Notes under the pieces: model-generated
What the model saw: only the letters and a program-made list of their open reading frames with translations
Database searches by the model: none
What the model was told of the DNA's origin: nothing
In this document: positions 1-64,000 of the stretch, one piece after another
How positions within the stretch are numbered: the first letter of the stretch is position 1
Layout of the letters: the number at the start of each line of letters is the position of its first letter
Origin: Spirochaetia bacterium
GTDB taxonomy: Bacteria > Spirochaetota > Spirochaetia > WTKD01 > G963693115
Assembly (NCBI GenBank): GCA_965226065.1
Contig: OZ245332.1
Span: 98,206 to 162,205 of the forward strand
Direction of reading: 5' to 3'
Length of the DNA stretch: 64,000 bases
Position numbers and translations under genes: made by a program

Positions 1-308
1 TGCATCGACTGTCGCTATACTAGTATCGCTTGATTTATAGGTAATAGCACCTGTGTCGTCTGCTACTTCCTTTGTTTTGCGTATCTCTTGTTTATAAGAT
101 GATGTTTCAGTAATTGATGCTTTATCGCTTTTTTTAGCAAAGCTAATGGTTGTGCCTTGAATAAGTTGAGTCTTTGTGGTCTCACCTTCTACGGTATTAC
201 TTGAAGCTTTGGATGTTTTTTCTGATTTGGGACTATCGCAGGCTGCGATAAGGAAGTTTAATAAAAGGAATATATATATATATATATATATAGGTTCTTG
301 TATATCAT
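1..308 (-). CDS. BspA-like (DUF285/LRR-type) surface lipoprotein, N-terminal part only; gene runs off the left edge of the window. The upstream ATG is currently out of frame across a (TA)11 tract
   Basis: Minus-strand translation of 1..270 reads FLLLNFLIAACDSPKSEKTSKASSNTVEGETTKTQLIQGTTISFAKKSDKASITETSSYKQEIRKTKEVADDTGAITYKSSDTSIATVDA. This gives a lipobox (LIAAC) and an N-domain like the 18585..19640 product (CDSPKSKKT..., YTSSNKAIATVDNAG). An AAGGAG RBS (complement of 315..320) and ATG (complement of 306..308) lie upstream, but that frame reads MIYKNLYIYIYIYIYSFY-stop through (TA)11 at 271..292. Confidence 0.5.
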
Positions 309-575
309 GGATTACTCCTTATATAAGTAAAGTTTCTATAAGCTTAAAGGCTTACTATATATATAATAGACACTTTTGATATATTTTCAAGAGCTTTGCT
401 GTCAGTTCGCATACTCCTATATAGTAGTATTTTGATAAAACATGGTGTGTAATATAGCAAAAAGCATGACAGAAAGATATAATAAAAACAATTACTTCAT
501 AATATGTTTCTTTCAATATCATTTAAGATTCTTAAGAAGAAGTAAGCATGATCTACGTATTTTAGAGGTTTTTAT

Positions 576-926
576 ATGGCAGAAGATAATACAAACAATC
601 TCATATCTCATAAAAGCGAAGTTTCAACAAGAAGTCAATTAGCGACTTTTTTGTTATGTACCTTCCTTGGATTTTTCGGTGCACATAGGTTGTATGCAGG
701 TAAGATAGGCTCAGGTATTACAATGATGCTCTTGATAATTGTTTTTGTACCGCTATTATTATTTTCTACAGATGCGGTGCAATCACAAGATGAAGCTTCT
801 TTTGGAGCTCTATTATCTTTAGCCGCAGGTGCTGTTGTAGTTCTTTGGATTATTATTGATTGGTTTGTAATACTTACAGGTAATTTTAAGGATAACGAAG
901 GGAAGAGAATACAAAAATTATTGTAA
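576..926 (+). CDS. TM2-domain membrane protein
   Basis: 116 aa with two hydrophobic helices and a GAHRLYAGK motif typical of the TM2 (G-x-H-R-F/L-Y) domain. Confidence 0.65.
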   Translation: MAEDNTNNLISHKSEVSTRSQLATFLLCTFLGFFGAHRLYAGKIGSGITMMLLIIVFVPLLLFSTDAVQSQDEASFGALLSLAAGAVVVLWIIIDWFVILTGNFKDNEGKRIQKLL

Positions 927-929
927 TAC

Positions 930-1145
930 ATGAACATTGAAGCATCACTAAACACCAATTTTCACAAAGCGAAAAGTAACAAAAAAGACGAATTCTACAC
1001 GCAACTTTACGACATTGAAGAAGAGCTTAAACACTACAAGGAGCATTTCAAAGGCAAGGTCGTGTACTGCAACTGCGGAGTCATGGGCGTACCGATTACC
1101 TTTCTCGACAAGTACAACCCCGACCAGTTTGAGTTGTTGGGATAG
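930..1145 (+). pseudogene. N-terminal fragment of an EcoRI-like N6-adenine DNA methyltransferase (truncated remnant)
   Basis: The 71-aa ORF reads HKAKSNKKDEFYTQLYDIEEELKHYKEHFKGKVVYCNCG. From memory this resembles the N-terminus of M.EcoRI-family adenine methylases (HKAKK..DEFYTQ...VYCNCD). The ORF stops after ~70 aa, where a full enzyme is >300 aa. Confidence 0.4.
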
Positions 1146-1262
1146 ATAGACCTTTGATTAAAGAACGCACAGGAAAAGTTAGTCGCTTTAGGATTAATGA
1201 TAAGGAAATCTACGCAAGAATCATCATCAAGAACAAGAGACTCTCTTCTTAGGAGGCACAAC

Positions 1263-3812
1263 ATGAGCCAAGACACCATACAATTTCACCTTAGAAGAGC
1301 AGGGCGTTATTACAAAGAAGGCAAATACGAAAAGGCGATAAAAACGCTTACATTGATTATCAATTCAGACGCACCAGATGACATCAAGGCAGATGTATAC
1401 AACAACAGAGGACTTGCCAAATACGACTTACAGAGGTACGAGGAAGCGATAGAGGATTATGACAAGGCGATAGAACTACAGTCCGACCATGTTGAGACAT
1501 ACAACAACTTCACCAAGCTTGATCGCAAAGATCCCGCCGAACTACAGCTCAACTATGCAAATGCATACAACAACAGAGGCGCTGCCAAAGAAAAATTACA
1601 GAGATACGAAGAGGCGATAGAAGATTACGACAAGGCGATAAAACTACAGCCCAACCATGCCGCAGCATATAACAACAGAGGCAGTGCCAAAGGAGAATTA
1701 CAGAGATACGAGGAAGCGATAGAAGATTACGACAAGGCGATAAAACGAAAGCATGACTATGCAGATGCATACTACAACAGAGGCAATGCCAAAGGAAAAT
1801 TACAGAGACACGAGGAAGCGATAGAAGATTACGACAAAGCGATAGAGCTACAGCTTGACCATGTTGAGGCATACTACAATAGAGGCAGTGCCAAAGGAAA
1901 ATTACAGAGATACGAGGAAGCGATAGAGGATTACGACAAGGCGATAAAATTACAGCCCAACCATGCCGCAGCATATAACAACAGAGGCAATGCCAAAAAC
2001 AGCTTACAGAGATACGAGGAAGCGATAGAGGATTATGACAAGGCGATAGAAAGACAGCCCAACCTTGCAGATGCATATAGCAACAGAGGCGCTACCAAAG
2101 ACAAATTACAGAGATACGAAGAAGCGATAGAGGATTACGACAAGGCGATAGAAAGACAGCCCGACTATGCCGAGGCATGGTACAACTGTATAAAAAATGC
2201 TACAAAAGAGTTAGAAGAAAGACAGCCCGACTATGCCGAGGCATGGTACAACAGAGGCAATGCCAAACGTAGCTTGGGGAGGTACGAAGAGGCGATAGCG
2301 GACTACGACAAGGCGATAGAACGAAAGCATGACTATGCAGATGCATACAACAATAGAGGCGCTACCAAAGACAAATTACAGAGATACGAGGAAGCGATAG
2401 AAGATTACGACAAGGCGATAGAACGAAAGCATGACTATGCAGATGCATACAACAACAGAGGACTTGCCAAAGCCAAATTACAGAGATACGAAGAGGTGAT
2501 AGAAGATTATGATAAGGCGATAGAACTACAGCCCGAAGATGCCAATGCATGGTTCAACAGAGGCAATGCCAAAAACAACTTACAGAGATACGAGGAAGCG
2601 ATAGCGGATTACGACAAGGCGATAGAGTTACAGCCTAAGCTTGCCGAGGCATACAACAACAGAGGCGTTGCCAAATACGACTTACAGAGGTACGAAGAAG
2701 CGATAGAAGATTACGACAAGGCGATAGAGCTACAATCCGACCATGCAGGTGCATACCGCAACAGAGGCAATGCCAAATACGACTTACAGAGATACGAAGA
2801 GGCGATAGCGGATTACGACAAGGCGATAGAGCTACAACCCGACCATGCAGGGGCATACTACAACAGAGGCGTTGCCAAAGCCAAATTACAGAGATATGAA
2901 GAGGCGATAGCGGATTACGACAAGGCGATAGAGCTACAGCCTAATCTTGCCAATGCATGGTTCAATAGAGGCAATGCCAAAGGCAGCTTACAGAGACACG
3001 AAGAGGCGATAGCGGATTTTGACACAGCGATAGAATTACAGCCCGACTATGCTAAGGTATACCACAACAGAGGCGTTGCCAAACATAGCTTGGGGAGATA
3101 CGAGGAAGCGATAAGGGATTACTACAAGGCGATAGAGCTACAGTGTGAGAACGCAAAGAAAGACTTTAAAACAATAACATGCTATAAGTTCATCCCCATT
3201 AGCAAAAACAGCATAAACATGCTGGTAAAAAACATGGTGTATTTTAGCGATGTTCCGTCCCTGAACGACCCGCTGGAATGCCCTCTTTTGTTAACAATAT
3301 TTCAGGGCGTATTTGAAGGCAAACATGAACCGCGTATTTTCTCACTCGTGGTTCCACCTCCCAATGACAAACCAGATGAGTATGGGATACATGAGGTCGT
3401 ACGCAACACACTCCTTTTCAGCCACTATGCAGATGCGCACAAGGGAATATGCATAGGGTACGAAATAGCTCCAGAGTTTCTGCAACAAGGCACGATGTTC
3501 TATACACCTGTGCAATATAGCAAGAATACAATACCAGATAGCCTGGAGAAGCTCTTTGCCATTAAGGATGAGCTATGGAAATATGAGCATGAGGGGCGTT
3601 TTGTAGCCTTTGGCACAGAGAAACACTATCAATTGCAAGGGAATTCACGCATTACAAGGCTTATCTTTGGGCTTAAAACACCTGGAAAAGACAAGACTTT
3701 GTTGTCGAAACTTCTACAAGGTAAAGGAATAGGCTTATATGATACCTACAGTGATGAATATAGTTCTTTTGATCTCAAGTTTAAGGTTCGCAAACAATCT
3801 CATATCTCATAA
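1263..3812 (+). CDS. TPR-repeat protein with C-terminal DUF2971 domain (paralog 1, roughly 18-19 TPR units)
   Basis: AGGAGG RBS 7 nt upstream of ATG 1263; the ORF-track start at 1197 is probably too early. The N-terminus MSQDTIQFHLRRAGRYYKEGKYEKAIKTL is homologous to MTQGIE..NRATRYRKEGKYEEAI of paralogs 2 and 3. Long array of 34-aa units (AYNNRGNAKxxLQRYEEAIEDYDKAIELQP). The C-terminal ~230 aa carry DUF2971 hallmarks: LVKNMVYFSDVPSLNDPLECPL, LLFSHYADAHKGICIGYEI and LWKYEHEGRFVAF. The last codons (KQSHIS) derive from a copy of the TM2 gene 5' end. Confidence 0.85.
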   Translation: MSQDTIQFHLRRAGRYYKEGKYEKAIKTLTLIINSDAPDDIKADVYNNRGLAKYDLQRYEEAIEDYDKAIELQSDHVETYNNFTKLDRKDPAELQLNYANAYNNRGAAKEKLQRYEEAIEDYDKAIKLQPNHAAAYNNRGSAKGELQRYEEAIEDYDKAIKRKHDYADAYYNRGNAKGKLQRHEEAIEDYDKAIELQLDHVEAYYNRGSAKGKLQRYEEAIEDYDKAIKLQPNHAAAYNNRGNAKNSLQRYEEAIEDYDKAIERQPNLADAYSNRGATKDKLQRYEEAIEDYDKAIERQPDYAEAWYNCIKNATKELEERQPDYAEAWYNRGNAKRSLGRYEEAIADYDKAIERKHDYADAYNNRGATKDKLQRYEEAIEDYDKAIERKHDYADAYNNRGLAKAKLQRYEEVIEDYDKAIELQPEDANAWFNRGNAKNNLQRYEEAIADYDKAIELQPKLAEAYNNRGVAKYDLQRYEEAIEDYDKAIELQSDHAGAYRNRGNAKYDLQRYEEAIADYDKAIELQPDHAGAYYNRGVAKAKLQRYEEAIADYDKAIELQPNLANAWFNRGNAKGSLQRHEEAIADFDTAIELQPDYAKVYHNRGVAKHSLGRYEEAIRDYYKAIELQCENAKKDFKTITCYKFIPISKNSINMLVKNMVYFSDVPSLNDPLECPLLLTIFQGVFEGKHEPRIFSLVVPPPNDKPDEYGIHEVVRNTLLFSHYADAHKGICIGYEIAPEFLQQGTMFYTPVQYSKNTIPDSLEKLFAIKDELWKYEHEGRFVAFGTEKHYQLQGNSRITRLIFGLKTPGKDKTLLSKLLQGKGIGLYDTYSDEYSSFDLKFKVRKQSHIS

Positions 3813-3972
3813 AAGCGAAGTTTCAACAAGAAGTCAATTAGCGATTTTTTCGGTGCACATAGGTTGTATGCAGGTAAGATAGGCTCAAGTATTATAATGA
3901 TACTCTTAATAATTGTTGCAGCAGGGTTTTATACCGCTATCATTATTTTTTACAGATGCGGTGCAATCAGAT
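3796..3972 (+). repeat. Degenerate second copy of the 5' part of the TM2 gene (matches 597..790), fused to the 3' end of TPR-DUF2971 paralog 1
   Basis: 3796..3846 is identical to 597..647 (caatctcatatctcataaaagcgaagtttcaacaagaagtcaattagcga). The rest matches 660..790 with a ~20-bp deletion and point differences. Confidence 0.7.
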
Positions 3973-3997
3973 GCATAAACAAGAAGATACAGAAAGA

Positions 3998-4030
3998 TGA
4001 AAAAAGCCACACAAACATGTGGCTTTGAGT
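3998..4030 (-). terminator. Rho-independent terminator downstream of the minus-strand Mrr-like gene
   Basis: Stem agccaca (4005..4011), loop caaaca, stem tgtggct (4018..4024). On the minus strand the stem is followed by TTTTTTCATC (complement of 3998..4004). Confidence 0.5.
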
Positions 4031-4074
4031 TTAAAGAATTTTCACAGCTCCTTAAGCGGATATTTCAAATGTCG

Positions 4075-5004
4075 TTAAAAAAGTAATTCAGGAGCGTGAT
4101 TTATGACAAATAGCGCCAAATCTTCATGAGCTAATAAATCAATAGGCTTTCCAAACTCATCAGATTTTTCATCAATCTCTTTTTCTATCGTCTCTGTGCT
4201 TTCGGCAGTGGTAGCTATTATTCCTCCATGTGCATCGTAATGCTCTATTGCGCCTACAATCTGTTCGACTGCATGTGTATTCTCTATTCTTCCTTCATAA
4301 GATTTTACTTGCACAACGATCAAATGTGGATATTCTATATTATTCGCTATTTTGATGTTCGTCTCTATAATTAGATCTGCCCCATGATCCGTACCCCAGC
4401 CTACTTCATTAAGTGTTACATCTTTTACATCGGGAACTTTTTTAAATACCTTATATAAAAATTCCTCAAGGTTTTTACTCTTATTCATTTGTTGAATCTT
4501 TACAGCGATATTGCTTAGCATGGGGGTCAGTTCTTTTTTGAGATGATGTATTTCTCTCGTCTCTCCGCCTTCAAGTTGTATCTTATTACTTTTTAAGTTC
4601 TCTATAGATTCATGAAATGCGTCTTCCGCACGTATTCTTTGAAATCTTTGTCGAGGTTTCAGATTAACTGTGGGTAGAACATTTGCATTCTTTCTATCAA
4701 ACTCTATCACCGTACTGGTATCAACTTCAAAGTAATGCGGAAAGGCACTAGTTTTCTCTCCAAATTTATATTCTGACGTAATTCTCGCAGCGGTACAGTG
4801 TCCTTTCCGTGGTGAATTGATAAACACGATCCAATCATCTTTATGTACTTGACGAAGACGTTCAAAATATTGATATGGTTCTTTTGGGATTCCTTCCTCC
4901 CCAGCATGTATTCGTACTGTTCCTTCATGCATCCAATCTTTGATTTGTTCTCTAATTTCGTCCTTGCATCCTTTCCATGATGCCCCAACTGACCATACTG
5001 CCAT
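4075..5004 (-). CDS. Restriction endonuclease-like protein with C-terminal Mrr-cat (PD-(D/E)xK) domain and an N-terminal domain of unknown type
   Basis: The C-terminal GWGTDHGADLIIETN....HLIVVQVKSYEG fits the Mrr catalytic-core pattern (DGGIDG...D..I...IQAK). The ~130-aa N-terminal region was not recognised. Confidence 0.5.
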   Translation of the reverse strand: MAVWSVGASWKGCKDEIREQIKDWMHEGTVRIHAGEEGIPKEPYQYFERLRQVHKDDWIVFINSPRKGHCTAARITSEYKFGEKTSAFPHYFEVDTSTVIEFDRKNANVLPTVNLKPRQRFQRIRAEDAFHESIENLKSNKIQLEGGETREIHHLKKELTPMLSNIAVKIQQMNKSKNLEEFLYKVFKKVPDVKDVTLNEVGWGTDHGADLIIETNIKIANNIEYPHLIVVQVKSYEGRIENTHAVEQIVGAIEHYDAHGGIIATTAESTETIEKEIDEKSDEFGKPIDLLAHEDLALFVINHAPELLF

Positions 5005-5253
5005 AATTCTTACCTCCTACATATAACATATATAAATTATTTGGAAATCAATTTTCAACAAAGGGTTAAATCTAAAATCCATACCATGCACTATAGCAAA
5101 ACCTAGCGTCTTATGCAAGTACACAAGGTCTAATATCCCTTTACTTAATACATAATGTCATAGATACATTGTGTCGACACTTGAGATACGCTCACAAGTT
5201 TTCTCGGGACATGTAGCGTCCTACAACAGAGACATGTATATGATCACGCAAGA

Positions 5254-6501
5254 TTACATTGTATCTCGCGTGGCTCCGAAACTCAGCAAGTACTCACGAT
5301 AGTACTCGTACTGTGCTCTGCGTGCCTTAAGTTCTGCAGGCAAGCCGATGCTTATGTCGTTCACTAAGGCGTCAAACTTGTCTAAAAGAGACACAATGCG
5401 TTCTTGCACAGGTAGGGGAGGTATGGGGATGGTGAGTTTAGCAACATCTTTTGAATAAACATGAGGAACTCCGCTTCCGCTTTTAAGATTGTGTAATACA
5501 TTTTGACAGTTTTTTAAAAAATGAAAAGCATATTTTGTAAGCAATAAACATTTATTTGTTTTTATTGAAAAGGCATCTGATACAAAAATTTCGGTCGTCC
5601 AATAACTAACAAAACCCGCATACGCACCGCTTCCCGCAATTACAATTGTTTCGCCATCTCTATTTCCTTTGTTATGATAATAGGCCGCTTTTCTGCCACC
5701 TGCAATAACAGGGATGTCACCACTTGAAATATTTTTTTTAGTTATGGATGTTCCTCGCTTAAGTTCCGCAACTTCTCCCAACGCCCTCCACTCCACGTCA
5801 TCGCCAAAGGTGAGAAGCTTCTCACGGTAGTGCTTATACTGCGCTACGCGCGCCTCAAGCTCCGCCTCAAGCTCCGCCTCAAGCTCCGCCTCAAGCTCCG
5901 CCTCAAGCTCCGCCTCAAGCTCCGCCTCAAGCTCCGTGAATGTGTCTAGCACGCCTACAATGTACTCTTGCACAGGTAGGGGTGGTATGGGGATTAGATA
6001 TTTTTTTATATCGTTAAAATTAACTGATGAAAATGTTGCACCAGAAGCTTTACTGGCAAGTACTTGTCCATGTATTTGCATAATATGAAAAAGATATTTG
6101 CTTATAACTTTTTTAGTAGCTTGTATTCCACATAAACCTCTGCCTATACAAATTTTTCTATCAGTATAATTTATTGCCCCTACAGGTGCTCGAACACTCA
6201 TTATTACGTTATGAGCTTCTATAATTTTTGTTATTTTAGAAGTATGCTTTTGAGAGTTAGCAACAACATAGTTAGTAAAATGGGATTTTCCTTGATGAAA
6301 TTCTAAATCATTTTTGTTTGATGAAACAAACTTACCTTCTGGAGATTGTCCCATTATAAGATTAAAGTAATTTATATCCCCCAGCGCTCTATACTCCACC
6401 CCGTGCGGGCAGTGCTCGGCCATCAGCCGTTCCAGCGTATTCATAGTGCACTCATGATGGTTCGCCAATAATCCCGCATAGTCCCATGATATCATGCACA
6501 T
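5254..6501 (-). CDS. hsdS: Type I restriction-modification specificity subunit HsdS (copy 1; TRD-A + TRD-B), with 7 tandem ELEA repeats in the central spacer
   Basis: Two-TRD architecture. Conserved central and C-terminal segments: IPIPPLPVQE...LD.FTELEA...RVAQYKHYREKLLTF and IPIPPLPVQERIVSLLDKFDALVNDISIGLPAELKARRAQYEYYREYLLSF. Seven 12-bp units (cctcaagctccg) at 5853..5936 encode (ELEA)7. No hsdM or hsdR in the window. The start may really be at the MNTL... methionine rather than MCMIS.... Confidence 0.85.
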   Translation of the reverse strand: MCMISWDYAGLLANHHECTMNTLERLMAEHCPHGVEYRALGDINYFNLIMGQSPEGKFVSSNKNDLEFHQGKSHFTNYVVANSQKHTSKITKIIEAHNVIMSVRAPVGAINYTDRKICIGRGLCGIQATKKVISKYLFHIMQIHGQVLASKASGATFSSVNFNDIKKYLIPIPPLPVQEYIVGVLDTFTELEAELEAELEAELEAELEAELEAELEARVAQYKHYREKLLTFGDDVEWRALGEVAELKRGTSITKKNISSGDIPVIAGGRKAAYYHNKGNRDGETIVIAGSGAYAGFVSYWTTEIFVSDAFSIKTNKCLLLTKYAFHFLKNCQNVLHNLKSGSGVPHVYSKDVAKLTIPIPPLPVQERIVSLLDKFDALVNDISIGLPAELKARRAQYEYYREYLLSFGATRDTM

Positions 6502-6708
6502 GTGTTGGAAGAGACATAGACATGTGTTGAATTGTACACTATTTATATATAACTCCCTTAATGTATCACAATGGTCTTAAATGAATTCCTGCATATTTAA
6601 TAATTTGAGGTTTACAAATGGATTTACATGTATCACGGCAACCTGTCTTTGACCTTTTAAAGTACATTCATCGGTCTATGGGCTATACTCAAACGTAAGG
6701 AGCATCGC
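6502..6708. promoter_or_regulatory. Conserved divergent intergenic leader between hsdS and the TPR-DUF2971 gene (copy 1 of a ~185-bp near-identical element; copy 2 at 13408..13592; partial third copy 15870..15911)
   Basis: 6540..6708 is near-identical to 13420..13592. It ends in ...ggctatactcaaac(g/a)taaggagcatcgcATG, a TATACT -10-like hexamer followed by an AAGGAG RBS. It presumably holds divergent promoters for both genes. Confidence 0.45.
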
Positions 6709-8661
6709 ATGACTCAAGGCATAGAATTGAACTTCAATAGAGCGACACGATATCGCAAAGAAGGCAAATATGAAGAGGCGATAGAAACGCTTACATTGAT
6801 TATCAAATCAGACGCACCAGATGACATCAAGGCAGGTGCATACTACAATAGAGGCGTTGCCAAACACGACTTAGAGAGATACGAGGAAGCGATAAGGGAT
6901 TACGACAAGGCGATAGAGCTACAGCCTAAGCTTGCCGAGGCATACAACAACAGAGGACTTGCCAAACACGACTTAGAGAGATACGAGGAAGCGATAGCGG
7001 ATTACGACAAGGCGATAGAACTACAGCCTAAGTTTACCGAGGCATGGTACAACAGAGGACTTGCCAAATACGCCTTACAGAGGTACGAGGAAGCGATAGC
7101 GGATTACGACAAGGCGATAGAACTACAGCCTAAGCTTGCCGGGGCATACAACAACAGAGGACTTGCCAAACACGACTTAGAGAGATACGAGGAAGCGATA
7201 GCGGATTACGACAAGGCGATAGAGCTACAGCCTAAGCTTGCCGAGGCATACAACAACAGAGGCAATGCCAAACGTAGCTTGGGGAGATACGAGGAAGCGA
7301 TAAGGGATTTCGACAAGGCGATAGAGCTACAGCCCGACTATGCTAAGGCATACAACAACAGAGGACTTGCCAAACACGACTTAGAGAGATACGAGGAAGC
7401 GATAGCGGATTACGACAAGGCGATAGAACTACAGCCTAAGCTTACCGAGGCATGGTACAACAGAGGACTTGCCAAATACGCCTTACAGAGGTACGAGGAA
7501 GCGATAGCGGATTACGACAAGGCGATAGAACTACAGCCTAAGCTTGCCGGGGCATACAACAACAGAGGACTTGCCAAACACGACTTAGAGAGATACGAGG
7601 AAGCGATAGCGGATTACGACAAGGCGATAGAGCTACAGCCTAAGCTTGCCGAGGCATACAACAACAGAGGCAATGCCAAACGTAGCTTGGGGAGATACGA
7701 GGAAGCGATAAGGGATTTCGACAAGGCGATAGAGCTACAGCCCGACTATGCTAAGGCATACAACAACAGAGGACTTGCCAAACACGACTTAGAGAGATAC
7801 GAGGAAGCGATAGCGGATTACGACAAGGCGATAGAGCTACAGCCTAAGCTTGCCGAGGCATACTACAATAGAGGCAATGCCAAATACAAATTAAAAAGAT
7901 ATGAAGAGGCGAAAGACGACCATCATCAGGCAATTAAGCTGCAATGTGAGAATGCACAAGAAAAATATAAGCCCATAACAAGCTATAAGTTCAGACCCAT
8001 CAATAAAAACACCATAAGCCTTTTGGTACAAGGTGAATTATATTTTAGCGATATTCCATCCCTGAACGACCCGCTGGAATGCCCCCTGATGCACTTCATG
8101 TATAAAGATATATTCAAAGATGCCAATAAGCCGCACATTTTGTCACTGGTTGTCCCCTCTCATCAACATACAAAAAACAAAGACGGAATATATACGGATC
8201 TGGTAAACAACACCTTGCTCTTCAGCCATTATGCTGATTCACACAAGGGCATATGCATAGAATACGAAATACAAGAAACACTATTAAAACAAGAACAAGC
8301 ACGCATATTCTACACCTCTGTACAATACAGCACAAACACAGAAGCACAAAATATTGAAAAACTCTTTGCCATTAAGGATGAAAAATGGAAATACGAGAAC
8401 GAAGCGCGCTTTATAGCCTTTGATGAGCAACAAGAGCCAACACGCCCGGGCAACATATATAAAGGTGGTGTGCACATTAAGAAAATAATATTCGGACTTG
8501 AAACGCCTAAGGAAGACAAAAAGCTATTGTACACCCTCTTGCACAAAGAAAACAAAGAACATTTACAAGGCATAAAGTTTTTTAACACAGAAAGCAAACC
8601 CAAAAGCTTTTTCACCCTGAAGTTTACGCCGTATACACCGCCAGACCAGGTTGGTTCATAA
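6709..8661 (+). CDS. TPR-repeat protein with C-terminal DUF2971 domain (paralog 2, roughly 11-12 TPR units; contains a perfect ~408-bp 4-TPR tandem duplication)
   Basis: Same unit structure as paralog 1. The C-terminal domain reads LLVQGELYFSDIPSLNDPLECPL, LLFSHYADSHKGICIEYEI and KWKYENEARFIAF. The 6937..7344 segment is repeated at 7345..7752 almost base for base. Confidence 0.85.
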   Translation: MTQGIELNFNRATRYRKEGKYEEAIETLTLIIKSDAPDDIKAGAYYNRGVAKHDLERYEEAIRDYDKAIELQPKLAEAYNNRGLAKHDLERYEEAIADYDKAIELQPKFTEAWYNRGLAKYALQRYEEAIADYDKAIELQPKLAGAYNNRGLAKHDLERYEEAIADYDKAIELQPKLAEAYNNRGNAKRSLGRYEEAIRDFDKAIELQPDYAKAYNNRGLAKHDLERYEEAIADYDKAIELQPKLTEAWYNRGLAKYALQRYEEAIADYDKAIELQPKLAGAYNNRGLAKHDLERYEEAIADYDKAIELQPKLAEAYNNRGNAKRSLGRYEEAIRDFDKAIELQPDYAKAYNNRGLAKHDLERYEEAIADYDKAIELQPKLAEAYYNRGNAKYKLKRYEEAKDDHHQAIKLQCENAQEKYKPITSYKFRPINKNTISLLVQGELYFSDIPSLNDPLECPLMHFMYKDIFKDANKPHILSLVVPSHQHTKNKDGIYTDLVNNTLLFSHYADSHKGICIEYEIQETLLKQEQARIFYTSVQYSTNTEAQNIEKLFAIKDEKWKYENEARFIAFDEQQEPTRPGNIYKGGVHIKKIIFGLETPKEDKKLLYTLLHKENKEHLQGIKFFNTESKPKSFFTLKFTPYTPPDQVGS

Positions 8662-8860
8662 ACTCTACATGTGTTAAAAGAGACACGGAGCGATGCCAAC
8701 AGAGAGACGGAAACGCCCCCCACCCGACATGTCCATGTCTTTGGTATCTCTGGTAGCCATCAAAACCTGACTTTACACAAAAAAACCCCTGATGACTTGA
8801 TTATGTAAAAGGCCGTGTTATGATAACATTCAGTAACATTTAATCAACAAGGAGTAAACC

Positions 8861-9776
8861 ATGATGATATATAAGAAAGCAATAGCCCTTCTGTCCCTTC
8901 TTTTGACCTTAATTATCGCAGCATGCGAAAACCCCCAACCAACATAGAGAAAAACGGTAAAGCCGACACGGATACAGACTCCGAAGGAGAATCTGCAGGC
9001 GAAACAGGCAACGAATCCGAAGACGATGGCGAAGACGCAGCCCCCGCCGCATATAGTTTTGCATTTGACACGGCAGCCACAAGGTTGCATTCACCTCAGG
9101 TGGCACATACACCCGTGCCGTCGTCGAGACAAACAAGCCCGCAGGCGACGCACGGGCTACTACATATACCTCAAGCGAGGGCAAGATAGCCACGGTCAAC
9201 GAAGCAGGTGTCGTAACCTTTGTGACCCAGGGCACGGTGACCATCACGGCCACCAAGACAGCGGAACCTGGCCATGAAAAAGCTACTGCCAGCTATGAAC
9301 TTACCATTACCAAAATGAAGCCCGCAAATAAACAGGCACTTGCCAATGAAATAACCCGAGCGATGGATGCACACGGCAACAAAGTCAACCTCAACTACAT
9401 AGACGTCTCTGATATCACCGACATGAGCTATCTTTTTAGTAGCCATGCATTCGGTTATGGGCGTCAGGCATTCAATGGCGACATATCAGAGTGGAAGGTG
9501 GCAAAGGTGACCAATATGTTCGCTACGTTTGAAGGTGCTACTGCGTTCGATCAGAATATCTCAAAGTGGGATGTGTCAGGGGTTGAAGATATGGTTTTTA
9601 TGTTTAAGGATGCAACCTCGTTCAAGCAGAACCTCAATGCATGGGGGAACAGAATAAACAACGCTTTAAAAGCTGATAAATGGAGAAATACAAAAATTAT
9701 GTTTACAGGCAGCGGTCTTGCGGACAATCTCCCTTCATGGTGTGCAAGTGTGCAAGCGTGTAGAAATGGACAATAA
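8861..9776 (+). pseudogene. BspA-like (DUF285) surface lipoprotein gene disrupted by two frameshifts
   Basis: AAGGAG RBS then MMIYKKAIALLSLLLTLIIAACENPQPT-stop. The frame continues in +1 after a C5 tract (8932..8936) as ...AAYSFAFDTAATR. A second shift occurs near 9075..9085 into the 9222..9776 frame (VAFTSGGTYTRAVVETNKPAGD...TYTSSEGKIATVNEAGVVTFV...). That frame aligns with the 18585..19640 protein and carries DUF285 units (NLNYIDVSDITDMSYLF..., ISKWDVSGVEDMVFMF). Confidence 0.6.
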
Positions 9777-9787
9777 AGGAGGAACAC

Positions 9788-9915
9788 ATGGCTATAGAAT
9801 ATAAAGTCATTCCACGCAAGATATTGGCGGGAGAAGACAAAGGCAAAGTAAAATACTACGCCACAACAAGCAACACCGGACGAACAGACCTTGATGACTT
9901 TATAAATATTATTCA
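9788..9915 (+). pseudogene. Possible truncated HU-like (Bacteroidetes-type histone-like) DNA-binding protein N-terminus
   Basis: AAGGAGG RBS, then MAIEYKVIPRKILAGEDKGKVKYYATTSNTGRTDLDDFINI resembles the N-terminus of Bacteroides-type HU-family proteins. The rest of the ORF overlaps the opposite-strand ImmA gene and looks non-coding. Confidence 0.25.
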
Positions 9916-10398
9916 GATTCCAAGTCGTATAGACATTGCTCCAAATGAAACATCGAATTCATTTGCTAAAATATGGGCAAGTTCTGCATGGAATCCCAGG
10001 TCAAAACATTCTATATAATGGTTGGCTCTCTCTTTAACCTTGTGAAGGGGCATTATTATATCAGCTGCCAGCTTATTAGCTTGAATTTCCTGATTGTTGC
10101 TTAGCAAGCTTCTGTATAATGGATCGTCAAATATCCCATCTCCTATGCTTTCCTTATGCAAGAAAAAATGGGCAAGCTCATGGGCTAGTGTAAATCTCCT
10201 CCGTTGAGGGGAATGCTTTAAATTTATAGTAATTCGGTAATTGTCGTTTACCTTCACTATCTTGCCAGACATCTCTCCCATATATTCATTTTCAACATCA
10301 ATATTATTATCCTTTGCAATACTTTCAAGATTAACAGGGTAGGAGTCAAGATATTTTTCTTTCAAACTTTTTGCGATATCCAGTCTATTGCTGTCCAT
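9913..10398 (-). CDS. ImmA/IrrE-family (DUF955) zinc metallopeptidase
   Basis: HExxH in LAHELAHFFLH, plus the downstream LAAD.IMP context typical of ImmA/IrrE anti-repressor proteases. Confidence 0.7.
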   Translation of the reverse strand: MDSNRLDIAKSLKEKYLDSYPVNLESIAKDNNIDVENEYMGEMSGKIVKVNDNYRITINLKHSPQRRRFTLAHELAHFFLHKESIGDGIFDDPLYRSLLSNNQEIQANKLAADIIMPLHKVKERANHYIECFDLGFHAELAHILANEFDVSFGAMSIRLGI

Positions 10399-10401
10399 TT
10401 G

Positions 10402-10845
10402 TCACTCCTTATTCACTTTTTTAGCATCATCAACATCAGAAGTACTTAATGCGTAAATATCGCCCGCCTTCATTCTTTCGTTTGTCTTTTTCATTACTTC
10501 CTCTACTATGGAATCTGTTTTATTTTTAATAAAGTCATCAGCTTTCCTATTTATGATTTCAGTTACTTTTGAATTTATTTCTTGCCAACCGATGATAGCC
10601 AGGATTCCGCCACCCATTGTTATGGTCGCTATAATTATTCCCAGTAAAGATATTTGAAAACTTAAAGCGTCAACATTACTGAGGTTTTCTGAATTCGCAA
10701 ACTTGAAAAACCCAAATACAATAAGTAGCAAGAAAAAAGCTCCAATCACAACAAGAAAAAATGTTAAAATGAGTATTAAAACTCCAGATTTTGGTTTACC
10801 TTCAGCTTTTTTGACTTTTTCTTTATTCCCCGGAGAACCAACCAC
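10402..10845 (-). CDS. Small membrane protein (2 predicted TM helices), co-directional and 3 nt upstream of the ImmA-like gene
   Basis: Two long hydrophobic stretches (VLILILTFFLVVIGAFFLLLIVFGFF and LLGIIIATITMGGGILAIIGW). No HTH motif recognised. Confidence 0.45.
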   Translation of the reverse strand: MVGSPGNKEKVKKAEGKPKSGVLILILTFFLVVIGAFFLLLIVFGFFKFANSENLSNVDALSFQISLLGIIIATITMGGGILAIIGWQEINSKVTEIINRKADDFIKNKTDSIVEEVMKKTNERMKAGDIYALSTSDVDDAKKVNKE

Positions 10846-10904
10846 TTATCTATTATGACACAGGTATCTAAATATAACAACAATATGCTGTATAAAATCT
10901 TTTT

Positions 10905-11394
10905 CCTCCATGAACCGCGTATTTTCTCACTCGTGGTTCCACCTCCCAATGACAAACCAGATGAGCATGGGATACATGAGGTCGTACGCAACACACTTCT
11001 TTTCAGCCACTATGCAGATGCGCACAAGGGAATATGCATAGGGTACGAAATAGCTCCAGAGTTTCTGCAACAAGGCACGATGTTCTATACACCTGTGCAA
11101 TATAGCAAGAATACAAGACCAGATAGCCTGGAGAAGCTCTTTGCCATTAAGGATGAGCTATGGAAATATGAGCATGAGGGGCGTTTTGTAGCCTTTGGCA
11201 CAGAGAAACACTATCAATTGCAAGGGAATTCACGCATTACAAGGCTTATCTTTGGGCTTAAAACACCTGAGGAAGACAAGACTTTGTTGTCGAAACTTCT
11301 ACAAGGCAAAGGAATAGACTTATATGATACCTACAGTGATGAATATAGTTCTTTTGATCTCAAGTTTAGGGAACACGGGGCAACATCTTTTTGA
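10905..11394 (+). pseudogene. Truncated copy of the DUF2971 C-terminal domain (about 97% identical to residues of paralog 1; no TPR region and no N-terminal NDPxE segment)
   Basis: 10911..11375 encodes EPRIFSLVVPPPNDKPDEHGIHEVVRNTLLFSHYADAHKGICIGYEI...LWKYEHEGRFVAF.... This is near-identical to 3334..3790, but with a different 3' end and unrelated upstream codons. Confidence 0.7.
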
Positions 11395-11502
11395 CAAAGG
11401 CTTTGCAGGCAATTGGTTTGAGCCCCACCAATGGGCCTATGGTAGACGATGAACATTTATTCTATGCAGCTTGGACTCTTAGTATCTTGATCACGCCCTA
11501 GC

Positions 11503-11847
11503 TTAGTCTTTCCAACTGTACAGCGTCCCATCATCGCGTATCGCCACTGTGTGATCCCCACATGTCGCAACAGCATTCCATTTTTCGATCCCTACTTTGA
11601 CGGGACTAGTCTGATGCTTCATATGCCATAGTGTCCCATCATCGCGTATCGCCACTGTGTGATCCCCACCTGCCGCAACAGCCTTCCATCTTCCGATCCC
11701 TACCATGTTGGGACTAGTCTGATAATTACGCCCTTTCCAAATACACAGCGTCCCATCATCGCGTATTGCCACTGTGTGATCCCTACCTATCGCAACAGCC
11801 TTCCATCTTCCGATCCCTACCTTGTCGGGACTAGTCTGATAATTCAT
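11503..11847 (-). pseudogene. RCC1-repeat (beta-propeller blade) protein fragment
   Basis: Three near-identical blades: GIGRWKAVA.G.DHTVAIRDDGTL..WK (RCC1-like GxxHTVAL..DGxLxxWG). Only 114 aa with no upstream continuation, so likely a remnant. Confidence 0.45.
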
Positions 11848-12180
11848 ATGCCATCTCCTTTATAAAATAAAATTTGTGAAAGCTGCTTAATATACAAGCA
11901 ACATTTTCAATTATATAAAGTATAGAAAACAAAACACAATAATACAATAGGTAAAATTAAAATGTGATGCAAGCTTGTCCAAGAACCCCATTCCTAAGCT
12001 TCTGCCTACCATACGGAGATGCCCTTATCAGCATACCGTTCTAAGCAATACGCAATATGCCTTTGAACTTTAGGGCACAAGTCCAAGAAGTTTACTAAAT
12101 AAATTTTTAGAGACACCTAGTGATAGCCAACAGCGACACATAGCGTCCTACAACAGAGACATGTATATGATCACGCAAGA

Positions 12181-13407
12181 TTACATTGTATTTCGCGTGG
12201 CTTCGAAACTAAGCAAGTACTCACGATAGTACTCGTACTGTGCTCTGCGTGCCTTAAGTTCTGCAGGCAAGCCGATGCTTATGTCGTTCACTAAGGCGTC
12301 AAACTTGTCTAAAAGAGACACAATGCGTTCTTGCTCTGCAAGGGGCGGTATGGGGATAGAAAACTTATTTATTATTGAAGAATTTATATTATTGATAGTA
12401 GTGCTACAGATACTTTTTTTAAGATATTGCAAGAAATTACCGCTACCTAACAAATAAAAAATAAATTGAGAATTAATACTTTTATTACATCTTATAACTG
12501 CCATAAAGCCACCAAAGTAGTAATCTATATTGTTATTAATATATGCAACTTTTCCTACATGGGCTTTACTTCCACTTGCTACGCTCATAAGAATATCACC
12601 TTTTTTTAACTTTTGCGTATCTTTAATTTTGGTATCTTTAGACACAACTTTAACATCTTCAAAGTTTAATCTATTATTTAATATGTCAATATTATTCGCT
12701 CTTAATATTTTGAAACCACTGTTTAAAGTTGTTTCCTGCGATTTATTGTAAGTAACCCCTCGCACATATTTAGCAATTTCTCCTAATTCTCTATATTCCA
12801 CGTCATGGCCAAAGGTGAGCAGCTTCTCACGGTAGTACTTATACTGCGCTACGCGCGCCTCAAGCTCCGCCTCAAGCTCCGTAAAGCTGTCGAGTATCTT
12901 TACGATTGCTTCTTGCACAGGTAGGGGTGGTATGGGTATGGGCAGTTTGGCAACATCTTTTGAATAAACATGAGGAACTCCGCTTCCGCTTTTAAGATTG
13001 TGTAATACATTTTGACAGTTTTTTAAAAAATGAAAAGCATATTTTGTAAGCAATAAATATTTATTTGTTTTTATTGAAAAGGCATCTGATACAAAAATTT
13101 CGGTCGTCCAATAACTAACAAAACCCGCATACGCACCGCTTCCCGCAATTACAATTGTTTCGCCATCTCTATTTCCTTTGTTATGATAATAGGCCGCTTT
13201 TCTGCCACCTGCAATAACAGGGATGTCACCACTTGAAATATTTTTTTTAGTTATGGATGTTCCCCGCTTAAGTTCCGCAACTTCTCCCAATTCTCTATAC
13301 TCCACCCCGTGCGGGCAGTGCTCGGACATCAGCCGTTTCAGCGTATTCATAGTGCACTCATGATGGTTCGCCAATAATCCCGCATAGTCCCATGATATCA
13401 TGCACAT
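12181..13407 (-). CDS. hsdS: Type I R-M specificity subunit HsdS (copy 2; TRD-B + TRD-C), 2 ELEA repeats in the central spacer
   Basis: Identical N- and C-terminal conserved regions to copy 1. Its first TRD (GEVAELKRGTSITKKNISSGDIPVIAGG...AKLPIPIPPLPVQE) is the same sequence that forms the second TRD of copy 1; its second TRD is unique. Only two cctcaagctccg units are present. Confidence 0.85.
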   Translation of the reverse strand: MCMISWDYAGLLANHHECTMNTLKRLMSEHCPHGVEYRELGEVAELKRGTSITKKNISSGDIPVIAGGRKAAYYHNKGNRDGETIVIAGSGAYAGFVSYWTTEIFVSDAFSIKTNKYLLLTKYAFHFLKNCQNVLHNLKSGSGVPHVYSKDVAKLPIPIPPLPVQEAIVKILDSFTELEAELEARVAQYKYYREKLLTFGHDVEYRELGEIAKYVRGVTYNKSQETTLNSGFKILRANNIDILNNRLNFEDVKVVSKDTKIKDTQKLKKGDILMSVASGSKAHVGKVAYINNNIDYYFGGFMAVIRCNKSINSQFIFYLLGSGNFLQYLKKSICSTTINNINSSIINKFSIPIPPLAEQERIVSLLDKFDALVNDISIGLPAELKARRAQYEYYREYLLSFEATRNTM

Positions 13408-13592
13408 GTGTTGAATTGTACACTATTTATATATGATTCCCTTAATGTATCACAATGGTCTTAAATGAATTCCTGCATATTTAATAATTTGAGGTTTACA
13501 AATGGATTTACATGTATCACGGCAACCTGTCTTTGACCTTTTAAAGTACATTCATCGGTCTATGGGCTATACTCAAACATAAGGAGCATCGC
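13408..13592. promoter_or_regulatory. Second copy of the conserved hsdS/TPR divergent leader
   Basis: Near-identical to 6540..6708. Confidence 0.45.
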
Positions 13593-15512
13593 ATGACTCA
13601 AGGCATAGAATCGTACTTCAATAGAGCGACACGATATTACAAAGAAGGCAAGTATGAAGAGGCGATAAAAACGCTTACATTGATTATCAAATCAGACGCA
13701 CCAGATGACATCAAGGTAGGTGCGTACAACAACAGAGGACTTACCAAAGACAGCTTGGGGAGCTACGAGGAAGCGATAAGGGATTACGACAAGGCGATAG
13801 AGCTACAGCCCGACTATGCCGCAGCATACCACAACAGAGGACTTGCCAAAAACAGCTTACAGAGATACGAAGAAGCGATAAAAGATTACGACAAGGCGAT
13901 AGAGCTACAGCCCGACTATGCCAATGCATGGTTCAACAGAGGCGTTACTAAATACAACTTAAGAAGATACGAGGAAGTGATAGAGGATTACGACAAGGGG
14001 ATAGAACTACAGCCCGACGATGCTAAGGCATACCACAACAGAGGTGTTGCTAAATACAACTTAAAAAGATACGAGGAAGCGATAGAGGATTACGACAAGG
14101 CGATAGAGCTACAGCCTAAGCTTGCCGAGACATACAACAACAGAGGCACTGCCAAATACAACTTACAGAGATACGAGGAAGCGATAGAAGATTACGACAA
14201 GGCGATAGAGCTACAGCCTAAGCTTGCCAAGGCATACTACAACAGAGGTAATGCGTACCATGAGCAAGCACAATACAACAAAGCAATAGTAGACTACACG
14301 CAGGTCATTAAACTGCCCACAGATGATAACACCAAAGCAGGAGCGTATGCTGGCAGAGGTACTGCATACGCCAAGCAAAAAGAATACAACGAAGCAATAA
14401 ATGATTTCAATGCTGCCCTACAGTACGGCATATCCGATGAAGTTATAAAAACATATCGCAAGCAAGAAGAAAAGGGCATTGCTAAAAACATATTAGAAGT
14501 ATTTGAAAGCACGGCGCAGATATTAAACCAACTAAAAGTACCTAAAGATTCTAAAGACACAGAATATCTTTCGCATACTACTAGATTGCCCGTGTTTATT
14601 CAACTCCTTGTTCCTGCACATAAGAACGAAAAACAACCACTAGGGATCTTTCGTATGTACCACATTGCCTACACCAACGACCCAACTGAAGGCAGGGTCT
14701 TGTTCAATAATATGAATATACCCCTTGATGAAGCAACACAGGGTAGGGACATACCTTATGTGATGGTAACAAGCTTTTGTGGAGGTAAAAACCCACAAGC
14801 ATTAGACACCTTGCCCATATGGAAGATGTACGGCGATGATGCACAAGGCATAGGCCTGTTATTTAAGAAAAGCGACATAGCCTACGATAAAAAAGGACAT
14901 GCCATGCCACATTATTTTGAATCTACTATGCTTAGCGACACTGGAAATACCAATAAGAAAGTCACACATGCGACATCACAACCCTTGCCAAATGAAGCAG
15001 ATGAAAAGAATGTTACACCCCCACAGATACTCTACAAGGTCTACTATGTGAAGAGTGATGAAACAGATGAAACAAAGAGTGATGAAATATATGGAAAGTT
15101 AAAAGACATAAAAACAAATCTTGAGACGATACAGAAACAACAAGATATACACAACAAAACCCTAGAGTTGCTAAACGGTATACGGTATCTCATAAAAGAC
15201 ATAAAATATGCCTACGAAGAAGAATACCGCCTCTTGTGCTTTGCAAATAAGGAACAAGTCCCAAAGATACTACAAAGCCAAGACATCACAGAACAAACTG
15301 AAAGCACCAAAGACACGAATACGGGTAGTCTACCACGTATACGTATCTACATAGAGACAGAAATATTAAAAAAACTCTGCAAGGTAATAACCGCCCCTAA
15401 AGTAAATAAGGAACAAGCCTTAAACATACAGTATCTTTTGCATTTCTATAAGGAAGAATTGCCAAAGCTGGAAGAAGAACCCCTATATACCAGCAATATA
15501 CCCTACCGCTAA
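13593..15512 (+). CDS. TPR-repeat protein (roughly 7 units) with a divergent, insertion-containing DUF2971-like C-terminal domain (paralog 3)
   Basis: N-terminus MTQGIESYFNRATRYYKEGKYEEAI plus TPR units as in paralogs 1 and 2. The C-terminal domain has GIFRMYHIAYTNDPTEGRVLF (NDPxE motif) and KYAYEEEYRLLCF (W/YxYExE-R motif) with extra inserted sequence. Confidence 0.8.
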   Translation: MTQGIESYFNRATRYYKEGKYEEAIKTLTLIIKSDAPDDIKVGAYNNRGLTKDSLGSYEEAIRDYDKAIELQPDYAAAYHNRGLAKNSLQRYEEAIKDYDKAIELQPDYANAWFNRGVTKYNLRRYEEVIEDYDKGIELQPDDAKAYHNRGVAKYNLKRYEEAIEDYDKAIELQPKLAETYNNRGTAKYNLQRYEEAIEDYDKAIELQPKLAKAYYNRGNAYHEQAQYNKAIVDYTQVIKLPTDDNTKAGAYAGRGTAYAKQKEYNEAINDFNAALQYGISDEVIKTYRKQEEKGIAKNILEVFESTAQILNQLKVPKDSKDTEYLSHTTRLPVFIQLLVPAHKNEKQPLGIFRMYHIAYTNDPTEGRVLFNNMNIPLDEATQGRDIPYVMVTSFCGGKNPQALDTLPIWKMYGDDAQGIGLLFKKSDIAYDKKGHAMPHYFESTMLSDTGNTNKKVTHATSQPLPNEADEKNVTPPQILYKVYYVKSDETDETKSDEIYGKLKDIKTNLETIQKQQDIHNKTLELLNGIRYLIKDIKYAYEEEYRLLCFANKEQVPKILQSQDITEQTESTKDTNTGSLPRIRIYIETEILKKLCKVITAPKVNKEQALNIQYLLHFYKEELPKLEEEPLYTSNIPYR

Positions 15513-15911
15513 GTAGGAAATCCCGTACCCATATGCATTACCACAGACACAAGAATCACACAGAAGACTTGTTATACTTGTTACAAAGGAAGTGCTCATG
15601 AAACAACAAGCAAACCCGAAAGCCTTTTTACCCTAAAGTTCAGGCCAGGTTCGTTCAAAAAAAAAGTTCTAATTATTAGCATCAGTGTCGGAAGACATGA
15701 GCTATCTCTTTTATAACACCACTGTATCTACCTTTGGGGGATGTTTGAATTCTCTTTGGCAAGACCTGCGAATCACTTAAAAAGAATATGCATGTCTCTT
15801 TGGGATTTATACGATCGTTTCGTGTACCTTTGTGTCATAGAGGCATGACGCCTCAGCCTTGTTTAGCTATTCATCGGTTTATCGGCTATACTCAAACGTA
15901 AGGAGCATCAC

Positions 15912-16163
15912 ATGACTCAAGGCATAGAATCGTACTTCAATAGAGCGACACGATATTACAAAGAAGGCAAGTATGAAGAGGCGATAGCGAATTATGACAA
16001 AGCGATAGAACTACAGCCCGAAGATGCCGATGCATGGTTCAACAAAGGAACAAACAGCATTATGATTATGATAGAACGACAAAGCATGGGGAAACCGAAG
16101 GTGCGTCTTTGTTATTGTATTTATCAAAATAGTCAAGAAATAAGCAGTATAGAATATTTATAA
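15912..16163 (+). pseudogene. N-terminal fragment (leader + first TPR) of a fourth TPR-DUF2971 family gene
   Basis: MTQGIESYFNRATRYYKEGKYEEAIANYDKAIELQPEDADAWFNKG, then unrelated sequence and a stop. It is preceded by a partial copy of the conserved leader (15870..15911). Confidence 0.55.
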
Positions 16164-16183
16164 GGTTAAGAAGTAATGGAATT

Positions 16184-16816
16184 ATGAAGTGTATTTTAAT
16201 GTTTTGTTATGCGGGTCTCATTGTGCTTCTTGCTTCTTGTAGATCTGTGGCAACTTATACAGATAGTCCAGATGGTCAATTTTTTTATTCAGTGAGTAAG
16301 CAGGAAGAAACGAAATATGGTGATATTTTTGTTGTTATTGAAAAATATCGTTATTATCCGGTCTTTTTTAGTCAAGTAGAGCGTATGTTTTATGAAATTA
16401 ATCAAGCGAATCCTTTGGATGGCTATCATGCAAATACTTATAATTTTATACAATATAAGGGTTTTCGAGGCTCACAAATTGAATGTAAAATCAACGTAAG
16501 TCAAGTGGGACTTATAATTACTTACACACTGCCTAAAATTAGTGCGGATGTAAGGGATAAAAAAATCTTAAAAATTTGGAATAGATATTATTCCGCTTTA
16601 CTAAAGCATGAGCAAAATCATGCTGAGTTTGGTCGCATTGCAGCCAAAAGAATATACGATGTGTTGAGAAAAAACTTAAATAAGCCATGCGAGCAAGAAA
16701 TGCAAAAAGAAATTGATGAAATTTTTGCGTGGCATGCTAAACAACATAAAGAATATGATGAAAAAACGAATCATGGGAAAAAAGAGGATGCGTATTTGCC
16801 ATTTTATTTACCTTAA
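16184..16816 (+). CDS. Secreted lipoprotein with HExxH-type motif (HEQNH), DUF922/COG5661-like predicted Zn-peptidase
   Basis: Signal peptide and lipobox (LLASCRS). LLKHEQNHAEFGRIAA resembles the HEQGH motif I recall for DUF922 proteins. The gene sits between duplicated copies of the 3' end of paralog 3. Confidence 0.5.
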   Translation: MKCILMFCYAGLIVLLASCRSVATYTDSPDGQFFYSVSKQEETKYGDIFVVIEKYRYYPVFFSQVERMFYEINQANPLDGYHANTYNFIQYKGFRGSQIECKINVSQVGLIITYTLPKISADVRDKKILKIWNRYYSALLKHEQNHAEFGRIAAKRIYDVLRKNLNKPCEQEMQKEIDEIFAWHAKQHKEYDEKTNHGKKEDAYLPFYLP

Positions 16817-16839
16817 AATGAGAAGAAAGACATCACAGA

Positions 16840-17300
16840 ACAAACTGAAAGCACCAAAGACACGAATTATACGTATCTACATAGAGACAGAAATATTAAA
16901 AAAACTCTGCAAGGTAATAACCGCCCCTAAAGTAAATAAGGAACAAGCCTTAAACATACAGTATCTTTTGCATTTCTATAAGGAAGAAGAACCCCTATAT
17001 ACCAGCAATATACCCTACCGCTAAGTAGGAAATCCCGTACCCATATGCATTACCACAGACACAAGAATCACACAGAAGACTTGTTATACTTGTTACAAAA
17101 GGAAGTGCTCATGAAACAACAAGTAAACCCGAAAGCCTTTTTACCCTAAAGTTCAGGCCAAGTTCGTTCAAAAACAAAAAGTTCTAATTATTAGCATCAG
17201 TGTCGGAAGACATGAGCTATCTCTTTTATAACACCACTGTATCTACCTTTGGGGAATGTTTGAATTCTCTTTGGTAAGACCTGCGAATCACTTAAAAAGA
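16840..17300 (+). repeat. Degenerate duplicate of the 3' end and downstream region of TPR paralog 3 (matches ~15290..15800)
   Basis: 16856..17015 encodes ...RIIRIYIETEILKKLCKVITAPKVNKEQALNIQYLLHFYKEE..EPLYTSNIPYR, the paralog 3 C-terminus with small deletions. 17016..17300 repeats 15513..15800 (gtaggaaatcccgtacccatatgcattaccacagacacaag...). Confidence 0.7.
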
Positions 17301-17494
17301 ATATACATGTCTCTTCTCTAAGGTCTCTACAGTAACTAGTATCAGTGTTAGAAGACGCTAGATATCTTATGAAAGAAATGCGCTCTTAGGATATACTAGA
17401 GGTGTTGATTCCTCTAAGGTAGAAATCTACAGAACCATGAAATAGACAAAAGCTTGTATAGGATAAGTGAATCATCACGTAAGGAAAAGAAACG

Positions 17495-18580
17495 ATGGAC
17501 ATAGAACTGAAAGAAATTACGGTACGTGAATTAACCGAAGGCTACAAAGACAACAAAGAAGGCGGAGTTGTTGGCTATGCAGGCAGGCTAGACATCCGCC
17601 CGCCGTTTCAACGAGAGTTTATTTATAAAGAGCATCAAAAAAATGCCGTCATCGACACCATCACCAAAGGCTTTCCTTTAAACGTGATGTACTGGGCAGT
17701 GCGCAGCGATGGTAAGAGTTTTGAAATCATAGACGGACAACAGCGCAGCATCTCCATATGCCAATATGTATCTCACGAATTTTCCTTTGAGGGACGGTAC
17801 ATCCACAATCTGCAAGAAGACGAGCAAGCGCAGATATTGAACTACAAGCTGATGGTTTATTTCTGCCGTGGCACAGACAGTGAAAAGCTCAAGTGGTTCA
17901 AAACCATTAACATAGCGGGGGAAAGGCTTACTGACCAAGAGTTAAGAAACGCCGTGTATTCAGGCTCGTGGGTTAGCGATGCGAAGAGATATTTTAGCAA
18001 AGGGGGTTGTCCTGCCTACGAAATCGGAAATGGCTATCTCAATGGTTCTGCCATACGGCAAGAGTATCTTGAGACCGCTATCAAGTGGATAAGCAACAAC
18101 AAGATAGAAGACTACATGGGAAAACAGCAGCACAAACCCAATGCCAACGAACTGTGGTTGTACTTTCAGGGAGTCATTAATTGGATTAAAGCAACCTTTC
18201 CCACCTATCGCAAAGAGATGAAAGGCTTAGAATGGGGCGATTTGTATGTCCGCTACAAAGATAGCCATCTTGACTCTCAAAAGCTTGAAGAAGAAATCGC
18301 TACATTGATGCAAGATGACGATGTAACACGAAAACAAGGCATTTACGCCTATGTGCTCACAGGAGAAGAAAGGCACTTGAACATCCGCGCCTTTACGGAC
18401 AATCAAAAACGGGAAGCTTACGAAAAACAAGAAGGTATATGCACACAGTGTAAAAAACACTTTAGCATAGAAGATATGGAAGCCGACCACATCACCCCGT
18501 GGCATGAAGGTGGAAAAACCATACCTGAGAACTGTCAAATGCTGTGCAAAGAAGATAACAGAAGAAAATCAGGTAAATAA
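17495..18580 (+). CDS. DUF262 (GmrSD N-terminal, ParB-like) + HNH endonuclease protein; likely type IV (modification-dependent) restriction-type nuclease
   Basis: The EIIDGQQR motif is diagnostic of DUF262. The C-terminal CTQCKK...ADHITPWHEGGKT...NCQMLCKEDNRRK is a classical HNH motif. Confidence 0.75.
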   Translation: MDIELKEITVRELTEGYKDNKEGGVVGYAGRLDIRPPFQREFIYKEHQKNAVIDTITKGFPLNVMYWAVRSDGKSFEIIDGQQRSISICQYVSHEFSFEGRYIHNLQEDEQAQILNYKLMVYFCRGTDSEKLKWFKTINIAGERLTDQELRNAVYSGSWVSDAKRYFSKGGCPAYEIGNGYLNGSAIRQEYLETAIKWISNNKIEDYMGKQQHKPNANELWLYFQGVINWIKATFPTYRKEMKGLEWGDLYVRYKDSHLDSQKLEEEIATLMQDDDVTRKQGIYAYVLTGEERHLNIRAFTDNQKREAYEKQEGICTQCKKHFSIEDMEADHITPWHEGGKTIPENCQMLCKEDNRRKSGK

Positions 18581-18584
18581 CGCT

Positions 18585-19640
18585 TTAATCCGGACGTTTT
18601 TTAGCACAAGGACCTTTGCACCATGTGGGAAATCTAGAAAAAACAGGTAGAAATTCTCTAAGAAACATATCCCGTTTATATATTCTCTTAAACTTGAAGT
18701 AGTTTCCCCATTTTTGGAGATCTTGATTGAATGCGTTAGCATTCTTGAACATGTATGCTATATTTGTAACTGCTCTCATGTCCCAATCCGATATATCTTG
18801 ATTAAAGCTTGTAGCACTTTGAAACATGCTTCTCATATCCGTAACCGCCGCTACGTTCCATGTCCCTATATTTTGATTAAAGCTTGTAGCACTTTCAAAC
18901 ATGCTTTTCATATCCGTAACCGCCGCTACGTTCCATGTCCCTATATTTTGATTAAAGCTCGTAGCACCGACAAACATTTGGCGCATATTTTCAACTTCTA
19001 ATACCTTCCAGCCTGATATGTCGATGTTAAAAACTGTATTATCTTGAAACATTTCCTCCATAGTTCTTACCTTAGAAGTATCCCACATGGAGATATCGCC
19101 ATTGAATTCGTGAAACCCATAGCCTTCTACTTCTAGACTTACCTCATGATCTTTTCTAAACAGCGAGCTCATATCGGTGATGGCAGAGGTGTCTATGTAG
19201 TTGAGGTCGACCATATTTCCTTTAGCAGTCGTAGCTCGTTCTATTTCAGCTACCAGAGCGTCCTTAAGTTGGGGTTTGAACTTTTCTATGTTTAATTTGT
19301 AGCTGTCAGTTATCTCATCGTATCCATCTGAAGCTTCTTTTGTAGCGGTGATGGTAACTTTGCCCAAGCTAACAAAGCTTACTACTCCTGCATTATCGAC
19401 CGTGGCTATCGCTTTATTACTTGATGTATACACAATATCTCGGGTATCGCCTGTTGGCTTACTTGTTTCGCTTACGGGTTTGTTGTATGTGCCATTTGTC
19501 GTGTATTCAACCTCGTAGCTGTTTTTATCAAAGGCAAAGCTGTAAGCGACAGACTTGTCTGTTTTTTTTGATTTTGGACTATCGCATGCTGCGATAAAAA
19601 AGGTAAATGCAAGTATTAAAATTACATTAAAATGTTTCAT
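18585..19640 (-). CDS. BspA-like (DUF285, Mycoplasma-type LRR) surface lipoprotein
   Basis: Lipobox FIAACDSP. C-terminal repeats of about 26 aa (SFNQNIGTWNVAAVTDMKSMFESAT; FNGDISMWDTSKV). Confidence 0.8.
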   Translation of the reverse strand: MKHFNVILILAFTFFIAACDSPKSKKTDKSVAYSFAFDKNSYEVEYTTNGTYNKPVSETSKPTGDTRDIVYTSSNKAIATVDNAGVVSFVSLGKVTITATKEASDGYDEITDSYKLNIEKFKPQLKDALVAEIERATTAKGNMVDLNYIDTSAITDMSSLFRKDHEVSLEVEGYGFHEFNGDISMWDTSKVRTMEEMFQDNTVFNIDISGWKVLEVENMRQMFVGATSFNQNIGTWNVAAVTDMKSMFESATSFNQNIGTWNVAAVTDMRSMFQSATSFNQDISDWDMRAVTNIAYMFKNANAFNQDLQKWGNYFKFKRIYKRDMFLREFLPVFSRFPTWCKGPCAKKRPD

Positions 19641-19911
19641 AGTTTTTTCCTTCTTTAATTTACTACTTAACTAATTTACTACTTATACTATACGCCGGGG
19701 CTAAGGCAATTAAGTTTTTTAATAACAATAAATATCTTTTATATTATATCATTTCTTTCTTGCACTGGTTGCGTCTATGTTATATGTCGCGGTGCTTCTT
19801 TTGTATTTTGCGTTTTCTTGAAGTTCTGCAGTAATAGTATACACTCTGAGGCTGGCATAATATCTGATTGTAACTTCCCCGCTACTGCTGTTAATGGTAA
19901 CACCGAAGTTC

Positions 19912-20467
19912 TTAGGTTCTTATGCTATATCTTATATTTCGGTTATCTCCTGCAACTGCTCCACTCTTACTAGCTGTTTGAGTAATTGTAGTACTTTTTC
20001 GTTTTATTGTTTTGCGGCTTGTGTCTGCAAAGCTTAAAGTATTACCCTGTTTTCTTGTAAATTCAATCGGCTCACTTGCTACCTCCTCGCCACCAAACGA
20101 AGCAACTACGATTACATTTTGTGCTGCGTGCGTTGCGGTAATCTTCATTGCGGGATTGCTTGCGGGATTTTTTGCCTCCTTAGCAGTAACTCCGCTAAGT
20201 GTTATTCTAGGTGGCACTGTTTTTCTTAAAGCGTAAGTATATCCCGCTGTTTTTCTAAAAATTATATCCGTATCCCACGGTACAGATTTATCACTAAACG
20301 CGGGCTTAGTTAGTGTAGACTTTGTTCCCCCTTTGTTGGCTTCTACAACTGTTTCAGTAGCTGCCTCATTGAGTGCTTTCTTGAGTTCTGCCTTTGCTTT
20401 CTTTTCATCGCATGAGATGAATAAAGCCAATGCAATAAATATTATTACTATATATATAATTCTTCAT
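19912..20467 (-). CDS. Lipoprotein related to the N-terminal domain of the BspA-like family (no LRR part); the ATG with RBS is out of frame across a (TA)5 tract
   Basis: Body (ALFISCDEKKAKAELKK...TKPAFSDKS...FRKTAGYTYALRKT...VIVVASFGGEEVASEPIEF) aligns with the N-domains of the 20499..21830 and 21849..22739 proteins. The minus strand shows AAGGAG-aaattatt-ATG (ATG = complement of 20465..20467). That frame reads MKNYIYSNNIYCIGFIHLMR-stop; the body frame is entered 1 nt later. The ORF track starts at an internal TTG at 20430. Confidence 0.5.
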
Positions 20468-20498
20468 AATAATTTCTCCTTATTTTGTTTTTTATGTA

Positions 20499-21830
20499 TC
20501 ACCTTGCCCAACTCGGCTTGTTCAATGTCTCCATTGCCGTAGCGCCTGTGAACATGTTTGTAGTCTCTCTTCCGCTCTTATCTTTCCAACCGCTGATGTC
20601 TTGATTGAATGAGGTAGCTTTGTAGAACATATTGCTCATGTCGGTTACGCTCAATACATTCCAAGTCTTAAGTGGTTGATTGAATGAGGTAGCACTGTCG
20701 AACATAGCGCTTATGTCTGTTACGCTTGATACATTCCAAGTATTAAGCGGTTGGTTGAATGAGGTAGCTTTGTAGAACATACTGCTCATGTAGGTTACCT
20801 GCGATACATTCCAAGTCTTAAGTGGTTGATTGAATGAGGTAGCACCGCTGAACATAAAGCGCATGTCTGTTACGCTTGATACATTCCATGTGTTAAGCGG
20901 TTGGTTGAATGAGGTAGCATTCAAGAACATAGCGCTTATGTCGGTTACGCTTGATACATTCCATGTGTTAAGCGGTTGGTTGAATGAGGTAGCATTCGAG
21001 AACATATAGCGCATGTCGGTTACGCTTGATACATTCCAAGTCTTAAGTGGTTGGTTGAATGAGGTAGCACTGTCGAACATAGCGCTTATGTCTGTTACGC
21101 TTGATACATTCCAAGTCTTAAGTGGTTGGTTGAATGAGGTTGCGCCGTGGAACATAACGCTCATGTCGGTTACCCTTGATACGTTCCAATTATTAAGCGG
21201 TTGGTTGAATGAGGTAGCACCTCTGAACATACAGCTCATGTTGATTACGCTTGATACATTCCAATTATTAAGCGGTTGGTTGAATGAGGTAGTGCCGTCG
21301 AACATATAGCTCATGTCGGTTACGCTTGATGTGTCCCATTTGCTTATGTCACCGTTGAATTTTATTTTTTTATAAAAAAGATCGCTCATGTCTGTTATTT
21401 CTGATGTGTCTATGTAATTTAGATTTACATTGTTGCCGTGTGCTTTTATTGCTTTGTTAATTTCTGCTTGTAATGCTGCTTTGTTTGCTACATGAAAAAG
21501 AAAGTCTATAGGTTCGCTATCAATGGTATTGTCGTCCTTAGTAGCAACAACCACAACACCGCTTATTGCTTTTGTAGATCTTACTTGTTTCTTCGTGGAA
21601 TCTCCCACTACATCGCTAAGCATTACGCTGCTTGTAGCGGTTTTCAGTGCATAGCTATGCCCTGCTACTTTTGTAAATGTAGCCGCTCTTCCTGCCCTCA
21701 CACGGTAGGCGCTTAGTACGGGCTTTGTTAGCTTAGCGGTGTTCTTATCTGCCTCTGCTACCGTTTCATCACATCCCAATAATGCAATGGCTAATGCGAT
21801 ACATACTATCGCTGTATGTAGTTTTCTCAT
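20499..21830 (-). CDS. BspA-like (DUF285) LRR surface lipoprotein, about 11 tandem 26-aa repeats
   Basis: Lipobox LLGCDE. Repeats TSFNQPLNTWNVSSVTDMSxMFxxA encoded by ~78-bp tandem DNA repeats (about 20560..21330). Confidence 0.85.
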   Translation of the reverse strand: MRKLHTAIVCIALAIALLGCDETVAEADKNTAKLTKPVLSAYRVRAGRAATFTKVAGHSYALKTATSSVMLSDVVGDSTKKQVRSTKAISGVVVVATKDDNTIDSEPIDFLFHVANKAALQAEINKAIKAHGNNVNLNYIDTSEITDMSDLFYKKIKFNGDISKWDTSSVTDMSYMFDGTTSFNQPLNNWNVSSVINMSCMFRGATSFNQPLNNWNVSRVTDMSVMFHGATSFNQPLKTWNVSSVTDISAMFDSATSFNQPLKTWNVSSVTDMRYMFSNATSFNQPLNTWNVSSVTDISAMFLNATSFNQPLNTWNVSSVTDMRFMFSGATSFNQPLKTWNVSQVTYMSSMFYKATSFNQPLNTWNVSSVTDISAMFDSATSFNQPLKTWNVLSVTDMSNMFYKATSFNQDISGWKDKSGRETTNMFTGATAMETLNKPSWAR

Positions 21831-21848
21831 AATAATACTCTTCTTTTT

Positions 21849-22739
21849 TCACCTTGCCCAAGTAGGCTTGTTCAATGTTTGCATTGCCATTGCACCTGCA
21901 AACATGTCTGTAGTGTATCTTCCGCTCTTCTCTGCCCAAGCTCTTAAGTCTTGATTGAATACCGTAGCTGCTCTGAACATTTCGCGCATGTTTGTTACGC
22001 TTGAGATATTCCAACTATTAAGTGGCTGATTGAATGCCCTAGCAAGATTGAACATAGCACCCATGTCTGTTACCTTCGATACATTCCAAGTAGTAAGCGG
22101 TTGATTGAATGCCCTAGCATTTTGGAACATACCGTACATGTCTGTTACCTTTGATACATTCCAAGTAGTAAGCGGTTGATTGAATTTCCTAGCATTTTGG
22201 AACATGCGGATCATGTTTGTTGCTTCCGATACATCCCATTTACTAATATCACCGTTAAAATCTTTTTTGTCTTCAAAAAGCTTGCTCATGTCGGTTACTT
22301 CCGAGGTGTCGATGTAGTTTAGGTTTACTTCGTTGCCGTGTAATTTTATCGCTTCGGTAATTTCTGCTTGTAATGCTGCTTTGTTTGCTACATGAAAAAG
22401 AAAGTCTATAGGGTCGCTATCAATGCTATTACCGTCAAGCGTGGCAACCACCACAATACCGCTTACTACTACCGTAGAGCTTACTTGTTTTTTAGTGGTA
22501 TCACCCACTACATCGCCAAGTGTTACACCGCTTGTAGCGGTTTTCAGTGCATAGCTATGCCCTGCTACTTTTGTAAATGTAATTGGTATTTCTTTTCTCA
22601 CACGGTAAGTACTTAATACGGGCTTTGTGAGCTTTGTGGTGTTCTTGTCTGTCTCTGCTACCGTTGCTTTCTTCTCATCACATCCCAATAATGCAATGGC
22701 TAATGCGATAAATATTATTGCTGTATGTAGTTTTTTCAT
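21849..22739 (-). CDS. BspA-like (DUF285) LRR surface lipoprotein, fewer repeats
   Basis: N-domain is about 80% identical to the previous gene. Repeats FNQPLTTWNVSKVTDMYGMFQNARA. Confidence 0.85.
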   Translation of the reverse strand: MKKLHTAIIFIALAIALLGCDEKKATVAETDKNTTKLTKPVLSTYRVRKEIPITFTKVAGHSYALKTATSGVTLGDVVGDTTKKQVSSTVVVSGIVVVATLDGNSIDSDPIDFLFHVANKAALQAEITEAIKLHGNEVNLNYIDTSEVTDMSKLFEDKKDFNGDISKWDVSEATNMIRMFQNARKFNQPLTTWNVSKVTDMYGMFQNARAFNQPLTTWNVSKVTDMGAMFNLARAFNQPLNSWNISSVTNMREMFRAATVFNQDLRAWAEKSGRYTTDMFAGAMAMQTLNKPTWAR

Positions 22740-22846
22740 AATAATATTTTCCTTGTTTTTGTTTTATGTTATCTTATTTAATTATATAATAGTAGAATTT
22801 GATGATATAAACGTAAAAAATTTAATTGTTCTTCTAAGTTCACACC

Positions 22847-23308
22847 TTACTCTTTCAGTTTTCTTTGAGCACGTTTTATCGCTATATTTGCATTTACATC
22901 TTTTGTTGCCAGTACTGGGTTTAGTTCTATTGCCTTGTTAAGATCTTTAATCGCGTCTCTATACCTACCTAAATTGAATCTTGCGTATCCTCGATTAAGA
23001 TACGCATTAGCATGCTTGGGATTTAATTTTATAGCTTCATCGTAATATGGTATAGCCTCCGCAAAATTATCATGAATTTCTTTCAGATATCCACTATTAA
23101 AATACGAATTAGCTTTGGCAATTTCCTCTGCAGACACCTCTTTAAATGGTGGCGTTACCTTGATTTTCGCTTGTGTCTTTTCCGCGATCTTCTCTGCTTC
23201 CGATGTTTTCGGATCTTCACAACCGATTACTGTAAGCAATAAGAATACAAGTGCCATAAATATTTTTATAATATGTTTTTTCTTCATAATCAAATCTCTT
23301 TTTATCAT
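22847..23308 (-). CDS. Small TPR-repeat lipoprotein
   Basis: Signal peptide and lipobox (LLLTVIGCEDP). Three TPR-like units (AIPYYDEAIKLNPKHANAYLNRGYARFNLGRYRDAIKDLNKAIELNP). The start may be at the internal MKKKH methionine. Confidence 0.65.
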   Translation of the reverse strand: MIKRDLIMKKKHIIKIFMALVFLLLTVIGCEDPKTSEAEKIAEKTQAKIKVTPPFKEVSAEEIAKANSYFNSGYLKEIHDNFAEAIPYYDEAIKLNPKHANAYLNRGYARFNLGRYRDAIKDLNKAIELNPVLATKDVNANIAIKRAQRKLKE

Positions 23309-23557
23309 AGTTTGTTTATCACCTCATGGTGGCCGTATAGTAAGTTGAAATGAGTTGTTTCACCTTCATAGTAGATAATTCGTAGTACATTTTCAAGTAT
23401 TGATTTTAATTAAAAATATGGTTTTCTATGTATCAAAATATGGCAATATTATAGGGTTAAATTGACATATCTTTATAAGATTACATACAATAGAAAGAAA
23501 CACAATAACAAAAAATGTATTATTACATCAAATAATAACAATGAGTTAGGGGGATAC

Positions 23558-24565
23558 ATGAAAATTGCAATAAATGGATTTGGTCGCATAGGACGTAATG
23601 TTTTTAAAATAGCACTAGAGCATGGACTTGATATCGTGGGTATTAATGACCTTACTGATACTAAGACGCTTTGTATGCTTTTGCGTTATGATTCAACACA
23701 AGGCAAATTTCAAGGAAAGGTTTCGTACGATGATACGTCACTGCTAGTAAACGGGAAGCAATACAAAGTTTTTGCCGAAAGAAACCCAAAGAACATCCCC
23801 TGGGGACTGTCTCCCGATGTTGTTGTCGAGGCTACTGGTGTGTTTGCAGAAAGAAGTTCTGCCAAAGGTGGTTATGGAGATCACCTTGAAAACGAGAAAT
23901 TCCCTGCAAAGCGTGTTATCCTTACAGTTCCGTCAAAAGATACCATAGACAATACTATCGTAATGGGCGTAAATGAAGATGCACTTCGTAGTACAGACAG
24001 ATGTGTCTCGAATGCATCGTGTACGACAAACTGCCTTGCTCCTATAGCTAAAATACTTGATGAAAAATTTGGAATTCAAAAAGGCTATATGACTACGGTA
24101 CACGCGTATACAAATGACCAAATTATATTGGATGCACCGCATAAAGACTTACGTCGAGCGCGTTCTGCGGCATTGTCGATTATTCCTACAACCACAGGGG
24201 CGGCGCGAGCTGTCGGAAAAGTATTGCCACAGCTTAATGGAAAACTCGATGGTGTAGCAATGCGTGTACCAACTCCTACGGGCTCTATTGTCGATTTAGT
24301 CGTACTAGTAGAAAAAGAGCCTCGCGTAGAAGAGGTGAATGCTGCGGTAAAAAACTATGCTGAAAATCAACTCAAAGGTATTTTAGAATATACAGAAGAT
24401 CCGATTGTATCTGCAGATATTGTACACAATTCGCATTCATCTATATTTGATGCGACTAGCACCATGGTTATGGGAAATATGATAAAAGTATTTTCGTGGT
24501 ATGACAACGAATGGGGCTACTCTTCACGCGTTGTGGATCTTGCGAAAAAACTTGCAACGCTATAG
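23558..24565 (+). CDS. gap: Glyceraldehyde-3-phosphate dehydrogenase
   Basis: MKIAINGFGRIGR NAD-binding N-terminus, catalytic SCTTNCLAP, C-terminal WYDNEWGYS. GGGG RBS. The ORF-track start at 23462 is too early. Confidence 0.95.
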   Translation: MKIAINGFGRIGRNVFKIALEHGLDIVGINDLTDTKTLCMLLRYDSTQGKFQGKVSYDDTSLLVNGKQYKVFAERNPKNIPWGLSPDVVVEATGVFAERSSAKGGYGDHLENEKFPAKRVILTVPSKDTIDNTIVMGVNEDALRSTDRCVSNASCTTNCLAPIAKILDEKFGIQKGYMTTVHAYTNDQIILDAPHKDLRRARSAALSIIPTTTGAARAVGKVLPQLNGKLDGVAMRVPTPTGSIVDLVVLVEKEPRVEEVNAAVKNYAENQLKGILEYTEDPIVSADIVHNSHSSIFDATSTMVMGNMIKVFSWYDNEWGYSSRVVDLAKKLATL

Positions 24566-24573
24566 TTTTTGCT

Positions 24574-25776
24574 ATGTTACAAACTATTGATAGTGCCTCT
24601 TTTGCTTCTGCATGCGAAAACAAATGTGTGCTTATGCGCGTAGATTTTAATGTTCCGCTTCGTGATGGGCTTATATCAGACGATACGCGTATACGTGGAG
24701 CACTTCAGTCTATAAAACACATACTGAAACACAAGGTAAAACTTATTTTAGTAAGCCATTTAGGAAGACCGAAAGGTGAAAGACTTTCTCAATATTCGTT
24801 AGCACCGATTGCAAAGCATCTTCAATTATTGTTGCAACGAGAAAATTTGCAGGCGAGTGTTGTCATGGCAGATGATGTCATTGGTACAAGCGTCGAACAA
24901 ATGGTTCATAAGCTTGCCTTTGGAGATATAGTACTTTTAGAAAATGTTCGGTATTACAAAGAAGAGACAGACAACGATGAAAATTTTGCAAAGCAGCTAG
25001 CATCCCTTGCCGATGTATTTGTAAACGATGCGTTTGGCACGGCACATAGAGCACATGCATCTACAGAAGGTGTTGCACACATTTTGCCATCTTATGCAGG
25101 CTTACTTATAAAAAAAGAAGTTTCATTTTTCCAAACGCTTTTATCGAATCCTGAACAGCCTTTTGTATCAATTATAGGAGGTGCGAAAGTTTCAAGCAAA
25201 ATACAAGTATTGCAATCGCTCTTAGCTACGAGCAAAACTTTTGTTATTGGCGGAGGTATGGCGTATACCTTTTTGAAAGCACAGGGACATAGCATAGGCA
25301 AGAGTTTATATGAATCTCACTGTGAAGATCTTGCAAAGGATTTTTTACATGCAGCGGCAAAGCAAAATGTAGAAGTGATACTACCTATTGATCATATCTG
25401 TGCGCAAGAGTTTGCAGAAAATGCTCAGAGTCAAGTGATAAATTCTCTTGATGTACCAGATGATCTCATTGCTATGGATATTGGAGAAAAGTCTATAAGC
25501 GCAATAAAGCAGTGTATCGGAGGTGCAGCTACTATCGTGTGGAATGGTCCTATGGGAGTTTTTGAGTTTGATTCTTTTGCCCGTGGGACGAAAGATGTCG
25601 CCGAAGCAATTGCACACAGTAGCGCTATCTCCGTAGTCGGCGGTGGCGACTCAGTTGCAGCTGCATCTGAGTTTAATTTGGTAGAAGAATTTTCGCATGT
25701 CTCAACTGGTGGTGGTGCATCTTTAGAATTTTTAGAAGGCAAGGTGCTGCCGGGCATACGTGTTTTGCAGAACTGA
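24574..25776 (+). CDS. pgk: Phosphoglycerate kinase
   Basis: RVDFNVPL, ILVSHLGRP, GGGASLEFLEGK motifs. Immediately follows gap. Confidence 0.95.
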   Translation: MLQTIDSASFASACENKCVLMRVDFNVPLRDGLISDDTRIRGALQSIKHILKHKVKLILVSHLGRPKGERLSQYSLAPIAKHLQLLLQRENLQASVVMADDVIGTSVEQMVHKLAFGDIVLLENVRYYKEETDNDENFAKQLASLADVFVNDAFGTAHRAHASTEGVAHILPSYAGLLIKKEVSFFQTLLSNPEQPFVSIIGGAKVSSKIQVLQSLLATSKTFVIGGGMAYTFLKAQGHSIGKSLYESHCEDLAKDFLHAAAKQNVEVILPIDHICAQEFAENAQSQVINSLDVPDDLIAMDIGEKSISAIKQCIGGAATIVWNGPMGVFEFDSFARGTKDVAEAIAHSSAISVVGGGDSVAAASEFNLVEEFSHVSTGGGASLEFLEGKVLPGIRVLQN

Positions 25777-25855
25777 CCTTCAATATTTATGTATTTTGTA
25801 TTGCACTTGTAGCATACTCTATTCTGTTATCGTATAATAAAAATTAAGGATTGTT

Positions 25856-26608
25856 ATGAGAGAAAAATATATTGTAGGCAATTGGAAGATGAATACAAAT
25901 GTTCATGAAGGAATACAACTTGCCAAAAAAATAGCAACGCAGATACGCTCTTCTGATACTACAAAAATTATCGTAGCGCCACCTTTTACATCGCTTAGTA
26001 CTATCGCCGATATAATACGCGATACTCCCGTAAAGCTTGCTGCACAAAATGCTTCTGCTTATGAGCTAGGGAGCTATACCGGTGAAATATCTGCAGGAAT
26101 GATCGTCGATATTGGAGCTTCGTATGTAATACTTGGACATTCGGAACGGAGATTGTTTTTTCACGAGAAGAATGAAGAAATCAATAAAAAAATACTCCAT
26201 GCCTTACGCTGTACTTTGAACGTTATATTGTGCATAGGCGAAACTGCCGAAGAGCGGGAGGCAGGGAAGCTTCGCAGTATAATAGATACACAGCTTATTG
26301 GAGGACTTGCATCTGTTTCATTTCAACAGATGGAATACCTTATCATAGCCTATGAACCGGTATGGGCAATTGGCACAGGAAAGTCAGCGTCTGTAGAAGC
26401 TGTAAATGAGGTGCATAGCATGATTAGAAAAAGAATTGTAGAATTATATGGCGAGGAAGTTGCAGAAAAAACCGCAATACTTTACGGTGGATCTGTGAAG
26501 CCTGAAAATGCCGCTGCGTTTATGCATCAAGAACATGTAGATGGTCTCTTAGTTGGTGGAGCTTCGCTTGTTGCAGACTCTTTTCTTCGCATTATAGAAG
26601 CGTCATAA
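25856..26608 (+). CDS. tpiA: Triosephosphate isomerase
   Basis: GNWKMN, AYEPVWAIGTG, GGS..P motifs. Confidence 0.95.
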   Translation: MREKYIVGNWKMNTNVHEGIQLAKKIATQIRSSDTTKIIVAPPFTSLSTIADIIRDTPVKLAAQNASAYELGSYTGEISAGMIVDIGASYVILGHSERRLFFHEKNEEINKKILHALRCTLNVILCIGETAEEREAGKLRSIIDTQLIGGLASVSFQQMEYLIIAYEPVWAIGTGKSASVEAVNEVHSMIRKRIVELYGEEVAEKTAILYGGSVKPENAAAFMHQEHVDGLLVGGASLVADSFLRIIEAS

Positions 26609-26630
26609 CGCATTTTTAGAGAGGAACATT

Positions 26631-27101
26631 ATGGGAATACTCGTAGGATTTTTAATAGGAATTTTGATACTGTGTGCTTTGTTACTGGTGGTCATTATAC
26701 TCATACAAGACGATGGGTCAGAAGGTGCAGGTATGATCTTTGGTAGTGCTGCATCTCAACAGTATGGAGTGAGAAAAGGTAACATTGTAACAAGAACTAC
26801 AGGCATATTGGCAACGGTATTTATGGTACTTGCATTTTCGCTTGCGTTTTTTCTTACTGATCGCGATGATACAAAATCATTGCAGGCAATTGCCGAGAAA
26901 AAACAATCTACCGATAATACTACTATCAAGTGGTGGGAAGAAAGCGAAAAATCCTCGGTAGATGAAGATAGTGAGAATGCAAAAGAAGCTGCAGATGAAA
27001 ACAATTCTGTAGAAAGCAGTAAAGATACAAAAGAAACTGCAGATGAAAGTGACGAAGAATATTCTCAAAGTATTTCTGAATCGAAACCTAAATCTGAATA
27101 A
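26631..27101 (+). CDS. secG: Preprotein translocase subunit SecG with acidic/Ser-rich C-terminal extension
   Basis: Two TM segments with a Gly-rich loop (GSEGAGMIFGSAASQQYG). Conserved position after tpiA. Confidence 0.7.
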   Translation: MGILVGFLIGILILCALLLVVIILIQDDGSEGAGMIFGSAASQQYGVRKGNIVTRTTGILATVFMVLAFSLAFFLTDRDDTKSLQAIAEKKQSTDNTTIKWWEESEKSSVDEDSENAKEAADENNSVESSKDTKETADESDEEYSQSISESKPKSE

Positions 27102-27286
27102 GGAAAAATTTTAATTCGTACTGTAGTACTGATATTTCATTGCATGTGCAAATTGCTACGTAGCGTATTATAAAATAATAACGTAACAAATGTATTTGTT
27201 TACACTTGCATTGCTTATCGAAATCTACCTGTATTATCGTTATAATTGACGAAAGTATTGTAGTTTTATATTCTTAAGATTATATA

Positions 27287-28537
27287 ATGAAAGAAATTCC
27301 TTTTTCCTCTGATGCAATCAGAGCTTTATGCAAGACCTTTCCTACCCCCGTGTATGTTTACGACGAGCGCGCCATACGCGAAAATGCGAGAGCACTTCTT
27401 CGTGCCTTTGCATGGGCACCCGGTTTTAAAAATTACTTTGCGGTTAAGGCAACACCGACTCCTGCAATATTATCTCTTTTGCACGAAGAAGGTATGGGCT
27501 TTGACTGTAGTTCTTTTAGCGAGCTTGTGCTTGCAGAAAAATTGGCAGTTACAGGTGATGATCTTATGTTCACTTCAAATAACACCCCTGCACAAGATAT
27601 GCAAAAAGCCTTTGACATAAATGCTATTATCAATTTGGATGATATATCACACATAGATTTTTTAGATACGGTATGCGACATGAACCGCATGCATGATCGT
27701 CCTTTGTGCATGCGCTATAACCCCGGATCCTTGAAAACAGGCAATGATATTATAGGAAAACCTGAAGAGGCAAAGTATGGATTTACGCGCAGTGATATTT
27801 TTGAAGGATTTCAAAAGGCACAGCACCTTGGCATAAAGCATTTTGGACTTCATATTATGGTTGTATCAAATGAATTAGATGCGGCGTATTTTGTAGAAAC
27901 CGCTGAATTGATGTTTTCTTTGGCTGTCGAAATAAAACAAAAACTTGGAATATCAGTACAGTTCATAAATCTTGGTGGGGGTATAGGTATTCCTTATGAA
28001 CCTCATCAACAAGCAGTTGATTATCAAAAAATATCCGATGGTATACATCGCGCATATCAGAGCATTCTCATACCTGCAGGACTTGATGGACTTGAAATTA
28101 AAATGGAAAACGGTAGAGCTATTACTGGTCCTTATGGCTATTTATTGAGCAGTGTCATCCACACAAAAAATACGTATAAGCATTATATTGGACTTGATGC
28201 ATGTATGGCAGATTTAATGCGTCCGGGAATGTACGGCGCATATCATCACATTTCAGTTTTGGATAAAGACGAACACCGTACTTTAGAAACCTATGACGTA
28301 GTTGGTAGTTTGTGTGAGAATAACGATAAATTTGCAATTGATAGACAACTTCCTCAGCTACATGTTGGCGATATTATATGTATTCACGATGCAGGTGCTC
28401 ACGGACATGCTATGGGATTTAATTACAATGGCAAGTTGCGTTCTGCAGAGGTACTAGTGCGAGAAAATGGAGATGTGAAACTTATAAGACGGAGTCAAAC
28501 ACTAGACGATTATTTTAGCACGCTTCTATGGAATTAA
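27287..28537 (+). CDS. PLP-dependent decarboxylase, Orn/DAP/Arg decarboxylase family 2 (diaminopimelate decarboxylase-like)
   Basis: N-terminal TPVYVYDE, the FAVKA PLP-lysine region, the GGGIGIPY glycine-rich motif and a C-terminal barrel. Confidence 0.65.
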   Translation: MKEIPFSSDAIRALCKTFPTPVYVYDERAIRENARALLRAFAWAPGFKNYFAVKATPTPAILSLLHEEGMGFDCSSFSELVLAEKLAVTGDDLMFTSNNTPAQDMQKAFDINAIINLDDISHIDFLDTVCDMNRMHDRPLCMRYNPGSLKTGNDIIGKPEEAKYGFTRSDIFEGFQKAQHLGIKHFGLHIMVVSNELDAAYFVETAELMFSLAVEIKQKLGISVQFINLGGGIGIPYEPHQQAVDYQKISDGIHRAYQSILIPAGLDGLEIKMENGRAITGPYGYLLSSVIHTKNTYKHYIGLDACMADLMRPGMYGAYHHISVLDKDEHRTLETYDVVGSLCENNDKFAIDRQLPQLHVGDIICIHDAGAHGHAMGFNYNGKLRSAEVLVRENGDVKLIRRSQTLDDYFSTLLWN

Positions 28538-28724
28538 CATATATATGTATATATTATGTGTGAGAATGTACACAGGACGCAAAAAGTTTCCGTGATTTTA
28601 TCAGGAAAAATTGCTCTCTTGAAGATTTCGCATTGAAAAATCTGCAGAAAAGATGATGTATGTATTGAAGTTTTTCAGAAAATGCACTTGACGTGAATGA
28701 TAAAATAAGAAATGAGGAATATAT

Positions 28725-29369
28725 ATGAATAAAATTTTTCATTGGATAAAAAATCCACTACCATATCGCTTATATAGGCGTAGTGTCGTGTTTACTCTTA
28801 TTGCTCTTACTGCCATTGTTTTTATATTGCAGCGATTAGCACCATCTTTGCAGCGTTTTTTATTTTTAAATTCGGTTTTCGTATTTCAAAAAGGCTATGT
28901 ATGGACATTGGTAACGTATATGTTCTGTCATGCGAATTTTTCACATATTCTTTTCAATATGCTCGGTTTGTATTTTTTTGGCACACCTTTAGAGCGTTCA
29001 TGGGGAAGTAGTGAGTTTTTATTTTTGTACCTTGTTTGTGGCATAGGTGCAGCATTTTGTTCGCTGATAATCTACGTATTGTTTGGGGCATGGGGTGTAT
29101 TTTTACTTGGTGCTTCAGGCGCAGTTTTTGGTGTCATGCTTGCTTTTACCTGCCTATATCCTCATGTACAAATTTATATATTTGGAGTTTTCCCTGTAAC
29201 AGCGCGAGTGCTTATGCTTATTTATATAGCCTTGCAGCTTATATCGCTTCCAGGCGGATTAGGTTCTGGCATCGCATACTTAACACATATCGGAGGCATA
29301 GTCATTGCATGGATATATATGCGAGTGAGGCATTCTATCGATCCGTATAAACGACTGCTCAATAAGTAA
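28725..29369 (+). CDS. Rhomboid-family intramembrane serine protease
   Basis: Multi-TM protein with GASGAVFGVM (GxSG catalytic Ser) and the downstream AYLTHIGG (catalytic His). Confidence 0.75.
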   Translation: MNKIFHWIKNPLPYRLYRRSVVFTLIALTAIVFILQRLAPSLQRFLFLNSVFVFQKGYVWTLVTYMFCHANFSHILFNMLGLYFFGTPLERSWGSSEFLFLYLVCGIGAAFCSLIIYVLFGAWGVFLLGASGAVFGVMLAFTCLYPHVQIYIFGVFPVTARVLMLIYIALQLISLPGGLGSGIAYLTHIGGIVIAWIYMRVRHSIDPYKRLLNK

Positions 29370-29411
29370 TAATGCAATAGAAAAAATATTCCGATATTAT
29401 AGTAATTATCT

Positions 29412-30146
29412 ATGAATAGAAAATATTCAATTTTATTAAGTTCGGTTTTTTTCGTATTCTTTTTTACCTACACAACGGCTTTAGCGGGACATACTCAAAA
29501 TTCGTATAAATCTAAGGTTATTATTTTAGATGGGTGGGCAGAACTTGAATATCCGAACCCACTGCAAGAAATACCTGATCTTTATGATAGAGATAGTCAA
29601 GAGATACAGAAGAAAAAAGTATCACAGGCTTCGCAGCATATACGTGCGATGACCTTTGAAATACTCTCTGGTATGATATATGGATATACTTTTTCCTACA
29701 CGCCTGGCGATAAGGCGAGAACTGTTAAAGAAAAATTCACACTTACTCTTATCGGTTTTGTTTCTTCTGATGACTCTAATTTTTCTGTTGTAACTGCCGA
29801 TGTTCACGATGCATCTTTGTTTGTATTAAGTAGATACAATCTCAGTGACGCACAAATTCGCAGAGTAGATCTTTGGAACAACGCTACTTCATATCCATCG
29901 GATGGCACGGGTACTGCTATAGTTCGTAATTCATTAGTAGATTCAAAAATAGATGCGCTTTATGATGCAATACGCGATGGGGTAAGACGACGACTGAGAT
30001 TACAGCTTGCGAATAAACCGAAAGAAGTAAAAGGTAGCGTGCGTATTTCTAAAAATCCGCTATTTATTCGTAGTGGGCAGTCTTATATTTCAAAAACAAC
30101 TATTGATATTATGGTATCTAATGCTGAACGCTACGATTCGTTTTAG
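29412..30146 (+). CDS. Hypothetical secreted protein
   Basis: N-terminal signal sequence (LLSSVFFVFFFTYTTALA). No recognisable domain. Confidence 0.4.
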   Translation: MNRKYSILLSSVFFVFFFTYTTALAGHTQNSYKSKVIILDGWAELEYPNPLQEIPDLYDRDSQEIQKKKVSQASQHIRAMTFEILSGMIYGYTFSYTPGDKARTVKEKFTLTLIGFVSSDDSNFSVVTADVHDASLFVLSRYNLSDAQIRRVDLWNNATSYPSDGTGTAIVRNSLVDSKIDALYDAIRDGVRRRLRLQLANKPKEVKGSVRISKNPLFIRSGQSYISKTTIDIMVSNAERYDSF

Positions 30147-30192
30147 TACTGCGTCAGTTTATAGTGATGAAGAAAAACACGACTCCCATCTC

Positions 30193-31029
30193 ATGTCGAA
30201 TTCTACTTTGAAATTTACTCACGGACTTATTATAGGAAAATTTATGCTCTTACATAAAGGGCATTGTTTTCTTATAGAAACTGCACTGCTTTTATGTGAG
30301 ACTTTGCATATTTGTTTGTGTTCAAGGAAAGAAGATGTAATAGACGGTGTTCGTCGCTATGAATGGATTAAAGAAACATATGAAAAATACATTGTATCTG
30401 GAAAACTTGTAGTACACCATACGACAAAAGAAATACAAGATGCACATGTCAAAAATACGAATGCTCCACTAATATGGGCACAAGAAATATCTCAGATGAT
30501 ACCTGTTTCTTTTGATGTTATTTTTGCCTCAGAAAATTACGGGTGGAATTTTGCTCAATTTTTAGGTGCACAATTTATACCCATTGACACCCACAGAGAT
30601 ATCGTTTCCGTCTCATCAACTGAAATACAAGAGAATGTGCATGCCTATTGGCATTATATTTCACAGGCTGTACGAAGTGATATGGTAATGGTATTGGGAC
30701 TTAAGGGGTCAAAAGAAAAGGTACAACGCTTTACAAAAAATATTGGTGCGACTATGTATGTTGCGTATTGTATGCGTGAAAATAGCAAGAAAATACCTTC
30801 TGCTGATATAAGCATTATTTCTGCTGCGCAGTTAACCATTATGCGGCGTATGAGTAAGCCTGTTATTTGTATTCTCTTACCTGATACAAATACTGAACAA
30901 TGCTATGAATTTCATCAGTGCGAACGTGTGTTCACTATAAGATCTGAATATGATTTACAAAATGCAGAGAAAGATGCGAAAGTTTTGTTGAAACAATACT
31001 GTTTTTCTTCTCGTTGCGTGAAGAGGTAA
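30193..31029 (+). CDS. Cytidylyltransferase-superfamily protein (NadD/NadR-like nucleotidyltransferase with C-terminal extension)
   Basis: HGLIIGKFMLLHKGH (GxFxxxHxGH motif) and IVSVSSTEIQ (ISSTxIR-like motif). The ORF-track start at 30073 overlaps the upstream gene, so the ATG at 30193 is proposed. Confidence 0.45.
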   Translation: MSNSTLKFTHGLIIGKFMLLHKGHCFLIETALLLCETLHICLCSRKEDVIDGVRRYEWIKETYEKYIVSGKLVVHHTTKEIQDAHVKNTNAPLIWAQEISQMIPVSFDVIFASENYGWNFAQFLGAQFIPIDTHRDIVSVSSTEIQENVHAYWHYISQAVRSDMVMVLGLKGSKEKVQRFTKNIGATMYVAYCMRENSKKIPSADISIISAAQLTIMRRMSKPVICILLPDTNTEQCYEFHQCERVFTIRSEYDLQNAEKDAKVLLKQYCFSSRCVKR

Positions 31030-31030
31030 T

Positions 31031-32062
31031 GTGTACTTTTTAAAAAATGTTTTTTCTCACTTACGCGTATTTGTGTATGTAGTGAGTATAAGTGTATTGG
31101 TTCTTGTACACACTTATACCTCTGGTATAAAAATATCTGATACACAAGAAGATATGTTTACACCGTATAGAAATATTACCTTTAACAAAAGGTCAATACA
31201 AGATTTACAAGAAAAGTTTGTGTTACTCGATAGTGTGTTACTTCAGTATGGGACTCTTGAGAGAGAGCAAATACTTTCTATACTTATGGCATATTTCGAT
31301 ATCATATCTGACTTTGCTTACAAAAAGAACAGCGCGGCATTTTTCATACATACGGTGTGGATATACTATGATGAGGGACGAATGACAAGTGAAAAGTATC
31401 TTGGAAAGATTGATTATCAAAGTATTTTTTATTCTTATTCTCTTTCTCCACTTACCAAAGCTGAATCTCCGACAGAAATACTTCAACATACAAGACCTTC
31501 TGATTTTTATCAAGCACTTCTGAATGTATCGTGTTGCACGCGTAGTGCATCGCACAACAAGGAATTTAGCACCGAAGTAGCGCATGCGACTCGAGAACAT
31601 TCGTTTTTGAATAAAACGGTGCGTATTCATCCTATGGCAGGCAAGGCACTTGAAGCTGTCGATGCAGATTTATATAAACTACGACAGTATGATAGAAGCA
31701 TATATTCATTTTTTTCAAAAATTAAAGATGCATTTGGATATGCAAATAAAACCGTGCTTCGAACGCGAAACTCAAGCATCAGTATGCATGCATTGGGCTT
31801 AGCGGTAGATATTATTCCTTATAGTTATGAAGGAAAACAAGTATATTGGGTGTGGACGCGCAATAATTATCCGAGTAGATGGAAGGATATTCCGCTTGAA
31901 AAACGATGGAGTATCCCGCATGCTATAGTGGAAGTTTTTCAAAAACATGGTTTTATTTGGGGTGGTAAATGGAATAACTTTGATACTATTCACTTTGAAT
32001 ATAGACCTGAGTTATTGTTGTATGCACGCATGCGTAATGCGCGAGAACATTTTAATAACTGA
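31031..32062 (+). CDS. M15-family (VanY/D-Ala-D-Ala carboxypeptidase-like) metallopeptidase with N-terminal membrane anchor
   Basis: SMHALGLAVDI (HxxGxAxD) and the C-terminal GGKWNNFDTIHFEY (DxxH). Confidence 0.6.
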   Translation: MYFLKNVFSHLRVFVYVVSISVLVLVHTYTSGIKISDTQEDMFTPYRNITFNKRSIQDLQEKFVLLDSVLLQYGTLEREQILSILMAYFDIISDFAYKKNSAAFFIHTVWIYYDEGRMTSEKYLGKIDYQSIFYSYSLSPLTKAESPTEILQHTRPSDFYQALLNVSCCTRSASHNKEFSTEVAHATREHSFLNKTVRIHPMAGKALEAVDADLYKLRQYDRSIYSFFSKIKDAFGYANKTVLRTRNSSISMHALGLAVDIIPYSYEGKQVYWVWTRNNYPSRWKDIPLEKRWSIPHAIVEVFQKHGFIWGGKWNNFDTIHFEYRPELLLYARMRNAREHFNN

Positions 32063-32102
32063 TGAATGCGGGCTTCCACATTAGAGCTGTGTTTCGTTAT
32101 TG

Positions 32103-33002
32103 TTATGCGGTATTAAAAGAGTCTTTTTGAAATTTACACACTTCTTTAGCAACTTCGGTTTCAATAGTACAATGTTCAAAAGAGTATGGATCTAGTGTTT
32201 TTTTGATGCTGTTTTTAACCTTGAGAATTTCTTCAACAGTATCTACTACATCCAGCTTTACGTGTGAGGTAAAAACATGCTTCTCTCCATCTAAAGACCA
32301 TATGTGTGTATGATGTATTGACACGACGTTTTTTATCGCCAATATTTTTTTCTCAATGTCGTCATATGATATATCATGTGGTTTTCCTTGTAAAAACACA
32401 AACAGAACTTCTCGTAGATTTTTAATAGCGTTCCACAAAATGTATATCGTAATAAGCAAGGAAAGTGCTGGATCAAGATAATGGATATCTTGAAATTGTA
32501 ATATGATAGCAACTATTACTATGGCGAACCAACCTAATACATCTTCTATGAGATGCCACGATATCACTCGTTCGTTGAGTGTTTTGCCACGACTTACTTT
32601 TAATGCCGCATAGCCATTGATTATTACCCCTATGATGGCAAAAATAAGCATGCCTTGTGCATTAGAATGCTCAGGTTCTATGATTCGTCCTATCGCTTCT
32701 TTTATAACGTAGAGCGAACCAGCAATAAGCACGGCACTATTAATAAGTGCGCCTAACAGTGAAAATCGTCTATATCCAAAAGAGAATTTTGCATTAGCAC
32801 CTTGCTGTGATTTTTTGCTTAAGAACCATGAGGTACCTAATGATAGGCTATCACCTAAGTCATGTATTGCATCTGAAATGATGGCGATGCTATTGAGGTA
32901 AAGCCCGCCGAAAAGCTCAAAAATAGTAAAGGCAAGATTTATGAAAAAAGCATATTTGATATTTTTTGTAGAATTTTCAGATCTGTGATGGTGATGCGGC
33001 AT
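32103..33002 (-). CDS. Cation diffusion facilitator (CDF) family metal efflux transporter
   Basis: His-rich N-terminus (MPHHHHR), 6 TM helices, HDLGDSLSL and HLIEDVLGW motifs, C-terminal cytoplasmic domain. Confidence 0.85.
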   Translation of the reverse strand: MPHHHHRSENSTKNIKYAFFINLAFTIFELFGGLYLNSIAIISDAIHDLGDSLSLGTSWFLSKKSQQGANAKFSFGYRRFSLLGALINSAVLIAGSLYVIKEAIGRIIEPEHSNAQGMLIFAIIGVIINGYAALKVSRGKTLNERVISWHLIEDVLGWFAIVIVAIILQFQDIHYLDPALSLLITIYILWNAIKNLREVLFVFLQGKPHDISYDDIEKKILAIKNVVSIHHTHIWSLDGEKHVFTSHVKLDVVDTVEEILKVKNSIKKTLDPYSFEHCTIETEVAKEVCKFQKDSFNTA

Positions 33003-33066
33003 ACTCGATAGTTTCCTGTATTTATAAAATTACCATGTCATCGTTTAGAGGGTATTGAGAGAACTC

Positions 33067-35265
33067 TTAAGTATTTTTCACGATGCTTTTTGCTCGCATA
33101 AAATTTTGTACTATCGCAATCGTACAGAATATTGTACCAATAATTACTACATATGGTCCTGACCATACGAGGATAATTCCTCCAACAGTTAAAAGTATAG
33201 CTTCAGTGCGTTTTAGATTGGTAAACAGATATCCTATATATGCCGTAGAAAGTGAAATAATGCATACGATACCACTTGAGAGTGCAAGCAGAAATTCCGT
33301 CCACGTAAAGTTTATGAAAAGTAGACTTGGAGCGTAGACAAACATGAAAGGCACCAGTGCTTTACCCATCGATAGTCCAAATGCAGTAATTCCTGTACGC
33401 ATGGCATCAGATCCCGCGATGCCTGCACCTGCATATGCAGCGAGTGCAACAGGTGGTGTTACATCCGCAAGTACACCATAGTAAAAAACGAAGAAGTGTG
33501 TTACTAAAAGTGGCACTCCTAAATCTTGCAGAGATGGTGCTGCAATAGATGCGAGTATGATATATGTCGGAGTCGTGGGGATGCCTGCACCCATTAGAAC
33601 ACAGGCTATAAAAACTATAATAAGTGCGAGAAACAAGGTGATGCTTTGCTCTTGAATAAAGCCAAAAGGATCAAGACTTGAAATGAACACGCCTACTTTG
33701 CTGCTTAAGGAGATAACCGCACCTGAAAGCTTAAAGCCCATGCCCGTAAGTGTTGTCGTACCTAAGATAAATCCAACGCATGCACAAGATGCGGTAATAG
33801 CGAGGGAGCTTTTTGCTCCTTCTTCAAAGCCTGCGAAGAGCTTTTTGGGTGTCAGAACAGTTTCTTCTTTGAGTTTGATAAACGGAAAGATACGTCCTGC
33901 AAGAGGAAAATACGATACTACAATAGTGCTTATAATTCCCCAGAATGCTGCAAAGAAAGGGCTAAATTTCATCAGTAGCAAACTTACCATAATACCGACA
34001 GGAATAAACAAATGCCATGACGTTGAGAGTATTTCCCTTAATTTTGGCAAGGTACGCATATCCTCGCCTGCAATACCAAGCCGCTTTGCTTCAAAATGTA
34101 CCATGATTAACGCCGATAAATAGTGAAACGATGCAGGTAAAATTGCCAGCAGGATGATTTCGTTGTACGGTATATCCAGCAATTCTGTCATTACAAAGGC
34201 AGCCGCTCCCATGATAGGGGGCGTTATTTGTCCACCTGTAGATGCAGAAGCTTCGACGCCTGCAGCGAATTCGGGAGTAAAGCCTTTCTTCTTCATCATG
34301 GGGATGGTGAATGCACCTGTTGTTACCGTGTTTGCAATTGAAGATCCTGATATCATACCTAAAAGCCCCGAAGAAACAACCGAGATTTTTGCAGAGCCGC
34401 CTGCATAACGTCCCGCCACGATGTTAGAAAGATTGATGAACAACTGTCCAAGCCCGGTGTGTTGCGCTAAAATTCCAAAAAGCACAAAATGAAACACATA
34501 AGTTGCAACAACGCCTGTCGCAATACCGTAAATTCCCTCAGTTCCTAAATACACATGTGAGATGATACGCCCGATGTTGTATCCACGATGCGAAAATATT
34601 CCGGGCATATAAGGTCCCCAAAAAGCATATAACAAGCTAATCATACCGATGATGGCAAGAGCGTTTCCCATGGTTCTGCGCGTGGCTTCTATGACTACCA
34701 TAATTGCTAAAACTCCCATCATCAAATCTGTCGGATGCGCATCTCCAGGACGTATAATGAACAGCTCTTTGAAAAATACCAATAGATATAACGATATTGC
34801 GATGCCTATGCACATTAAAGGATAGTCAAAAAACGATGGAGTGTTCGTATCTTCTTTGAAGGCTTTTATAGGTAAACTTGAAACTGCGGTAAGAATTAAG
34901 ACTACCCAAAAGCTTAGTATGTATGTTGTGCTTGTTTCGGTGCCTATGATGCTCATAAGGTTGATACCCATGTAGAAGTAGAAAGCCACATACAATACGG
35001 CGAAAATGTAATCTTTTTTCTTATTGCTGGTATAACTTTTTCGTGGAAATACTAAAAACGTGAGTCCAAGTACAAAGCTTAGGTGTATCGCACGATGAGA
35101 AATTTCATTGAGCACTCCAAAGCCTGCGGTGTATACATGAAAAATGCTTAATATTATGCCAAAAAATGCAACGGCAAGTCCTACAATACCTACTAAATTT
35201 CTGTAGTTATTTTCTGCGTCGTATTTTTTAATAATTTTTTCTACTGTTTCTTGTGTGATTTCCAT
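33067..35265 (-). CDS. TRAP transporter fused permease (TAXI-TRAP large/small fusion)
   Basis: 732-aa polytopic protein with DctM-like repeats. Sits in an operon with a TAXI receptor and DUF1850. Confidence 0.8.
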   Translation of the reverse strand: MEITQETVEKIIKKYDAENNYRNLVGIVGLAVAFFGIILSIFHVYTAGFGVLNEISHRAIHLSFVLGLTFLVFPRKSYTSNKKKDYIFAVLYVAFYFYMGINLMSIIGTETSTTYILSFWVVLILTAVSSLPIKAFKEDTNTPSFFDYPLMCIGIAISLYLLVFFKELFIIRPGDAHPTDLMMGVLAIMVVIEATRRTMGNALAIIGMISLLYAFWGPYMPGIFSHRGYNIGRIISHVYLGTEGIYGIATGVVATYVFHFVLFGILAQHTGLGQLFINLSNIVAGRYAGGSAKISVVSSGLLGMISGSSIANTVTTGAFTIPMMKKKGFTPEFAAGVEASASTGGQITPPIMGAAAFVMTELLDIPYNEIILLAILPASFHYLSALIMVHFEAKRLGIAGEDMRTLPKLREILSTSWHLFIPVGIMVSLLLMKFSPFFAAFWGIISTIVVSYFPLAGRIFPFIKLKEETVLTPKKLFAGFEEGAKSSLAITASCACVGFILGTTTLTGMGFKLSGAVISLSSKVGVFISSLDPFGFIQEQSITLFLALIIVFIACVLMGAGIPTTPTYIILASIAAPSLQDLGVPLLVTHFFVFYYGVLADVTPPVALAAYAGAGIAGSDAMRTGITAFGLSMGKALVPFMFVYAPSLLFINFTWTEFLLALSSGIVCIISLSTAYIGYLFTNLKRTEAILLTVGGIILVWSGPYVVIIGTIFCTIAIVQNFMRAKSIVKNT

Positions 35266-35310
35266 TTTTTATCCTTGTCTAAATGTACTATGAAACACAT
35301 TTCTTTGTGT

Positions 35311-35793
35311 TTATTCTGCAATAAATAACAATGATTTTCCATCGTATTTTCCTAGCGAATAGGCTACTCCATCTATAAGTAATGTAGTTTTATATTTCAT
35401 TGATACTCGCACGACTAGGGGGGCTATCTTGCGGTTCATGTGCACAATAAATGCATCGTCTTTTTCTTCCCACCTTTCAAAGGCATTCTCATTTTGTTGT
35501 GAAGGTAGTCCATAACCATGAGTGAGAAATTGTTCTTGTGTTTGTATTATGTGTGTATCTTGTATACGATAGGTACTAAGAACAGGGGTAAGAGTCACGG
35601 AGTGTAGGAAACTAAGTGAAAATTTTTTATCAGATGCTAAAGTCCATTGCATTACTTTTTGTTTTTTTTCACCTTTAAATAAATATGCATGTAAGGTAAT
35701 ATGCTTTTTTATAAAAAAAGAAGCGATGATAGCATCGCTTCTTTTTACTGTTGATAACATCAATATGCATAAAAGCACACGAAACGCTTGCAT
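35311..35793 (-). CDS. DUF1850-like protein (commonly encoded between TAXI receptor and TRAP permease)
   Basis: Position and size (160 aa, N-terminal hydrophobic segment). Assigned by synteny, not by motif. Confidence 0.45.
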   Translation of the reverse strand: MQAFRVLLCILMLSTVKRSDAIIASFFIKKHITLHAYLFKGEKKQKVMQWTLASDKKFSLSFLHSVTLTPVLSTYRIQDTHIIQTQEQFLTHGYGLPSQQNENAFERWEEKDDAFIVHMNRKIAPLVVRVSMKYKTTLLIDGVAYSLGKYDGKSLLFIAE

Positions 35794-35805
35794 ACACGTA
35801 TTGCG

Positions 35806-36780
35806 TTATTCTACTACTATGCCTTTTTCTTCAAAGTAGCGTCTTGCTCCCGGATGTAACGGAATAGAAATAGATTCTAAGGCAGTTTCTAAAGATATTT
35901 CTTTTCCTTTAGGATGCACTTTGCCCAAGGTTTCTGTATTTTCGTAGAGTGTCTTTACGACTTGATATGCAAGCTCTTCATCTAACTCGTCATGTGTTGC
36001 CCATATAGCGCGTACTGCCAATGTTTCTGTTGGAGTATCTTGTCCTTTGTATGTGTTTGGAGCTATGGTAAACATGATGAAATAAGGATTATCAACTAGC
36101 ATGTCATTTATTTTTTCACCGTATAACGGAATAAATTTAATATCATGTCCGTTTGCTAATTCGGTTATAGATGCTGTCGGTGTACCGGCTATGATTAAAG
36201 ATGCCATTAAATTGCCATCTTTTAATTTTCCTACAGATTGAGAGAATGAAGAAAAATCTTCTTGAATGTCTTTTTCTCTATCCATGTTATATACCCTTAG
36301 AAGTTCTCCTAACAATGTCCATCCTCCTGAGCCCGGTGAACCAGAAGAAATAGATTTACCTTTTAAGTCTTCAAAAGAATTTATATCAGATTTCTTTAAC
36401 GTAACGATATGGACAACTTCGGGATACAATGATCCTAGTGCACGAAGTTTTGTAAGAGCACCGTCTTCAAATTGCGAAGCACCACGATATGCATTATCCA
36501 AAGTATCGGCTTGTATAAATGCAGATTCAATTTCTACATTTTGCAGTAATTTTGAATTTGCTACAGAAGCATTTCCTGTTTCTGCTGTTGCAGATATTTC
36601 TTTTCCATTTACCTGTGTTTGATTAGAAATTATTTGTGCAAGCATTCCTCCTAATGGATAATACGTTCCGCCAGTACCACCGGTAGCAATGCCAAAGAAT
36701 TCTTTGCTTTTTTGCGGAGGACATCCGAGTAACAGTAAAAAGATTGCAAAACAAGAAATTATGGTTAAAATTTTTTTCAT
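35806..36780 (-). CDS. TAXI-family TRAP transporter solute-binding lipoprotein
   Basis: Lipobox LLLGCPP and the GIATGGTGGTYYPLGGMLAQI motif typical of TAXI receptors. Confidence 0.8.
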   Translation of the reverse strand: MKKILTIISCFAIFLLLLGCPPQKSKEFFGIATGGTGGTYYPLGGMLAQIISNQTQVNGKEISATAETGNASVANSKLLQNVEIESAFIQADTLDNAYRGASQFEDGALTKLRALGSLYPEVVHIVTLKKSDINSFEDLKGKSISSGSPGSGGWTLLGELLRVYNMDREKDIQEDFSSFSQSVGKLKDGNLMASLIIAGTPTASITELANGHDIKFIPLYGEKINDMLVDNPYFIMFTIAPNTYKGQDTPTETLAVRAIWATHDELDEELAYQVVKTLYENTETLGKVHPKGKEISLETALESISIPLHPGARRYFEEKGIVVE

Positions 36781-36867
36781 ATTTTTCTCCCTAACAATTT
36801 AGATTTGACATTTATTATATACCATGTAACCGTAAAAATTCAAGTTTAAATTTTAAACTTAAAAAGT

Positions 36868-37659
36868 TCATCTATCTTGATTGATGTGTAAAAATTCGCC
36901 AGAGTATACCCGCATGACTCCACAGGTCTCACAATGAAATTGAAGACTCGCATCTTCGTTAAGGCACACAACTTTTCCTTGATGTATCTCTTTTCCTATC
37001 GCAAGTGTAATTGTTTTTTTCTGCATGTACCACCGTTTTTCAATTTCATGACGTATTGTCGTAAAATTTTCTTTTTGCAATTCGTATAAGTATTTGCTCA
37101 TCATGTGTAATACTTGTGCGAGTATTTTTTCTTTTGAATATTCTGTACCGTGTTCTATAAAAATAGAAGTCGCGGGCTGCGTGATTATGCAAAGATCTTT
37201 TTCCGTGCTGTTAACATTGAGTCCGATGCCAATGATAAGCATTGGTTCTTTTTCGTGCAAATGGTTTATTCTACTATGCTTTACACAAAGAATACCACAT
37301 ATTTTTTTACCGCGAACTAACACATCGTTTGGCCATTTAATACGGGGAGATATTTTCAAATCCTCAATGCTTTTTGTAATTGCAAGTGCGGTAGTTTGCG
37401 TAACGATGTTCCAGAATTTTTTCGCAATATTGTGTAGTGGTATAAGAAGCGAGAAGCTTAAGTCTTTTTTCGGCATAGTATGCCATGCTCGTCCATATTT
37501 TCCGTGACCGCTTGTTTGTTGCTGCGCTACTATACAGGTAAAAGGTCGGTAGTTCTGTGAATGCTGTATAAGATATGTATTTGTCGAATCGAGGCTTGTA
37601 AAATTAGTGATGTACCATGTATGATGTTGTGTTATCAGTATTTTAGATGATTCTTTCAT
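36868..37659 (-). CDS. birA: Biotin--[acetyl-CoA-carboxylase] ligase (group I BirA, no HTH)
   Basis: LDSTNTYL (BirA STNQYL motif) and GHGKYGRAWHT (GRGRxGRxW biotin-binding loop). Confidence 0.65.
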   Translation of the reverse strand: MKESSKILITQHHTWYITNFTSLDSTNTYLIQHSQNYRPFTCIVAQQQTSGHGKYGRAWHTMPKKDLSFSLLIPLHNIAKKFWNIVTQTTALAITKSIEDLKISPRIKWPNDVLVRGKKICGILCVKHSRINHLHEKEPMLIIGIGLNVNSTEKDLCIITQPATSIFIEHGTEYSKEKILAQVLHMMSKYLYELQKENFTTIRHEIEKRWYMQKKTITLAIGKEIHQGKVVCLNEDASLQFHCETCGVMRVYSGEFLHINQDR

Positions 37660-37789
37660 CGTAAAAATTCATTACTCTTACTATCATCATATCATGACAC
37701 ATGTGAAGTATTGTAAAAATCATATTCTTTGTTGATATTGCAGAAATTGACAACGACGATTACATCAATTTATACTTTGAATAGACAAT

Positions 37790-39046
37790 ATGAACAATAA
37801 CGAGTGTAACAGTGCGCTTGTACTTGCAGATGGTCGCGTATTTTATGGTCTATCGTGTGGTTTTCCCATCCGCACAATAGACGAAATAGAGTCGATTACC
37901 ACAGAGCAATGCTTTAATAATTCTTGTTTTGCACAAGGAGTAGGTGAGCTTGTTTTTAATACGTCTATGACGGGATATGTAGAAGTTATAACTGATCCTT
38001 CGTTTTTTGGGCAAATAGTATGTATGACCTATCCTCATATAGGAAATTATGGGGTTGATGAACGGTGGAGTGAGTCAGGTGTTGGTGCCTTACGCAGTAA
38101 GGCTATGCTTTGTGGTTTTGTAATGCATCAGTTGTACGATGGTCACGTACCGAAAGGACGTATAACCTTAGGTGCATGGCTGAAACACGAAAAAATACCC
38201 GCAATAGAAAACATAGATACTCGTAGCCTTACCTTACATCTTCGGGAAACAGGAGCGCAAAATTCTGCTATGGTATCAATTGCTAGTTGCGTGTCACCTC
38301 AAATAGTTATTGAAAGAACTCTTGCGTATTTAAACACTTTGCCGTCTATGGAAGGACAAAATCTTTTGGATCATGTAGGGCAAAAAAAACCATATGTGTA
38401 TGTTTCTTCCAAAAATGCTTCTTCAAAAGAGGAGGCATACGATGATAATAACGCCGTAGCGGGTATACAAAAAACACATGCAAAATCAAAAGCTGTGAAA
38501 AAAATTGCTTTGTACGATTGTGGATGCAAACATACTATAGTGAAAATGTTCTCGCGCTTTCATTGTGAAGTAACGCTTTTGCCTCATACTACTCTTAGTA
38601 CTACAATAATTGAGGGTACATTTGACATGCTCTTGATTTCTAATGGACCGGGAGACCCTGCTGCTTTGAAACAGCAAATTACATGTATTCAAAGTTTAGT
38701 TGGCAATATTCCACTTCGTGGTATTTGTCTCGGTAATCAAATTCTTGCGCATGCCCTAGGCGCACAAACATATAAAATGCGCTTTGGACACCATGGCATT
38801 AACCATCCGGTAAAAGATTTATCTACGGGCAAGCTGTATATCACAAGCCAAAATCATGGGTTTGCGGTTGCTGCGCATACGCTGCCAGAAGGGGTAAAAG
38901 CGTGGTTTGTAAATACGAATGATGGCACGCTTGAGGGATTTATGCATTTTAAAAAAAACATATACAGCGTGCAATTTCACCCTGAAGCTGCACCCGGTCC
39001 ACACGACAGTGCGTGGATATTTGAAGCGTTTTTACGTACACTGTGA
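37790..39046 (+). CDS. carA: Carbamoyl-phosphate synthase small (glutamine amidotransferase) subunit
   Basis: GICLGNQILAHALG (catalytic Cys) and VQFHPEA (His/Glu). The N-terminal CPSase_sm domain is present. Confidence 0.9.
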   Translation: MNNNECNSALVLADGRVFYGLSCGFPIRTIDEIESITTEQCFNNSCFAQGVGELVFNTSMTGYVEVITDPSFFGQIVCMTYPHIGNYGVDERWSESGVGALRSKAMLCGFVMHQLYDGHVPKGRITLGAWLKHEKIPAIENIDTRSLTLHLRETGAQNSAMVSIASCVSPQIVIERTLAYLNTLPSMEGQNLLDHVGQKKPYVYVSSKNASSKEEAYDDNNAVAGIQKTHAKSKAVKKIALYDCGCKHTIVKMFSRFHCEVTLLPHTTLSTTIIEGTFDMLLISNGPGDPAALKQQITCIQSLVGNIPLRGICLGNQILAHALGAQTYKMRFGHHGINHPVKDLSTGKLYITSQNHGFAVAAHTLPEGVKAWFVNTNDGTLEGFMHFKKNIYSVQFHPEAAPGPHDSAWIFEAFLRTL

Positions 39047-39104
39047 GTAATTTGCATAAAATACAAAAATATATATGCACCAAAAATTGTAAGAGAATAT
39101 TGAC

Positions 39105-42100
39105 ATGCCCGCACGAAAAGACATACGAAAAATACTTATTATCGGATCTGGACCTATAATAATTGGACAGGCCTGCGAGTTTGATTACTCGGGAAACCAA
39201 GCGGTACAAGCCTTGAAAGAAGAAGGCTATGAAGTGATTCTTCATAACCCTAATCCTGCTACGGTTATGACAATTCCCGGAAATGCTCAGAGCATCTATT
39301 TTGATCCACTTGAAATTGAATACTTGTGCGACATATTGCATCGTGAAAAACCCGATGCAGTGCTTGCGACAATGGGTGGGCAGACGGCGTTGAATCTTGC
39401 AATGGAAGCAGATAAATGCGGAGTATTTGCTTCGTCTAAAGTAGAACTTATCGGAGCTACAATACAAAGCATACGTGTTGCTGAAGACAGAGGTTTATTC
39501 AAGCAAAAAATGCACGAAATAGGGTTAGATAGCCCTATTTCTTCGCTTGTTAAATCTGTTGATGAAGCATATGTCGTTCTCAAAAATACAGATTTTCCAG
39601 TAATTGTACGTCCGAGCTTTACTCTCGGTGGGCGCGGTGGAGGCATTGCCAGAAATGAGAAAGAATTTTTATCGCTTATAGAAAGTGCTTTTATTGCATC
39701 TCCTTCACACACTGCACTTGTCGAAGAATCGCTTATTGGCTATCAAGAATTTGAATTTGAAGTGATGCGTGATAAAAACGATAATGCGGTAGTGGTGTGT
39801 TCTATTGAAAACATAGATCCTATGGGCGTGCATACCGGTGATAGTATAACCATTGCACCGATACAAACGCTTTCTGATAGTGAGTATCAAACATTGCGCA
39901 GTGCGGCGATAGAAATACTCCGTGTTATTGGCGTTGATTGCGGTGGGTCAAATGTTCAGTTTGCGTATCATCCTCAGACAAAGCGACTTTTAGTTATAGA
40001 GATGAATCCACGCGTATCGCGTTCATCTGCACTAGCGAGTAAGGCGACAGGTTTTCCCATTGCACGTTGCTCTGCGAAGCTTGCAGTTGCTTGTACGCTT
40101 GATGAGGTTATGAATGACATAACAGGTAAGACAACGACGTTTTTTGAACCCGCACTTGATTACTGCGCAGTGAAGGTGCCGCGCTTTGAATTGCAAAAAT
40201 TTGAAGCGAAGCAATTAGGTACTCAAATGATATCAGTAGGAGAATCGCTTGCCTTAGGTCGCACATTTCCCGAAGCACTGAATAAGGCATTACGTGCTGT
40301 TGAAATAGGGGTAGAAGGACTTGATGCTCTTGAAAATTTTTCAGATGATGAAGTTCTTACTGTGGTTCAAACATTGCATCCGAAGCGTATTTTCGGAATT
40401 TATACCATGCTGTTACGTGCAATAGCGAGTACGCAGAAATTAAGTGATGGGACTGTTAGCTTTAGCTCCCGTGCAGCGGTATCATCTCAAATTCAATGTG
40501 TCCAAGAGCGTATTCAAGACATGACGCATTTTCACCCATGGGTTGTGCACTACATAACATGCATTGCGCAAGTTGAGCATGCACTTTCGTATTACGTGCA
40601 GCTTGATGATGTCCCACCATCATTGCTTTGTAAAGCAAAATCTATGGGATTTTCTGATACCAAGATAGTTCGGTGCATCATGCATAATTTTGCAGATGTG
40701 GGAAGACGATGTCAGTTGTGTGCAGAAACGCAGGCTTCCAATGATTATAACTTTGCGCATTTGCGAAGTGAGCTACGCGCGTTGAAACGCAAACATAACA
40801 TAGCAGCGGTATATCATTGTGTTGATACCTGTGCGGGAGAATTTGAAGCAAAAACACCGTATTTTTATAGTTCGTTTAGCACAGTAGATGAACACGATGC
40901 CTCGGATTCTTTGGAAATTGCAAGTCTTCATATGCGTGAAAAAGAACTGCAGAAAAAAATAGCGATTATAGGAAGTGGTCCTAATAGAATAGGGCAGGGG
41001 CTTGAATTTGATACATGCTGTACTATGGCGGCGATGTCGTTAAGAAAACGAGGCATTGAGGTCACCATGATAAATAGCAATCCTGAGACTGTTTCTACTG
41101 ACTTTAATATTTCGGACAGATTATATCTTGAGCCGCTTACTTCAGATGATGTATACGAAGTTTTGCAAAAGGCAGGCATACGCGATGTCATATGTCAATT
41201 AGGTGGACAAACTCCCATTACCATGGCTGAAGATCTTACGCGCCGAGGAATACGTATTGTAGGCACTGATTTAAACGCAATTGACACGGCTGAAGATAGA
41301 CAGTGCTTTTCTACAATGCTTGCAGAAATTGGCTTGTTGCAGGCACCCGGAAAAACCGTAACCAATACGCAAGATATTCTTTCGGTTGCGAAAATTCTTG
41401 GTTTTCCCGTGCTTATACGCCCTTCGTACGTCATTGGTGGACAGAGCATGGTGGTCGTATATACAGAAGAAGAATTGAATGCCTTTGTTGCAAAGTATCG
41501 CGATGAACTTGCACAAAATACCGTGCTTATTGATAAATTCTTAGAAGATGCGACTGAATATGATGTAGATATAGTATCAGATGGACAATCAATATACATA
41601 GGTGGAGTGTTGCAACATATAGAACATGCGGGTGTGCATTCAGGTGATTCTGCTTGTGTGTTTGAGAACAAAGTGCTTAAAACACCAACGGCGTATGCTA
41701 TCTACGAATCTGCATGCAAAATAGCTCGTACATTAAATATTCGTGGGCTTATGAATATTCAATACGCTGAATTAGATGGCAAGGTATACGTAATAGAAGT
41801 AAATCCACGCGCATCACGAACCGTACCGTTTATTTCTAAGATTTCTCATGTGGATATGATACAGCTTGCTGTCGATGTGTGGCTTGGAGCAAAGCTGAAA
41901 GATATGAGCGTATTTCAAAAGCATCGTCTTGAATTGCATGAAGCATCTGAAAATGAAATGTGCAATTTTGATCTTGCGGTTGCTTGTAGTGCCGAAGGTT
42001 GGGCAGTGAAAGAGGCGGTTTTTAGTTTTGATAGATTTAAAAACATAGACCCTGCGCTATCTCCGCAAATGCGTTCTACGGGTGAGGTGGTAGGCATTGG

Positions 42101-42563
42101 CGATACGTTTGGAGAAGCCTTTGCAAAGGCAAGTGCAGCTTCGTTTTGTAAGCTACCTTTGCGTGGGCTTGTTTTTATTTCGGTTGCAGATAAGCATAAG
42201 CCACACATAGTACTAAGCATGCAAAAACTTATTGCCATGAAATTTACGCTTATCGGTACTTATGGTACTGCAAACTATTTACAGAAGCATGGCATACCAT
42301 GTAGTGTGATTAATCGAGTTGCAAATGGTTCTCCTCATGTGTTAGAAAAACTCAATGAGATAGACTTGCTTATAAATATATTAGAGAGTGTCGATGAACG
42401 ATCGTTTAGAGATGATAAAGAAATACGTCTTGCAGCGGTGAGGGCGCACATTCCTTATGTAACTACGCTGCCCGCTGTTAAGGCTGTAATTGAAGGTATT
42501 GAACATTCTATTTTACATAAAGCAACGGCGCACGCGGTATTAGCGAAATACTCAGTTGAATAA
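39105..42563 (+). CDS. carB: Carbamoyl-phosphate synthase large subunit
   Basis: Duplicated ATP-grasp halves (ILIIGSGPIIIGQACEFDYSG; IAIIGSGPNRIGQGLEFD) and an MGS-like C-terminal domain. Confidence 0.95.
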   Translation: MPARKDIRKILIIGSGPIIIGQACEFDYSGNQAVQALKEEGYEVILHNPNPATVMTIPGNAQSIYFDPLEIEYLCDILHREKPDAVLATMGGQTALNLAMEADKCGVFASSKVELIGATIQSIRVAEDRGLFKQKMHEIGLDSPISSLVKSVDEAYVVLKNTDFPVIVRPSFTLGGRGGGIARNEKEFLSLIESAFIASPSHTALVEESLIGYQEFEFEVMRDKNDNAVVVCSIENIDPMGVHTGDSITIAPIQTLSDSEYQTLRSAAIEILRVIGVDCGGSNVQFAYHPQTKRLLVIEMNPRVSRSSALASKATGFPIARCSAKLAVACTLDEVMNDITGKTTTFFEPALDYCAVKVPRFELQKFEAKQLGTQMISVGESLALGRTFPEALNKALRAVEIGVEGLDALENFSDDEVLTVVQTLHPKRIFGIYTMLLRAIASTQKLSDGTVSFSSRAAVSSQIQCVQERIQDMTHFHPWVVHYITCIAQVEHALSYYVQLDDVPPSLLCKAKSMGFSDTKIVRCIMHNFADVGRRCQLCAETQASNDYNFAHLRSELRALKRKHNIAAVYHCVDTCAGEFEAKTPYFYSSFSTVDEHDASDSLEIASLHMREKELQKKIAIIGSGPNRIGQGLEFDTCCTMAAMSLRKRGIEVTMINSNPETVSTDFNISDRLYLEPLTSDDVYEVLQKAGIRDVICQLGGQTPITMAEDLTRRGIRIVGTDLNAIDTAEDRQCFSTMLAEIGLLQAPGKTVTNTQDILSVAKILGFPVLIRPSYVIGGQSMVVVYTEEELNAFVAKYRDELAQNTVLIDKFLEDATEYDVDIVSDGQSIYIGGVLQHIEHAGVHSGDSACVFENKVLKTPTAYAIYESACKIARTLNIRGLMNIQYAELDGKVYVIEVNPRASRTVPFISKISHVDMIQLAVDVWLGAKLKDMSVFQKHRLELHEASENEMCNFDLAVACSAEGWAVKEAVFSFDRFKNIDPALSPQMRSTGEVVGIGDTFGEAFAKASAASFCKLPLRGLVFISVADKHKPHIVLSMQKLIAMKFTLIGTYGTANYLQKHGIPCSVINRVANGSPHVLEKLNEIDLLINILESVDERSFRDDKEIRLAAVRAHIPYVTTLPAVKAVIEGIEHSILHKATAHAVLAKYSVE

Positions 42564-42611
42564 AATATCAGAATGTAGAGGTAACGTGAAATTAGCGTGT
42601 TGCTTTTATCA

Positions 42612-43034
42612 TTATGAGCCGAGAAGTGTGCAAAATATAGAACGATTTCTGTGAAGATTTCTGTGCTCGTTGAAGTATATTCCTTGCCAAGTCCCCAGTA
42701 CAAAATGTGTATTTGATACAGGCACGATTAACGATGCGCCATAGAGAGAAGATTTTATGTGTGCGGGCATATCATCAGATCCTTCGTAGGTATGCGTAAA
42801 TTGTGAGAATGTCTCGGGTACCATGGTAGAGGTAAATACTTCTAGATCTGTTCTTACATCAGGGTCTGAATTTTCGTTTAGTGAAAGTGAGGCACTGGTA
42901 TGTAACAAAAACAGGTGAGCAATTCCATTGTTTATTTTCTTTAATAGATCTGAAAGTTCTTGTTCAAGATACGTTGTTATGACGTGAAACCCTCGTTTAT
43001 ATGATGGGAGCGTTATTTTTTTTTGATATACCAT
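42612..43034 (-). CDS. YjbQ/UPF0047-family protein (secondary thiamine-phosphate synthase-like)
   Basis: 140 aa with the HTSASL..NEN.DPDVR and GTWQGIY pattern of the YjbQ family. Confidence 0.7.
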   Translation of the reverse strand: MVYQKKITLPSYKRGFHVITTYLEQELSDLLKKINNGIAHLFLLHTSASLSLNENSDPDVRTDLEVFTSTMVPETFSQFTHTYEGSDDMPAHIKSSLYGASLIVPVSNTHFVLGTWQGIYFNEHRNLHRNRSIFCTLLGS

Positions 43035-43042
43035 TGCTATGC

Positions 43043-44218
43043 TTATAAGCTGAAAGTAGCTTTTTTTCTGCTATGTAAGTCGTACCACACCGCTAAGAGA
43101 AGTACAAGTGCCTTTACGATGAGTTGATACTCTGCACCTAAATTCATAAGTGACATGCCATTGTTTATGGTGCCCATGACCAGTGCGCCTGTTACCGCGC
43201 CTATTATGGTTCCTATGCCTCCTGTAGCAGAAGCTCCACCTATAAACGCTGCTGCGATTGCTTCCAATTCAAACAGTTCTCCTGCTTGAGGTAGTGCAGA
43301 GTTCAGATATGCCGTAAAAACAACACCTGAGAGTCCGGTAAGTATTCCCATAATAACAAAGACGAAAAAAACAATTCGTTCTGAGTTTATTCCACTAAGT
43401 TTTGCAGCAGCGGCATTGCCACCTACTGCATATATGTGTCTACCGAGTACGGTTTTTTTTGTAATAAAAACAAATATTCCTATCACTATAGACATGAGTA
43501 TTACGACGTTAGGGATGCCATGATATCGTGAAAATACAAAGGCAAGTCCGTTTATTACGAGGATAATTAAAGTAATGCGTATAATGAAATACTGTATAGG
43601 AAGCACGGAAAATCCGTACTTTATTTTTTTTCTTCGGTTGTATGTTGCAAAAATGCACATTATTATTGCAATAATTATTGCAATAATAAATATAAGAATT
43701 GTGTTCGGACCTTTTTCATCTTCAAAAAGATAACCGGAAACTATTTGTTTGTAATTATCGTCTTTGGGTGTAATTGGTGATATGTTTGTTACGATATACG
43801 TCAGTCCTCTAAAAAGCAGCATGCCCGCAAGGGTTACGATGAAAGATGGCACTCGTAAGTATGCAACTAATACACCCTGATATGCTCCAAATACGCCGCC
43901 AATGAGCATAGTGATAATGATAGTAGGGATAATCCCAATACCGACATTATATAAAAGCGCGCTTATGGCGCCGGTATATGCACACAGTGAACCAACAGAT
44001 AAATCTATGTTGCCTGTTATAATAATAAGCACCATTCCTGTTGCAAGTAACAATATGTAACTGTTTTGAATAAATATATTTGTAATATTACGTGGCGTTG
44101 TATTGATACCTTGAGTAATAATTGCAAATGTTAAAAAAATAATTCCAAGTACAAAAAACATTGAATAGCTTCGTAAATTCTTACGAAGAATAGTTGAAAA
44201 AGAAATTTTATTCTGCAT
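43043..44218 (-). CDS. mglC: Sugar ABC transporter permease (MglC/RbsC family)
   Basis: About 10 TM helices; AKLSGINSERI signature region. Confidence 0.75.
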   Translation of the reverse strand: MQNKISFSTILRKNLRSYSMFFVLGIIFLTFAIITQGINTTPRNITNIFIQNSYILLLATGMVLIIITGNIDLSVGSLCAYTGAISALLYNVGIGIIPTIIITMLIGGVFGAYQGVLVAYLRVPSFIVTLAGMLLFRGLTYIVTNISPITPKDDNYKQIVSGYLFEDEKGPNTILIFIIAIIIAIIMCIFATYNRRKKIKYGFSVLPIQYFIIRITLIILVINGLAFVFSRYHGIPNVVILMSIVIGIFVFITKKTVLGRHIYAVGGNAAAAKLSGINSERIVFFVFVIMGILTGLSGVVFTAYLNSALPQAGELFELEAIAAAFIGGASATGGIGTIIGAVTGALVMGTINNGMSLMNLGAEYQLIVKALVLLLAVWYDLHSRKKATFSL

Positions 44219-44277
44219 TTTTCTGTATTGCTCCTTTAACGTTACATTGTATGCGATGAGCCTTACACTTCATCATT

Positions 44278-45804
44278 TCAGTTGTTATAATCTTGTAATG
44301 CAATATGCATAATTGTTTCTTGATCTGCATCTTTTGCATGAAGCATTCCTTTAATTCTTCCCTCATTCATAACATAAATTCTATCTGCCATGCCGAGTAT
44401 TTCCATTAATTCGGATGAAACAATAATGATAGTTTTGCCTTGTTCTGCAAGTTCATTGATAATGCTATATATTTCATATTTTGCACCAACATCAATACCT
44501 CGAGTTGGTTCATCTATGATAAATATTTCAGCATTAGTCAAAAGGCAGCGGCTGAGCACTACTTTTTGTTGGTTGCCTCCGCTTAAGGTTGAGACAGATG
44601 TGTCTATTGTCGGCGTTTTTATGTGAAGCATTTTCACATATTTTTTTGAAGCGTTCACTTCACGTTCACTATTTATAACAGAGTATTTTGAAAAAAGATG
44701 AAGACTTGAGTTTGAAATGTTAGTTTTTACATCTTGCTTTAAGATAAGCCCCAAAGATTTTCTATCTTCAGATACATAACATAATCCGTTTTTAATTGCT
44801 TCTTCGGGCGATGTGAAATTTACTTGTTTTTCATTGATGTACAGTTCTCCTTCGCAGCGTGAGCCATACATTTTGCCAAAAATACTCATCATAAGCTCGG
44901 TTCTTCCCGATCCCATGAGTCCGCAAATGCCTATGACTTCGCCTTTTTTTGCATAGAACGAAGCATTGTTTATTACTTTCATATGGCTGTTTGTTGGATG
45001 ATAGACAGACCAGTTTTTTATTTCTATGTGTTTTTCACCAATATGTGCATTTCGAGACGGACACATTTGCGTAAGAGTTCTGCCTACCATTTCACTGATG
45101 ATGGTTGAAATATCGATTTTTTCGTTATGCGTATTGTGCGTTGCTATGGTCTTACCATCGCGTAGCACCGTAATTGTATCAGCAATTTGCATTACTTCAT
45201 TGAGTTTGTGCGATATCATCATACAGGTAATACCTGTGCGTTTGAGTTCAGCAATAAGCTTAAGAAGCACGGCACTTTCTTTATCGTTTAAAGATGCGGT
45301 AGGCTCGTCTAAAATTAGTAGTGTAACATCTTTTGAAACTGCACGTGCTATTTCTACAAGTTGCTGTTTTCCCACACTTAGTTCGCTTACAGCAGTTGTC
45401 GGATGTTCGTCTAACTTTACACGTTCAAGTAATGCGTGTGTTTTTTGTATCATATACGGTTCGTTCAAAATTCCGTAATGTGTCTTTTCATGACCAAGAA
45501 AAATATTTTCAGCGATAGAGAGATAAGGACTTAATGCAAGTTCTTGGTGTATTATGGAGATGCCATCTATTTCGCTTTGTTTCACGCTCTGATAGTGTGT
45601 TTTTTTTTCTTTGTAAATTATGTCTCCCTCATAACTACCGTGTGGGTAAACGCCGCTTATAATTTTCATAAGCGTGGATTTGCCTGCGCCATTTTCTCCG
45701 CAAATACAGTGAATTTCATTTTCTACAATTGAAAAATTTACTTTGCTCAACGCGCATACGCCAGGAAATTTTTTTGTAATATCTCTAACTTCTAATATAT
45801 TCAT
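44278..45804 (-). CDS. mglA: Sugar ABC transporter ATP-binding protein (duplicated ATPase, MglA/RbsA type)
   Basis: Two Walker A motifs (GENGAGKST; GLMGSGRTE), LSVGKQQ and LSGGNQQKV signatures, ILDEPT Walker B. Confidence 0.9.
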   Translation of the reverse strand: MNILEVRDITKKFPGVCALSKVNFSIVENEIHCICGENGAGKSTLMKIISGVYPHGSYEGDIIYKEKKTHYQSVKQSEIDGISIIHQELALSPYLSIAENIFLGHEKTHYGILNEPYMIQKTHALLERVKLDEHPTTAVSELSVGKQQLVEIARAVSKDVTLLILDEPTASLNDKESAVLLKLIAELKRTGITCMMISHKLNEVMQIADTITVLRDGKTIATHNTHNEKIDISTIISEMVGRTLTQMCPSRNAHIGEKHIEIKNWSVYHPTNSHMKVINNASFYAKKGEVIGICGLMGSGRTELMMSIFGKMYGSRCEGELYINEKQVNFTSPEEAIKNGLCYVSEDRKSLGLILKQDVKTNISNSSLHLFSKYSVINSEREVNASKKYVKMLHIKTPTIDTSVSTLSGGNQQKVVLSRCLLTNAEIFIIDEPTRGIDVGAKYEIYSIINELAEQGKTIIIVSSELMEILGMADRIYVMNEGRIKGMLHAKDADQETIMHIALQDYNN

Positions 45805-45852
45805 GGTTTTTATTACAGCGTAATTATCATTATTATCAAAAAGGGGCGAGAT

Positions 45853-45895
45853 TATAAAAAAAGACTTTCCTAAAAATGCAGGAAAGTCTTTTTCT
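45853..45895 (-). terminator. Intercistronic rho-independent hairpin between mglB and mglA
   Basis: gactttcct (45863..45871), loop aaaaatgc, aggaaagtc (45880..45888). On the minus strand it is followed by TTTTTTTAT (complement of 45853..45862). Confidence 0.55.
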
Positions 45896-45908
45896 TATGA
45901 AAATTACA

Positions 45909-47000
45909 TTATTGTAATTGGCTTTCTTTGTAATATCCACTTTCTATCATTATTTCTTTGTAGTTATCTTTGGTAACTTTTACCGGTGCAAGCAAGTACG
46001 ATGTTACAACTTTTTTACCAGTGTTGTAGGTTTTCTTATCTGTTCGTACTCCTGCAATGGCAGGTGTTTTGTTTTTCAGCAAAGCATCTGCAATTTCAAT
46101 GGCGGCATTTGATAATTTTCTTGTATCTTTAAAAACCGTCATATGTTGTTTGCCTTCTGTAATCATTTTTATAGATGCAAGTTCTCCATCTTGTCCACTT
46201 ACAATTGGTAACTTGCTCGTTGTATTGTACTTTGCATCGGAAGAGAGTGCTTCTATGATAGCTCGCGCAAGCGTATCATTAGGTGCAAGTACTGCATTGA
46301 GCGTTACGTTTCGTGCATCGCCATTAAGTAAGTTTTCCATTCGTGCTTTTGCGATTTTCGCTTGCCAGTTTTCGGTGCTTATTCGGCTAAAGGCACTATC
46401 ACTTGAAGTAAGGGGAGCAGGTCCTACAATGCGTAATACTTTTTTTTGCACATATGGTCGTAACACATCCATAGCACCATTAAAGAAAAATTTTGCATTG
46501 TTATCTGTGGGTGCACCTGCAAACAATGTTATGGTTTTTTTATTTCCTGATTTAAGCTTCAATGCTTCTGCTATAGCATTACCTTGTATTTGACCTACTT
46601 TGTAATTATCAAAGGTAATGTAATAATCGTATTTATCTGAGTTAAGAATTAATCTATCGTATGCAATAATTATGACGCCCTCATTACTAGCTTTTTCTAC
46701 TGCTTCTGCGGCACCTTCGTTTACTTGTCCTATGATTATGACTTTTGCACCTTTTGTTACAAAATCTTCTATTTGTTTGTTTTGCTTACTTTGGTCTGCA
46801 TCAGCATATGCTACTGCAGAAGCATACCCTTTTGCTTTTGCACTTTGTTTTAACTCAGTGCCGTCACGCTGCCATCGTTCAACATGCGTCTCTGGCATCG
46901 CGATACCAATGTCTATAATGACACCCTCACCAGTAGCAAAAGTATCGATGAGTATGAATAACAACATAGTGCAAATTAGAAAAGTAGTATTGTACTTCAT
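45909..47000 (-). CDS. mglB: Galactose/glucose-type periplasmic sugar-binding protein (MglB-like)
   Basis: Signal peptide, type I periplasmic-binding fold. First gene of the mglBAC-like operon. Confidence 0.8.
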   Translation of the reverse strand: MKYNTTFLICTMLLFILIDTFATGEGVIIDIGIAMPETHVERWQRDGTELKQSAKAKGYASAVAYADADQSKQNKQIEDFVTKGAKVIIIGQVNEGAAEAVEKASNEGVIIIAYDRLILNSDKYDYYITFDNYKVGQIQGNAIAEALKLKSGNKKTITLFAGAPTDNNAKFFFNGAMDVLRPYVQKKVLRIVGPAPLTSSDSAFSRISTENWQAKIAKARMENLLNGDARNVTLNAVLAPNDTLARAIIEALSSDAKYNTTSKLPIVSGQDGELASIKMITEGKQHMTVFKDTRKLSNAAIEIADALLKNKTPAIAGVRTDKKTYNTGKKVVTSYLLAPVKVTKDNYKEIMIESGYYKESQLQ

Positions 47001-47153
47001 AATTATATTCCTCCTATTAAGTTTATTATCTCTGATAAATATGATTATATTATGTATAGGTGAATGATATCAATGTTACTTATTTTCTATAATTGCTATA
47101 CTTGCCAATAGCGTACATATTTGTATGTATGATTATTTCATTATAATTAGATT

Positions 47154-47483
47154 ATGAGTGATAAGCTGTCTAAAGAGTCTAAGAAAGAATATCAATCACT
47201 TGATAAAAAAACGAGTAATTCGGAAAAAAAATTTCATATATTTAAATTATTACTTCATAACGATATGACGACACCCATGCATTTTGTAGTGAAAGTAATT
47301 CGCACGGTATTTACACATTCACCAGCAGAAGCGCATGCACTGATGTTTGAAGCGCATACCTATGGAAAAGTAGTAGTGGGTATATTTCCAAAAGACATAG
47401 CTGATGCCTATATTCATAGTGTTCACACATTAGCAAAGCATCATGGCCATGCATTGCGTTGTTCAAAAGAAGAGGTGCAATGA
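47154..47483 (+). CDS. clpS: ATP-dependent Clp protease adaptor ClpS
   Basis: FKLLLHNDMTTPMHFVVKVIRTVF matches the ClpS core (YKVILLNDDYTPMEFV). Directly precedes clpA with a TGA-ATG junction. Confidence 0.8.
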   Translation: MSDKLSKESKKEYQSLDKKTSNSEKKFHIFKLLLHNDMTTPMHFVVKVIRTVFTHSPAEAHALMFEAHTYGKVVVGIFPKDIADAYIHSVHTLAKHHGHALRCSKEEVQ

Positions 47484-49994
47484 ATGAAAGTTCATTTTGA
47501 CGATTTGGCAATGTTAATATTTAATGCTGCATCTGAAGAAGCACAGCATGTACGACATCCCTATGTTACCCCTGAGCATATATTTTTTTGTGCCTTACAA
47601 TTTCATTTTGTACGTGGAATTTTTGAATTGCTAGATGTCGATATTCTGGAATTGGAAGAAGAGATTCACAGATATTTGTCGTACATTAACGAAGTCACTA
47701 CGGTTGAAAAAATAGATGATGCAACGCCGAAGCATTCTCCTGGATTTGATAAATTCTTAGAATATTCTGTCGTACATATGTATAAATCGCAAAATTCTTA
47801 CATTAATATTAAGAACATTTTACATGCGCTTATAGATATAGAAGAAGTGCAGGCAACACAATTTCTCAAAAGTCGGAATATAACGCATGAAAAAATATCG
47901 AAAATCTTAGATAATAAATTTTTTGAAAAATATTTGAAAGATAAACATGATGAAAACATGAACAGTTCTTTTGATGTAAGGGATGCATTTTCTCTTGAAG
48001 ATGCCGAACAAGAAGAATATTTTTCATCTTTTTATGCGACAAAAAAACATCAAGAAGATGATGAAACATTCTTGAAAAAATTTACTAAGGTTCTTAGTAC
48101 AGACATAGAAGAACATGATATTTTTGTAGGACAAGAATCGACTATCCGTAATGTATTTGAGGTATTAGTAAGACGAAGAAAAAACAACGTAATTCTTGTA
48201 GGAGATCCCGGTGTTGGCAAAACTGCATTGGTTCGTGAAATCGGTGCCCGTATTTTTGCAAAGGATGTACCTAAAGATCTTGAAGAATTTATATTGCTTG
48301 AACTTAACATTGTTGCACTTGTTGCCGGCACGCGTTATAGAGGAGATTTTGAAGACCGAGTGAGGCGATTAACGCATGCAATTTCTGATAAAAAGTGTAT
48401 TGTATTCATAGATGAAATACATACGATTTTAGGCGTTGGAGGATCTTCTAGCGGGGCAAACGATTTAAGCGATTTTATCAAACCACTGCTTATGGAAAGC
48501 AATGTGCGTTTTGTAGGTGCAACTACATTTGAAGAATATAAAAAACTGGAACATGAAAAAGCGTTATTTCGGCGTTTTTATTCCATAGAAATTCCAGAAT
48601 CAAATAAACAAGAGACAGAGCAAATACTTCGTTCTGTACGTCATGTGTATGAAAAATTTTACAATGTACAGTATCCTGATAATGTATTACAAACAATAGT
48701 ACGCTTGAGCAATGATTTCTTGCGTGAGCGCAGATTTCCTGACAAAGCAATAGATATTCTTGATTCTGTTGGAGCAATGCTTACTATTGATGAATTTTCG
48801 CAGAAGCGAATACAAGGTCAAAATGCACAGAAAGAACAGAAAAATTCTCATAATGCGGTACGACTTCGCAGTAAAAAAAAGAAGCATCGAATTATTACAG
48901 AAAAGCAAATTGAAATTCTTATAAGCAAAATAACAAAAAGGCCTGTTGCAAGTGTCTCGAAAAATGAGTTTATGCATCTGATAGCACTTGAAGACAGACT
49001 GAATAACACAATCTTCGGGCAAAAGCATGCGGTGCATTCTGTGACAAGGGCAATACGTCGTGCGAAAAGCGGCGTTGCTACCATGCAAAAACCATTACTT
49101 TCTGCACTTTTTGTAGGACCAACAGGAGTAGGGAAAACAGAATTATCAAAGCAACTTTCAGAAGAATTAGGAATGGCATTTCATAGGTTTGATATGAGTG
49201 AATATCAAGAAAAACATTCTGTTTCAAAGTTCATCGGATCACCTCCGGGCTATGTAGGGCATGAACACGGCGGTGTTTTTGTCGATAAGGTACGACGTGC
49301 TCCGCATTCGGTTGTGTTACTTGATGAAATAGAAAAAGCGCATAGTGATGTTTTTAATTTATTATTGCAGATTATGGATTATGGATTTATTACAGATAGT
49401 CTTGGAATACAAGCAGATTTTAGAAATACCATTCTCATTATGACGTCAAATGCAGGAATACAAGAAGCAATGAAAGCACCGATAATAGGGTTTGGGCATA
49501 TGGAGCAAAAAGGAAATGAAGAAATTAACAATGCGGTAAATAAATTTTTCTCACCGGAATTTAGAAATAGACTTGATGACATAATTATTTTTAATTCTCT
49601 TCAATTAGCAGATGTGCGTGGTGTAGTTATAAAAGAATTGAAAGCAATTGAGAAAAATCTCATGGAAAAACGTATTGCACTGACATGGACGGCAGGTGTT
49701 GTGTTGTATTTAGCTCATAAAGGCTATTCTCCGATTTTTGGCGCGCGTAATGTTATTCGTACCATAGATGTAGAAATACGAGATATCCTTGCAGGGCATG
49801 TTATCAGCGCACTTTCAAAATCTTCAAAAACTTTTCATGCTGAGTCTGATAATTCATTTCCTGTTCGCTTAGAATTATGCATGAAGCGAGGTGGAAAATC
49901 TGCTACTAAAAAAACAGTAGGGGTACATACCTATATTGATAATGTTTTAATAACGGATATTTCTCGGTATACGCGAAAAATGCCTGTAGTATAG
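47484..49994 (+). CDS. clpA: ATP-dependent Clp protease ATP-binding subunit ClpA
   Basis: Two AAA+ modules (GDPGVGKTA; GPTGVGKTE). Clp N-domain. Adjacent to clpS. Confidence 0.8.
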   Translation: MKVHFDDLAMLIFNAASEEAQHVRHPYVTPEHIFFCALQFHFVRGIFELLDVDILELEEEIHRYLSYINEVTTVEKIDDATPKHSPGFDKFLEYSVVHMYKSQNSYINIKNILHALIDIEEVQATQFLKSRNITHEKISKILDNKFFEKYLKDKHDENMNSSFDVRDAFSLEDAEQEEYFSSFYATKKHQEDDETFLKKFTKVLSTDIEEHDIFVGQESTIRNVFEVLVRRRKNNVILVGDPGVGKTALVREIGARIFAKDVPKDLEEFILLELNIVALVAGTRYRGDFEDRVRRLTHAISDKKCIVFIDEIHTILGVGGSSSGANDLSDFIKPLLMESNVRFVGATTFEEYKKLEHEKALFRRFYSIEIPESNKQETEQILRSVRHVYEKFYNVQYPDNVLQTIVRLSNDFLRERRFPDKAIDILDSVGAMLTIDEFSQKRIQGQNAQKEQKNSHNAVRLRSKKKKHRIITEKQIEILISKITKRPVASVSKNEFMHLIALEDRLNNTIFGQKHAVHSVTRAIRRAKSGVATMQKPLLSALFVGPTGVGKTELSKQLSEELGMAFHRFDMSEYQEKHSVSKFIGSPPGYVGHEHGGVFVDKVRRAPHSVVLLDEIEKAHSDVFNLLLQIMDYGFITDSLGIQADFRNTILIMTSNAGIQEAMKAPIIGFGHMEQKGNEEINNAVNKFFSPEFRNRLDDIIIFNSLQLADVRGVVIKELKAIEKNLMEKRIALTWTAGVVLYLAHKGYSPIFGARNVIRTIDVEIRDILAGHVISALSKSSKTFHAESDNSFPVRLELCMKRGGKSATKKTVGVHTYIDNVLITDISRYTRKMPVV

Positions 49995-50007
49995 ATACCT
50001 TTGTAGC

Positions 50008-51264
50008 TTATTGATATTTTGATTTGAGCATATGCAAGTATGTTTTTATCATTTTTACTCCCGTTTCATATGAAGGAATCTCTATGATATTATATTCATG
50101 TTCTTCAGTTCTAACACTCATGAATGATTTTCTTGAGTTTCCTTTTTGATCTGTTACAAGATGTACTTCTGGCATGAGCGGTGTCTCTTTAGGAAAATGG
50201 CTAATAATACCATAGCTCTGATTTCTAAGTCTTACATTTGATCCTATAGGGATTATACCTATCGACTTTGTAAACAGCTTTATATTTTTTGCATTGAAAT
50301 TGTATCTATCATCTATCATGATTTTGAGAGTTTGAAAAGGTGTTTGATGCTTGAGGATAATAGATTGAATGTAATAATCTATTATAGTAAGAAGATTAGC
50401 TACAATGTTTATTTCATTATCTACATTCTCATATTGTATAGATTGTGCCTGCGGTTTATAGGATTTCATATGTTTGACAACATCTACGATATACGAGGGA
50501 AAGTGTCTTTTTTGCAGTGTTTTTGCACTGATTTTAATAAGAACCTCTCGTGCTTTAGGGTTTGTAAAATCTATTGTTTGTTTAATTTGTTTTTCTAGAT
50601 TTATTGTAGCTATATATGAAACAAATGCACAAATGGCCATTTCTATGCGTTTATCTATGCTATGAAAGAACAGTTCTTTCGATTCGCTTTGTTCAAGAAT
50701 TGCAAGGGTTAGTAATAGATACTTAAAAGCTATTTCATTTGTGGTATGCTCCTTTGAATCTAAGAGCATGTTTCCTATGGCAAGATAAGGGTATGGGTTT
50801 TTTTTTACTCGTGGCATCAATTCATTACACACAAATTCTTGAATTTCTTTGTACATCAAAGTATCTGTTGTATGAAATTTCATCAATAGGCTATATGCAT
50901 ACTCGTATAAAGTATTATATTCTTTGTACGTCTGTGCAATAAGATAAGGATCCATATTTTCAAAATGCTTAAAAGCTTCGACACTGTCGCGTAGTGCTTC
51001 CGTATCATCATCTACATCACTTATATCAGTGCTTGTTGATTGATTTTTATTTGATACATTCTTTGGATTGATAGTATCTTTGAGATTTAAAGGTTCTTCT
51101 GATACAATATTTTCTAGATATGTTTGCTGAAATATTTCTAAGATGTCTTTTGTTACTATGGTATGTGGCAGTAGAATTATAAATTCTGAGTCATATTTCA
51201 CAACAGAATTTGCAGAGCTATTTATTTGAATATTTTGTATGGGTACTTTTTTAATACTTTTCAT
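50008..51264 (-). CDS. Hypothetical protein
   Basis: 418-aa ORF with no confidently recognised motifs. Confidence 0.3.
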   Translation of the reverse strand: MKSIKKVPIQNIQINSSANSVVKYDSEFIILLPHTIVTKDILEIFQQTYLENIVSEEPLNLKDTINPKNVSNKNQSTSTDISDVDDDTEALRDSVEAFKHFENMDPYLIAQTYKEYNTLYEYAYSLLMKFHTTDTLMYKEIQEFVCNELMPRVKKNPYPYLAIGNMLLDSKEHTTNEIAFKYLLLTLAILEQSESKELFFHSIDKRIEMAICAFVSYIATINLEKQIKQTIDFTNPKAREVLIKISAKTLQKRHFPSYIVDVVKHMKSYKPQAQSIQYENVDNEINIVANLLTIIDYYIQSIILKHQTPFQTLKIMIDDRYNFNAKNIKLFTKSIGIIPIGSNVRLRNQSYGIISHFPKETPLMPEVHLVTDQKGNSRKSFMSVRTEEHEYNIIEIPSYETGVKMIKTYLHMLKSKYQ

Positions 51265-51400
51265 TATAAAATATATTACTAAGTCTTATATGTAACAAAA
51301 ATCAATTTGCTTTTCAAGTGCTAATATATAAATATTTTTATTTTTAAAAGATATATGCACTAATTACGCTACAATGTTACTACTATTTATGTGTTAAGGT

Positions 51401-52618
51401 ATGAAATATTGGGAATATTCAGAAAAAATTAATGGAGTATGCTACGATTTACGCGGAAAAGTCTTACAAGAAGCGCAGAGGCTTGAAAGACAAGGAAATA
51501 ACATACTGAAGCTAAATATTGGTAATACGCTGCCCTTTGGGTTTCAGTGCTCTGAAGCGCTCTTGCAAGATGTACATCAGAATTTGAATCGCTCACAGGG
51601 CTATGTGTATAGCAAAGGTATATTACCCGCTCGTGACGCTATTATGCAATATTACCAGCAAAAAGGTATATTCATAGATATAGAAGACATTTACATAGGA
51701 AATGGGGTAAGCGAGCTTATCGTTATGGCAATGCAGGTGCTTCTTAATCCGGGCGATGAAGTACTTGTTCCTTCTCCCGACTATCCTTTGTGGACTGCTG
51801 CTATTACCTTAAGCGGAGGTACTGCCAAACACTACTTGTGTGATGAATGCAACGAATGGCAACCCGATGTACAAAATATAGAATCCTTAATTACAAAAAA
51901 CACCAAGGCAATTGTTATTATAAATCCGAACAACCCAACTGGCGCAGTGTATTCTAAAGAAGTTTTAGAAGCATTTGTATCTCTTTGCATAAAAAACAAT
52001 ATCTTGATATTTGCCGATGAGATATACGAAAAAATCATCTTTGATAATATTCCTATGTATAATATGGCAACGCTTACCGGTGATTATCCGTGTGTGTTTT
52101 TTAGTGGATTATCAAAAGCATATTGTGTACCGGGTTTTCGTTGTGGCTGGATTTGCTTTAAGGATCCTCACAAACAACTTGAAAAATACCGAGCGGGATT
52201 TGATATTTTATCTTCAATGAGACTTTGTAGCAATGTTCCCACACAGTATGCGGTGCAAGCATCGCTTAGTGACTATCAGAGCACTGACGCGCTTATAGCA
52301 CAAAGTGGAAGGCTTTATACGCAGCGAGAGCGCATATGCACCTTACTTGAGCATATACCGGGAATATCTTTTGTAAAACCTAAAGGCGCTTTGTATGTTT
52401 TTCCTAAAATAGACACACAGCGTTTTGCTATACGCGATGATGAAAAGTTTATTTTAGATTTCCTAAAGTCTAAGCATGTTTTAATGGTACATGGAAGAGC
52501 ATTTCACTGGAATAAACCCGATCATTTTCGCATAGTTATACTGCCAAAAGTAGAAGATATTGAATATGCGCTTGCTGAATTAGCAGATTTTTTAGCAGAG
52601 TATACTCAGTCTGCATAA
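51401..52618 (+). CDS. Class I/II PLP-dependent aminotransferase (alanine aminotransferase AlaA-like)
   Basis: GLSKAYCVPGFRCGW (PLP-lysine SKxYxxxGxRxGW motif) and IINPNNPTG. Confidence 0.8.
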   Translation: MKYWEYSEKINGVCYDLRGKVLQEAQRLERQGNNILKLNIGNTLPFGFQCSEALLQDVHQNLNRSQGYVYSKGILPARDAIMQYYQQKGIFIDIEDIYIGNGVSELIVMAMQVLLNPGDEVLVPSPDYPLWTAAITLSGGTAKHYLCDECNEWQPDVQNIESLITKNTKAIVIINPNNPTGAVYSKEVLEAFVSLCIKNNILIFADEIYEKIIFDNIPMYNMATLTGDYPCVFFSGLSKAYCVPGFRCGWICFKDPHKQLEKYRAGFDILSSMRLCSNVPTQYAVQASLSDYQSTDALIAQSGRLYTQRERICTLLEHIPGISFVKPKGALYVFPKIDTQRFAIRDDEKFILDFLKSKHVLMVHGRAFHWNKPDHFRIVILPKVEDIEYALAELADFLAEYTQSA

Positions 52619-52663
52619 TACAGGTGATGACATGTTTATATTTTTTGTATTAGAAATACGGTT

Positions 52664-53719
52664 TTGCGTACACAAAATATCATTGTAGAGTTTGCAGGAG
52701 GGCTTGGAAATCAGCTGTTTCAATATGCCTTTGCACAAGTACTTTTTATTGAGCTTCAGAATCATGGCGACTCATCTGTTATGTATAAGATATGGCTTGA
52801 TGGCACGGGAGTAAAACGCGATGTAAAGCGAAGGTTTCATATACTTTCCATGCTGAAGGAACATAGCGCCATTTCTAAAAGTAGCGTTATTCGATCTCGT
52901 AGAAAATTATTTTCATTAGTTGGAGAACGTATTCATATATCACTAAGTAAATGGGAAAAAGTGATACACAAGATACACCCCTATATTCCATTGAGCAATG
53001 CACAAAATTACCTTTTTCTTTCTGAGGAGTCGTGTTGTCTTAAAACGCGTGAAAAGAATTTAGAAATAATTCCGACACTTATAGATACAATATATAAGTC
53101 TGTATTACCTGTATTTGTGCAAGGGTATTGGCAGCATAGTCACATAATTAAGATTTTGCTCAACAATCCGAATAGAGATTTATTGCAAATTCCTCAAGAC
53201 ACTCGCGCATTCACGCATGCGTGTAATTTTATACAAGGATGTCAGAGAAGCGTTTCTTTGCATGTAAGAAGAACTGACTATCTAGATGCAAATGCAGAAT
53301 ATCCTCCATGCACGCTTAAATACTATCAAAACGCCATAGCATATTTGCATCGTATGCACTCGTCACAAAAAGACAAAGGCAAGATGTGTATACTCATTTT
53401 TAGTGATGATGTAGTATGGTGTAAAGATTTTCTTATTCCTGTATTGCAAAAAAACGATAAGAGTAATCTTTACAAACTTGCTAGTGATATAAGTACAGGT
53501 GTCTTATCGGATATTCATGAGCTTATACTTATGAGTTTATGTACGCACCATGTGTTGGCAAATAGCTCTTTTAGCTGGTGGGGTTCAGGTATGATTCATG
53601 ATGTTTTTTTACCGCATCTAAAAAGAAAAAATGATGGTATCGTGATAGCACCACAGCAATGGCATAGAGATTTATACAAAACTCAGTGTATACCTATGCC
53701 TCATTGGGTACTTTTGTAA
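52664..53719 (+). CDS. Glycosyltransferase family 11 alpha-1,2-fucosyltransferase
   Basis: GGLGNQLFQYAF (GT11 motif I), HVRRTDY (HxRRGDY motif), and a C-terminal S.F.WWG-like region (NSSFSWWGS). Confidence 0.75.
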   Translation: MRTQNIIVEFAGGLGNQLFQYAFAQVLFIELQNHGDSSVMYKIWLDGTGVKRDVKRRFHILSMLKEHSAISKSSVIRSRRKLFSLVGERIHISLSKWEKVIHKIHPYIPLSNAQNYLFLSEESCCLKTREKNLEIIPTLIDTIYKSVLPVFVQGYWQHSHIIKILLNNPNRDLLQIPQDTRAFTHACNFIQGCQRSVSLHVRRTDYLDANAEYPPCTLKYYQNAIAYLHRMHSSQKDKGKMCILIFSDDVVWCKDFLIPVLQKNDKSNLYKLASDISTGVLSDIHELILMSLCTHHVLANSSFSWWGSGMIHDVFLPHLKRKNDGIVIAPQQWHRDLYKTQCIPMPHWVLL

Positions 53720-53788
53720 TACATATTTTTATTTACTAGTTCAATGTACCGTGCTATTTTTTCAATATGAATACCGTCAGTTAAAAAT

Positions 53789-56560
53789 TTGTATTTAGCT
53801 TTTAGAGAATATACCGATTTTTTAACTAGTATGAAGATTATCCGAACTATTATATCAGGCCTTTTTTTGCTCGTTGGAGGAATATTGTTAATGAGCATTG
53901 TACAGGCTTTTATAGGTAATGGCAATAATATTGGCGAGCTTTTATGGAATAGTTATTCCTATGCTGCCTTTGGATCTCCCTTGTTATTTTTTTGGATATT
54001 TGCGGTGCTGTTGTATGGAAATACGCATGTGTATAGGCTAGTTAGTCCTATGCTTGCGGTTTTTCCCCTGCTGTTTTTTGGAATTGCATGTAATATTATG
54101 CTTTGGCAGCCTCCGGATGCAGTTCCGCCATTTTGGATAACCGTAAAATTATTTGGACAAACGGCATCAGTAGTACTGTGGTTTTTTATAGGTTCAGTAA
54201 TCATGGTATGTATTGCGATATTTCACGCAATGTGTACAATTTGGGTGCAAAAACATGCACATGATGCAACACTGCAGGCAGATACTACAAATACTTTGAA
54301 AAATACTGTTTCTAAAAACTATAAAAAATTTACTTCAGCAGTACACAAGATTGTCAAAGGTCACGTACCATCTCCTAAGGATTATGTAAAAAGCACTCCA
54401 TCTGAAACTCATAACGTTATACAAAATGAGGCTGCTCCATTATCTTCATCCTCTGAAACTTTTGATGCGCAAGAAGAAACTTACAATACGATGAAAGTGG
54501 AAACGCATGCACAGAATCACACGGGTGCAAAATACACGCCTGAAGTGTCCATGATGCATCCGAAAGATGACAGGTATTTGCTTATATTTAACAGAGAAAG
54601 ATTACATAATATGCAAATGCAATTGCATCAAGAGTTGGAAGAAGAAAGTATACAAGATGTAGTGCCTCTCGGTGCCGAAAGTTATATTTCCGATCAAACT
54701 ACGATAGCTAAGGTTCACAGTGATTCTCTTAATTCTAAGCATGACTATGAAGGTGTAGAAAATGAGTGGGCTAGTGCTTTTGAAAATGCACCTGAGGTGT
54801 ATCAAAAACTTGAAGTGAATAACGACAATGAAAATTTTACCAATAGTACTACTTCTTCTAACGATACAAACGAATTTGTAGATCCTTCATTTTTAGATGA
54901 TTCTTCTTCAGAAAGCGTTTTTGAAGTAATGGATGAAGATAAAAAAAAACTTTCATTGAAAAAAGCATACGAGCATACTACCGAAATTCTTGATAATAGT
55001 GCCCAATATTCAGAAATCGTGCAAGATCGCAAGAGTGGAGATAGAGAAGAACAAGAAAAGCGAGATGGAACGCTTCCTTATGTTTTAAGCACCGTAGCAA
55101 ATAAGGAAGCGGAAAGGATTTCAAAAAAAGAGAATAAGAAAAAATCTACAAAGTATTTCATTCCTATTCACGGCGTCTTAAATCCGCCCTCAAAAGAAAG
55201 CGAGGTCGATATGAATGTTGTGGAAAGTACTGCAAAAAAACTTGAAGAGACTTTGAAAGAGTTTTCCATTGATGCAAAGGTAACGTCTTATTGTCGAGGA
55301 CCTGTTGTTACAATGTTTGAAATACTCCCCGCTCCGGGTGTGCGTTTAAATCGTATCGTTGCCTTAGGTGATAACATAGCACTTCGTCTAGCTGCCTCAA
55401 GTATTCGCATTGTTGCTCCTATTCCCGGTAAAGAAGCGGTGGGTATAGAAGTGCCAAATGTCATGCGCGATGTTGTTTCTCTCTCTGAACTTATTGCGTA
55501 CAAAAAATTTTACAGCAAGGACACGGCATTACCGATTGTGTTAGGAAAAGATGTTTCTGGACAGGTGCAAGTTTCTGATCTTTCTCGCATGCCACATTTG
55601 CTTATAGCAGGAGCTACGGGTAGTGGAAAATCTGTGTGTATCAATACCTTGCTTTGTTCGCTACTATTTCGTTGCGATCCTGCAGAATTGAAATTGTTAC
55701 TTATAGATCCGAAAACTGTCGAGTTAAATTTTTACAACGATATTGCACATCTCTTAACTCCTGTTATTGATGACCCCGAACGATCGGTGCAAGCTTTGCG
55801 ATGGTGCGTAAAAGAAATGGAGAGACGCTATCAACTTTTAGGTAATCATGGAGTGCGAGAAATACGCAGTTATAACGCAAAAATGGCATCACAAAACATC
55901 GCGAAGGCGGCGCGTATGCCTTATCTTGTAATTGTCATAGATGAATTTGCAGATCTTATGCTCACTTGTAGTAAAGAAATAGAAACACTCGTTGCGCGTA
56001 TTGCAGCGAAGTCTCGTGCCGTGGGAATACATTTAGTACTTGCAACGCAGCGTCCTTCTACGGATGTTATCACAGGAATTATCAAAGCGAACATTCCATC
56101 ACGCATTGCTTTCATGGTAGCGAGCAAGACCGATTCACGTATTATCTTAGATCAGAATGGTGCTGATAAACTACTTGGACGTGGTGACATGCTTTTTTCT
56201 TCTGCAAGCGACTTATATCCAATGCGTATACAGGGTGCATTTTTGTCTGAAGAAGAAGTTTCTCGCGTTGTTTCGCATGTGAAAGCTGTTGGAGGAGATT
56301 CCGAATACATAGATGAAGACGAACTTTTTTCTGATGGAAACGAAGTACGTGAGGCTTATGACGGACCTGAAGATCCGATTTGGAATGAAGCAGTGCGCGA
56401 GGTTCAAGAGACTAATAGAGCATCTGCTTCGTATCTACAACGTCGGTTTAGAATAGGATACAATCGCGCTTCACGATTGATAGAGATGATGGAGATACAA
56501 GGCATTATCAGTGCACCGCAGGGTAGCAAACCGCGTAGTGTCATAAGCAATGCCGCATAG
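53789..56560 (+). CDS. ftsK: DNA translocase FtsK/SpoIIIE
   Basis: N-terminal TM domain, low-complexity linker, motor domain (GATGSGKSV Walker A; VIVIDEFADLM Walker B) and the gamma winged helix (ASASYLQRRFRIGYNRASRLIEMME). The start may be the internal ATG at about 53831. Confidence 0.9.
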   Translation: MYLAFREYTDFLTSMKIIRTIISGLFLLVGGILLMSIVQAFIGNGNNIGELLWNSYSYAAFGSPLLFFWIFAVLLYGNTHVYRLVSPMLAVFPLLFFGIACNIMLWQPPDAVPPFWITVKLFGQTASVVLWFFIGSVIMVCIAIFHAMCTIWVQKHAHDATLQADTTNTLKNTVSKNYKKFTSAVHKIVKGHVPSPKDYVKSTPSETHNVIQNEAAPLSSSSETFDAQEETYNTMKVETHAQNHTGAKYTPEVSMMHPKDDRYLLIFNRERLHNMQMQLHQELEEESIQDVVPLGAESYISDQTTIAKVHSDSLNSKHDYEGVENEWASAFENAPEVYQKLEVNNDNENFTNSTTSSNDTNEFVDPSFLDDSSSESVFEVMDEDKKKLSLKKAYEHTTEILDNSAQYSEIVQDRKSGDREEQEKRDGTLPYVLSTVANKEAERISKKENKKKSTKYFIPIHGVLNPPSKESEVDMNVVESTAKKLEETLKEFSIDAKVTSYCRGPVVTMFEILPAPGVRLNRIVALGDNIALRLAASSIRIVAPIPGKEAVGIEVPNVMRDVVSLSELIAYKKFYSKDTALPIVLGKDVSGQVQVSDLSRMPHLLIAGATGSGKSVCINTLLCSLLFRCDPAELKLLLIDPKTVELNFYNDIAHLLTPVIDDPERSVQALRWCVKEMERRYQLLGNHGVREIRSYNAKMASQNIAKAARMPYLVIVIDEFADLMLTCSKEIETLVARIAAKSRAVGIHLVLATQRPSTDVITGIIKANIPSRIAFMVASKTDSRIILDQNGADKLLGRGDMLFSSASDLYPMRIQGAFLSEEEVSRVVSHVKAVGGDSEYIDEDELFSDGNEVREAYDGPEDPIWNEAVREVQETNRASASYLQRRFRIGYNRASRLIEMMEIQGIISAPQGSKPRSVISNAA

Positions 56561-56757
56561 AAACTTTTCTTTTTGTTCATAAGAGTAGGTATACTTTTAC
56601 GAGCATTTTGTATTTCTGAACAACTGTTTTTTAAAAGCTTGTGAGAAAAACACTTCTCTATAAAGATTGCAGGTGTTTTATATTTCCATGTTTATAACAC
56701 TTATGATATGATACGAATATGCTATGTATTTATTACATGGCATGTCTGTAATAATAT

Positions 56758-58182
56758 GTGCAGAAATTCAAAATTACATTAAGAAGTATGAGTATGACGA
56801 CAACCCACACCCTTACTGTAGGTGAGAATGCACGAGTGCATCTGACGATAACAGTACCTGCAGAAACCGTGCAAGCGATGCATGCTACGGAACTGCATGA
56901 TATCGCAAAAAAGGCGCAAATTAAAGGATTTCGAAAAGGCAAGGTTCCACTAAAAATCCTTGAAGATAAATTTGGCGATTCACTAAAGGCAAACACTCTT
57001 GAAAAAATAATAAACAATTCAGTACAAGATGTCCTTCAGAAAGTTGAAAAACAACCTCTTCCATATTCTCGACCTAGCTTGCAAGAAGAACAAAATTTGG
57101 AACTTATCGCAAATGAGGATTTCGTATTTACGATTTTGTATGATACTAATCCAATAATAGAACCTTGTGATGTAAAAGCGCTTAGCTTACCTGATTTTGA
57201 TATTCAGATTAGCGATGAAGATATTGCAAAAGAACTTGAGGGTATTCAAGAGCGTAATGCTATTATGAGCGATAAGACAAGTCCCATTGAGAATAGCGAT
57301 GTCGTTACTATGACGCTTGTTGAACTTGAGGATAACGATGAAGAGATAGCAGGTACAAAACGCGAAGATTTTACTGCCACCGTTGGCTCTCATCAAACTC
57401 TTTATGATATTGATGATGATTTACTCGACCTATCTGTAAAGCAGAGCAAAATTGTCTCAAAGAAGTTTGCAAAAGACTATAAAATCTCTGAGTTTGCAGG
57501 AAAATCTATAAAACTGAAAATTGTGATTCAAGCGGTAAAGCAAAAGAATCTCCCTGATATAGATGATGAACTTGCGCAAGATGTAAATGCAAAATATAAA
57601 ACGCTTGATGAACTGAAACAGGACTTGGAAAAACAACTGAAAGATAGATCTCAATATATGATAGAGGAGCTACATAAAAAAAAGATTATGGATCATCTTC
57701 TTGAAAGTTCAAAAATAGAAGTTCCAGAATCTGCAGTAAAATTTCAGCTTGAGAATTTTTGGAAAAGTTTTGTTTCTAACAATGGCAATGATGAAAATGC
57801 AGTGTATAAGTCTCTGCAGATGTCGGGGCAGAGTAAAGAGCAGATTTTTGAAATGTGGCGAGAGAACGCAATATATAGTGTTAAAGAACAGCTTATGATG
57901 GGGCATCTTATCAAGGCGAATAATATTGTTATTGATGATGATACTATGTGGAATGTCATCAAAGAAGAATGTGAAAAAACAGGGATGAATTTTGAAGAAG
58001 TGAAGGAGTATTATACAAAACAACAGATGTTACCGCGTATAAGACATGATATAGAACAGAAAAAACTTTTTGAAATATTGAAAAATAGTACTACTATAGA
58101 AGTAGAAAAGAAAAAAATGTCTTTTTTAGAGCTTGTAGCATTTTATGAAAAAAATCAGCAATCAGTAGAAAAAGCAGCGTAG
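56758..58182 (+). CDS. tig: Trigger factor
   Basis: Ribosome-binding N-domain (GFRKGKVP), central PPIase region and C-terminal arm. The tig-clpP-clpX order is conserved. Confidence 0.9.
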   Translation: MQKFKITLRSMSMTTTHTLTVGENARVHLTITVPAETVQAMHATELHDIAKKAQIKGFRKGKVPLKILEDKFGDSLKANTLEKIINNSVQDVLQKVEKQPLPYSRPSLQEEQNLELIANEDFVFTILYDTNPIIEPCDVKALSLPDFDIQISDEDIAKELEGIQERNAIMSDKTSPIENSDVVTMTLVELEDNDEEIAGTKREDFTATVGSHQTLYDIDDDLLDLSVKQSKIVSKKFAKDYKISEFAGKSIKLKIVIQAVKQKNLPDIDDELAQDVNAKYKTLDELKQDLEKQLKDRSQYMIEELHKKKIMDHLLESSKIEVPESAVKFQLENFWKSFVSNNGNDENAVYKSLQMSGQSKEQIFEMWRENAIYSVKEQLMMGHLIKANNIVIDDDTMWNVIKEECEKTGMNFEEVKEYYTKQQMLPRIRHDIEQKKLFEILKNSTTIEVEKKKMSFLELVAFYEKNQQSVEKAA

Positions 58183-58196
58183 AGAATTGTAATTGT

Positions 58197-58880
58197 ATGT
58201 TTAATTCAACCCAATCTAGTACAGGAAAACACGTTTCTTCGTCTCATCCAAAAAATTTTTATTCTAGTGCAGATCCAGTCGCATCTGTTATACCAATGGT
58301 TTTGGAAAGTACAGGAACTACAGACCGTGTCTTTGATATTTATTCAAGGCTTTTAAAGGAACGAATTGTATTTATTGGTGGTACAATACACGATGATGTT
58401 GCAAATCTCGTGATAGCACAGTTGTTATTTTTAGAATCTTTGTCTACAGAAAAACCTATAAATCTCTATATCAATTGTGTTGGTGGCTCTGTTACTGCAG
58501 GCTTTGCCATTTACGATACTATACAGTATTTACAAAGCCCGGTGCAGACTATTTGCATAGGGCAGGCAGTTTCCATGGGTGCTTTACTTCTTGCCTGTGG
58601 CACGACTAAAAAGCGCAAGGCACTTCCTTCATCGCGTGTCATGATACATCAGCCATGGGGTGGCATAGAAGGTCAAGCATCTGACATCCGCATACAAACA
58701 AAAGAAATGCTTCGTACTAAAAATCTCATCACCGATTATTTTGTTCATCATACGAAGCAAAATAGGCAGACTATTATGAATGATATTGAAAGAGATTTTT
58801 TTATGTCTCCTGCTACCGCTCTTGAATACGGAATAATAGACGAAATACTGACACGTCATAGTACAGAGGAAAACGCATGA
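58197..58880 (+). CDS. clpP: ATP-dependent Clp protease proteolytic subunit
   Basis: [17 protein letters not shown], catalytic VSMGA (Ser) and MIHQP (His). The 5' extension may be a propeptide, or the start may be at 58296. Confidence 0.9.
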
Positions 58881-60184
58881 GATATGAGAAAAATAATGAC
58901 AATACCATAGAAGGAAAACAGTGTTCATTTTGTAATAGTGACATGTCACAAAAAAGCAAAAGGTTAATACAAGGATATTCCGCTATAATCTGTGAAGATT
59001 GCGTTGTGCATTCTTATGATATTCTTCATGGTGCGAAACGAAAAATTCATGCAGATTTTTCTAAGAGACTTATAAATCCGCCAAAACCTATTGAAATAAA
59101 AGAGTATCTTGACAATTGCATAATAGGACAAGAGCATGCAAAAAAGGTTCTCGCGGTTGCATCGTATAACCACTACAAGCGAGTTTTGCATAACAGTCAG
59201 CAAAAGGAAGCATCATATCACACATATTCAAAAAGCGATTTGATAATGCTTGAAAAGTCGAACATTTTACTCATTGGACCTACCGGAGTAGGAAAAACCT
59301 TGCTTGCGCGATCGCTTGCTGATTTTCTGAATGTGCCGTTTGCAATAGCGGATGCAACGAGTCTGACCGAAGCAGGGTATGTTGGTGAAGATGTTGAACA
59401 CATGCTACTGAAATTGTATCAGTCAGCGGAAGAAAATGTTCATATAGCACAGCAAGGAATAATTTTTATTGATGAGATAGATAAGATATCTCGGAAAAGT
59501 AAGAATCCTTCAATAACTCGAGATGTTTCGGGTGAAGGTGTTCAACAAGCCTTATTAAAAATAATAGAAGGGACAGTTGCATCTGTTCCACCTCAAGGAG
59601 GACGCAAGCATCCGCATCAAAAAATGATACCAATAGATACTTCAAATATTTTGTTTATATGCGGAGGTTCTTTTGTTGGTTTAGAGGAAATTATACGATC
59701 TCGTGTACAAGAAAATTCTGTAGGGTTTGGTTCAGATGGCAAAGCGCAGCCTGCCGCTGATTCTTGCGATGAAATTATGAGTTCTGTGCATCCTCAAGAT
59801 CTTATAAATTATGGCTTTGTTCCTGAGCTTATAGGGCGTTTGCCAATTGTTGCCAATCTTCATGAGCATACTGTTGAAACATTGCGAAGAGTACTTATTG
59901 AGCCTAAAAATGCTATTGTAAAGCAGATTCAGAAATTTTTTGAGCTTAACAATGTAGAACTTGTATTTGATGATGAGGCTTTAGATGCAATTGCACATCT
60001 GTCATATGATCAAAAAGTAGGTGCACGCGGATTGCGTACTATTGTAGAAGACATGCTTTTACATTCAATGTATATTATTCCCTCGGAGTTTAATGTCAAA
60101 AAAATACGCGTTACAAAAGAAAATGTTGTTTTTCACACCCTCCCATTGTTAGAGTATCGTACAGAGATAGAGGGTACTGCATAA
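58877..60184 (+). CDS. clpX: ATP-dependent Clp protease ATP-binding subunit ClpX
   Basis: C4 zinc finger (CSFCNS...CEDC), GPTGVGKT Walker [10 protein letters not shown] Walker B. Confidence 0.95.
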
Positions 60185-60357
60185 TTGTAGATTGCAATCG
60201 CATGAAAGATTGCTATACTGTTTATAGTTATAATGTCAAAGATATTTGTTATTATACGTACAATGAGTTATTATTTCTTACGTTGTATTTGTAATGTGCT
60301 ACACGTAAGTAAAATTTAATTTTTTATAGCATTAACTTTATTTAAAGGAGTATAGCA

Positions 60358-60795
60358 ATGAGGAACATAAAATATTATTTTTTCTTTTTTTTAATAACAA
60401 CATTACTGATGCCAGTTTTTATGGCCAGTGCACAGGATTTTGGGGATGTAGAAGTTATTACACAAAAAGTTGAAGAAGTATATATGACAAGGTATGGATA
60501 TGTAATATCTTACGCAACTTCAAATATTTATAGAGATGATTTATTCCTACCGAAGGAATGGTTTACAAAAGAAAATGGTGACATTAGCGCGGATCAAAAA
60601 GTTACATACTTAAATATAGATGTACCACTGCTGAAAATAACATATGTAGATGCGCAGCTTAAATATATAACGCTTTTTATTCCGAAAAGTTACTCTCAGC
60701 TGGTATTTCCTACATATCAAGGTCCACTTGATGATGTGCAATTGAAGGAAAAATTTGCTTTACAACTTTCTCAGAATACGCTTACTATTAAATAG
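60358..60795 (+). CDS. Hypothetical secreted protein
   Basis: Signal peptide (FFFFLITTLLMPVFMASAQD). No recognised domain. Confidence 0.4.
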   Translation: MRNIKYYFFFFLITTLLMPVFMASAQDFGDVEVITQKVEEVYMTRYGYVISYATSNIYRDDLFLPKEWFTKENGDISADQKVTYLNIDVPLLKITYVDAQLKYITLFIPKSYSQLVFPTYQGPLDDVQLKEKFALQLSQNTLTIK

Positions 60796-60839
60796 CATAT
60801 CGTAACCTAACGTAATAATATTTTTTATACGGTATTGAG

Positions 60840-61841
60840 TTGAAGAATACTCTTAAGGATTTACAAAAATTTATTAATGCCTATCAGTATTTTTTTGTTA
60901 TAGGGCATGAAAACCCCGATGGAGATTGTGTTGGGTCACAACTTGCATGTGCAGGTTTATTGAGAAAGCTCAATAAGCAAGTGTTTCTTTTATCTTCAGG
61001 ACCCTTTAACGATGCGATAGCGCAGCTATATAGCTCATTGTTTTATTCATCATACTCTCAGATTCCGGAAATATCTTCAGACTCTACAAATTTTCGGAAC
61101 TTTGCAATGTTGTCTGTGGATACTGCATCATATAAACGCTTAGGTGAAGCAGCAAAGCCTTTGAAACATTTGCCAACTGCGGTCTTAGATCACCACGCGT
61201 TAGGACACCCCTTTGGCGATGTTCAATATGTAGATGTGAATGCTGCTTCAAATACACTTCTTGTGTATCGCTTATTTGATGCTTATAACATTACTCCAAC
61301 ACAAGAAGATGCGCATTTTATTTTGTTAGGAATTCTCACAGATACGCAATTTTTTCGCTTTGTAAAAGCTAAAGATTCAGAGCCTCTTATGATAGCTGCA
61401 AAAATGATAGAATTGGGAGCGTCATCGGCTGACATATACAAGCAAATGGGATATGGACATACATTTCTTTCACGCAAGACTATAGGAAAGGTATTAGAAA
61501 GAGCTTTTCGAGTTAATAATAATCGCGTTGTTATTACCTATATAAAACATGAAGATTATTTACGTAAAGATGACATTCCACAATCGTACGAAATATACCA
61601 ACTACTTCAAAGTACACAAAAAATAGAAGTGGTCGTTTATATTCAAGAAGGTATTGATGCAAATAATCATCCTGTGTGTAAGATTGGACTTCGTTCTCGC
61701 AGTAAGGTTGATGTAAGTATCATTGCGAAGGAATTTGGGGGAGGTGGACATGCACGTGCCTCTGGATTTTCATTACATGATCCACTTACACAAACATTGG
61801 AAAAAATAAAAAAATATTTTGATGAACTTATTATGAAGTAG
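60840..61841 (+). CDS. DHH-family phosphoesterase (NrnA-like oligoribonuclease/pAp phosphatase)
   Basis: LDHHALGHP (DHH motif) and the DHHA1 glycine cluster GGGGHARASGF. Confidence 0.7.
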   Translation: MKNTLKDLQKFINAYQYFFVIGHENPDGDCVGSQLACAGLLRKLNKQVFLLSSGPFNDAIAQLYSSLFYSSYSQIPEISSDSTNFRNFAMLSVDTASYKRLGEAAKPLKHLPTAVLDHHALGHPFGDVQYVDVNAASNTLLVYRLFDAYNITPTQEDAHFILLGILTDTQFFRFVKAKDSEPLMIAAKMIELGASSADIYKQMGYGHTFLSRKTIGKVLERAFRVNNNRVVITYIKHEDYLRKDDIPQSYEIYQLLQSTQKIEVVVYIQEGIDANNHPVCKIGLRSRSKVDVSIIAKEFGGGGHARASGFSLHDPLTQTLEKIKKYFDELIMK

Positions 61842-61858
61842 GTTTTTTTCTTAACTTT

Positions 61859-62509
61859 TCAAACTTTATGTTCTAGTAATTGTAATGTACGTTTTATTAC
61901 TTCTTGCGTTATCTCATCTGCATCTTTTGTTGCATCTATGGTATAGATAGGAATGTGCGTGTTTGTATGAGGGTTATACAAAGGAGAGCGAAACATTTGC
62001 TCATAACGTTTTTTTACGGTGCATAAAAACGTACTATGTTCCATGCTGTCTTTTTTTCTTGTAATGCGTTTGAGTGCAATATCTATGGCAATATCAAAAT
62101 AGAATATGTAGTCAGGAACAGGAAAGTCTTTGTTGAGTGTTTTTACGAGATCTTTGATTTCTGAATCTCCTTGATATGCCAAAGAAGAATAGACATATCT
62201 GTCGCATATAACAACGGTATTTTGAGATAAAAGATGCTGTATCCCACCTTTGGAATATACATGTTCATATCTATCAGCAGCGAAAAGATAGGCGAGTATG
62301 CTATTACGCAGAGATGTATTTTCATGTGAAAAATAAGTAGAGTCTTCTAATATTTCTCGTACATAAGAACCTACTATGCCGGTATATGGTTCAAAGGTAT
62401 TATGGCAGGGGATGGCACATGTTTGCAAATAAGACGCTAATTTCATGCATTGAGTGCTTTTTCCACTTCCATCAATACCTTCAAATACGATGAATTTTGA
62501 ATAGTTCAT
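61859..62509 (-). CDS. tmk: Thymidylate (dTMP) kinase
   Basis: FIVFEGIDGSGKST P-loop and a DRY-type motif (ICDRYVYSS). Confidence 0.85.
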   Translation of the reverse strand: MNYSKFIVFEGIDGSGKSTQCMKLASYLQTCAIPCHNTFEPYTGIVGSYVREILEDSTYFSHENTSLRNSILAYLFAADRYEHVYSKGGIQHLLSQNTVVICDRYVYSSLAYQGDSEIKDLVKTLNKDFPVPDYIFYFDIAIDIALKRITRKKDSMEHSTFLCTVKKRYEQMFRSPLYNPHTNTHIPIYTIDATKDADEITQEVIKRTLQLLEHKV

Positions 62510-62581
62510 AGTGTTTTAGACATTCTTTGCATATGTAAAAGTGGTATTGTATTGTTTTTGTAAAAATGCGCCATCCTGTAA

Positions 62582-62665
62582 TACCAGCGGTGGGACTTGA
62601 ACCCACACGGAGTTTCCTCCATCGGATTTTGAGTCCGACGCGTCTACCAATTTCACCACGCTGGC
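62582..62665 (-). tRNA. tRNA-Leu (anticodon CAA)
   Basis: The reverse complement reads GCCAGCGTGGTGAAATTGGTAGACGCGTCGGACTCAAAATCCGATGGAGGAAACTCCGTGTGGGTTCAAGTCCCACCGCTGGTA. D-arm GGTAGA, anticodon loop CTCAAAA, long variable arm, T-arm GTGGGTTCAAGTCCCAC. CCA is not encoded. Confidence 0.8.
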
Positions 62666-62816
62666 GCATATTATCATCATAATTACTCTTCTGTCTTTCG
62701 TCAAAGTGGCATGTGCTTAAATTTTAAAATTTTATGGTATATAGGGCTTGAAAACACAGGGAATATTTTCTATTGTTTAAGTATTAAGAAATAATTATTA
62801 CAAGGAGCAACATATC

Positions 62817-63386
62817 ATGACTGACAAAATTATCGCTACACTCATTCCCGAATTTCAAGAAAAAGTGTATCTTCTTTTAGAAAACTGCCAAAAAAAAGGA
62901 TATACATTTCATGCATCGCAAGGATTAAGAAATCCCTTTAAACAAGCAGAATACTGGGCGCAATCACGTAGTTTAGAAGAAAAGAAAGAAAAAATAGAAT
63001 CATTAGAAAAGGAAGGTGCTTCTTTTTTAGCAAAGTTGTTGCGTATGGCAAATCCTCCGCATGGCCCACATATTACAAATGTTATTCCCGGATTTTCATG
63101 GCATCAATGGGGTGAAGCTTGTGATTGCCTTTGGGATGTAGATAAAAAATCTACTTCTACGGATTCCGGTGCTTCTAAAGATGCAAAGCCCGATCTTGAA
63201 GGATACAAGGTATATGCTGATGAAGCAGAAAAAATAGGACTTACCGCAGGGGGGCATTGGACAGATTTTCAGGATTGGGATCATGTACAATATAGAAGTA
63301 TTGACGACCCCGGTAATATATATAGTGCTAAAGAAATAAATGATGCAATGATTAAAAGATTTGGTCATTTATTTGAAAACATTTAG
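62817..63386 (+). CDS. M15-family peptidase (peptidoglycan L-Ala-D-Glu/D-Ala-D-Ala peptidase-like)
   Basis: FSWHQWGEACD (HxxGxAxD) and DWDHVQY (DxxH). Confidence 0.55.
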   Translation: MTDKIIATLIPEFQEKVYLLLENCQKKGYTFHASQGLRNPFKQAEYWAQSRSLEEKKEKIESLEKEGASFLAKLLRMANPPHGPHITNVIPGFSWHQWGEACDCLWDVDKKSTSTDSGASKDAKPDLEGYKVYADEAEKIGLTAGGHWTDFQDWDHVQYRSIDDPGNIYSAKEINDAMIKRFGHLFENI

Positions 63387-63496
63387 GAAGAATTTTATTT
63401 GTAGTTTGTTTGGAAATAAAATTACAAACGAATTGTTCATTAGATGCCTGTATTCATTGTCTTCTATAAAAATTTACACATGGTATAAATAGTGTC

Positions 63497-64000
63497 ATGT
63501 GTGGAGTATGTGGATACGTAGGAAATGATGATGCACGAAATGTCTTGTATGAAGGATTGGAAAGACTTAAATATCGTGGATACGATTCTTCTGGAATAGC
63601 TATTTTCAATAACGGTGAAATTGTAATAGAAAAAGCTGTTGGCAAACTAAGTGTTTTGCAGGAGAAATATGCGAATGATAGTTATCATAGCACGGTAGGA
63701 ATAGGACACACTCGTTGGGCTACACACGGTACTGTTACTGAAAAAAACGCGCATCCGCATATAAGTTACGATTTATCGTGTGCAGTGGTTCACAATGGCA
63801 TTATAGAAAATTTTGCGCAATTGAAACAAGAGCTGATGAAAGATGGAGTTTGTTTTCAATCTGATACCGATACGGAAGTCATAGCCCATCTGTTTGCAAA
63901 GAATTACAACGGTGTTTTGAAAGAAAGTGTACTTGCAACACTTGAATATCTTGAAGGTACTTACGGACTTTTACTTATTCATAAAAATCATCCTAAAATA
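63497..64000 (+). CDS. glmS: Glutamine--fructose-6-phosphate aminotransferase, N-terminal part (continues beyond window)
   Basis: MCGVCGYVGN... (catalytic Cys2), LERLKYRGYDSSGIA and GIGHTRWATHG motifs of the Ntn glutaminase domain. Confidence 0.9.
   Translation, partial: MCGVCGYVGNDDARNVLYEGLERLKYRGYDSSGIAIFNNGEIVIEKAVGKLSVLQEKYANDSYHSTVGIGHTRWATHGTVTEKNAHPHISYDLSCAVVHNGIIENFAQLKQELMKDGVCFQSDTDTEVIAHLFAKNYNGVLKESVLATLEYLEGTYGLLLIHKNHPKI

What the first reader, a model, noticed from the sequence alone, without database searches (positions are those of the whole stretch)
5254..13592. Conserved divergent cassette hsdS <- ~185-bp leader -> TPR-DUF2971, present twice, with no hsdM or hsdR nearby
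hsdS copy 1 (5254..6501, minus) and copy 2 (12181..13407, minus) are each followed by the same leader, almost base for base (6540..6708 matches 13420..13592). The leader ends in a TATACT hexamer, an AAGGAG RBS and the ATG of a TPR-DUF2971 gene on the plus strand. About 55 bp downstream of each hsdS stop (5200..5254 and 12125..12181) is also conserved. This marks a repeated module boundary. Neither a methyltransferase (hsdM) nor an endonuclease (hsdR) subunit is in the window. The repeated pairing suggests that hsdS and the TPR-DUF2971 gene are co-regulated from divergent promoters, or move and recombine as one unit. The TPR-DUF2971 protein may be a functional partner of a type I specificity subunit. 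Alternatively these are silent or alternative S cassettes for an hsdMR locus elsewhere.
Basis: seen in the sequence. Interest (0 to 1): 0.75.

Follow-up and report, generated by a model that had tools for sequence, protein, structure and literature searches.

The report
Satellite type I specificity genes, duplicated
Two spare DNA-recognition genes (hsdS) of a type I restriction system sit far from the enzyme genes they serve, which I found elsewhere in the same genome; each sits next to an unrelated candidate anti-phage toxin gene, and the repeat is best explained by recombination inside a defence island rather than by a new partnership.

Summary
Two intact hsdS genes (5254..6501 and 12181..13407, minus strand) are each followed by a ~240-bp intergenic region that is ~99% identical. 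That region leads into a plus-strand TPR-DUF2971 gene. No hsdM or hsdR lies in the window.

The same 1.85-Mb contig does encode an intact HsdM (519 aa) and HsdR (1012 aa) of the EcoR124 (type IC) family. In a sister genome these genes sit in a locus with three further hsdS genes. One of those carries the same hsdS<-leader->TPR-DUF2971 junction.

All hsdS copies share near-identical conserved regions, and their target-recognition domains (TRDs) are mosaic:
- TRD-B fills slot 2 of hsdS1 and slot 1 of hsdS2.
- The sister strain's copy at this island combines TRD-A with a main-locus TRD, and it is a pseudogene.
- That strain has one cassette here, where the window has two.

Best reading: these are satellite hsdS genes and TRD donors for a type IC enzyme encoded elsewhere, multiplied and reshuffled by homologous recombination. 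TPR-DUF2971 is a DarT-like ADP-ribosyltransferase of the Aristaios/PDC-S31 kind and is probably independent: only 1 of 28 long metagenome DUF2971 loci had type I genes nearby. These are known phenomena in a new lineage.

The parts
5254..6444 (-). hsdS1, a satellite type IC specificity gene. Layout: TRD-A / central conserved region with (ELEA)x7 / TRD-B / C-terminal conserved region. The mechanical ORF extends to 6501; the likely start is MNTLERL at 6444.
5851..5936 (-). Perfect 12-bp tandem repeat CGCCTCAAGCTC x7.2. It encodes (ELEA)n in the central coiled-coil region of hsdS1. hsdS2 has x2.2 at 12856-12881.
5397..5781 (-). TRD-B in the second (C-terminal) slot of hsdS1.
   Evidence: about 97-98% identical to 12907-13290
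5208..5253 (-). Conserved 46 bp just downstream of the hsdS1 stop. It is also found after hsdS2 and, in part, after hsdS-b in L009.
   Evidence: no terminator-like fold
6445..6708 (.). Leader copy 1, the divergent intergenic region. It contains a 22-bp insertion at about 6498-6519. Candidate hsdS-ward promoter: TTGTGA-N18-TATAAA at 6571->6542. Candidate TPR-ward promoter: AGTACA-N17-TATACT at 6661-6689. AAGGAG lies at 6697-6702.
6709..8661 (+). TPR(x11)-DUF2971 gene, 650 aa. The C-terminal domain is a DarT-like ADP-ribosyltransferase fold of the PDC-S31 / Aristaios kind.
12181..13350 (-). hsdS2, a satellite type IC specificity gene. Layout: TRD-B / (ELEA)x2 / TRD-C. The ORF extends to 13407. 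It is an exact match to database protein P0001 on the 1,849,772-bp contig.
12907..13290 (-). TRD-B in the first (N-terminal) slot of hsdS2.
12135..12180 (-). Conserved 46 bp downstream of the hsdS2 stop.
13351..13592 (.). Leader copy 2.
   Evidence: 99.6% identical to the sister-strain copy L011 4835-5076
13593..15512 (+). TPR(x7)-DUF2971 gene, 639 aa. It has the same leader and N-terminal TPR part, but a different, distantly related DUF2971 C-terminal domain.
15869..16163 (+). Third, partial copy: the last ~41 bp of the leader plus an 83-aa TPR N-terminal fragment.
10855..11394 (+). 5'-truncated DUF2971 fragment. Together with the RCC1-like fragment 11503..11847 it matches the main type IC locus of the sister strain (L009 10601-11726, 91%).
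1197..3812 (+). TPR(x16)-DUF2971 paralogue, 871 aa, without the leader and without an adjacent hsdS.
4075..5004 (-). Mrr_cat nuclease-like gene (PADLOC PDC-S02-like) downstream of hsdS1. It is conserved in the sister island.

Best explanation
hsdS1 and hsdS2 are satellite ('orphan') specificity genes of an EcoR124-family (type IC) restriction-modification system. Its hsdM and hsdR genes lie elsewhere on the same chromosome.

**Shown**
- The genome encodes an intact HsdM and HsdR outside the window.
- In a sister strain these genes sit in a locus with three more hsdS genes.
- All hsdS copies share near-identical N-terminal, central and C-terminal conserved regions, and they carry different TRDs.
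- TRDs are mosaic between copies, between slots, and between loci about 546 kb apart.
- The repeated hsdS 5' end / leader / TPR 5' end junction also exists inside the main locus.
- Cassette number at this island differs between strains.

**Inferred**
- The island was seeded by a copy of part of the main locus.
- It is reshaped by three processes: homologous recombination or gene conversion across the conserved hsdS segments, unequal crossing-over between the directly repeated leader and TPR arrays, and slippage of the 12-bp repeat.
- When expressed from a promoter in the leader, each S subunit assembles in trans with the shared HsdM and HsdR and adds a bipartite target. Otherwise it serves as a TRD donor.
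- The TPR-DUF2971 genes are separate DarT-like ADP-ribosyltransferase defence effectors. They are neighbours of hsdS because both live in a recombining defence island.
For: **The genome has its own hsdM and hsdR**
- hsdS2 and the DUF2971 fragment are exact matches to proteins on one 1,849,772-bp contig.
- HsdR P0180 (1012 aa, 99% identical to the sister's) and HsdM P0187 (519 aa) are on that same contig. Neither is in the window.

**The system is type IC**
- HsdR's best solved relative is EcoR124I HsdR (E 1.6e-242).
- hsdS2's best solved relative is the EcoR124II S subunit (E 3e-33).

**Sister-strain loci**
- Main locus L009 runs hsdR, hsdS-c, leader, TPR-DUF2971..., hsdS-b..., hsdS-a..., hsdM.
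- Window 6387-7128 matches L009 9692-10420.
- The conserved regions are invariant in all five S proteins, with (ELEA)n of 2-7.

**TRDs are exchanged between copies**
- TRD-B sits in slot 2 of hsdS1 and slot 1 of hsdS2, at 97-98% nucleotide identity.
- The sister island's hsdS (L011) combines two parts. Its TRD-A half is 98.4% identical to hsdS1. Its central region, TRD2 and C-terminus are 98.5% identical to main-locus hsdS-a.

**Cassette number varies**
- L011 has one cassette, with a chimeric TPR gene, where the window has two.

**The leader is conserved in all four copies**
- The four leader copies are about 98-99.6% identical (1-5 mismatches in ~242 columns).

**Selection on TRD-B**
- dN/dS between the two TRD-B copies is about 0.2, based on only 12 differences.

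**Literature**
- TRD movement between slots and between loci is described in PMC3077401.
- Orphan hsdS genes are functional when the cognate hsdM is elsewhere (PMC6918075).
- Tetrapeptide repeat number sets the spacer length in EcoR124I/II (PMC7383803).
Against: - Expression is unproven. No consensus sigma-70 promoter or terminator was called. My lenient scan finds only 8-9 of 12 matches. No clear Shine-Dalgarno sequence precedes the MNTL start.
- The sister strain's copy carries a CGA->TGA nonsense change and a 1-nt insertion. The satellite gene is therefore dispensable there.
- Seven ELEA repeats in hsdS1 lie outside the 2-3 seen in characterised type IC enzymes and in the other copies. They may not give a working coiled coil.
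- The position and hsdS content of the main locus in the window's own genome could not be read.
- Both genomes are single metagenome assemblies, and the sister contig has about 8x coverage. Small indels could be assembly errors.
Confidence: 0.6

Rival explanations
1. Inert by-products. The two hsdS genes are unexpressed, decaying duplicates left by recombination in a hypervariable island. They have no present role beyond occasional accidental gene conversion.
For: - The sister island's hsdS is broken by a nonsense codon and a frameshift.
- The island is full of gene fragments: 10855..11394, 15912..16163, 16713..17024 and 930..1145.
- Promoter and ribosome-binding signals for hsdS are weak or absent.
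- hsdS1 has an unusual 7-unit repeat.
Against: - Both window copies are full-length, with every conserved-region residue intact.
- dN/dS between the two TRD-B copies is about 0.2.
- The intergenic region is better conserved than the flanking coding DNA: 3/242 versus 10/137 mismatches between the window copies.
Confidence: 0.25
2. Functional partnership. The TPR-DUF2971 protein works with the type I machinery. It could be a PrrC-like guard whose TPR domain binds the S subunit or the M2S complex and releases the ADP-ribosyltransferase when a phage inhibits restriction. Alternatively, it could use HsdS for DNA targeting. In this model the shared leader co-regulates the pair.
For: - In the sister strain the gene is embedded between hsdS and hsdR of the type IC locus. 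PrrC is embedded the same way in the type IC EcoprrI locus (my own knowledge).
- The junction is kept in four copies with a very well conserved intergenic region.
- The constant part is the TPR N-terminus, while the effector domain varies.
- The fold is closest to the DNA-modifying DarT enzymes.
Against: - Two of the three main-locus hsdS genes have other neighbours.
- The 871-aa paralogue at 1197..3812 has no hsdS and no leader.
- Three paralogues in a related species have no adjacent hsdS.
- Only 1 of 28 long DUF2971 metagenome loci has type I genes within 10 kb.
- DUF2971 (Aristaios) protects as a single gene (PMC11381338).
- In the sister island the hsdS is a pseudogene while the TPR gene is intact.
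Confidence: 0.1
3. Mobile cassette. hsdS, leader and TPR-DUF2971 together form a transposable or site-specifically recombining unit, such as a shufflon or an integron-like cassette.
For: - The same junction is present at two chromosomal loci about 546 kb apart in the sister genome.
- It is present twice in the window.
- A short conserved segment follows each hsdS stop.
Against: - No recombinase, integrase or transposase was found among the island ORFs I scanned.
- All hsdS copies are in direct orientation, so inversion switching is not possible.
- The copies have no common outer boundaries. Homology ends at different points, inside TRDs and inside TPR arrays.
- The leader has no match in viral contigs.
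Confidence: 0.04
4. Assembly artefact. Two strain haplotypes of one cassette were stitched in tandem by the metagenome assembler.
For: - The sister genome has a single cassette that looks like a hybrid of the two.
- These are long-read metagenome contigs, and the sister has about 8x coverage.
Against: - About 3.5 kb of unique genes separates the cassettes: PARCEL fragment, M78 peptidase, membrane protein, DUF2971 fragment and RCC1 fragment.
- The cassettes differ in TRDs and in the TPR C-terminal domain.
- Sequence downstream of hsdS2 resembles the main locus, not the flank of cassette 1.
Confidence: 0.03

Closest known systems
Type IC restriction-modification systems (EcoR124I/II, EcoDXXI, NgoAV, EcoprrI)
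   Same: - HsdR and HsdS are closest to the EcoR124 proteins among solved structures.
- The S subunit has two TRDs separated by a coiled-coil region with an in-frame tetrapeptide repeat: (ELEA)n here, TAEL in EcoR124. In EcoR124I/II the repeat number sets the spacer of the target (PMC7383803).
   Different: - These two hsdS genes are not next to hsdM or hsdR.
- The repeat number reaches 7.
- Several hsdS genes with identical conserved regions coexist in one genome.
Orphan or satellite hsdS genes acting in trans (Staphylococcus epidermidis and S. aureus Sau1; lactococcal plasmid hsdS)
   Same: A complete hsdS lies away from hsdM and hsdR, with the cognate hsdM elsewhere in the genome. Such genes can be expressed and add a specificity (PMC6918075).
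   Different: - Activity is not shown here.
- The copies sit in a chromosomal defence island, in tandem.
- Each is joined to a TPR-ADP-ribosyltransferase gene.
Domain movement (DoMo) and inter-locus TRD exchange in Helicobacter pylori hsdS (Furuta et al. 2011, PMC3077401)
   Same: - The layout is x-TRD1-y-x-TRD2-y, with repeated flanking segments.
- The same TRD is found in slot 1 of one gene and slot 2 of another.
- TRDs are exchanged between genes at different loci.
   Different: - The lineage is different.
- The exchange involves a satellite island about 546 kb from the main locus.
- It is seen together with cassette copy-number change.
Phase-variable multi-hsdS loci that switch by inversion (SpnD39III/spnIII; Atack et al. 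2020, PMC7394358)
   Same: Several hsdS genes share repeats and shuffle their TRDs.
   Different: - There are no inverted hsdS copies.
- There is no nearby recombinase.
- The copies are complete genes in direct orientation and far from hsdM, so switching by inversion cannot occur.
Aristaios / PADLOC PDC-S31 / DUF2971 (DarT-like ADP-ribosyltransferase fold)
   Same: - The C-terminal domains pass Pfam's DUF2971 threshold and match PDC-S31.
- The model's best structural matches are DarT enzymes.
- DUF2971 is an experimentally shown single-gene antiphage protein (PMC11381338) and a predicted ART (PMC12522546).
   Different: - Here the domain is fused to 7-16 tandem TPR units.
- It is present as a rapidly recombining multigene family with two divergent effector types.
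PrrC anticodon nuclease embedded in the type IC EcoprrI locus (my own knowledge)
   Same: A suicide effector gene is embedded in a type IC hsd locus, as TPR-DUF2971 is in the sister strain.
   Different: - There is no evidence of physical or regulatory coupling here.
- The effector class is different.
- The association is not recurrent outside this species.

Membership tests
Type I HsdS, type IC (EcoR124) family | Two target-recognition domains separated by central and C-terminal conserved (coiled-coil) regions | tested here: met
   Methylase_S matches in two stretches in both proteins. The alignment of five paralogues shows conserved N-terminal, central and C-terminal blocks around variable TRDs.
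Type I HsdS, type IC (EcoR124) family | Closest to type IC proteins rather than to other type I families | tested here: met
   For hsdS2 the best solved relative is the EcoR124II S subunit 7bst_A (E 3e-33), against EcoKI at 9e-23. The genome's HsdR matches EcoR124I HsdR 2w00 at E 1.6e-242. The sister HsdR carries the EcoR124_C domain.
Type I HsdS, type IC (EcoR124) family | In-frame tetrapeptide repeat in the central conserved region | tested here: met
   (ELEA)x7 in hsdS1 and x2 in hsdS2, and x2-3 in the sister copies.
Type I HsdS, type IC (EcoR124) family | Cognate hsdM and hsdR present in the same genome | tested here: met
   P0187 (HsdM, 519 aa) and P0180 (HsdR, 1012 aa) are on the same 1,849,772-bp contig.
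Type I HsdS, type IC (EcoR124) family | hsdS adjacent to hsdM (hsdMS operon) | tested here: not met
   There is no HsdM or HsdR similarity anywhere in the 64-kb window. These are orphan copies.
Type I HsdS, type IC (EcoR124) family | Directs sequence-specific methylation or restriction | not testable with these tools
   This needs a methylome or biochemistry.
Inversion-type phase-variable multi-hsdS locus | Inverted hsdS copies that share repeats | tested here: not met
   All copies are on the same strand in the window and in L009. No inverted repeats were found between them.
Inversion-type phase-variable multi-hsdS locus | Site-specific recombinase in or next to the locus | tested here: not met
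   No recombinase family appears among the island ORFs I scanned. ORFs under 100 aa were not all scanned.
DoMo / inter-gene TRD exchange | The same TRD in slot 1 of one hsdS and slot 2 of another, flanked by repeated segments | tested here: met
   win_S1 nt 649-1048 matches win_S2 nt 46-444 at 96.8%; the core is 98% identical.
DoMo / inter-gene TRD exchange | TRD shared between genes at different loci | tested here: met
   L011 hsdS nt 451-1177 matches L009 hsdS-a nt 415-1140 at 98.5%. The two loci are about 546 kb apart on one contig.
DUF2971 / Aristaios / PDC-S31 | Match to Pfam PF11185 above the gathering score | tested here: met
   Scores of 26.1, 22.2 and 24.6 bits against a cut-off of 22 for the three C-terminal domains.
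DUF2971 / Aristaios / PDC-S31 | Match to the PADLOC PDC-S31 models | tested here: met
   E 3.7e-29 for the 650-aa protein and 7.9e-26 for the 871-aa protein. The 639-aa protein matches only weakly, at 3.7e-4.
DUF2971 / Aristaios / PDC-S31 | ADP-ribosyltransferase fold with a conserved Tyr and ExE motif | tested here: met
DUF2971 / Aristaios / PDC-S31 | Confers phage resistance as a single gene | not testable with these tools
   This is shown only for the lactococcal Aristaios protein (PMC11381338).
PrrC-like guard of a type IC enzyme | Effector gene embedded within the hsd locus | tested here: inconclusive
   Met in the sister strain's main locus. Not met in the window, where there is no hsdM or hsdR.
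PrrC-like guard of a type IC enzyme | Recurrent association of the effector family with type I genes | tested here: not met
   Only 1 of 28 metagenome DUF2971 loci of at least 8 kb has type I genes. Three related-species loci have none adjacent.
PrrC-like guard of a type IC enzyme | Physical interaction with, and masking by, the restriction complex | not testable with these tools
   This needs biochemistry.

The most novel reading that the evidence does not exclude
The TPR-DUF2971 proteins may be guards of the type IC restriction complex, analogous to PrrC with EcoprrI. In this reading the constant N-terminal TPR array binds HsdS or the M2S complex. Interchangeable DarT-like ADP-ribosyltransferase domains are then released when a phage anti-restriction protein attacks the enzyme. 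The very well conserved divergent leader would couple expression of the S subunit and its guard. The evidence does not exclude this. It would explain why the junction is retained in four copies, and why the TPR end stays constant while the effector end varies.
Probability: 0.08. Interest if true: 0.75.

Novelty: new member of a known kind. Interest (0 to 1): 0.3.

Why it matters
This case shows how one type I enzyme can be given several specificities. Spare hsdS genes are kept far from hsdM and hsdR and trade recognition domains with the main locus.

The sequence makes concrete methylome predictions:
- There should be two extra bipartite motifs that share one half-site in swapped positions.
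- Their spacers should differ by about five base pairs, if the EcoR124 rule of one repeat per base pair holds.

It also adds a TPR-fused, multi-copy form of the DUF2971/DarT-like antiphage family.

None of this overturns current understanding. The apparent lack of hsdM and hsdR comes from looking at a 64-kb window rather than at the whole genome.

Tried and rejected
- **Exact-protein look-ups.** Look-ups of window proteins in the contig index failed. The window's own contig could therefore not be read outside the window.
- **Genome scan with hsdS2.** The source species is not among the representatives, and its taxonomy stays unresolved.
- **Taxonomy.** The only hints are a TP_0983-family gene and an rpoN-hprK-ptsH cluster in relatives, which point to a spirochaete. 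A trigger-factor search gave no named relatives. My Pfam copy did not reproduce the TP_0983 hit.
- **Leader as structured RNA.** Rejected: there is no Rfam match in 1-24000 at E <= 1. The leader also folds worse than shuffled sequence, z = +2.2.
- **Terminator after hsdS.** None was found, and the folds there are not better than shuffles.
- **Consensus promoters in the leader.** None was called by the tool.
- **Leader in viral contigs.** No match.
- **Island inserted into one split EcoRI-like methylase gene.** Rejected: both sister fragments contain the N-terminal part of the profile, so they are two copies and not two halves of one gene.

Full report
**1.

- ORFs lie exactly at 5254..6501(-) and 12181..13407(-). 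Both are type I specificity subunits: Pfam Methylase_S at E 7e-45 and 1e-52, plus many PADLOC Specificity_I models.
- Each is followed on the plus strand by a TPR gene, at 6709..8661 and 13593..15512. The C-terminal domain of each passes Pfam's DUF2971 threshold.
- The intergenic DNA is almost identical. From the likely hsdS start (MNTL..., 6444 and 13350) to the TPR ATG there are 3 mismatches in 242 aligned columns, plus a 22-bp insertion in copy 1.
- 46 bp after each hsdS stop are 95.7% identical.
- Neither hsdM nor hsdR is in the window. The large ORFs are carB, clpB, ftsK, tig, clpX, pgk and similar genes. tblastn with this genome's own HsdM and HsdR finds nothing below E = 0.1.

**2.

- The two hsdS genes are mosaics. 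hsdS1 is TRD-A / (ELEA)x7 / TRD-B, and hsdS2 is TRD-B / (ELEA)x2 / TRD-C.
- The same recognition domain sits in the second slot of one gene and the first slot of the other, at about 97-98% nucleotide identity.
- The ELEA tract is a perfect 12-bp tandem repeat, x7.2 versus x2.2.
- The two TPR proteins share only the leader and the N-terminal TPR units. Their DUF2971 domains are barely similar to each other, whereas the 650-aa and 871-aa proteins are 51% identical in that domain.
- The first 20 kb of the window is a defence island with many fragments:
  - a third TPR-DUF2971 gene (1197..3812) with neither leader nor hsdS;
  - an Mrr_cat gene (4075..5004);
  - a DUF262-HNH nuclease (17495..18580);
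  - an M78 peptidase (9913..10398);
  - TPR-DUF2971 fragments at 10855..11394, 15912..16163 and 16713..17024;
  - an EcoRI-like methylase remnant (930..1145).

**3. The missing hsdM and hsdR exist in the same genome**

- hsdS2 and the DUF2971 fragment are exact matches to database proteins P0001 and P0129. Both are recorded on one contig of 1,849,772 bp.
- The nearest TPR-DUF2971 relative (P0122) led to locus L009 on a 1,800,608-bp contig of a sister genome.
- There the gene lies inside a complete type I locus, all hsd genes on one strand, in this order: hsdR (with an EcoR124_C domain), hsdS-c, the same leader, TPR-DUF2971, a 113-aa gene, DUF4917, hsdS-b, DUF1828/1829, DUF6978, hsdS-a, pentapeptide, DUF4411, M78, hsdM.
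- Cluster look-ups show that the window's contig carries HsdR P0180 and HsdM P0187:
  - P0180 is 1012 aa, with 1002 of 1012 residues identical to the sister's HsdR.
  - P0187 is 519 aa. It matches the sister's C-terminal 288 residues at 100% identity.
- The window's contig also carries the ortholog of the M78 gene that abuts hsdM in the sister locus.
- The system is type IC. HsdR matches EcoR124I HsdR at E 1.6e-242, and hsdS2 is closest to the EcoR124II S subunit.

**4. The hsdS copies belong to one interchangeable set**

- I aligned the two window proteins with the three from L009. The N-terminal, central and C-terminal conserved regions are essentially invariant, while the TRDs are all different. 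(ELEA)n ranges from 2 to 7.
- These conserved regions form the coiled-coil scaffold that contacts HsdM in type I enzymes (established knowledge). All five proteins should therefore fit the same HsdM and HsdR.

**5. Strain comparison shows the dynamics**

- The DUF262-HNH ortholog led to L011, the orthologous island in the sister genome. It lies about 546 kb from that genome's main locus. Flanks are 97-99% identical to the window.
- L011 has one cassette where the window has two.
- Its hsdS has an N-terminal half (TRD-A) that is 98.4% identical to hsdS1. The central region, second TRD and C-terminus are 98.5% identical to main-locus hsdS-a.
- That hsdS is broken by a CGA->TGA change and a 1-nt insertion.
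- Its TPR gene (776 aa) is a chimera. The 5' part resembles the window's first cassette, and the C-terminal domain is that of the second.
- This is the product expected from unequal crossing-over between two directly repeated cassettes, or its reverse.
- It also shows TRD transfer between the main locus and the satellite island. This was probably non-reciprocal, because the copies are in direct orientation and a reciprocal exchange would delete about 546 kb.
- Window 10909-12031 (DUF2971 3' part plus an RCC1-like gene) is 91% identical to L009 10601-11726. Part of the island therefore looks copied from the main locus.

**6. The leader**

- Four copies (two in the window, one in L011, one in L009) differ by 1-5 substitutions in about 242 columns, plus two small insertions. 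The adjoining coding DNA differs more, by 5-9 per 65-72 nt.
- The cause is either recent gene conversion or selective constraint; I cannot tell which.
- It is not a known RNA and has no stable fold.
- The scan tool calls no consensus promoter.
- A lenient scan gives TTGTGA-N18-TATAAA towards hsdS and AGTACA-N17-TATACT towards the TPR gene, both only 8-9 of 12 matches.
- The leader occurs only at hsdS/TPR junctions. It is absent from the other TPR-DUF2971 gene, from hsdS-a and hsdS-b, from related-species loci and from viral contigs.

**7. TPR-DUF2971 is probably an independent defence gene**

- The C-terminal domain matches the PADLOC candidate PDC-S31 at E 3.7e-29.
- The HYA...W.YE.E.R residues are invariant in the alignment.
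- Published work predicts DUF2971 to be a DarT-like ART (PMC12522546). It also shows that a DUF2971 protein, Aristaios, protects lactococci from phage as a single gene (PMC11381338).
- Among 80 metagenome loci that encode relatives, 28 were at least 8 kb long, and only one of those had hsdM, hsdS and hsdR nearby.
- Three paralogues in a related species have no adjacent hsdS.
- The pairing is therefore specific to this species. It is best explained by both genes living in a recombining defence island.

**8. Mechanism, with its status**

*Shown:*
- the type IC family assignment;
- an intact hsdM and hsdR elsewhere in the genome;
- shared conserved regions across all hsdS copies;
- TRD mosaicism between slots, genes and loci;
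- variation in repeat number;
- variation in cassette number between strains.

*Inferred:*
- The satellite S subunits, if transcribed from the leader, assemble in trans with HsdM and HsdR and add specificities. This has been shown for orphan hsdS genes in staphylococci (PMC6918075).
- In any case they serve as TRD donors, as in H. pylori domain movement (PMC3077401).
- The 12-bp repeat would set the spacer length, as TAEL repeats do in EcoR124I/II (PMC7383803).

*Against activity:*
- ribosome-binding and promoter signals for hsdS are weak or absent;
- hsdS1 has an unusual seven repeats;
- the sister's copy is a pseudogene.

*For activity:*
- both ORFs are intact;
- dN/dS between the two TRD-B copies is about 0.2, on 12 differences only.

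**9. Verdict**

The finding is real and careful. Its puzzle, hsdS genes without hsdM or hsdR, dissolves once the rest of the genome is consulted. What remains is a clean example of known things in an unnamed lineage: orphan type IC hsdS genes, TRD movement, tetrapeptide-repeat variation, and defence-island recombination. It comes with a TPR-fused DarT-like gene family alongside. A PrrC-like guard relationship between the TPR protein and the type IC enzyme is not excluded, but it has little support.

Noticed in passing
window 5851-5936 and 12856-12881: A perfect 12-bp tandem repeat (CGCCTCAAGCTC) occurs x7.2 in hsdS1 and x2.2 in hsdS2. It encodes (ELEA)n in the coiled-coil spacer. Seven units is well beyond the 2-3 seen in the sister-strain copies.
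   Followed up: partly
window 6838-7887: The TPR array of the 650-aa gene has a higher-order repeat of 408 bp (four TPR units) x2.6 at 95% identity, which indicates very recent internal duplication. TPR unit number varies widely between paralogues and strains: 16, 11 and 7 here, with shorter versions in the sister.
   Followed up: partly
window 6618-6698 (and 13502-13582): A 26-codon upstream ORF (MDLHVSRQPVFDLLKYIHRSMGYTQT) has GAGG 8 nt before its ATG. It ends on the TPR gene's ribosome-binding site. The 9-mer ATGTATCAC also occurs twice in the leader. Neither was tested for significance.
   Followed up: no
window 930-1145; L011 59-406 and 7773-8639: Remnants of an EcoRI-family adenine methyltransferase flank the island. 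The sister strain has one truncated copy and one nearly complete copy. No cognate endonuclease was seen.
   Followed up: partly
window 17495-18580: An intact DUF262(GmrSD_N)-HNH nuclease gives a full-length match to a PADLOC 'type II REase' model (E 2.4e-143). It is conserved in the sister strain.
   Followed up: partly
window 18585-22739, with fragments at 8830-9776: A cluster of PARCEL/DUF285 repeat surface-lipoprotein genes with 75-nt tandem repeats. Paralogous copies at about 75% identity flank hsdR in the sister strain's main locus.
   Followed up: partly
window 9913-10845: A small M78 (ImmA/IrrE, CapP-like) peptidase gene and an adjacent 147-aa membrane-protein gene lie between the two cassettes. 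Both are absent from the sister island.
   Followed up: no
window 11503-11847: An RCC1-repeat fragment with 117-nt tandem repeats (x3). It is homologous to a 113-aa gene next to TPR-DUF2971 in the sister's main type IC locus.
   Followed up: partly
L011 3628-4891: The sister strain's satellite hsdS is split into three ORFs by a CGA->TGA nonsense change and a 1-nt insertion. At about 8x long-read coverage the indel could be an assembly error.
   Followed up: yes
L009 4533-21086: The sister strain's type IC locus is interrupted by at least eight unrelated genes between hsdM and hsdR: M78, DUF4411, pentapeptide, DUF6978, DUF1828/1829, DUF4917, the 113-aa gene and TPR-DUF2971. This amounts to a defence island nested inside an hsd operon.
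   Followed up: partly
L092 19365-20537; L093 14869-16474: In a related species, an unrelated orphan hsdS sits between an ABC-transporter operon and a penicillin-binding-protein gene. A DarT-Macro (DarTG) pair lies about 4 kb from a DUF2971 paralogue.
   Followed up: no
L009 17537-17600 versus window 6460-6485: About 20 nt upstream of hsdS-a (ATGCGAGATTATTGGC) resembles the hsdS-proximal part of the leader (ATGCGGGATTATTGGC). This may be a shared 5'-UTR element of these hsdS genes.
   Followed up: no

What the first reader, a model, noticed from the sequence alone, without database searches (positions are those of the whole stretch)
5853..5936. In-frame 12-bp tandem array (cctcaagctccg)x7 encoding (ELEA)7 in the central spacer of hsdS copy 1, versus x2 in copy 2
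The central conserved coiled-coil region of type I S subunits sets the distance between the two TRDs. In EcoR124I and EcoR124II, two versus three copies of a 4-aa repeat (TAEL) change the spacer of the bipartite recognition site by 1 bp. Here the same kind of 4-aa (one helical turn) repeat is present 7 times in hsdS-1 and twice in hsdS-2 (12865..12888). A perfect 12-bp tandem array is prone to slipped-strand copy-number change without frameshift. Copy number is therefore a likely tuning knob of target-site spacer length. Seven copies would imply an unusually long non-specific spacer.
Basis: partly seen in the sequence, partly recalled or inferred. Interest (0 to 1): 0.6.

Follow-up and report, generated by a model that had tools for sequence, protein, structure and literature searches.

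The report
Expanded 4-residue repeat in hsdS
A restriction-enzyme specificity gene carries seven perfect copies of a 12-base repeat in the helix that spaces its two DNA-reading domains; this is a real but already well-described kind of hypervariable "ruler", here in an unusually long state and in a gene with no partner genes nearby.

Summary
It encodes (ELEA)7 versus (ELEA)2 in the central helix of two intact paralogous hsdS genes.

Both genes are Type IC-like (EcoR124 family). A tetra-amino-acid tandem repeat at exactly this position is the hallmark of that family. Published work shows one repeat unit equals 1 bp of spacer in EcoR124I/II and NgoAV. It also shows 1-33 copies varying between strains and passages in Mycoplasma pneumoniae. 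The finding is therefore a new member of a known kind.

My census found mostly 2-4 units. Five to eleven units occur sporadically in unrelated lineages, and most of those arrays are DNA-perfect, so young. Seven is a rare tail, not unprecedented.

"Seven means a very long spacer" is untested extrapolation (about N10). The partner helix has a fixed length. The AlphaFold model of the 7-unit protein loses the canonical geometry (TM 0.39 versus 0.69 to EcoR124 HsdS). An out-of-range, inactive or relaxed state is at least as likely.

No hsdM or hsdR lies in the 64 kb window. Only one genome of this spirochaete lineage exists, so strain variation could not be tested.

The parts
5853..5936 (-). Perfect 12-bp x7 tandem array (CCTCAAGCTCCG on the plus strand; GAG CTT GAG GCG = ELEA on the coding strand). 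It encodes residues 171-198 of HsdS-1. In codon register it spans 5851-5934.
5254..6444 (-). hsdS-1 coding sequence, 396 aa from the ATG at 6444 (the longest ORF extends to 6501). Two Methylase_S target recognition domains (TRDs) and Type IC-like conserved regions.
5797..5990 (-). Central conserved region of hsdS-1 (PIPPLPVQEYIVGVLDTFT-(ELEA)7-RVAQYKHYREKLLTFG). It is predicted as one continuous 55-residue helix (residues 156-210). GC is 59% against 38% for the window.
5991..6380 (-). TRD-A, the N-terminal target recognition domain of hsdS-1. It is unique in the window and has 29% GC.
5401..5796 (-). TRD-B in position 2 of hsdS-1. It is 97% identical in DNA (about 96% in protein, 5 differences in 129 residues) to TRD position 1 of hsdS-2.
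5254..5400 (-). Distal (C-terminal) conserved region of hsdS-1, with a fixed 17-aa linker DALVNDISIGLPAELKA. This is the partner helix of the repeat-bearing helix.
12181..13350 (-). hsdS-2 coding sequence, 389 aa from MNTLKRL. It is identical to database protein P0001 from MISWDY. Domain order is TRD-B, central conserved region with 2 units, then TRD-C.
12858..12881 (-). The same 12-bp unit x2 in hsdS-2.
12910..13305 (-). TRD-B copy in position 1 of hsdS-2.
6445..6708 (.). Upstream and intergenic region shared with hsdS-2 (13351-13592), 96-99% identical apart from a 22-bp indel. It is divergent from a TPR gene. No consensus promoter was called.

Best explanation
hsdS-1 is an intact Type IC-like (EcoR124 family) Type I specificity gene. 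Its hallmark tetra-amino-acid repeat (ELEA, 12-bp unit) has recently expanded to seven units, by slipped-strand mispairing or unequal crossing-over.

Each unit adds about one helical turn (4 residues) to the first of the two antiparallel helices that hold the two target recognition domains (TRDs) apart. Unit number is therefore a frameshift-free, hypermutable determinant of TRD spacing. Within the tested range it changes the non-specific spacer by 1 bp per unit.

Shown here:
- the array, its reading frame and its position in the helix;
- membership of the family by sequence and fold;
- the recent origin of the array, from its perfect DNA identity;
- family-wide length polymorphism of 2-11 units;
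- purifying selection on both paralogues.

Inferred:
- the mechanism of length change;
- the effect on specificity.

For the present 7-unit allele I judge three outcomes. An out-of-range state, with an inactive or relaxed-specificity S subunit that could revert by contraction, is about 55% likely. A precise enzyme with a spacer of about N10 is about 25% likely. About 20% is that the gene is not used at all.
For: - The array is perfect, in frame and inside an intact ORF.
- Both proteins have two Methylase_S domains.
- The conserved regions align with EcoR124 HsdS 7bst_A at E=3e-33, and the distal conserved region is about 70% identical.
- The 120 best homologues carry TAEL, LEAE or ELTS repeats at the same site, with central linkers of 9, 13 or 17 aa only.
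- A degenerate DNA pattern for at least 4 units hit at least 120 species genomes, and every hit was an HsdS central conserved region. Unit counts were 4 (106 hits), 5 (7), 6 (4) and 11 (1, in Haemophilus haemolyticus inside an hsdM-hsdS operon).
- The pattern for at least 7 units hit 13 metagenome contigs with 7-10 units, across GC contents of 31-54%.
- 61% of arrays with at least 3 identical amino-acid units are also DNA-identical, which implies continuing homogenisation or turnover.
- In the window the unit is identical in all 9 copies, while the flanking conserved region differs by 10% between the paralogues.
- Shared segments show dN/dS of 0.2-0.55. Pooled, there are 15 nonsynonymous and 16 synonymous changes against 77% nonsynonymous expected, P=4e-4.
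- AlphaFold models the repeat as part of one continuous helix, residues 156-210.
- Literature: EcoR124I/II TAEL x2 versus x3 gives N6 versus N7 (PMC3874165). NgoAV LEAT x1 versus x2 gives N6 versus N7 by methylome (PMC6789123; bioRxiv 10.64898/2026.01.10.698759). M. pneumoniae has a 12-bp repeat of 1-33 copies that varies between strains and passages (PMC4537597).
- For the out-of-range reading: the distal linker is 17 aa in all 86 measured proteins, whatever the array length. The 7-unit model has pTM 0.51 and TM 0.39 (rmsd 21 A) to 7bst_A. The 2-unit paralogue has pTM 0.68 and TM 0.69 (rmsd 5 A) to the same chain.
Against: - There is no population or strain data. Only one genome of this lineage is in the databases, so instability of this particular array is inferred, not seen.
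- No hsdM or hsdR lies in the window, and no consensus promoter was called. Expression and assembly into an enzyme are unknown.
- The structural argument rests on AlphaFold models with moderate inter-domain confidence and a 41-sequence alignment.
- Long arrays (6-11 units) also occur in full-length hsdS genes next to hsdM in other organisms. Long arrays may therefore be tolerated or even functional.
- The effect of more than 3-4 units on specificity has not been measured in any paper I could read.
Confidence: 0.75

Rival explanations
1. The 7-unit allele encodes a fully active S subunit that recognises a bipartite site with an unusually long spacer. Linear extrapolation gives about N10, with the two methylated adenines about 11 bp apart.
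For: - One unit equals 1 bp in EcoR124I/II and in NgoAV (PMC3874165; PMC6789123).
- The repeat is modelled as a continuous helix.
- The ORF is intact and under purifying selection.
- Full-length hsdS genes with 6-11 units sit next to hsdM in other lineages, for example L047, L121 and L115.
Against: - The partner helix does not lengthen; its linker is always 17 aa. That leaves a 12-residue mismatch.
- The 7-unit model loses the canonical geometry of the two target recognition domains, with TM 0.39 against 0.69 for the 2-unit paralogue.
- Arrays longer than 4 units are rare: none among 120 unbiased homologues.
- Most of those longer arrays are DNA-perfect, so they are transient rather than maintained.
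- The characterised Type I enzymes listed in PMC3874165 have methylation intervals of 6-9.
Confidence: 0.25
2. The array is a neutral variable-number repeat in a solitary hsdS gene that is not used, because it is silent or has no compatible HsdM. Copy number then has no phenotypic consequence.
For: - No hsdM or hsdR lies within 64 kb, whereas 97 of 120 related loci have hsdM within 8 kb.
- No consensus promoter or terminator was called.
- The region is a mosaic of duplicated and degraded genes, including a truncated EcoRI-type methylase, an RCC1 fragment and a DUF2971 fragment.
- In M. pneumoniae ten hsdS genes coexist with a single detected Type I motif (PMC4537597).
Against: - Both ORFs are intact, with conserved regions strongly similar to functional Type IC S subunits.
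- dN/dS is well below 1 in the shared segments (P=4e-4).
- The upstream region is conserved at 96-99% between the copies.
- Solitary hsdS genes that use an HsdM encoded elsewhere are documented (PMC4537597).
Confidence: 0.2
3. The seven copies are an assembly or sequencing artefact.
For: - hsdS-1 is absent from the protein collection that does hold hsdS-2 and the trigger factor of the same 1.85-Mb contig. This is unexplained.
- Repeats can be miscounted by assemblers.
Against: - The array is only 84 bp, shorter than ordinary reads.
- It is perfectly in frame and flanked by unique sequence.
- Equally long perfect arrays occur at the same site in 14 independent assemblies.
Confidence: 0.03

Closest known systems
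EcoR124I / EcoR124II (and EcoDXXI, EcoprrI), Type IC HsdS with TAEL repeats
   Same: - The same protein family by conserved-region sequence and by fold.
- The same position for a 12-bp / 4-aa in-frame tandem repeat in the first inter-domain helix.
- Unit number changes the spacer from N6 to N7 (PMC3874165).
   Different: - The unit here is ELEA rather than TAEL.
- There are 7 perfect units (29-aa linker) against 13 or 17 aa in the E. coli enzymes.
- The paralogue's 9-aa linker is shorter than in EcoR124I.
- The genes are chromosomal and solitary, with no hsdM or hsdR in 64 kb.
- The host is a deep-branching spirochaete.
Mycoplasma pneumoniae hsdS 12-bp variable-number repeat (AELS/TELS)
   Same: - Multiple hsdS paralogues dispersed in the genome.
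- A 12-bp repeat encoding 4 aa in the first helix.
- Very different copy numbers between paralogues.
- Long arrays, 1-33 copies, that change between strains and passages.
- The same interpretation has already been published (PMC4537597; PMC8836594).
   Different: - A different phylum and a different unit sequence.
- Here only two paralogues are visible, and no strain series exists.
Neisseria gonorrhoeae NgoAV (LEAT repeats)
   Same: A Type IC HsdS in which natural copy-number polymorphism of a tetra-amino-acid repeat shifts the methylated motif from N6 to N7 (PMC6789123; bioRxiv 10.64898/2026.01.10.698759).
   Different: - NgoAV varies between only 1 and 2 units.
- It lies in an operon.
- It also switches by a homopolymer frameshift.
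Domain movement (DoMo) of target recognition domains (TRDs) in Helicobacter pylori hsdS (Furuta et al. 2011, cited in PMC6158711)
   Same: The same TRD sequence is found at position 2 in one hsdS and at position 1 in another. TRD-B is 97% identical in DNA between the two.
   Different: Here the event is seen between two paralogues of one genome rather than between strains. The mechanism was not examined.
Inverting hsdS shufflons (S. pneumoniae SpnD39III/ivr, M. pulmonis hsd)
   Same: Several hsdS copies share conserved regions that could recombine.
   Different: - Both genes are on the same strand.
- No inverted repeats of at least 40 nt occur in 1-17 kb.
- No recombinase was seen among neighbouring ORFs.

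Membership tests
HsdS, Type I R-M specificity subunit (Pfam PF01420 Methylase_S) | Two target recognition domains that match Methylase_S | tested here: met
   hsdS-1 scores 7e-45 with 2 matched stretches; hsdS-2 scores 1e-52 with 2 matched stretches.
HsdS, Type I R-M specificity subunit (Pfam PF01420 Methylase_S) | Two long helices (central and distal conserved regions) joining the TRDs; fold match to solved S subunits | tested here: met
   AlphaFold helices span 156-210 and 344-387 in hsdS-1, and 143-177 and 337-379 in hsdS-2. Foldseek E-values are 1e-13 to 1e-21 against 1ydx, 1yf2, 5ybb and 7bst. Global TM is 0.69 for hsdS-2 but only 0.39 for hsdS-1.
Complete Type I R-M system (hsdR, hsdM, hsdS) | hsdM and hsdR encoded with or near hsdS | tested here: not met
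   No N6_Mtase, HsdM_N or ResIII domain was found among the ORFs scanned. tblastn of 545 ORFs from 120 related loci, and of an HsdM, against the window gave no significant hit. Sequence outside the window is unknown.
Type IC family (EcoR124I, EcoDXXI, EcoprrI, NgoAV) | Tetra-amino-acid tandem repeat in the central conserved region | tested here: met
   (ELEA)7 and (ELEA)2 lie between LDxFT and RxxQY. The hallmark is described in PMC10030836, citing Adamczyk-Poplawska 2003, and in PMC3874165.
Type IC family (EcoR124I, EcoDXXI, EcoprrI, NgoAV) | Conserved regions similar in sequence to EcoR124 HsdS | tested here: met
   phmmer against 7bst_A gives E=3.1e-33. The distal region EQERIVSLLDKFDALVNDISIGLPAELKARRAQYEYYREYLLSF aligns with [44 protein letters not shown].
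Type IC family (EcoR124I, EcoDXXI, EcoprrI, NgoAV) | Family-level identity or complementation of HsdM and HsdR | not testable with these tools
   No hsdM or hsdR is available from this genome.
Repeat-length-variable hsdS (EcoR124I/II, NgoAV, M. pneumoniae) | Perfect in-frame tandem DNA repeat whose copy number differs between alleles or paralogues | tested here: met
   7 versus 2 identical units in two paralogues. 2-11 units were found across the family.
Repeat-length-variable hsdS (EcoR124I/II, NgoAV, M. pneumoniae) | Copy number varies within a population or between strains of the same species | not testable with these tools
   Only one genome of the lineage is in the databases; the next relatives share 76% and 71% trigger-factor identity. 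No reads are available.
Repeat-length-variable hsdS (EcoR124I/II, NgoAV, M. pneumoniae) | Copy number changes the spacer of the recognised sequence | not testable with these tools
   This needs a methylome or biochemistry. There is only model-level evidence that the geometry differs.
Invertible hsdS shufflon (ivr / hsd loci) | Inverted hsdS segments plus a site-specific recombinase | tested here: not met
   Both genes lie on the minus strand. There are 0 inverted repeats of at least 40 nt in 1-17000. The neighbours are Mrr_cat, TPR, DUF285 and M78 peptidase genes.

The most novel reading that the evidence does not exclude
The 7-unit allele may be functional, giving a Type I methyltransferase or restriction enzyme with a spacer of about N10, beyond the characterised range. 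Alternatively, array length may act as a frameshift-free, reversible on/off gate. In that case only lengths compatible with the fixed 17-aa partner helix would give an active enzyme, and a solitary hsdS would toggle in and out of use by a distant HsdM/HsdR.
Probability: 0.2. Interest if true: 0.5.

Novelty: new member of a known kind. Interest (0 to 1): 0.3.

Why it matters
If the array changes length in the population, this organism can alter, or switch off, one of its Type I methylation and restriction specificities without a frameshift. That would affect phage defence, DNA uptake and possibly epigenetic regulation. The principle has been textbook knowledge since 1989 and has been documented at population level in Neisseria and Mycoplasma.

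The added value is modest and comes in three parts:
1. A further example, in a poorly sampled spirochaete lineage.
2. An allele far outside the lengths whose effect has been measured.
3. A family-wide picture: the partner helix is fixed at 17 aa, the common states are 2-4 units, and young expansions to 7-11 units occur sporadically. This frames a testable question about how far the "ruler" can be stretched.

Tried and rejected
1. An exact 34-mer spanning the flank plus two units found nothing in genome contigs. The source genome seems not to be searchable there.
2. The look-up of encoding contigs for hsdS-2 (P0001) and for hsdS-1 gave no record. An exact-sequence look-up shows hsdS-2 is in the protein collection, but hsdS-1 is not under any of three start codons. 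The genomic context outside the window, and hence any hsdM, could not be retrieved.
3. A protein search with a chimeric query made only of conserved regions returned only half-size or partial HsdS of 250 aa or less. It gave no close relatives and no organism, so that search was largely wasted.
4. Gubler & Bickle 1991, Youell & Firman 2008 and Adamczyk-Poplawska 2011 are not held in the library. The published effect of adding repeats beyond three could therefore not be read. My recollection is that extra repeats gave relaxed, "promiscuous" spacer recognition, but this is unverified.
5. The shufflon or inversion idea was rejected: the genes are on the same strand, with no inverted repeats and no recombinase.
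6. The idea that the repeat belongs to a plus-strand gene or a regulatory element was rejected: there is no plus-strand ORF, and the array is in frame in a conserved helix.
7. The promoter and terminator scan was uninformative: 2 promoter-like sites against 5.4 expected, and none upstream of hsdS-1.

Full report
**Observation**

- Tandem Repeats Finder gives 5851-5936, period 12, 7.2 copies, 100% matches, score 172. It gives a second array at 12856-12881 with 2.2 copies.
- The unit CCTCAAGCTCCG occurs seven times back to back at 5853-5936 and twice at 12858-12881. It occurs nowhere else in 64 kb, even with one mismatch. Chance expectation is 0.05 matches.
- The chance of such a perfect period-12 tract arising at random is about 1e-38.

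**What carries it**

- The array lies in the minus-strand ORF 5254-6501. By comparison with homologues the real start is the ATG at 6444 (MNTLERLMAEHCPHGVEYRALG...).
- On the coding strand the unit reads GAG CTT GAG GCG. The protein therefore reads ...VLDTFT-(ELEA)7-RVAQYKHYREKLLTFG....
- The paralogue at 12181-13350 reads ...ILDSFT-(ELEA)2-RVAQYKYYREKLLTFG....
- Both proteins have two Methylase_S domains and hit solved HsdS structures. The strongest hit is the EcoR124 S subunit (7bst_A, E=3e-33). Its distal conserved region aligns almost residue for residue with the window's.
- The 120 best database homologues are EcoR124-like S subunits with TAEL, LEAE or ELTS repeats at the same place.
- These are therefore Type IC-like hsdS genes, and the repeat is that family's hallmark tetra-amino-acid repeat (PMC10030836, PMC3874165).

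**Anatomy of the pair**

- A self-comparison shows a modular relationship.
- hsdS-1 is N-terminal conserved region, TRD-A, central region (7 units), TRD-B, C-terminal conserved region.
- hsdS-2 is N-terminal conserved region, TRD-B, central region (2 units), TRD-C, C-terminal conserved region.
- TRD-B is 97% identical in DNA and occupies position 2 in one gene and position 1 in the other.
- The 5' ends, the upstream intergenic DNA and the start of a divergent TPR gene are duplicated at 92-99% identity, apart from a 22-bp indel.
- Conserved regions are GC-rich (45-63%). The target recognition domains (TRDs) are AT-rich (29-38%).
- Shared segments have dN/dS of 0.2-0.55. Pooled, there are 15 nonsynonymous and 16 synonymous changes where 77% nonsynonymous would be expected (P=4e-4). 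Both genes have therefore been evolving as protein-coding genes.
- All nine copies of the unit are identical, although the flanking central region differs by 10% between the paralogues. The array is thus younger than the duplication, or is continually homogenised.

**Context**

- No hsdM or hsdR is present in the 64 kb window. Pfam scans of the large ORFs found none.
- tblastn of 545 ORFs taken from 120 related hsdS loci, and of a verified HsdM, found only the two hsdS genes.
- By contrast, 97 of those 120 loci have hsdM within 8 kb.
- Neighbours include three TPR paralogues, an Mrr-like nuclease, a GmrSD/HNH protein, an M78 peptidase, DUF285 surface-protein genes and a truncated EcoRI-type methylase.
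- There are no inverted repeats and no recombinase, so this is not an inverting shufflon.
- The window's trigger factor is 100% identical to a protein on the same 1.85-Mb contig that holds hsdS-2. The next relatives are 76% and 71% identical. Named relatives (37-39%) are Spirochaetota MAGs.
- The host is therefore a sparsely sampled spirochaete lineage, and no strain comparison is possible.

**Census of the family**

- I measured the linker between the motifs LDxF and RxxQY.
- In the distal conserved region it is 17 aa in all 86 proteins measured, whatever the central array length.
- In the central region it is 1+4n residues.
- An array-length-unbiased sample (the 120 best homologues) has 13 aa in 98 proteins, 17 aa in 11 and 9 aa in 6, and nothing longer.
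Every hit was an HsdS central region. Unit counts were 4 (106 hits), 5 (7), 6 (4) and 11 (1).
- The 11-unit case is Haemophilus haemolyticus M19501. It has 10.3 perfect DNA copies and lies in an hsdM-hsdS-abi operon.
- The same pattern with at least seven units hit 13 metagenome contigs. They carry 7-10 units, unit types ELEA, ELTA, ELQS and ELQA, and GC contents of 31-54%. Most (10 of 13) carry at least 7 perfect DNA copies.
- Overall, 61% of arrays with at least three identical amino-acid units are also identical in DNA.
- Of 19 arrays with at least 6 units, seven lie in half-size hsdS ORFs with one TRD. The others are in full-length genes, several next to hsdM.
- Length polymorphism at this site is therefore a general, ongoing property of the family. 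Seven units is a rare tail (roughly 1% of arrays with at least 4 units), but it is not unprecedented.

**Literature**

- EcoR124I (TAEL x2, N6) and EcoR124II (x3, N7) are the classic case. The review also notes that it is unclear how a change in one helix but not the other is accommodated (PMC3874165).
- In N. gonorrhoeae, one versus two LEAT units give GACN6TGC versus GACN7TGC in methylomes (PMC6789123; bioRxiv 10.64898/2026.01.10.698759).
- In M. pneumoniae, a 12-bp repeat encoding AELS/TELS occurs in seven of ten dispersed hsdS genes. It ranges from 1 to 33 copies and varies between strains and between passages of one strain. The authors already propose slipped-strand mispairing that alters the methylome (PMC4537597; also PMC8836594).

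**Mechanism and the meaning of seven**

- Counting by linker length, EcoR124I has 13 aa (N6) and EcoR124II/EcoDXXI have 17 aa (N7). hsdS-2 has 9 aa and hsdS-1 has 29 aa.
- Linear extrapolation gives about N5 and about N10. This is inference only.
- Against a simple ruler at seven units: the partner helix is fixed, leaving a 12-residue (about 18 Å) excess in one helix.
- AlphaFold models the repeat as part of one continuous helix, residues 156-210. The 7-unit model has pTM 0.51 and matches EcoR124 HsdS only at TM 0.39 and rmsd 21 Å.
- The 2-unit paralogue has pTM 0.68 and matches the same chain at TM 0.69 and rmsd 5 Å.
- These are models with moderate inter-domain confidence, so they are suggestive rather than decisive.
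- I therefore favour a hypermutable ruler whose present 7-unit state is outside the working range, meaning inactive or relaxed and reversible by contraction.
- A precise long-spacer enzyme, and an unused gene, are the main alternatives.

**Verdict**

This is a new member of a well-known kind (Type IC tetra-amino-acid repeat length variation). It is notable only for the long array, the solitary genes and the TRD shared in swapped positions. Interest is 0.3.

Noticed in passing
window 5401-5796 and 12910-13305: The same target recognition domain (TRD-B; 97% DNA identity, about 96% in protein) occupies position 2 in hsdS-1 and position 1 in hsdS-2. This is a "domain movement" between paralogues. 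The two enzymes would share one half-site in opposite orientation.
   Followed up: partly
window 5254-6444 and 12181-13350: The hsdS genes have a compositional mosaic. Conserved regions are 45-63% GC (the array is 67%), while the target recognition domains are 29-38% GC, in a 38% GC window. This fits modular exchange of TRDs.
   Followed up: partly
window 930-1145 (+): A 71-aa ORF matches the N-terminal 40 residues plus a second piece of the EcoRI-type adenine methyltransferase family (PF13651, 7.5e-27). It is an internally deleted methylase remnant just upstream of a TPR gene.
   Followed up: partly
window 1197-3812, 6709-8661, 13593-15512 (+); also 15869-15987: - Three large TPR paralogues contain long arrays of 102-bp (34-aa) repeats.
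- Two of them are divergently paired with the hsdS genes.
- Their 5' ends and the intergenic DNA are duplicated, and a further copy of that 5' piece lies at 15869-15987.
- 3324-3786 is 98% identical to 10909-11371 (the TPR C-terminal end / DUF2971 fragment).
- The first 17 kb is a mosaic of recent duplications.
   Followed up: partly
window 6494-6515 versus 13380 region: A 22-bp indel is the only sizeable difference between the two hsdS upstream regions. hsdS-1 has an extra CAACACATGTCTATGTCTCTTC, a local direct duplication of CAACACATGT.
   Followed up: no
window 18585-19640, 20499-21830, 21849-22739 (-): Three adjacent DUF285 (BspA-like) repeat protein genes contain 75-bp tandem arrays. One also carries a Big_2 domain.
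   Followed up: no
window 4075-5004 (-), 17495-18580 (+), 9913-10398 (-): Other defence-type genes lie around the hsdS pair: an Mrr_cat nuclease, a GmrSD_N+HNH protein (Type IV-like) and an M78/ImmA peptidase. The setting looks like a defence island.
   Followed up: no
window 11503-11847 (-): A short ORF is made of RCC1 repeats encoded by a 117-bp x3 tandem array. It is probably a gene fragment.
   Followed up: no
window 270-292: An (AT)11.5 dinucleotide tract lies in an intergenic region at the left edge of the window.
   Followed up: no
L047 3807-3930 (Haemophilus haemolyticus M19501, NZ_AFQO01000005.1): An hsdS in an hsdM-hsdS-Abi_2 operon carries 10.3 perfect copies of a 12-bp unit (ALTS-(ELTS)9-ELIL). 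This was the longest array found among the species genomes sampled.
   Followed up: partly
loci L001-L133 (family-wide): - The distal-helix linker of Type IC-like HsdS is 17 aa in all 86 proteins measured.
- The central linker is 1+4n aa. Four units (17 aa) gives helices of equal length and was by far the commonest state among arrays of at least 4 units.
- Seven of 19 arrays with at least 6 units sit in half-size (one-TRD) hsdS ORFs. There a homodimer would lengthen both helices together.
   Followed up: partly
window 5254-6501: hsdS-1 is absent from the 15-billion-protein collection under three possible start codons. hsdS-2 and the trigger factor from the same 1.85-Mb contig are present. The cause is unknown; it may not have been called, may be annotated as a pseudogene, or may be masked.
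   Followed up: partly

Follow-up and report, generated by a model that had tools for sequence, protein, structure and literature searches.

Anatomy of the (TA)5 site

On the minus strand of the 64-kb window, by which the whole stretch of analysed DNA is meant, a DUF285 lipoprotein gene ends with the stop codon TGA at 20501..20499, and the Shine-Dalgarno sequence AAGGAG of the next gene begins 17 nucleotides past it, at 20481..20476. The start codon is followed by AAG and AAT, a tract of five TA units, and a segment encoding the hydrophobic core of a putative signal peptide with a lipobox (Table 1). The minus-strand string is TAAGGAGaaattattATGAAGAAT(TA)5GTAATAATATTTATTGCATTGGCTTTATTCATCTCATGCGATGAAAAG. 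Everything that a first-pass annotation had stated about the sequence of this arrangement, from the ribosome-binding site (RBS) through ATG-AAG-AAT to (TA)5, holds on the minus strand, and the ATG frame does end after 20 codons, as had been noted (TGA 20407..20405). The tract was rebuilt in silico with three to nine units: the ATG and the long open frame are connected with n = 3, 6, or 9, but not with n = 5. The translation with n = 6 is MKNYIYIVIIFIALALFISCDEKK... (MKNYIYIVIIFIALALFISCDEKKAKAELKK...) and is continuous with the open reading frame (ORF) 19912..20430, which bears out the earlier prediction that a sixth unit would fuse the signal peptide and lipobox to this frame. In the (TA)6 frame, MKN-YIYIVIIFIALA-LFISC-DEKK, residues L16, F17, S19, and C20 each show conservation of 90% or more among 21 paralogs. 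Phenylalanine in position -3 does not follow the classical lipobox pattern, yet it is usual in spirochaetal lipoproteins.

The tract is a simple sequence repeat (SSR) with a unit length that is not divisible by three, located inside a reading frame near its 5' end. A 10-nucleotide TA run (TATATATATA) is expected 0.38 times per 64-kb window according to dinucleotide shuffles (maximum of 4), and nine overlapping matches, belonging to three tracts, are present; therefore, the occurrence of (TA)5 is more than chance would give. A promoter and terminator scan found no promoter for the target gene, which probably rides on the transcript of the array. Two alternative ways of reading the site were rejected. 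The internal TTG at 20430 is not the true start, because it has no RBS upstream and its product, which would start with MALFISC, would have no leader. Genetic code 4, in which TGA encodes tryptophan, does not apply, because long ORFs throughout the window read with table 11.

Table 1. Positions of the features of the (TA)5 locus and of related TA tracts.
Feature	Position	Strand	Remarks
Shine-Dalgarno sequence AAGGAG	20476..20481	-	8 nt 5' of the ATG; read directly
Cassette start codon ATG	20465..20467	-	followed by AAG AAT
(TA)5, putative slippage site	20449..20458	-	starts 9 nt past the A of the ATG; followed by GTAATAATATTTATTGCATTGGCTTTATTCATCTCATGCGATGAA
ATG frame as sequenced	20405..20467	-	20 codons, MKNYIYSNNIYCIGFIHLMR, then TGA 20407..20405
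Predicted signal-peptide hydrophobic core and lipobox, VIIFIALALFISC	20410..20448	-	frame reached by one additional TA unit; Cys codon 20412..20410
Gene body, open frame	19912..20430	-	172 codons from TTG 20430; ends with TAA 19914..19912; same as P0001 of the protein collection
Second, non-repeat frameshift	19915..19919	-	one extra base in GAACC; ...NIRYSIR / PKNFGVTINSSSGEVTI...
C-terminal remainder in +1 frame, EPKNFGVTINSSSGEVTIRYYASLRVYTITAELQENAKYKRSTATYNIDATSARKK and stop	19749..19919	-	three-frame translation and paralog alignment
ATTGC direct repeat (5 nt), upstream deletion boundary	20432..20436	-	
ATTGC direct repeat, downstream deletion boundary	19706..19710	-	
(TA)11 of second cassette, OFF	271..292	-	ATG 308..306; in frame at n = 7, 10, 13
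(TA)5 in the 308-cassette promoter, -10 region	356..365	-	TTGAAA-N17/18-TATTATATATATATAG; A-to-G interruption in sister genome, length unchanged
Second (TA)5 in a -10 region	L027 5574..5583		cassette promoter, TTGAAA-N17/18-TATTATATATATATAG
Three TA tracts of the window	271..292, 356..365, 20449..20458		scan of the 64-kb window

The gene behind the tract

The gene body covers a linker and one and a half Ig-like domains, as judged from the fold predicted for the paralog P0006. The ORF 19912..20430, as it had been reported, overlooked a second frameshift at 19919..19915. The long frame ends ...NIRYSIRT and a stop, and the protein resumes in the +1 frame as PKNFGVTINSSSGEVTIRYYASLRVYTITAELQENAKYKRSTATYNIDATSARKK and a stop, which extends to 19749. 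The positions of stop codons in both frames of a three-frame translation confine the shift to 19919..19915, and the extra base of GAACC is most likely the A. About 55 conserved residues at the C-terminus are lost through the frameshift, among them conserved strands of Ig-like domain 2. The addition of one TA unit alone gives 185 codons, compared with 223–269 in the paralogs, and does not restore a full-length ORF. The doubly repaired protein has 239 residues and aligns end to end with the 223–269-residue paralogs that start with MKKLYTTILIIAVALFISCDEKKA. The second frameshift could be recent, or it could be an assembly error for which the sister genome offers no check.

The 239-residue protein has 32 relatives, all of them located on two contigs (1,849,772 and 1,800,608 bp), and its closest paralog is 54% identical. 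No ortholog was found elsewhere in the collections searched: the family alignment gave 59 pattern matches, none of them a relative, in the contigs of 185,579 species representatives, from which the family is absent, and JGI metagenomes contained nothing that matched either the tract-spanning DNA pattern or the family alignment. The first-pass annotation had placed the gene in the BspA-type family. The repaired protein has no Pfam hit and lacks DUF285/PARCEL repeats (PF03382, TIGR02167), defined here as tandem repeats of about 25 residues (..FNQPL..WNVS.VT.M..MF..) matching PF03382; therefore, "BspA" membership of the target is ruled out. The genes around it, 18585..19640, 20499..21830, and 21849..22739, encode DUF285 (PF03382)/PARCEL lipoproteins with scores of 200–466 bits, which also match the NCBIfam PARCEL repeat. 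The part of the assignment that stands is an N-terminal Ig-like module, which is all that the target shares with its DUF285 neighbours (32–37% identity, E-values of 3e-11 and 9e-17).

The AlphaFold model of P0006, with a mean pLDDT of 80 and values above 90 over residues 70–230, contains a leader, a helical or disordered linker, and two tandem beta-sandwich domains. A Foldseek search of the PDB with this model returned cadherin EC tandems, titin Z1Z2, Leptospira LigA, and SraP, with E-values from 1e-7 to 1e-5 and low TM-scores of 0.3–0.36. P0006, rather than the target itself, is thus predicted from its model to belong to a tandem Ig/cadherin-like, adhesin-type class.

TA cassettes across the lipoprotein family

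The distribution of TA tracts was examined in 160 kb of DNA from this genome and a close relative, referred to here as the sister genome. The loci of the relative (L001, L025, L026, L027, and L030), in which genes for these lipoproteins form tandem arrays, come from its 1,800,608-bp genome. The 160 kb contain 24 TA tracts with n ≥ 5, and all of them sit in homologous 5' cassettes of lipoprotein genes. In 22 cases, the tract is positioned between the RBS and ATG, followed by one to five codons, and the signal-peptide core with its lipobox; the remaining two tracts are in -10 regions. Twenty cassettes are complete, with n = 5–14 and a mode of 11, and eight of them are ON and 12 OFF. The sister genome contributes 18 of these (n = 6–14; 8 ON, 10 OFF). 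The recommendation to look for TA tracts in paralogs was therefore fruitful, since the 18 cassettes carry theirs in the same position as the target. The five units of the target make it the shortest tract of the 20, the other 19 having n = 6–14.

The first-pass annotation had pointed to the same architecture at 271..308, and the cassette there indeed has an ATG at 308 and an out-of-frame (TA)11. It had counted the two tracts as independent instances, which is not the case: they are copies of homologous 5' cassettes and belong to one cassette family.

The fraction of ON cassettes, 8 out of 20, differs little from the one third that random frames would give and does not by itself separate switching from decay. 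The two can be told apart because long intact ORFs lie behind OFF tracts and because one pair of orthologs is ON in one genome and OFF in the other. The ORFs behind OFF tracts have 481, about 900, and 921 codons, and such intact frames are the signature of recent switching, not of old decay. Six further OFF cassettes of the family carry extra disruptions; additional frameshifts are thus common among its members, and some of them may be errors of an assembly with 8x coverage. Pairs of cassettes with 95–96% identical flanks show that tract length evolves faster than the flanking sequence: n is 7 and 12 in a pair with 95% flank identity, and 11 and 14 in a pair with 96%.

The cassettes fall into three classes, and the target belongs to the one without its own promoter, with the layout aaggag..attattATGAA-(TA)n-…ATTGCATTGGC..TTCATCTCATGCGATGAAAAGAAAGCA. 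Its classmates L001 4195 ((TA)11, ON, 252 residues) and L001 5001 ((TA)10, ON, 392 residues) have the same aaggag..attattATG beginning. Fifteen family genes in these loci are constitutively in frame; they either lack a tract or carry just the proto-tract TTA TAT ACA (MKKLYTT). The typical proto-tract is TTATATACA, with (TA)3, and the proto-tract forms are CTACATACA and TTATATACA. TA is essentially the sole long SSR in the 160 kb, in which poly-G/C runs of seven or more are absent.

The only non-TA dinucleotide tract of at least five units in the 160 kb is an (AG)6 at L001 8087..8098, inside the family lipoprotein gene 7399..8166. At L026 14076..14208, a 94-bp tandem duplication of the 5' end of a cassette (RBS-like sequence, ATG, (TA)11, and start of the leader) has produced two (TA)11 tracts 94 bp apart. 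Positions 8830..9776 of the window contain a fragment of a DUF285 gene, with 184 residues from GTG 9222 (TVTITATK… followed by PARCEL repeats) and overlapping short ORFs upstream. It is probably a further frameshifted member of the family, without a TA tract.

Comparison with the sister genome

The window belongs to the genome of the 1,849,772-bp contig, because its GAPDH gene (23462..24565) and the copy on that contig are 100% identical. The syntenic region, which consists of the GmrSD gene, the lipoprotein array, the tetratricopeptide repeat (TPR) lipoprotein gene, and GAPDH, is 95–99% identical between the two genomes. The two genomes compared are the only ones of this lineage in the collections searched, and their tract counts were taken from assemblies; the sister assembly has about 8x coverage, according to its contig name, and its tract counts and some of its extra frameshifts could be consensus errors. 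A relative whose GAPDH is 93% identical (L028) has no lipoprotein array beside GAPDH.

The locus orthologous to the (TA)11 tract at 271..292 was located via P0216 with a 10-kb flank. The ortholog, L030 4318..4343, is a (TA)13 tract in the ON state, and its gene is called as a 478-residue Big_2 + DUF285 protein adjoining the same TM2-domain gene (116 residues in the window). The flanks are 98% identical over 644 nucleotides, and the 4-nucleotide difference in the tract is the only multi-base indel. This stretch of L030 contains three tandem copies of one Big_2 + DUF285 gene, whose tracts are (TA)12 at 642..665, OFF; (TA)11 at 2556..2577, OFF and with a further disruption; and (TA)13 at 4318..4343, in the ON state. 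Of these copies, the first is where the window ends.

At the target, the sister genome has an identical (TA)5 (L030 17175..17184), and the tract is out of frame in both genomes. Length polymorphism between strains, on which the first-pass annotation had made its proposal depend, is thus present at 271..292, with 11 and 13 units, and absent from 20449..20458, with five units in both genomes in a single comparison. The short (TA)5 stayed unchanged while the (TA)11 tract became (TA)13 between the same two genomes. One identical allele in two genomes is a weak sign of stability, and the identical segment, which comprises the 210 nucleotides upstream of a deletion junction, may simply be young. The sister genome retains at 100% identity everything from the end of the preceding gene through the RBS, ATG AAG AAT, and (TA)5 to GTAATAATATTTATTGC, and then jumps to CTTAGCCCCGG…, which lies past the gene in the window. 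The 726 bp missing from the sister genome are bounded by the two copies of ATTGC listed in Table 1. The gene is dispensable, because its body is deleted in the sister genome.

Next to the target, positions 20499..22739 of the window contain two tandem DUF285 genes (296 and 443 residues), compared with one (443 residues) in the sister genome, at L029 7854..9185. In BLAST searches, both window genes match the single sister gene, which therefore indicates duplication or unequal crossing-over in the repeat arrays.

Interpretation of the (TA)5 tract

Phase variation by slippage of TA units is strongly supported at the level of the lipoprotein family. In the proposed mechanism, a strong RBS and ATG and one to five codons are followed by a (TA)n tract encoding (Tyr-Ile)n, and then by the hydrophobic core and lipobox. 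Replication would add or remove TA units, presumably by slipped-strand mispairing, and the lipobox and mature protein would be shifted into or out of the frame of the ATG. Each cassette would thereby act as a translational ON/OFF switch of a surface lipoprotein gene. Because the tract lies within the cleaved signal peptide, its length would leave the mature protein unchanged, and the (Tyr-Ile)n stretch would be tolerated, since the leader would be removed by signal peptidase II. The phase variation proposed in the first-pass annotation stands for the family, in view of its mixed frames and of the (TA)11 OFF tract with a (TA)13 ON ortholog; by contrast, the tract for which it was put forward looks decayed.

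On balance, the (TA)5 tract appears to be a degenerate, locked-OFF relic of a slipped-strand translational switch in a lipoprotein gene that is already broken. This reading is favoured because the tract is the shortest among the complete cassettes and below the usual six-unit cut-off, because neither genome has it in frame, and because the gene has a second frameshift in one genome and has lost its body in the other. The cut-off is that of PhasomeIt, which requires six or more units for dinucleotide repeats (PMC6321876), and the five units at 20449..20458 fall under it. The target gene has presumably lost its function. Five units are not necessarily inert, because Helicobacter pylori oipA alleles with only five CT units include both ON and OFF states (PMC10564699).

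The same oipA alleles lend some credit to the possibility, which we consider unlikely, that the tract is an active but slow contingency switch that was OFF in both sampled populations. One additional TA unit would then produce a lipidated product of 183 residues in which a single Ig-like domain is complete; should the second frameshift revert or turn out to be an assembly error, all 239 residues would be made. The RBS and ATG are undamaged, as are the tract, the lipobox, and 172 codons, and the cassette is homologous to ON copies in a family whose tracts differ in state between genomes. However, the tract is the shortest of 20 and is the same in two genomes between which (TA)11 became (TA)13, the second frameshift costs about 55 conserved C-terminal residues, and the gene is deleted in the sister genome.

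It is quite unlikely that the site was never a switch, and that C-to-T changes in (YA)-rich codons together with an ordinary indel made a plain pseudogene resemble the switch cassettes. The source codons would be those of paralogs, AAA CTA CAT ACA or AAA TTA TAT ACA, which encode K-L-H/Y-T. The neighbouring genes start with ATGAAAAAACTACATACAGCAATAATATTT, and eight of the 12 positions across the tract match the target. Furthermore, the target has 22 nucleotides before ATAATATTT, whereas the neighbours have 21, and whole TA units alone cannot give a difference of one base. Fifteen family genes with a proto-tract or none are constitutively in frame, which is compatible with such an origin. By contrast, the segments from RBS to ATG and from the tract to the lipobox match those of the long-tract cassettes L001 4195 and L001 5001, perfect (TA)5 runs are rare, with 0.38 expected in 64 kb, and all other tracts with n ≥ 5 are found in cassettes. 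Judging from the neighbours, ATGAAAAAACTACATACAGCAATAATATTT…, TA tracts may be able to start from (YA)-rich K-L-H/Y-T codons via C-to-T changes. Because the target is one base longer than the neighbour layout, (TA)5 may be either a contracted long tract or an abortive expansion.

Long-read consensus can miscount short tandem repeats, and the sister assembly has about 8x coverage; however, an assembly artefact that hides a true (TA)6 and an ON gene is highly improbable, because two independent assemblies both have (TA)5 with 100% identical flanks, and 10 nucleotides are short for such an error. It is equally improbable that the DNA is left as it is and recoded, either by ribosomes from ATG 20467 that shift +1 on the UAUAUAUAUA run or by slippage of RNA polymerase. 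The shift needed is a single +1 step in a repetitive run, but the first 20 codons show none of the features usual for +1 frameshifting: the site has neither an in-frame stop nor a hungry codon, and an internal Shine-Dalgarno sequence is absent upstream of it. In addition, the family occurs in all three frames with the expected lengths of ON and OFF ORFs, which fits switching at the DNA level, and the product would still be cut short by the second frameshift.

Relation to known phase-variable systems

The Hop genes of H. pylori and opa of Neisseria are the closest systems in mechanism. The opa genes encode a multigene set of surface adhesins with CTCTT pentamers in the region coding for the leader, and their copies are switched independently. 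As in the TA cassettes, the coding repeat is in a hydrophobic leader; it is tolerated since the leader is cleaved, which would also apply to the TA cassettes. By contrast, the opa unit is a pentamer, and the products are beta-barrels encoded by copies scattered in the genome, whereas the TA cassettes are in tandem, operon-like arrays. Phase variation of Opa is mentioned in ref. PMC7864442. In H. pylori, oipA (hopH) and related Hop genes have CT repeats in the region coding for the signal peptide (PMC10564699). The likeness lies in a dinucleotide repeat just past the start codon, in the signal peptide of a surface protein, where slipped-strand frame changes turn translation ON or OFF. Tracts of oipA have about 5–11 units, in both ON and OFF alleles, and the mature protein is independent of their length, as it would be with the TA cassettes. 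The systems differ in that the unit is TA (Tyr-Ile) here and CT there, and the products are lipoproteins with a lipobox here and beta-barrels there. Furthermore, at least 20 paralogous cassettes are present here, in an uncultured Spirochaetia host in which switching is deduced from sequence, and the reported copy is apparently decayed.

Poly-TA tracts are known from the promoters of the hif fimbriae of Haemophilus influenzae. In Mycoplasma mycoides, Vmm/Vmc-type lipoprotein genes have poly-TA promoter tracts between the -35 and -10 elements (PMC3053259). These systems share with the one described here the TA unit, about 10–16 units per tract, variable surface genes, and lengths that differ by locus and strain. 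However, the Vmm and hif tracts act on transcription, whereas the long TA tracts here are inside the reading frame and would act on translation. The two TA tracts in -10 regions here have n = 5, and the one at 356..365 has the same length in both genomes. Repeat-based phase variation of surface proteins is also known from a spirochaete, since Treponema pallidum has poly-G tracts at tpr and other outer-membrane protein genes, mostly in promoters (PMC7864442). Its repeats are homopolymeric G, unlike those of the 160 kb analysed here, which contain no poly-G/C run of seven or more. In the literature covered, which is incomplete, so that absence is no proof, we found no account of coding TA tracts in lipoprotein leaders or of phase variation in DUF285/PARCEL proteins.

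Implications for the organism and for annotation

The family-wide system of coding TA tracts is more interesting than the locus from which the analysis started. It is likely that an uncultured, probably host-associated lineage of Spirochaetia, whose genome measures about 1.8 Mb, runs a large contingency system built entirely on TA tracts in the signal peptides of DUF285/PARCEL and Ig-like lipoprotein genes, in which tandem genes are switched independently in translation. At least 20 loci are present in 160 kb, and many more probably exist genome-wide. If this interpretation is correct, no coding-region TA-repeat phasome has been described before, nor any SSR-based translational phasome in a spirochaete, and the (TA)5 locus represents the low-rate or extinct end of the system. 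Translational switching by repeats would be extended to a spirochaete lineage and to the TA unit, which has so far been known mainly from promoters. Populations are predicted to be mosaics of lipoprotein expression states.

The succession of an RBS and ATG, a few codons, (TA)n, and a lipobox provides a sequence rule for variable surface genes, and explains many N-terminally truncated or fragmented calls of DUF285 and Ig-like genes in these genomes. The (TA)5 locus is of little importance itself, and its proper annotation is that of a frameshifted pseudogene rather than of a 172-residue protein with a TTG start.

Other features of the window

The chromosomal context of the window includes genes for CarB, ClpA, FtsK, and trigger factor, and an Rfam scan of the window gave one tRNA only. 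CarB places the organism among uncultured Spirochaetia: its best hit, with 78% identity, is on CBDAKK010000008.1, from a Spirochaetia bacterium MAG, and the hits that follow are likewise from spirochaete MAGs. The TPR lipoprotein that neighbours the array has 871 residues. An hsdS-like ORF on the minus strand (5254..6501) contains seven copies of a 12-nucleotide unit at 5851..5934, which encode (ELEA)7 in the middle of a type I restriction-modification specificity subunit. A second hsdS-like ORF (12181..13407) has the same first 23 residues and only two ELEA units. Changes in repeat number in this region of hsdS are a known route to variation in specificity (PMC7383803). The hsdS region is rearranged in the sister genome, where L030 is without an equivalent hsdS pair. 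The lipoprotein array is abutted by a gene at 17495..18580 that encodes GmrSD_N and HNH endonuclease domains, resembling type IV restriction enzymes, with one amino-acid difference seen relative to the sister genome.
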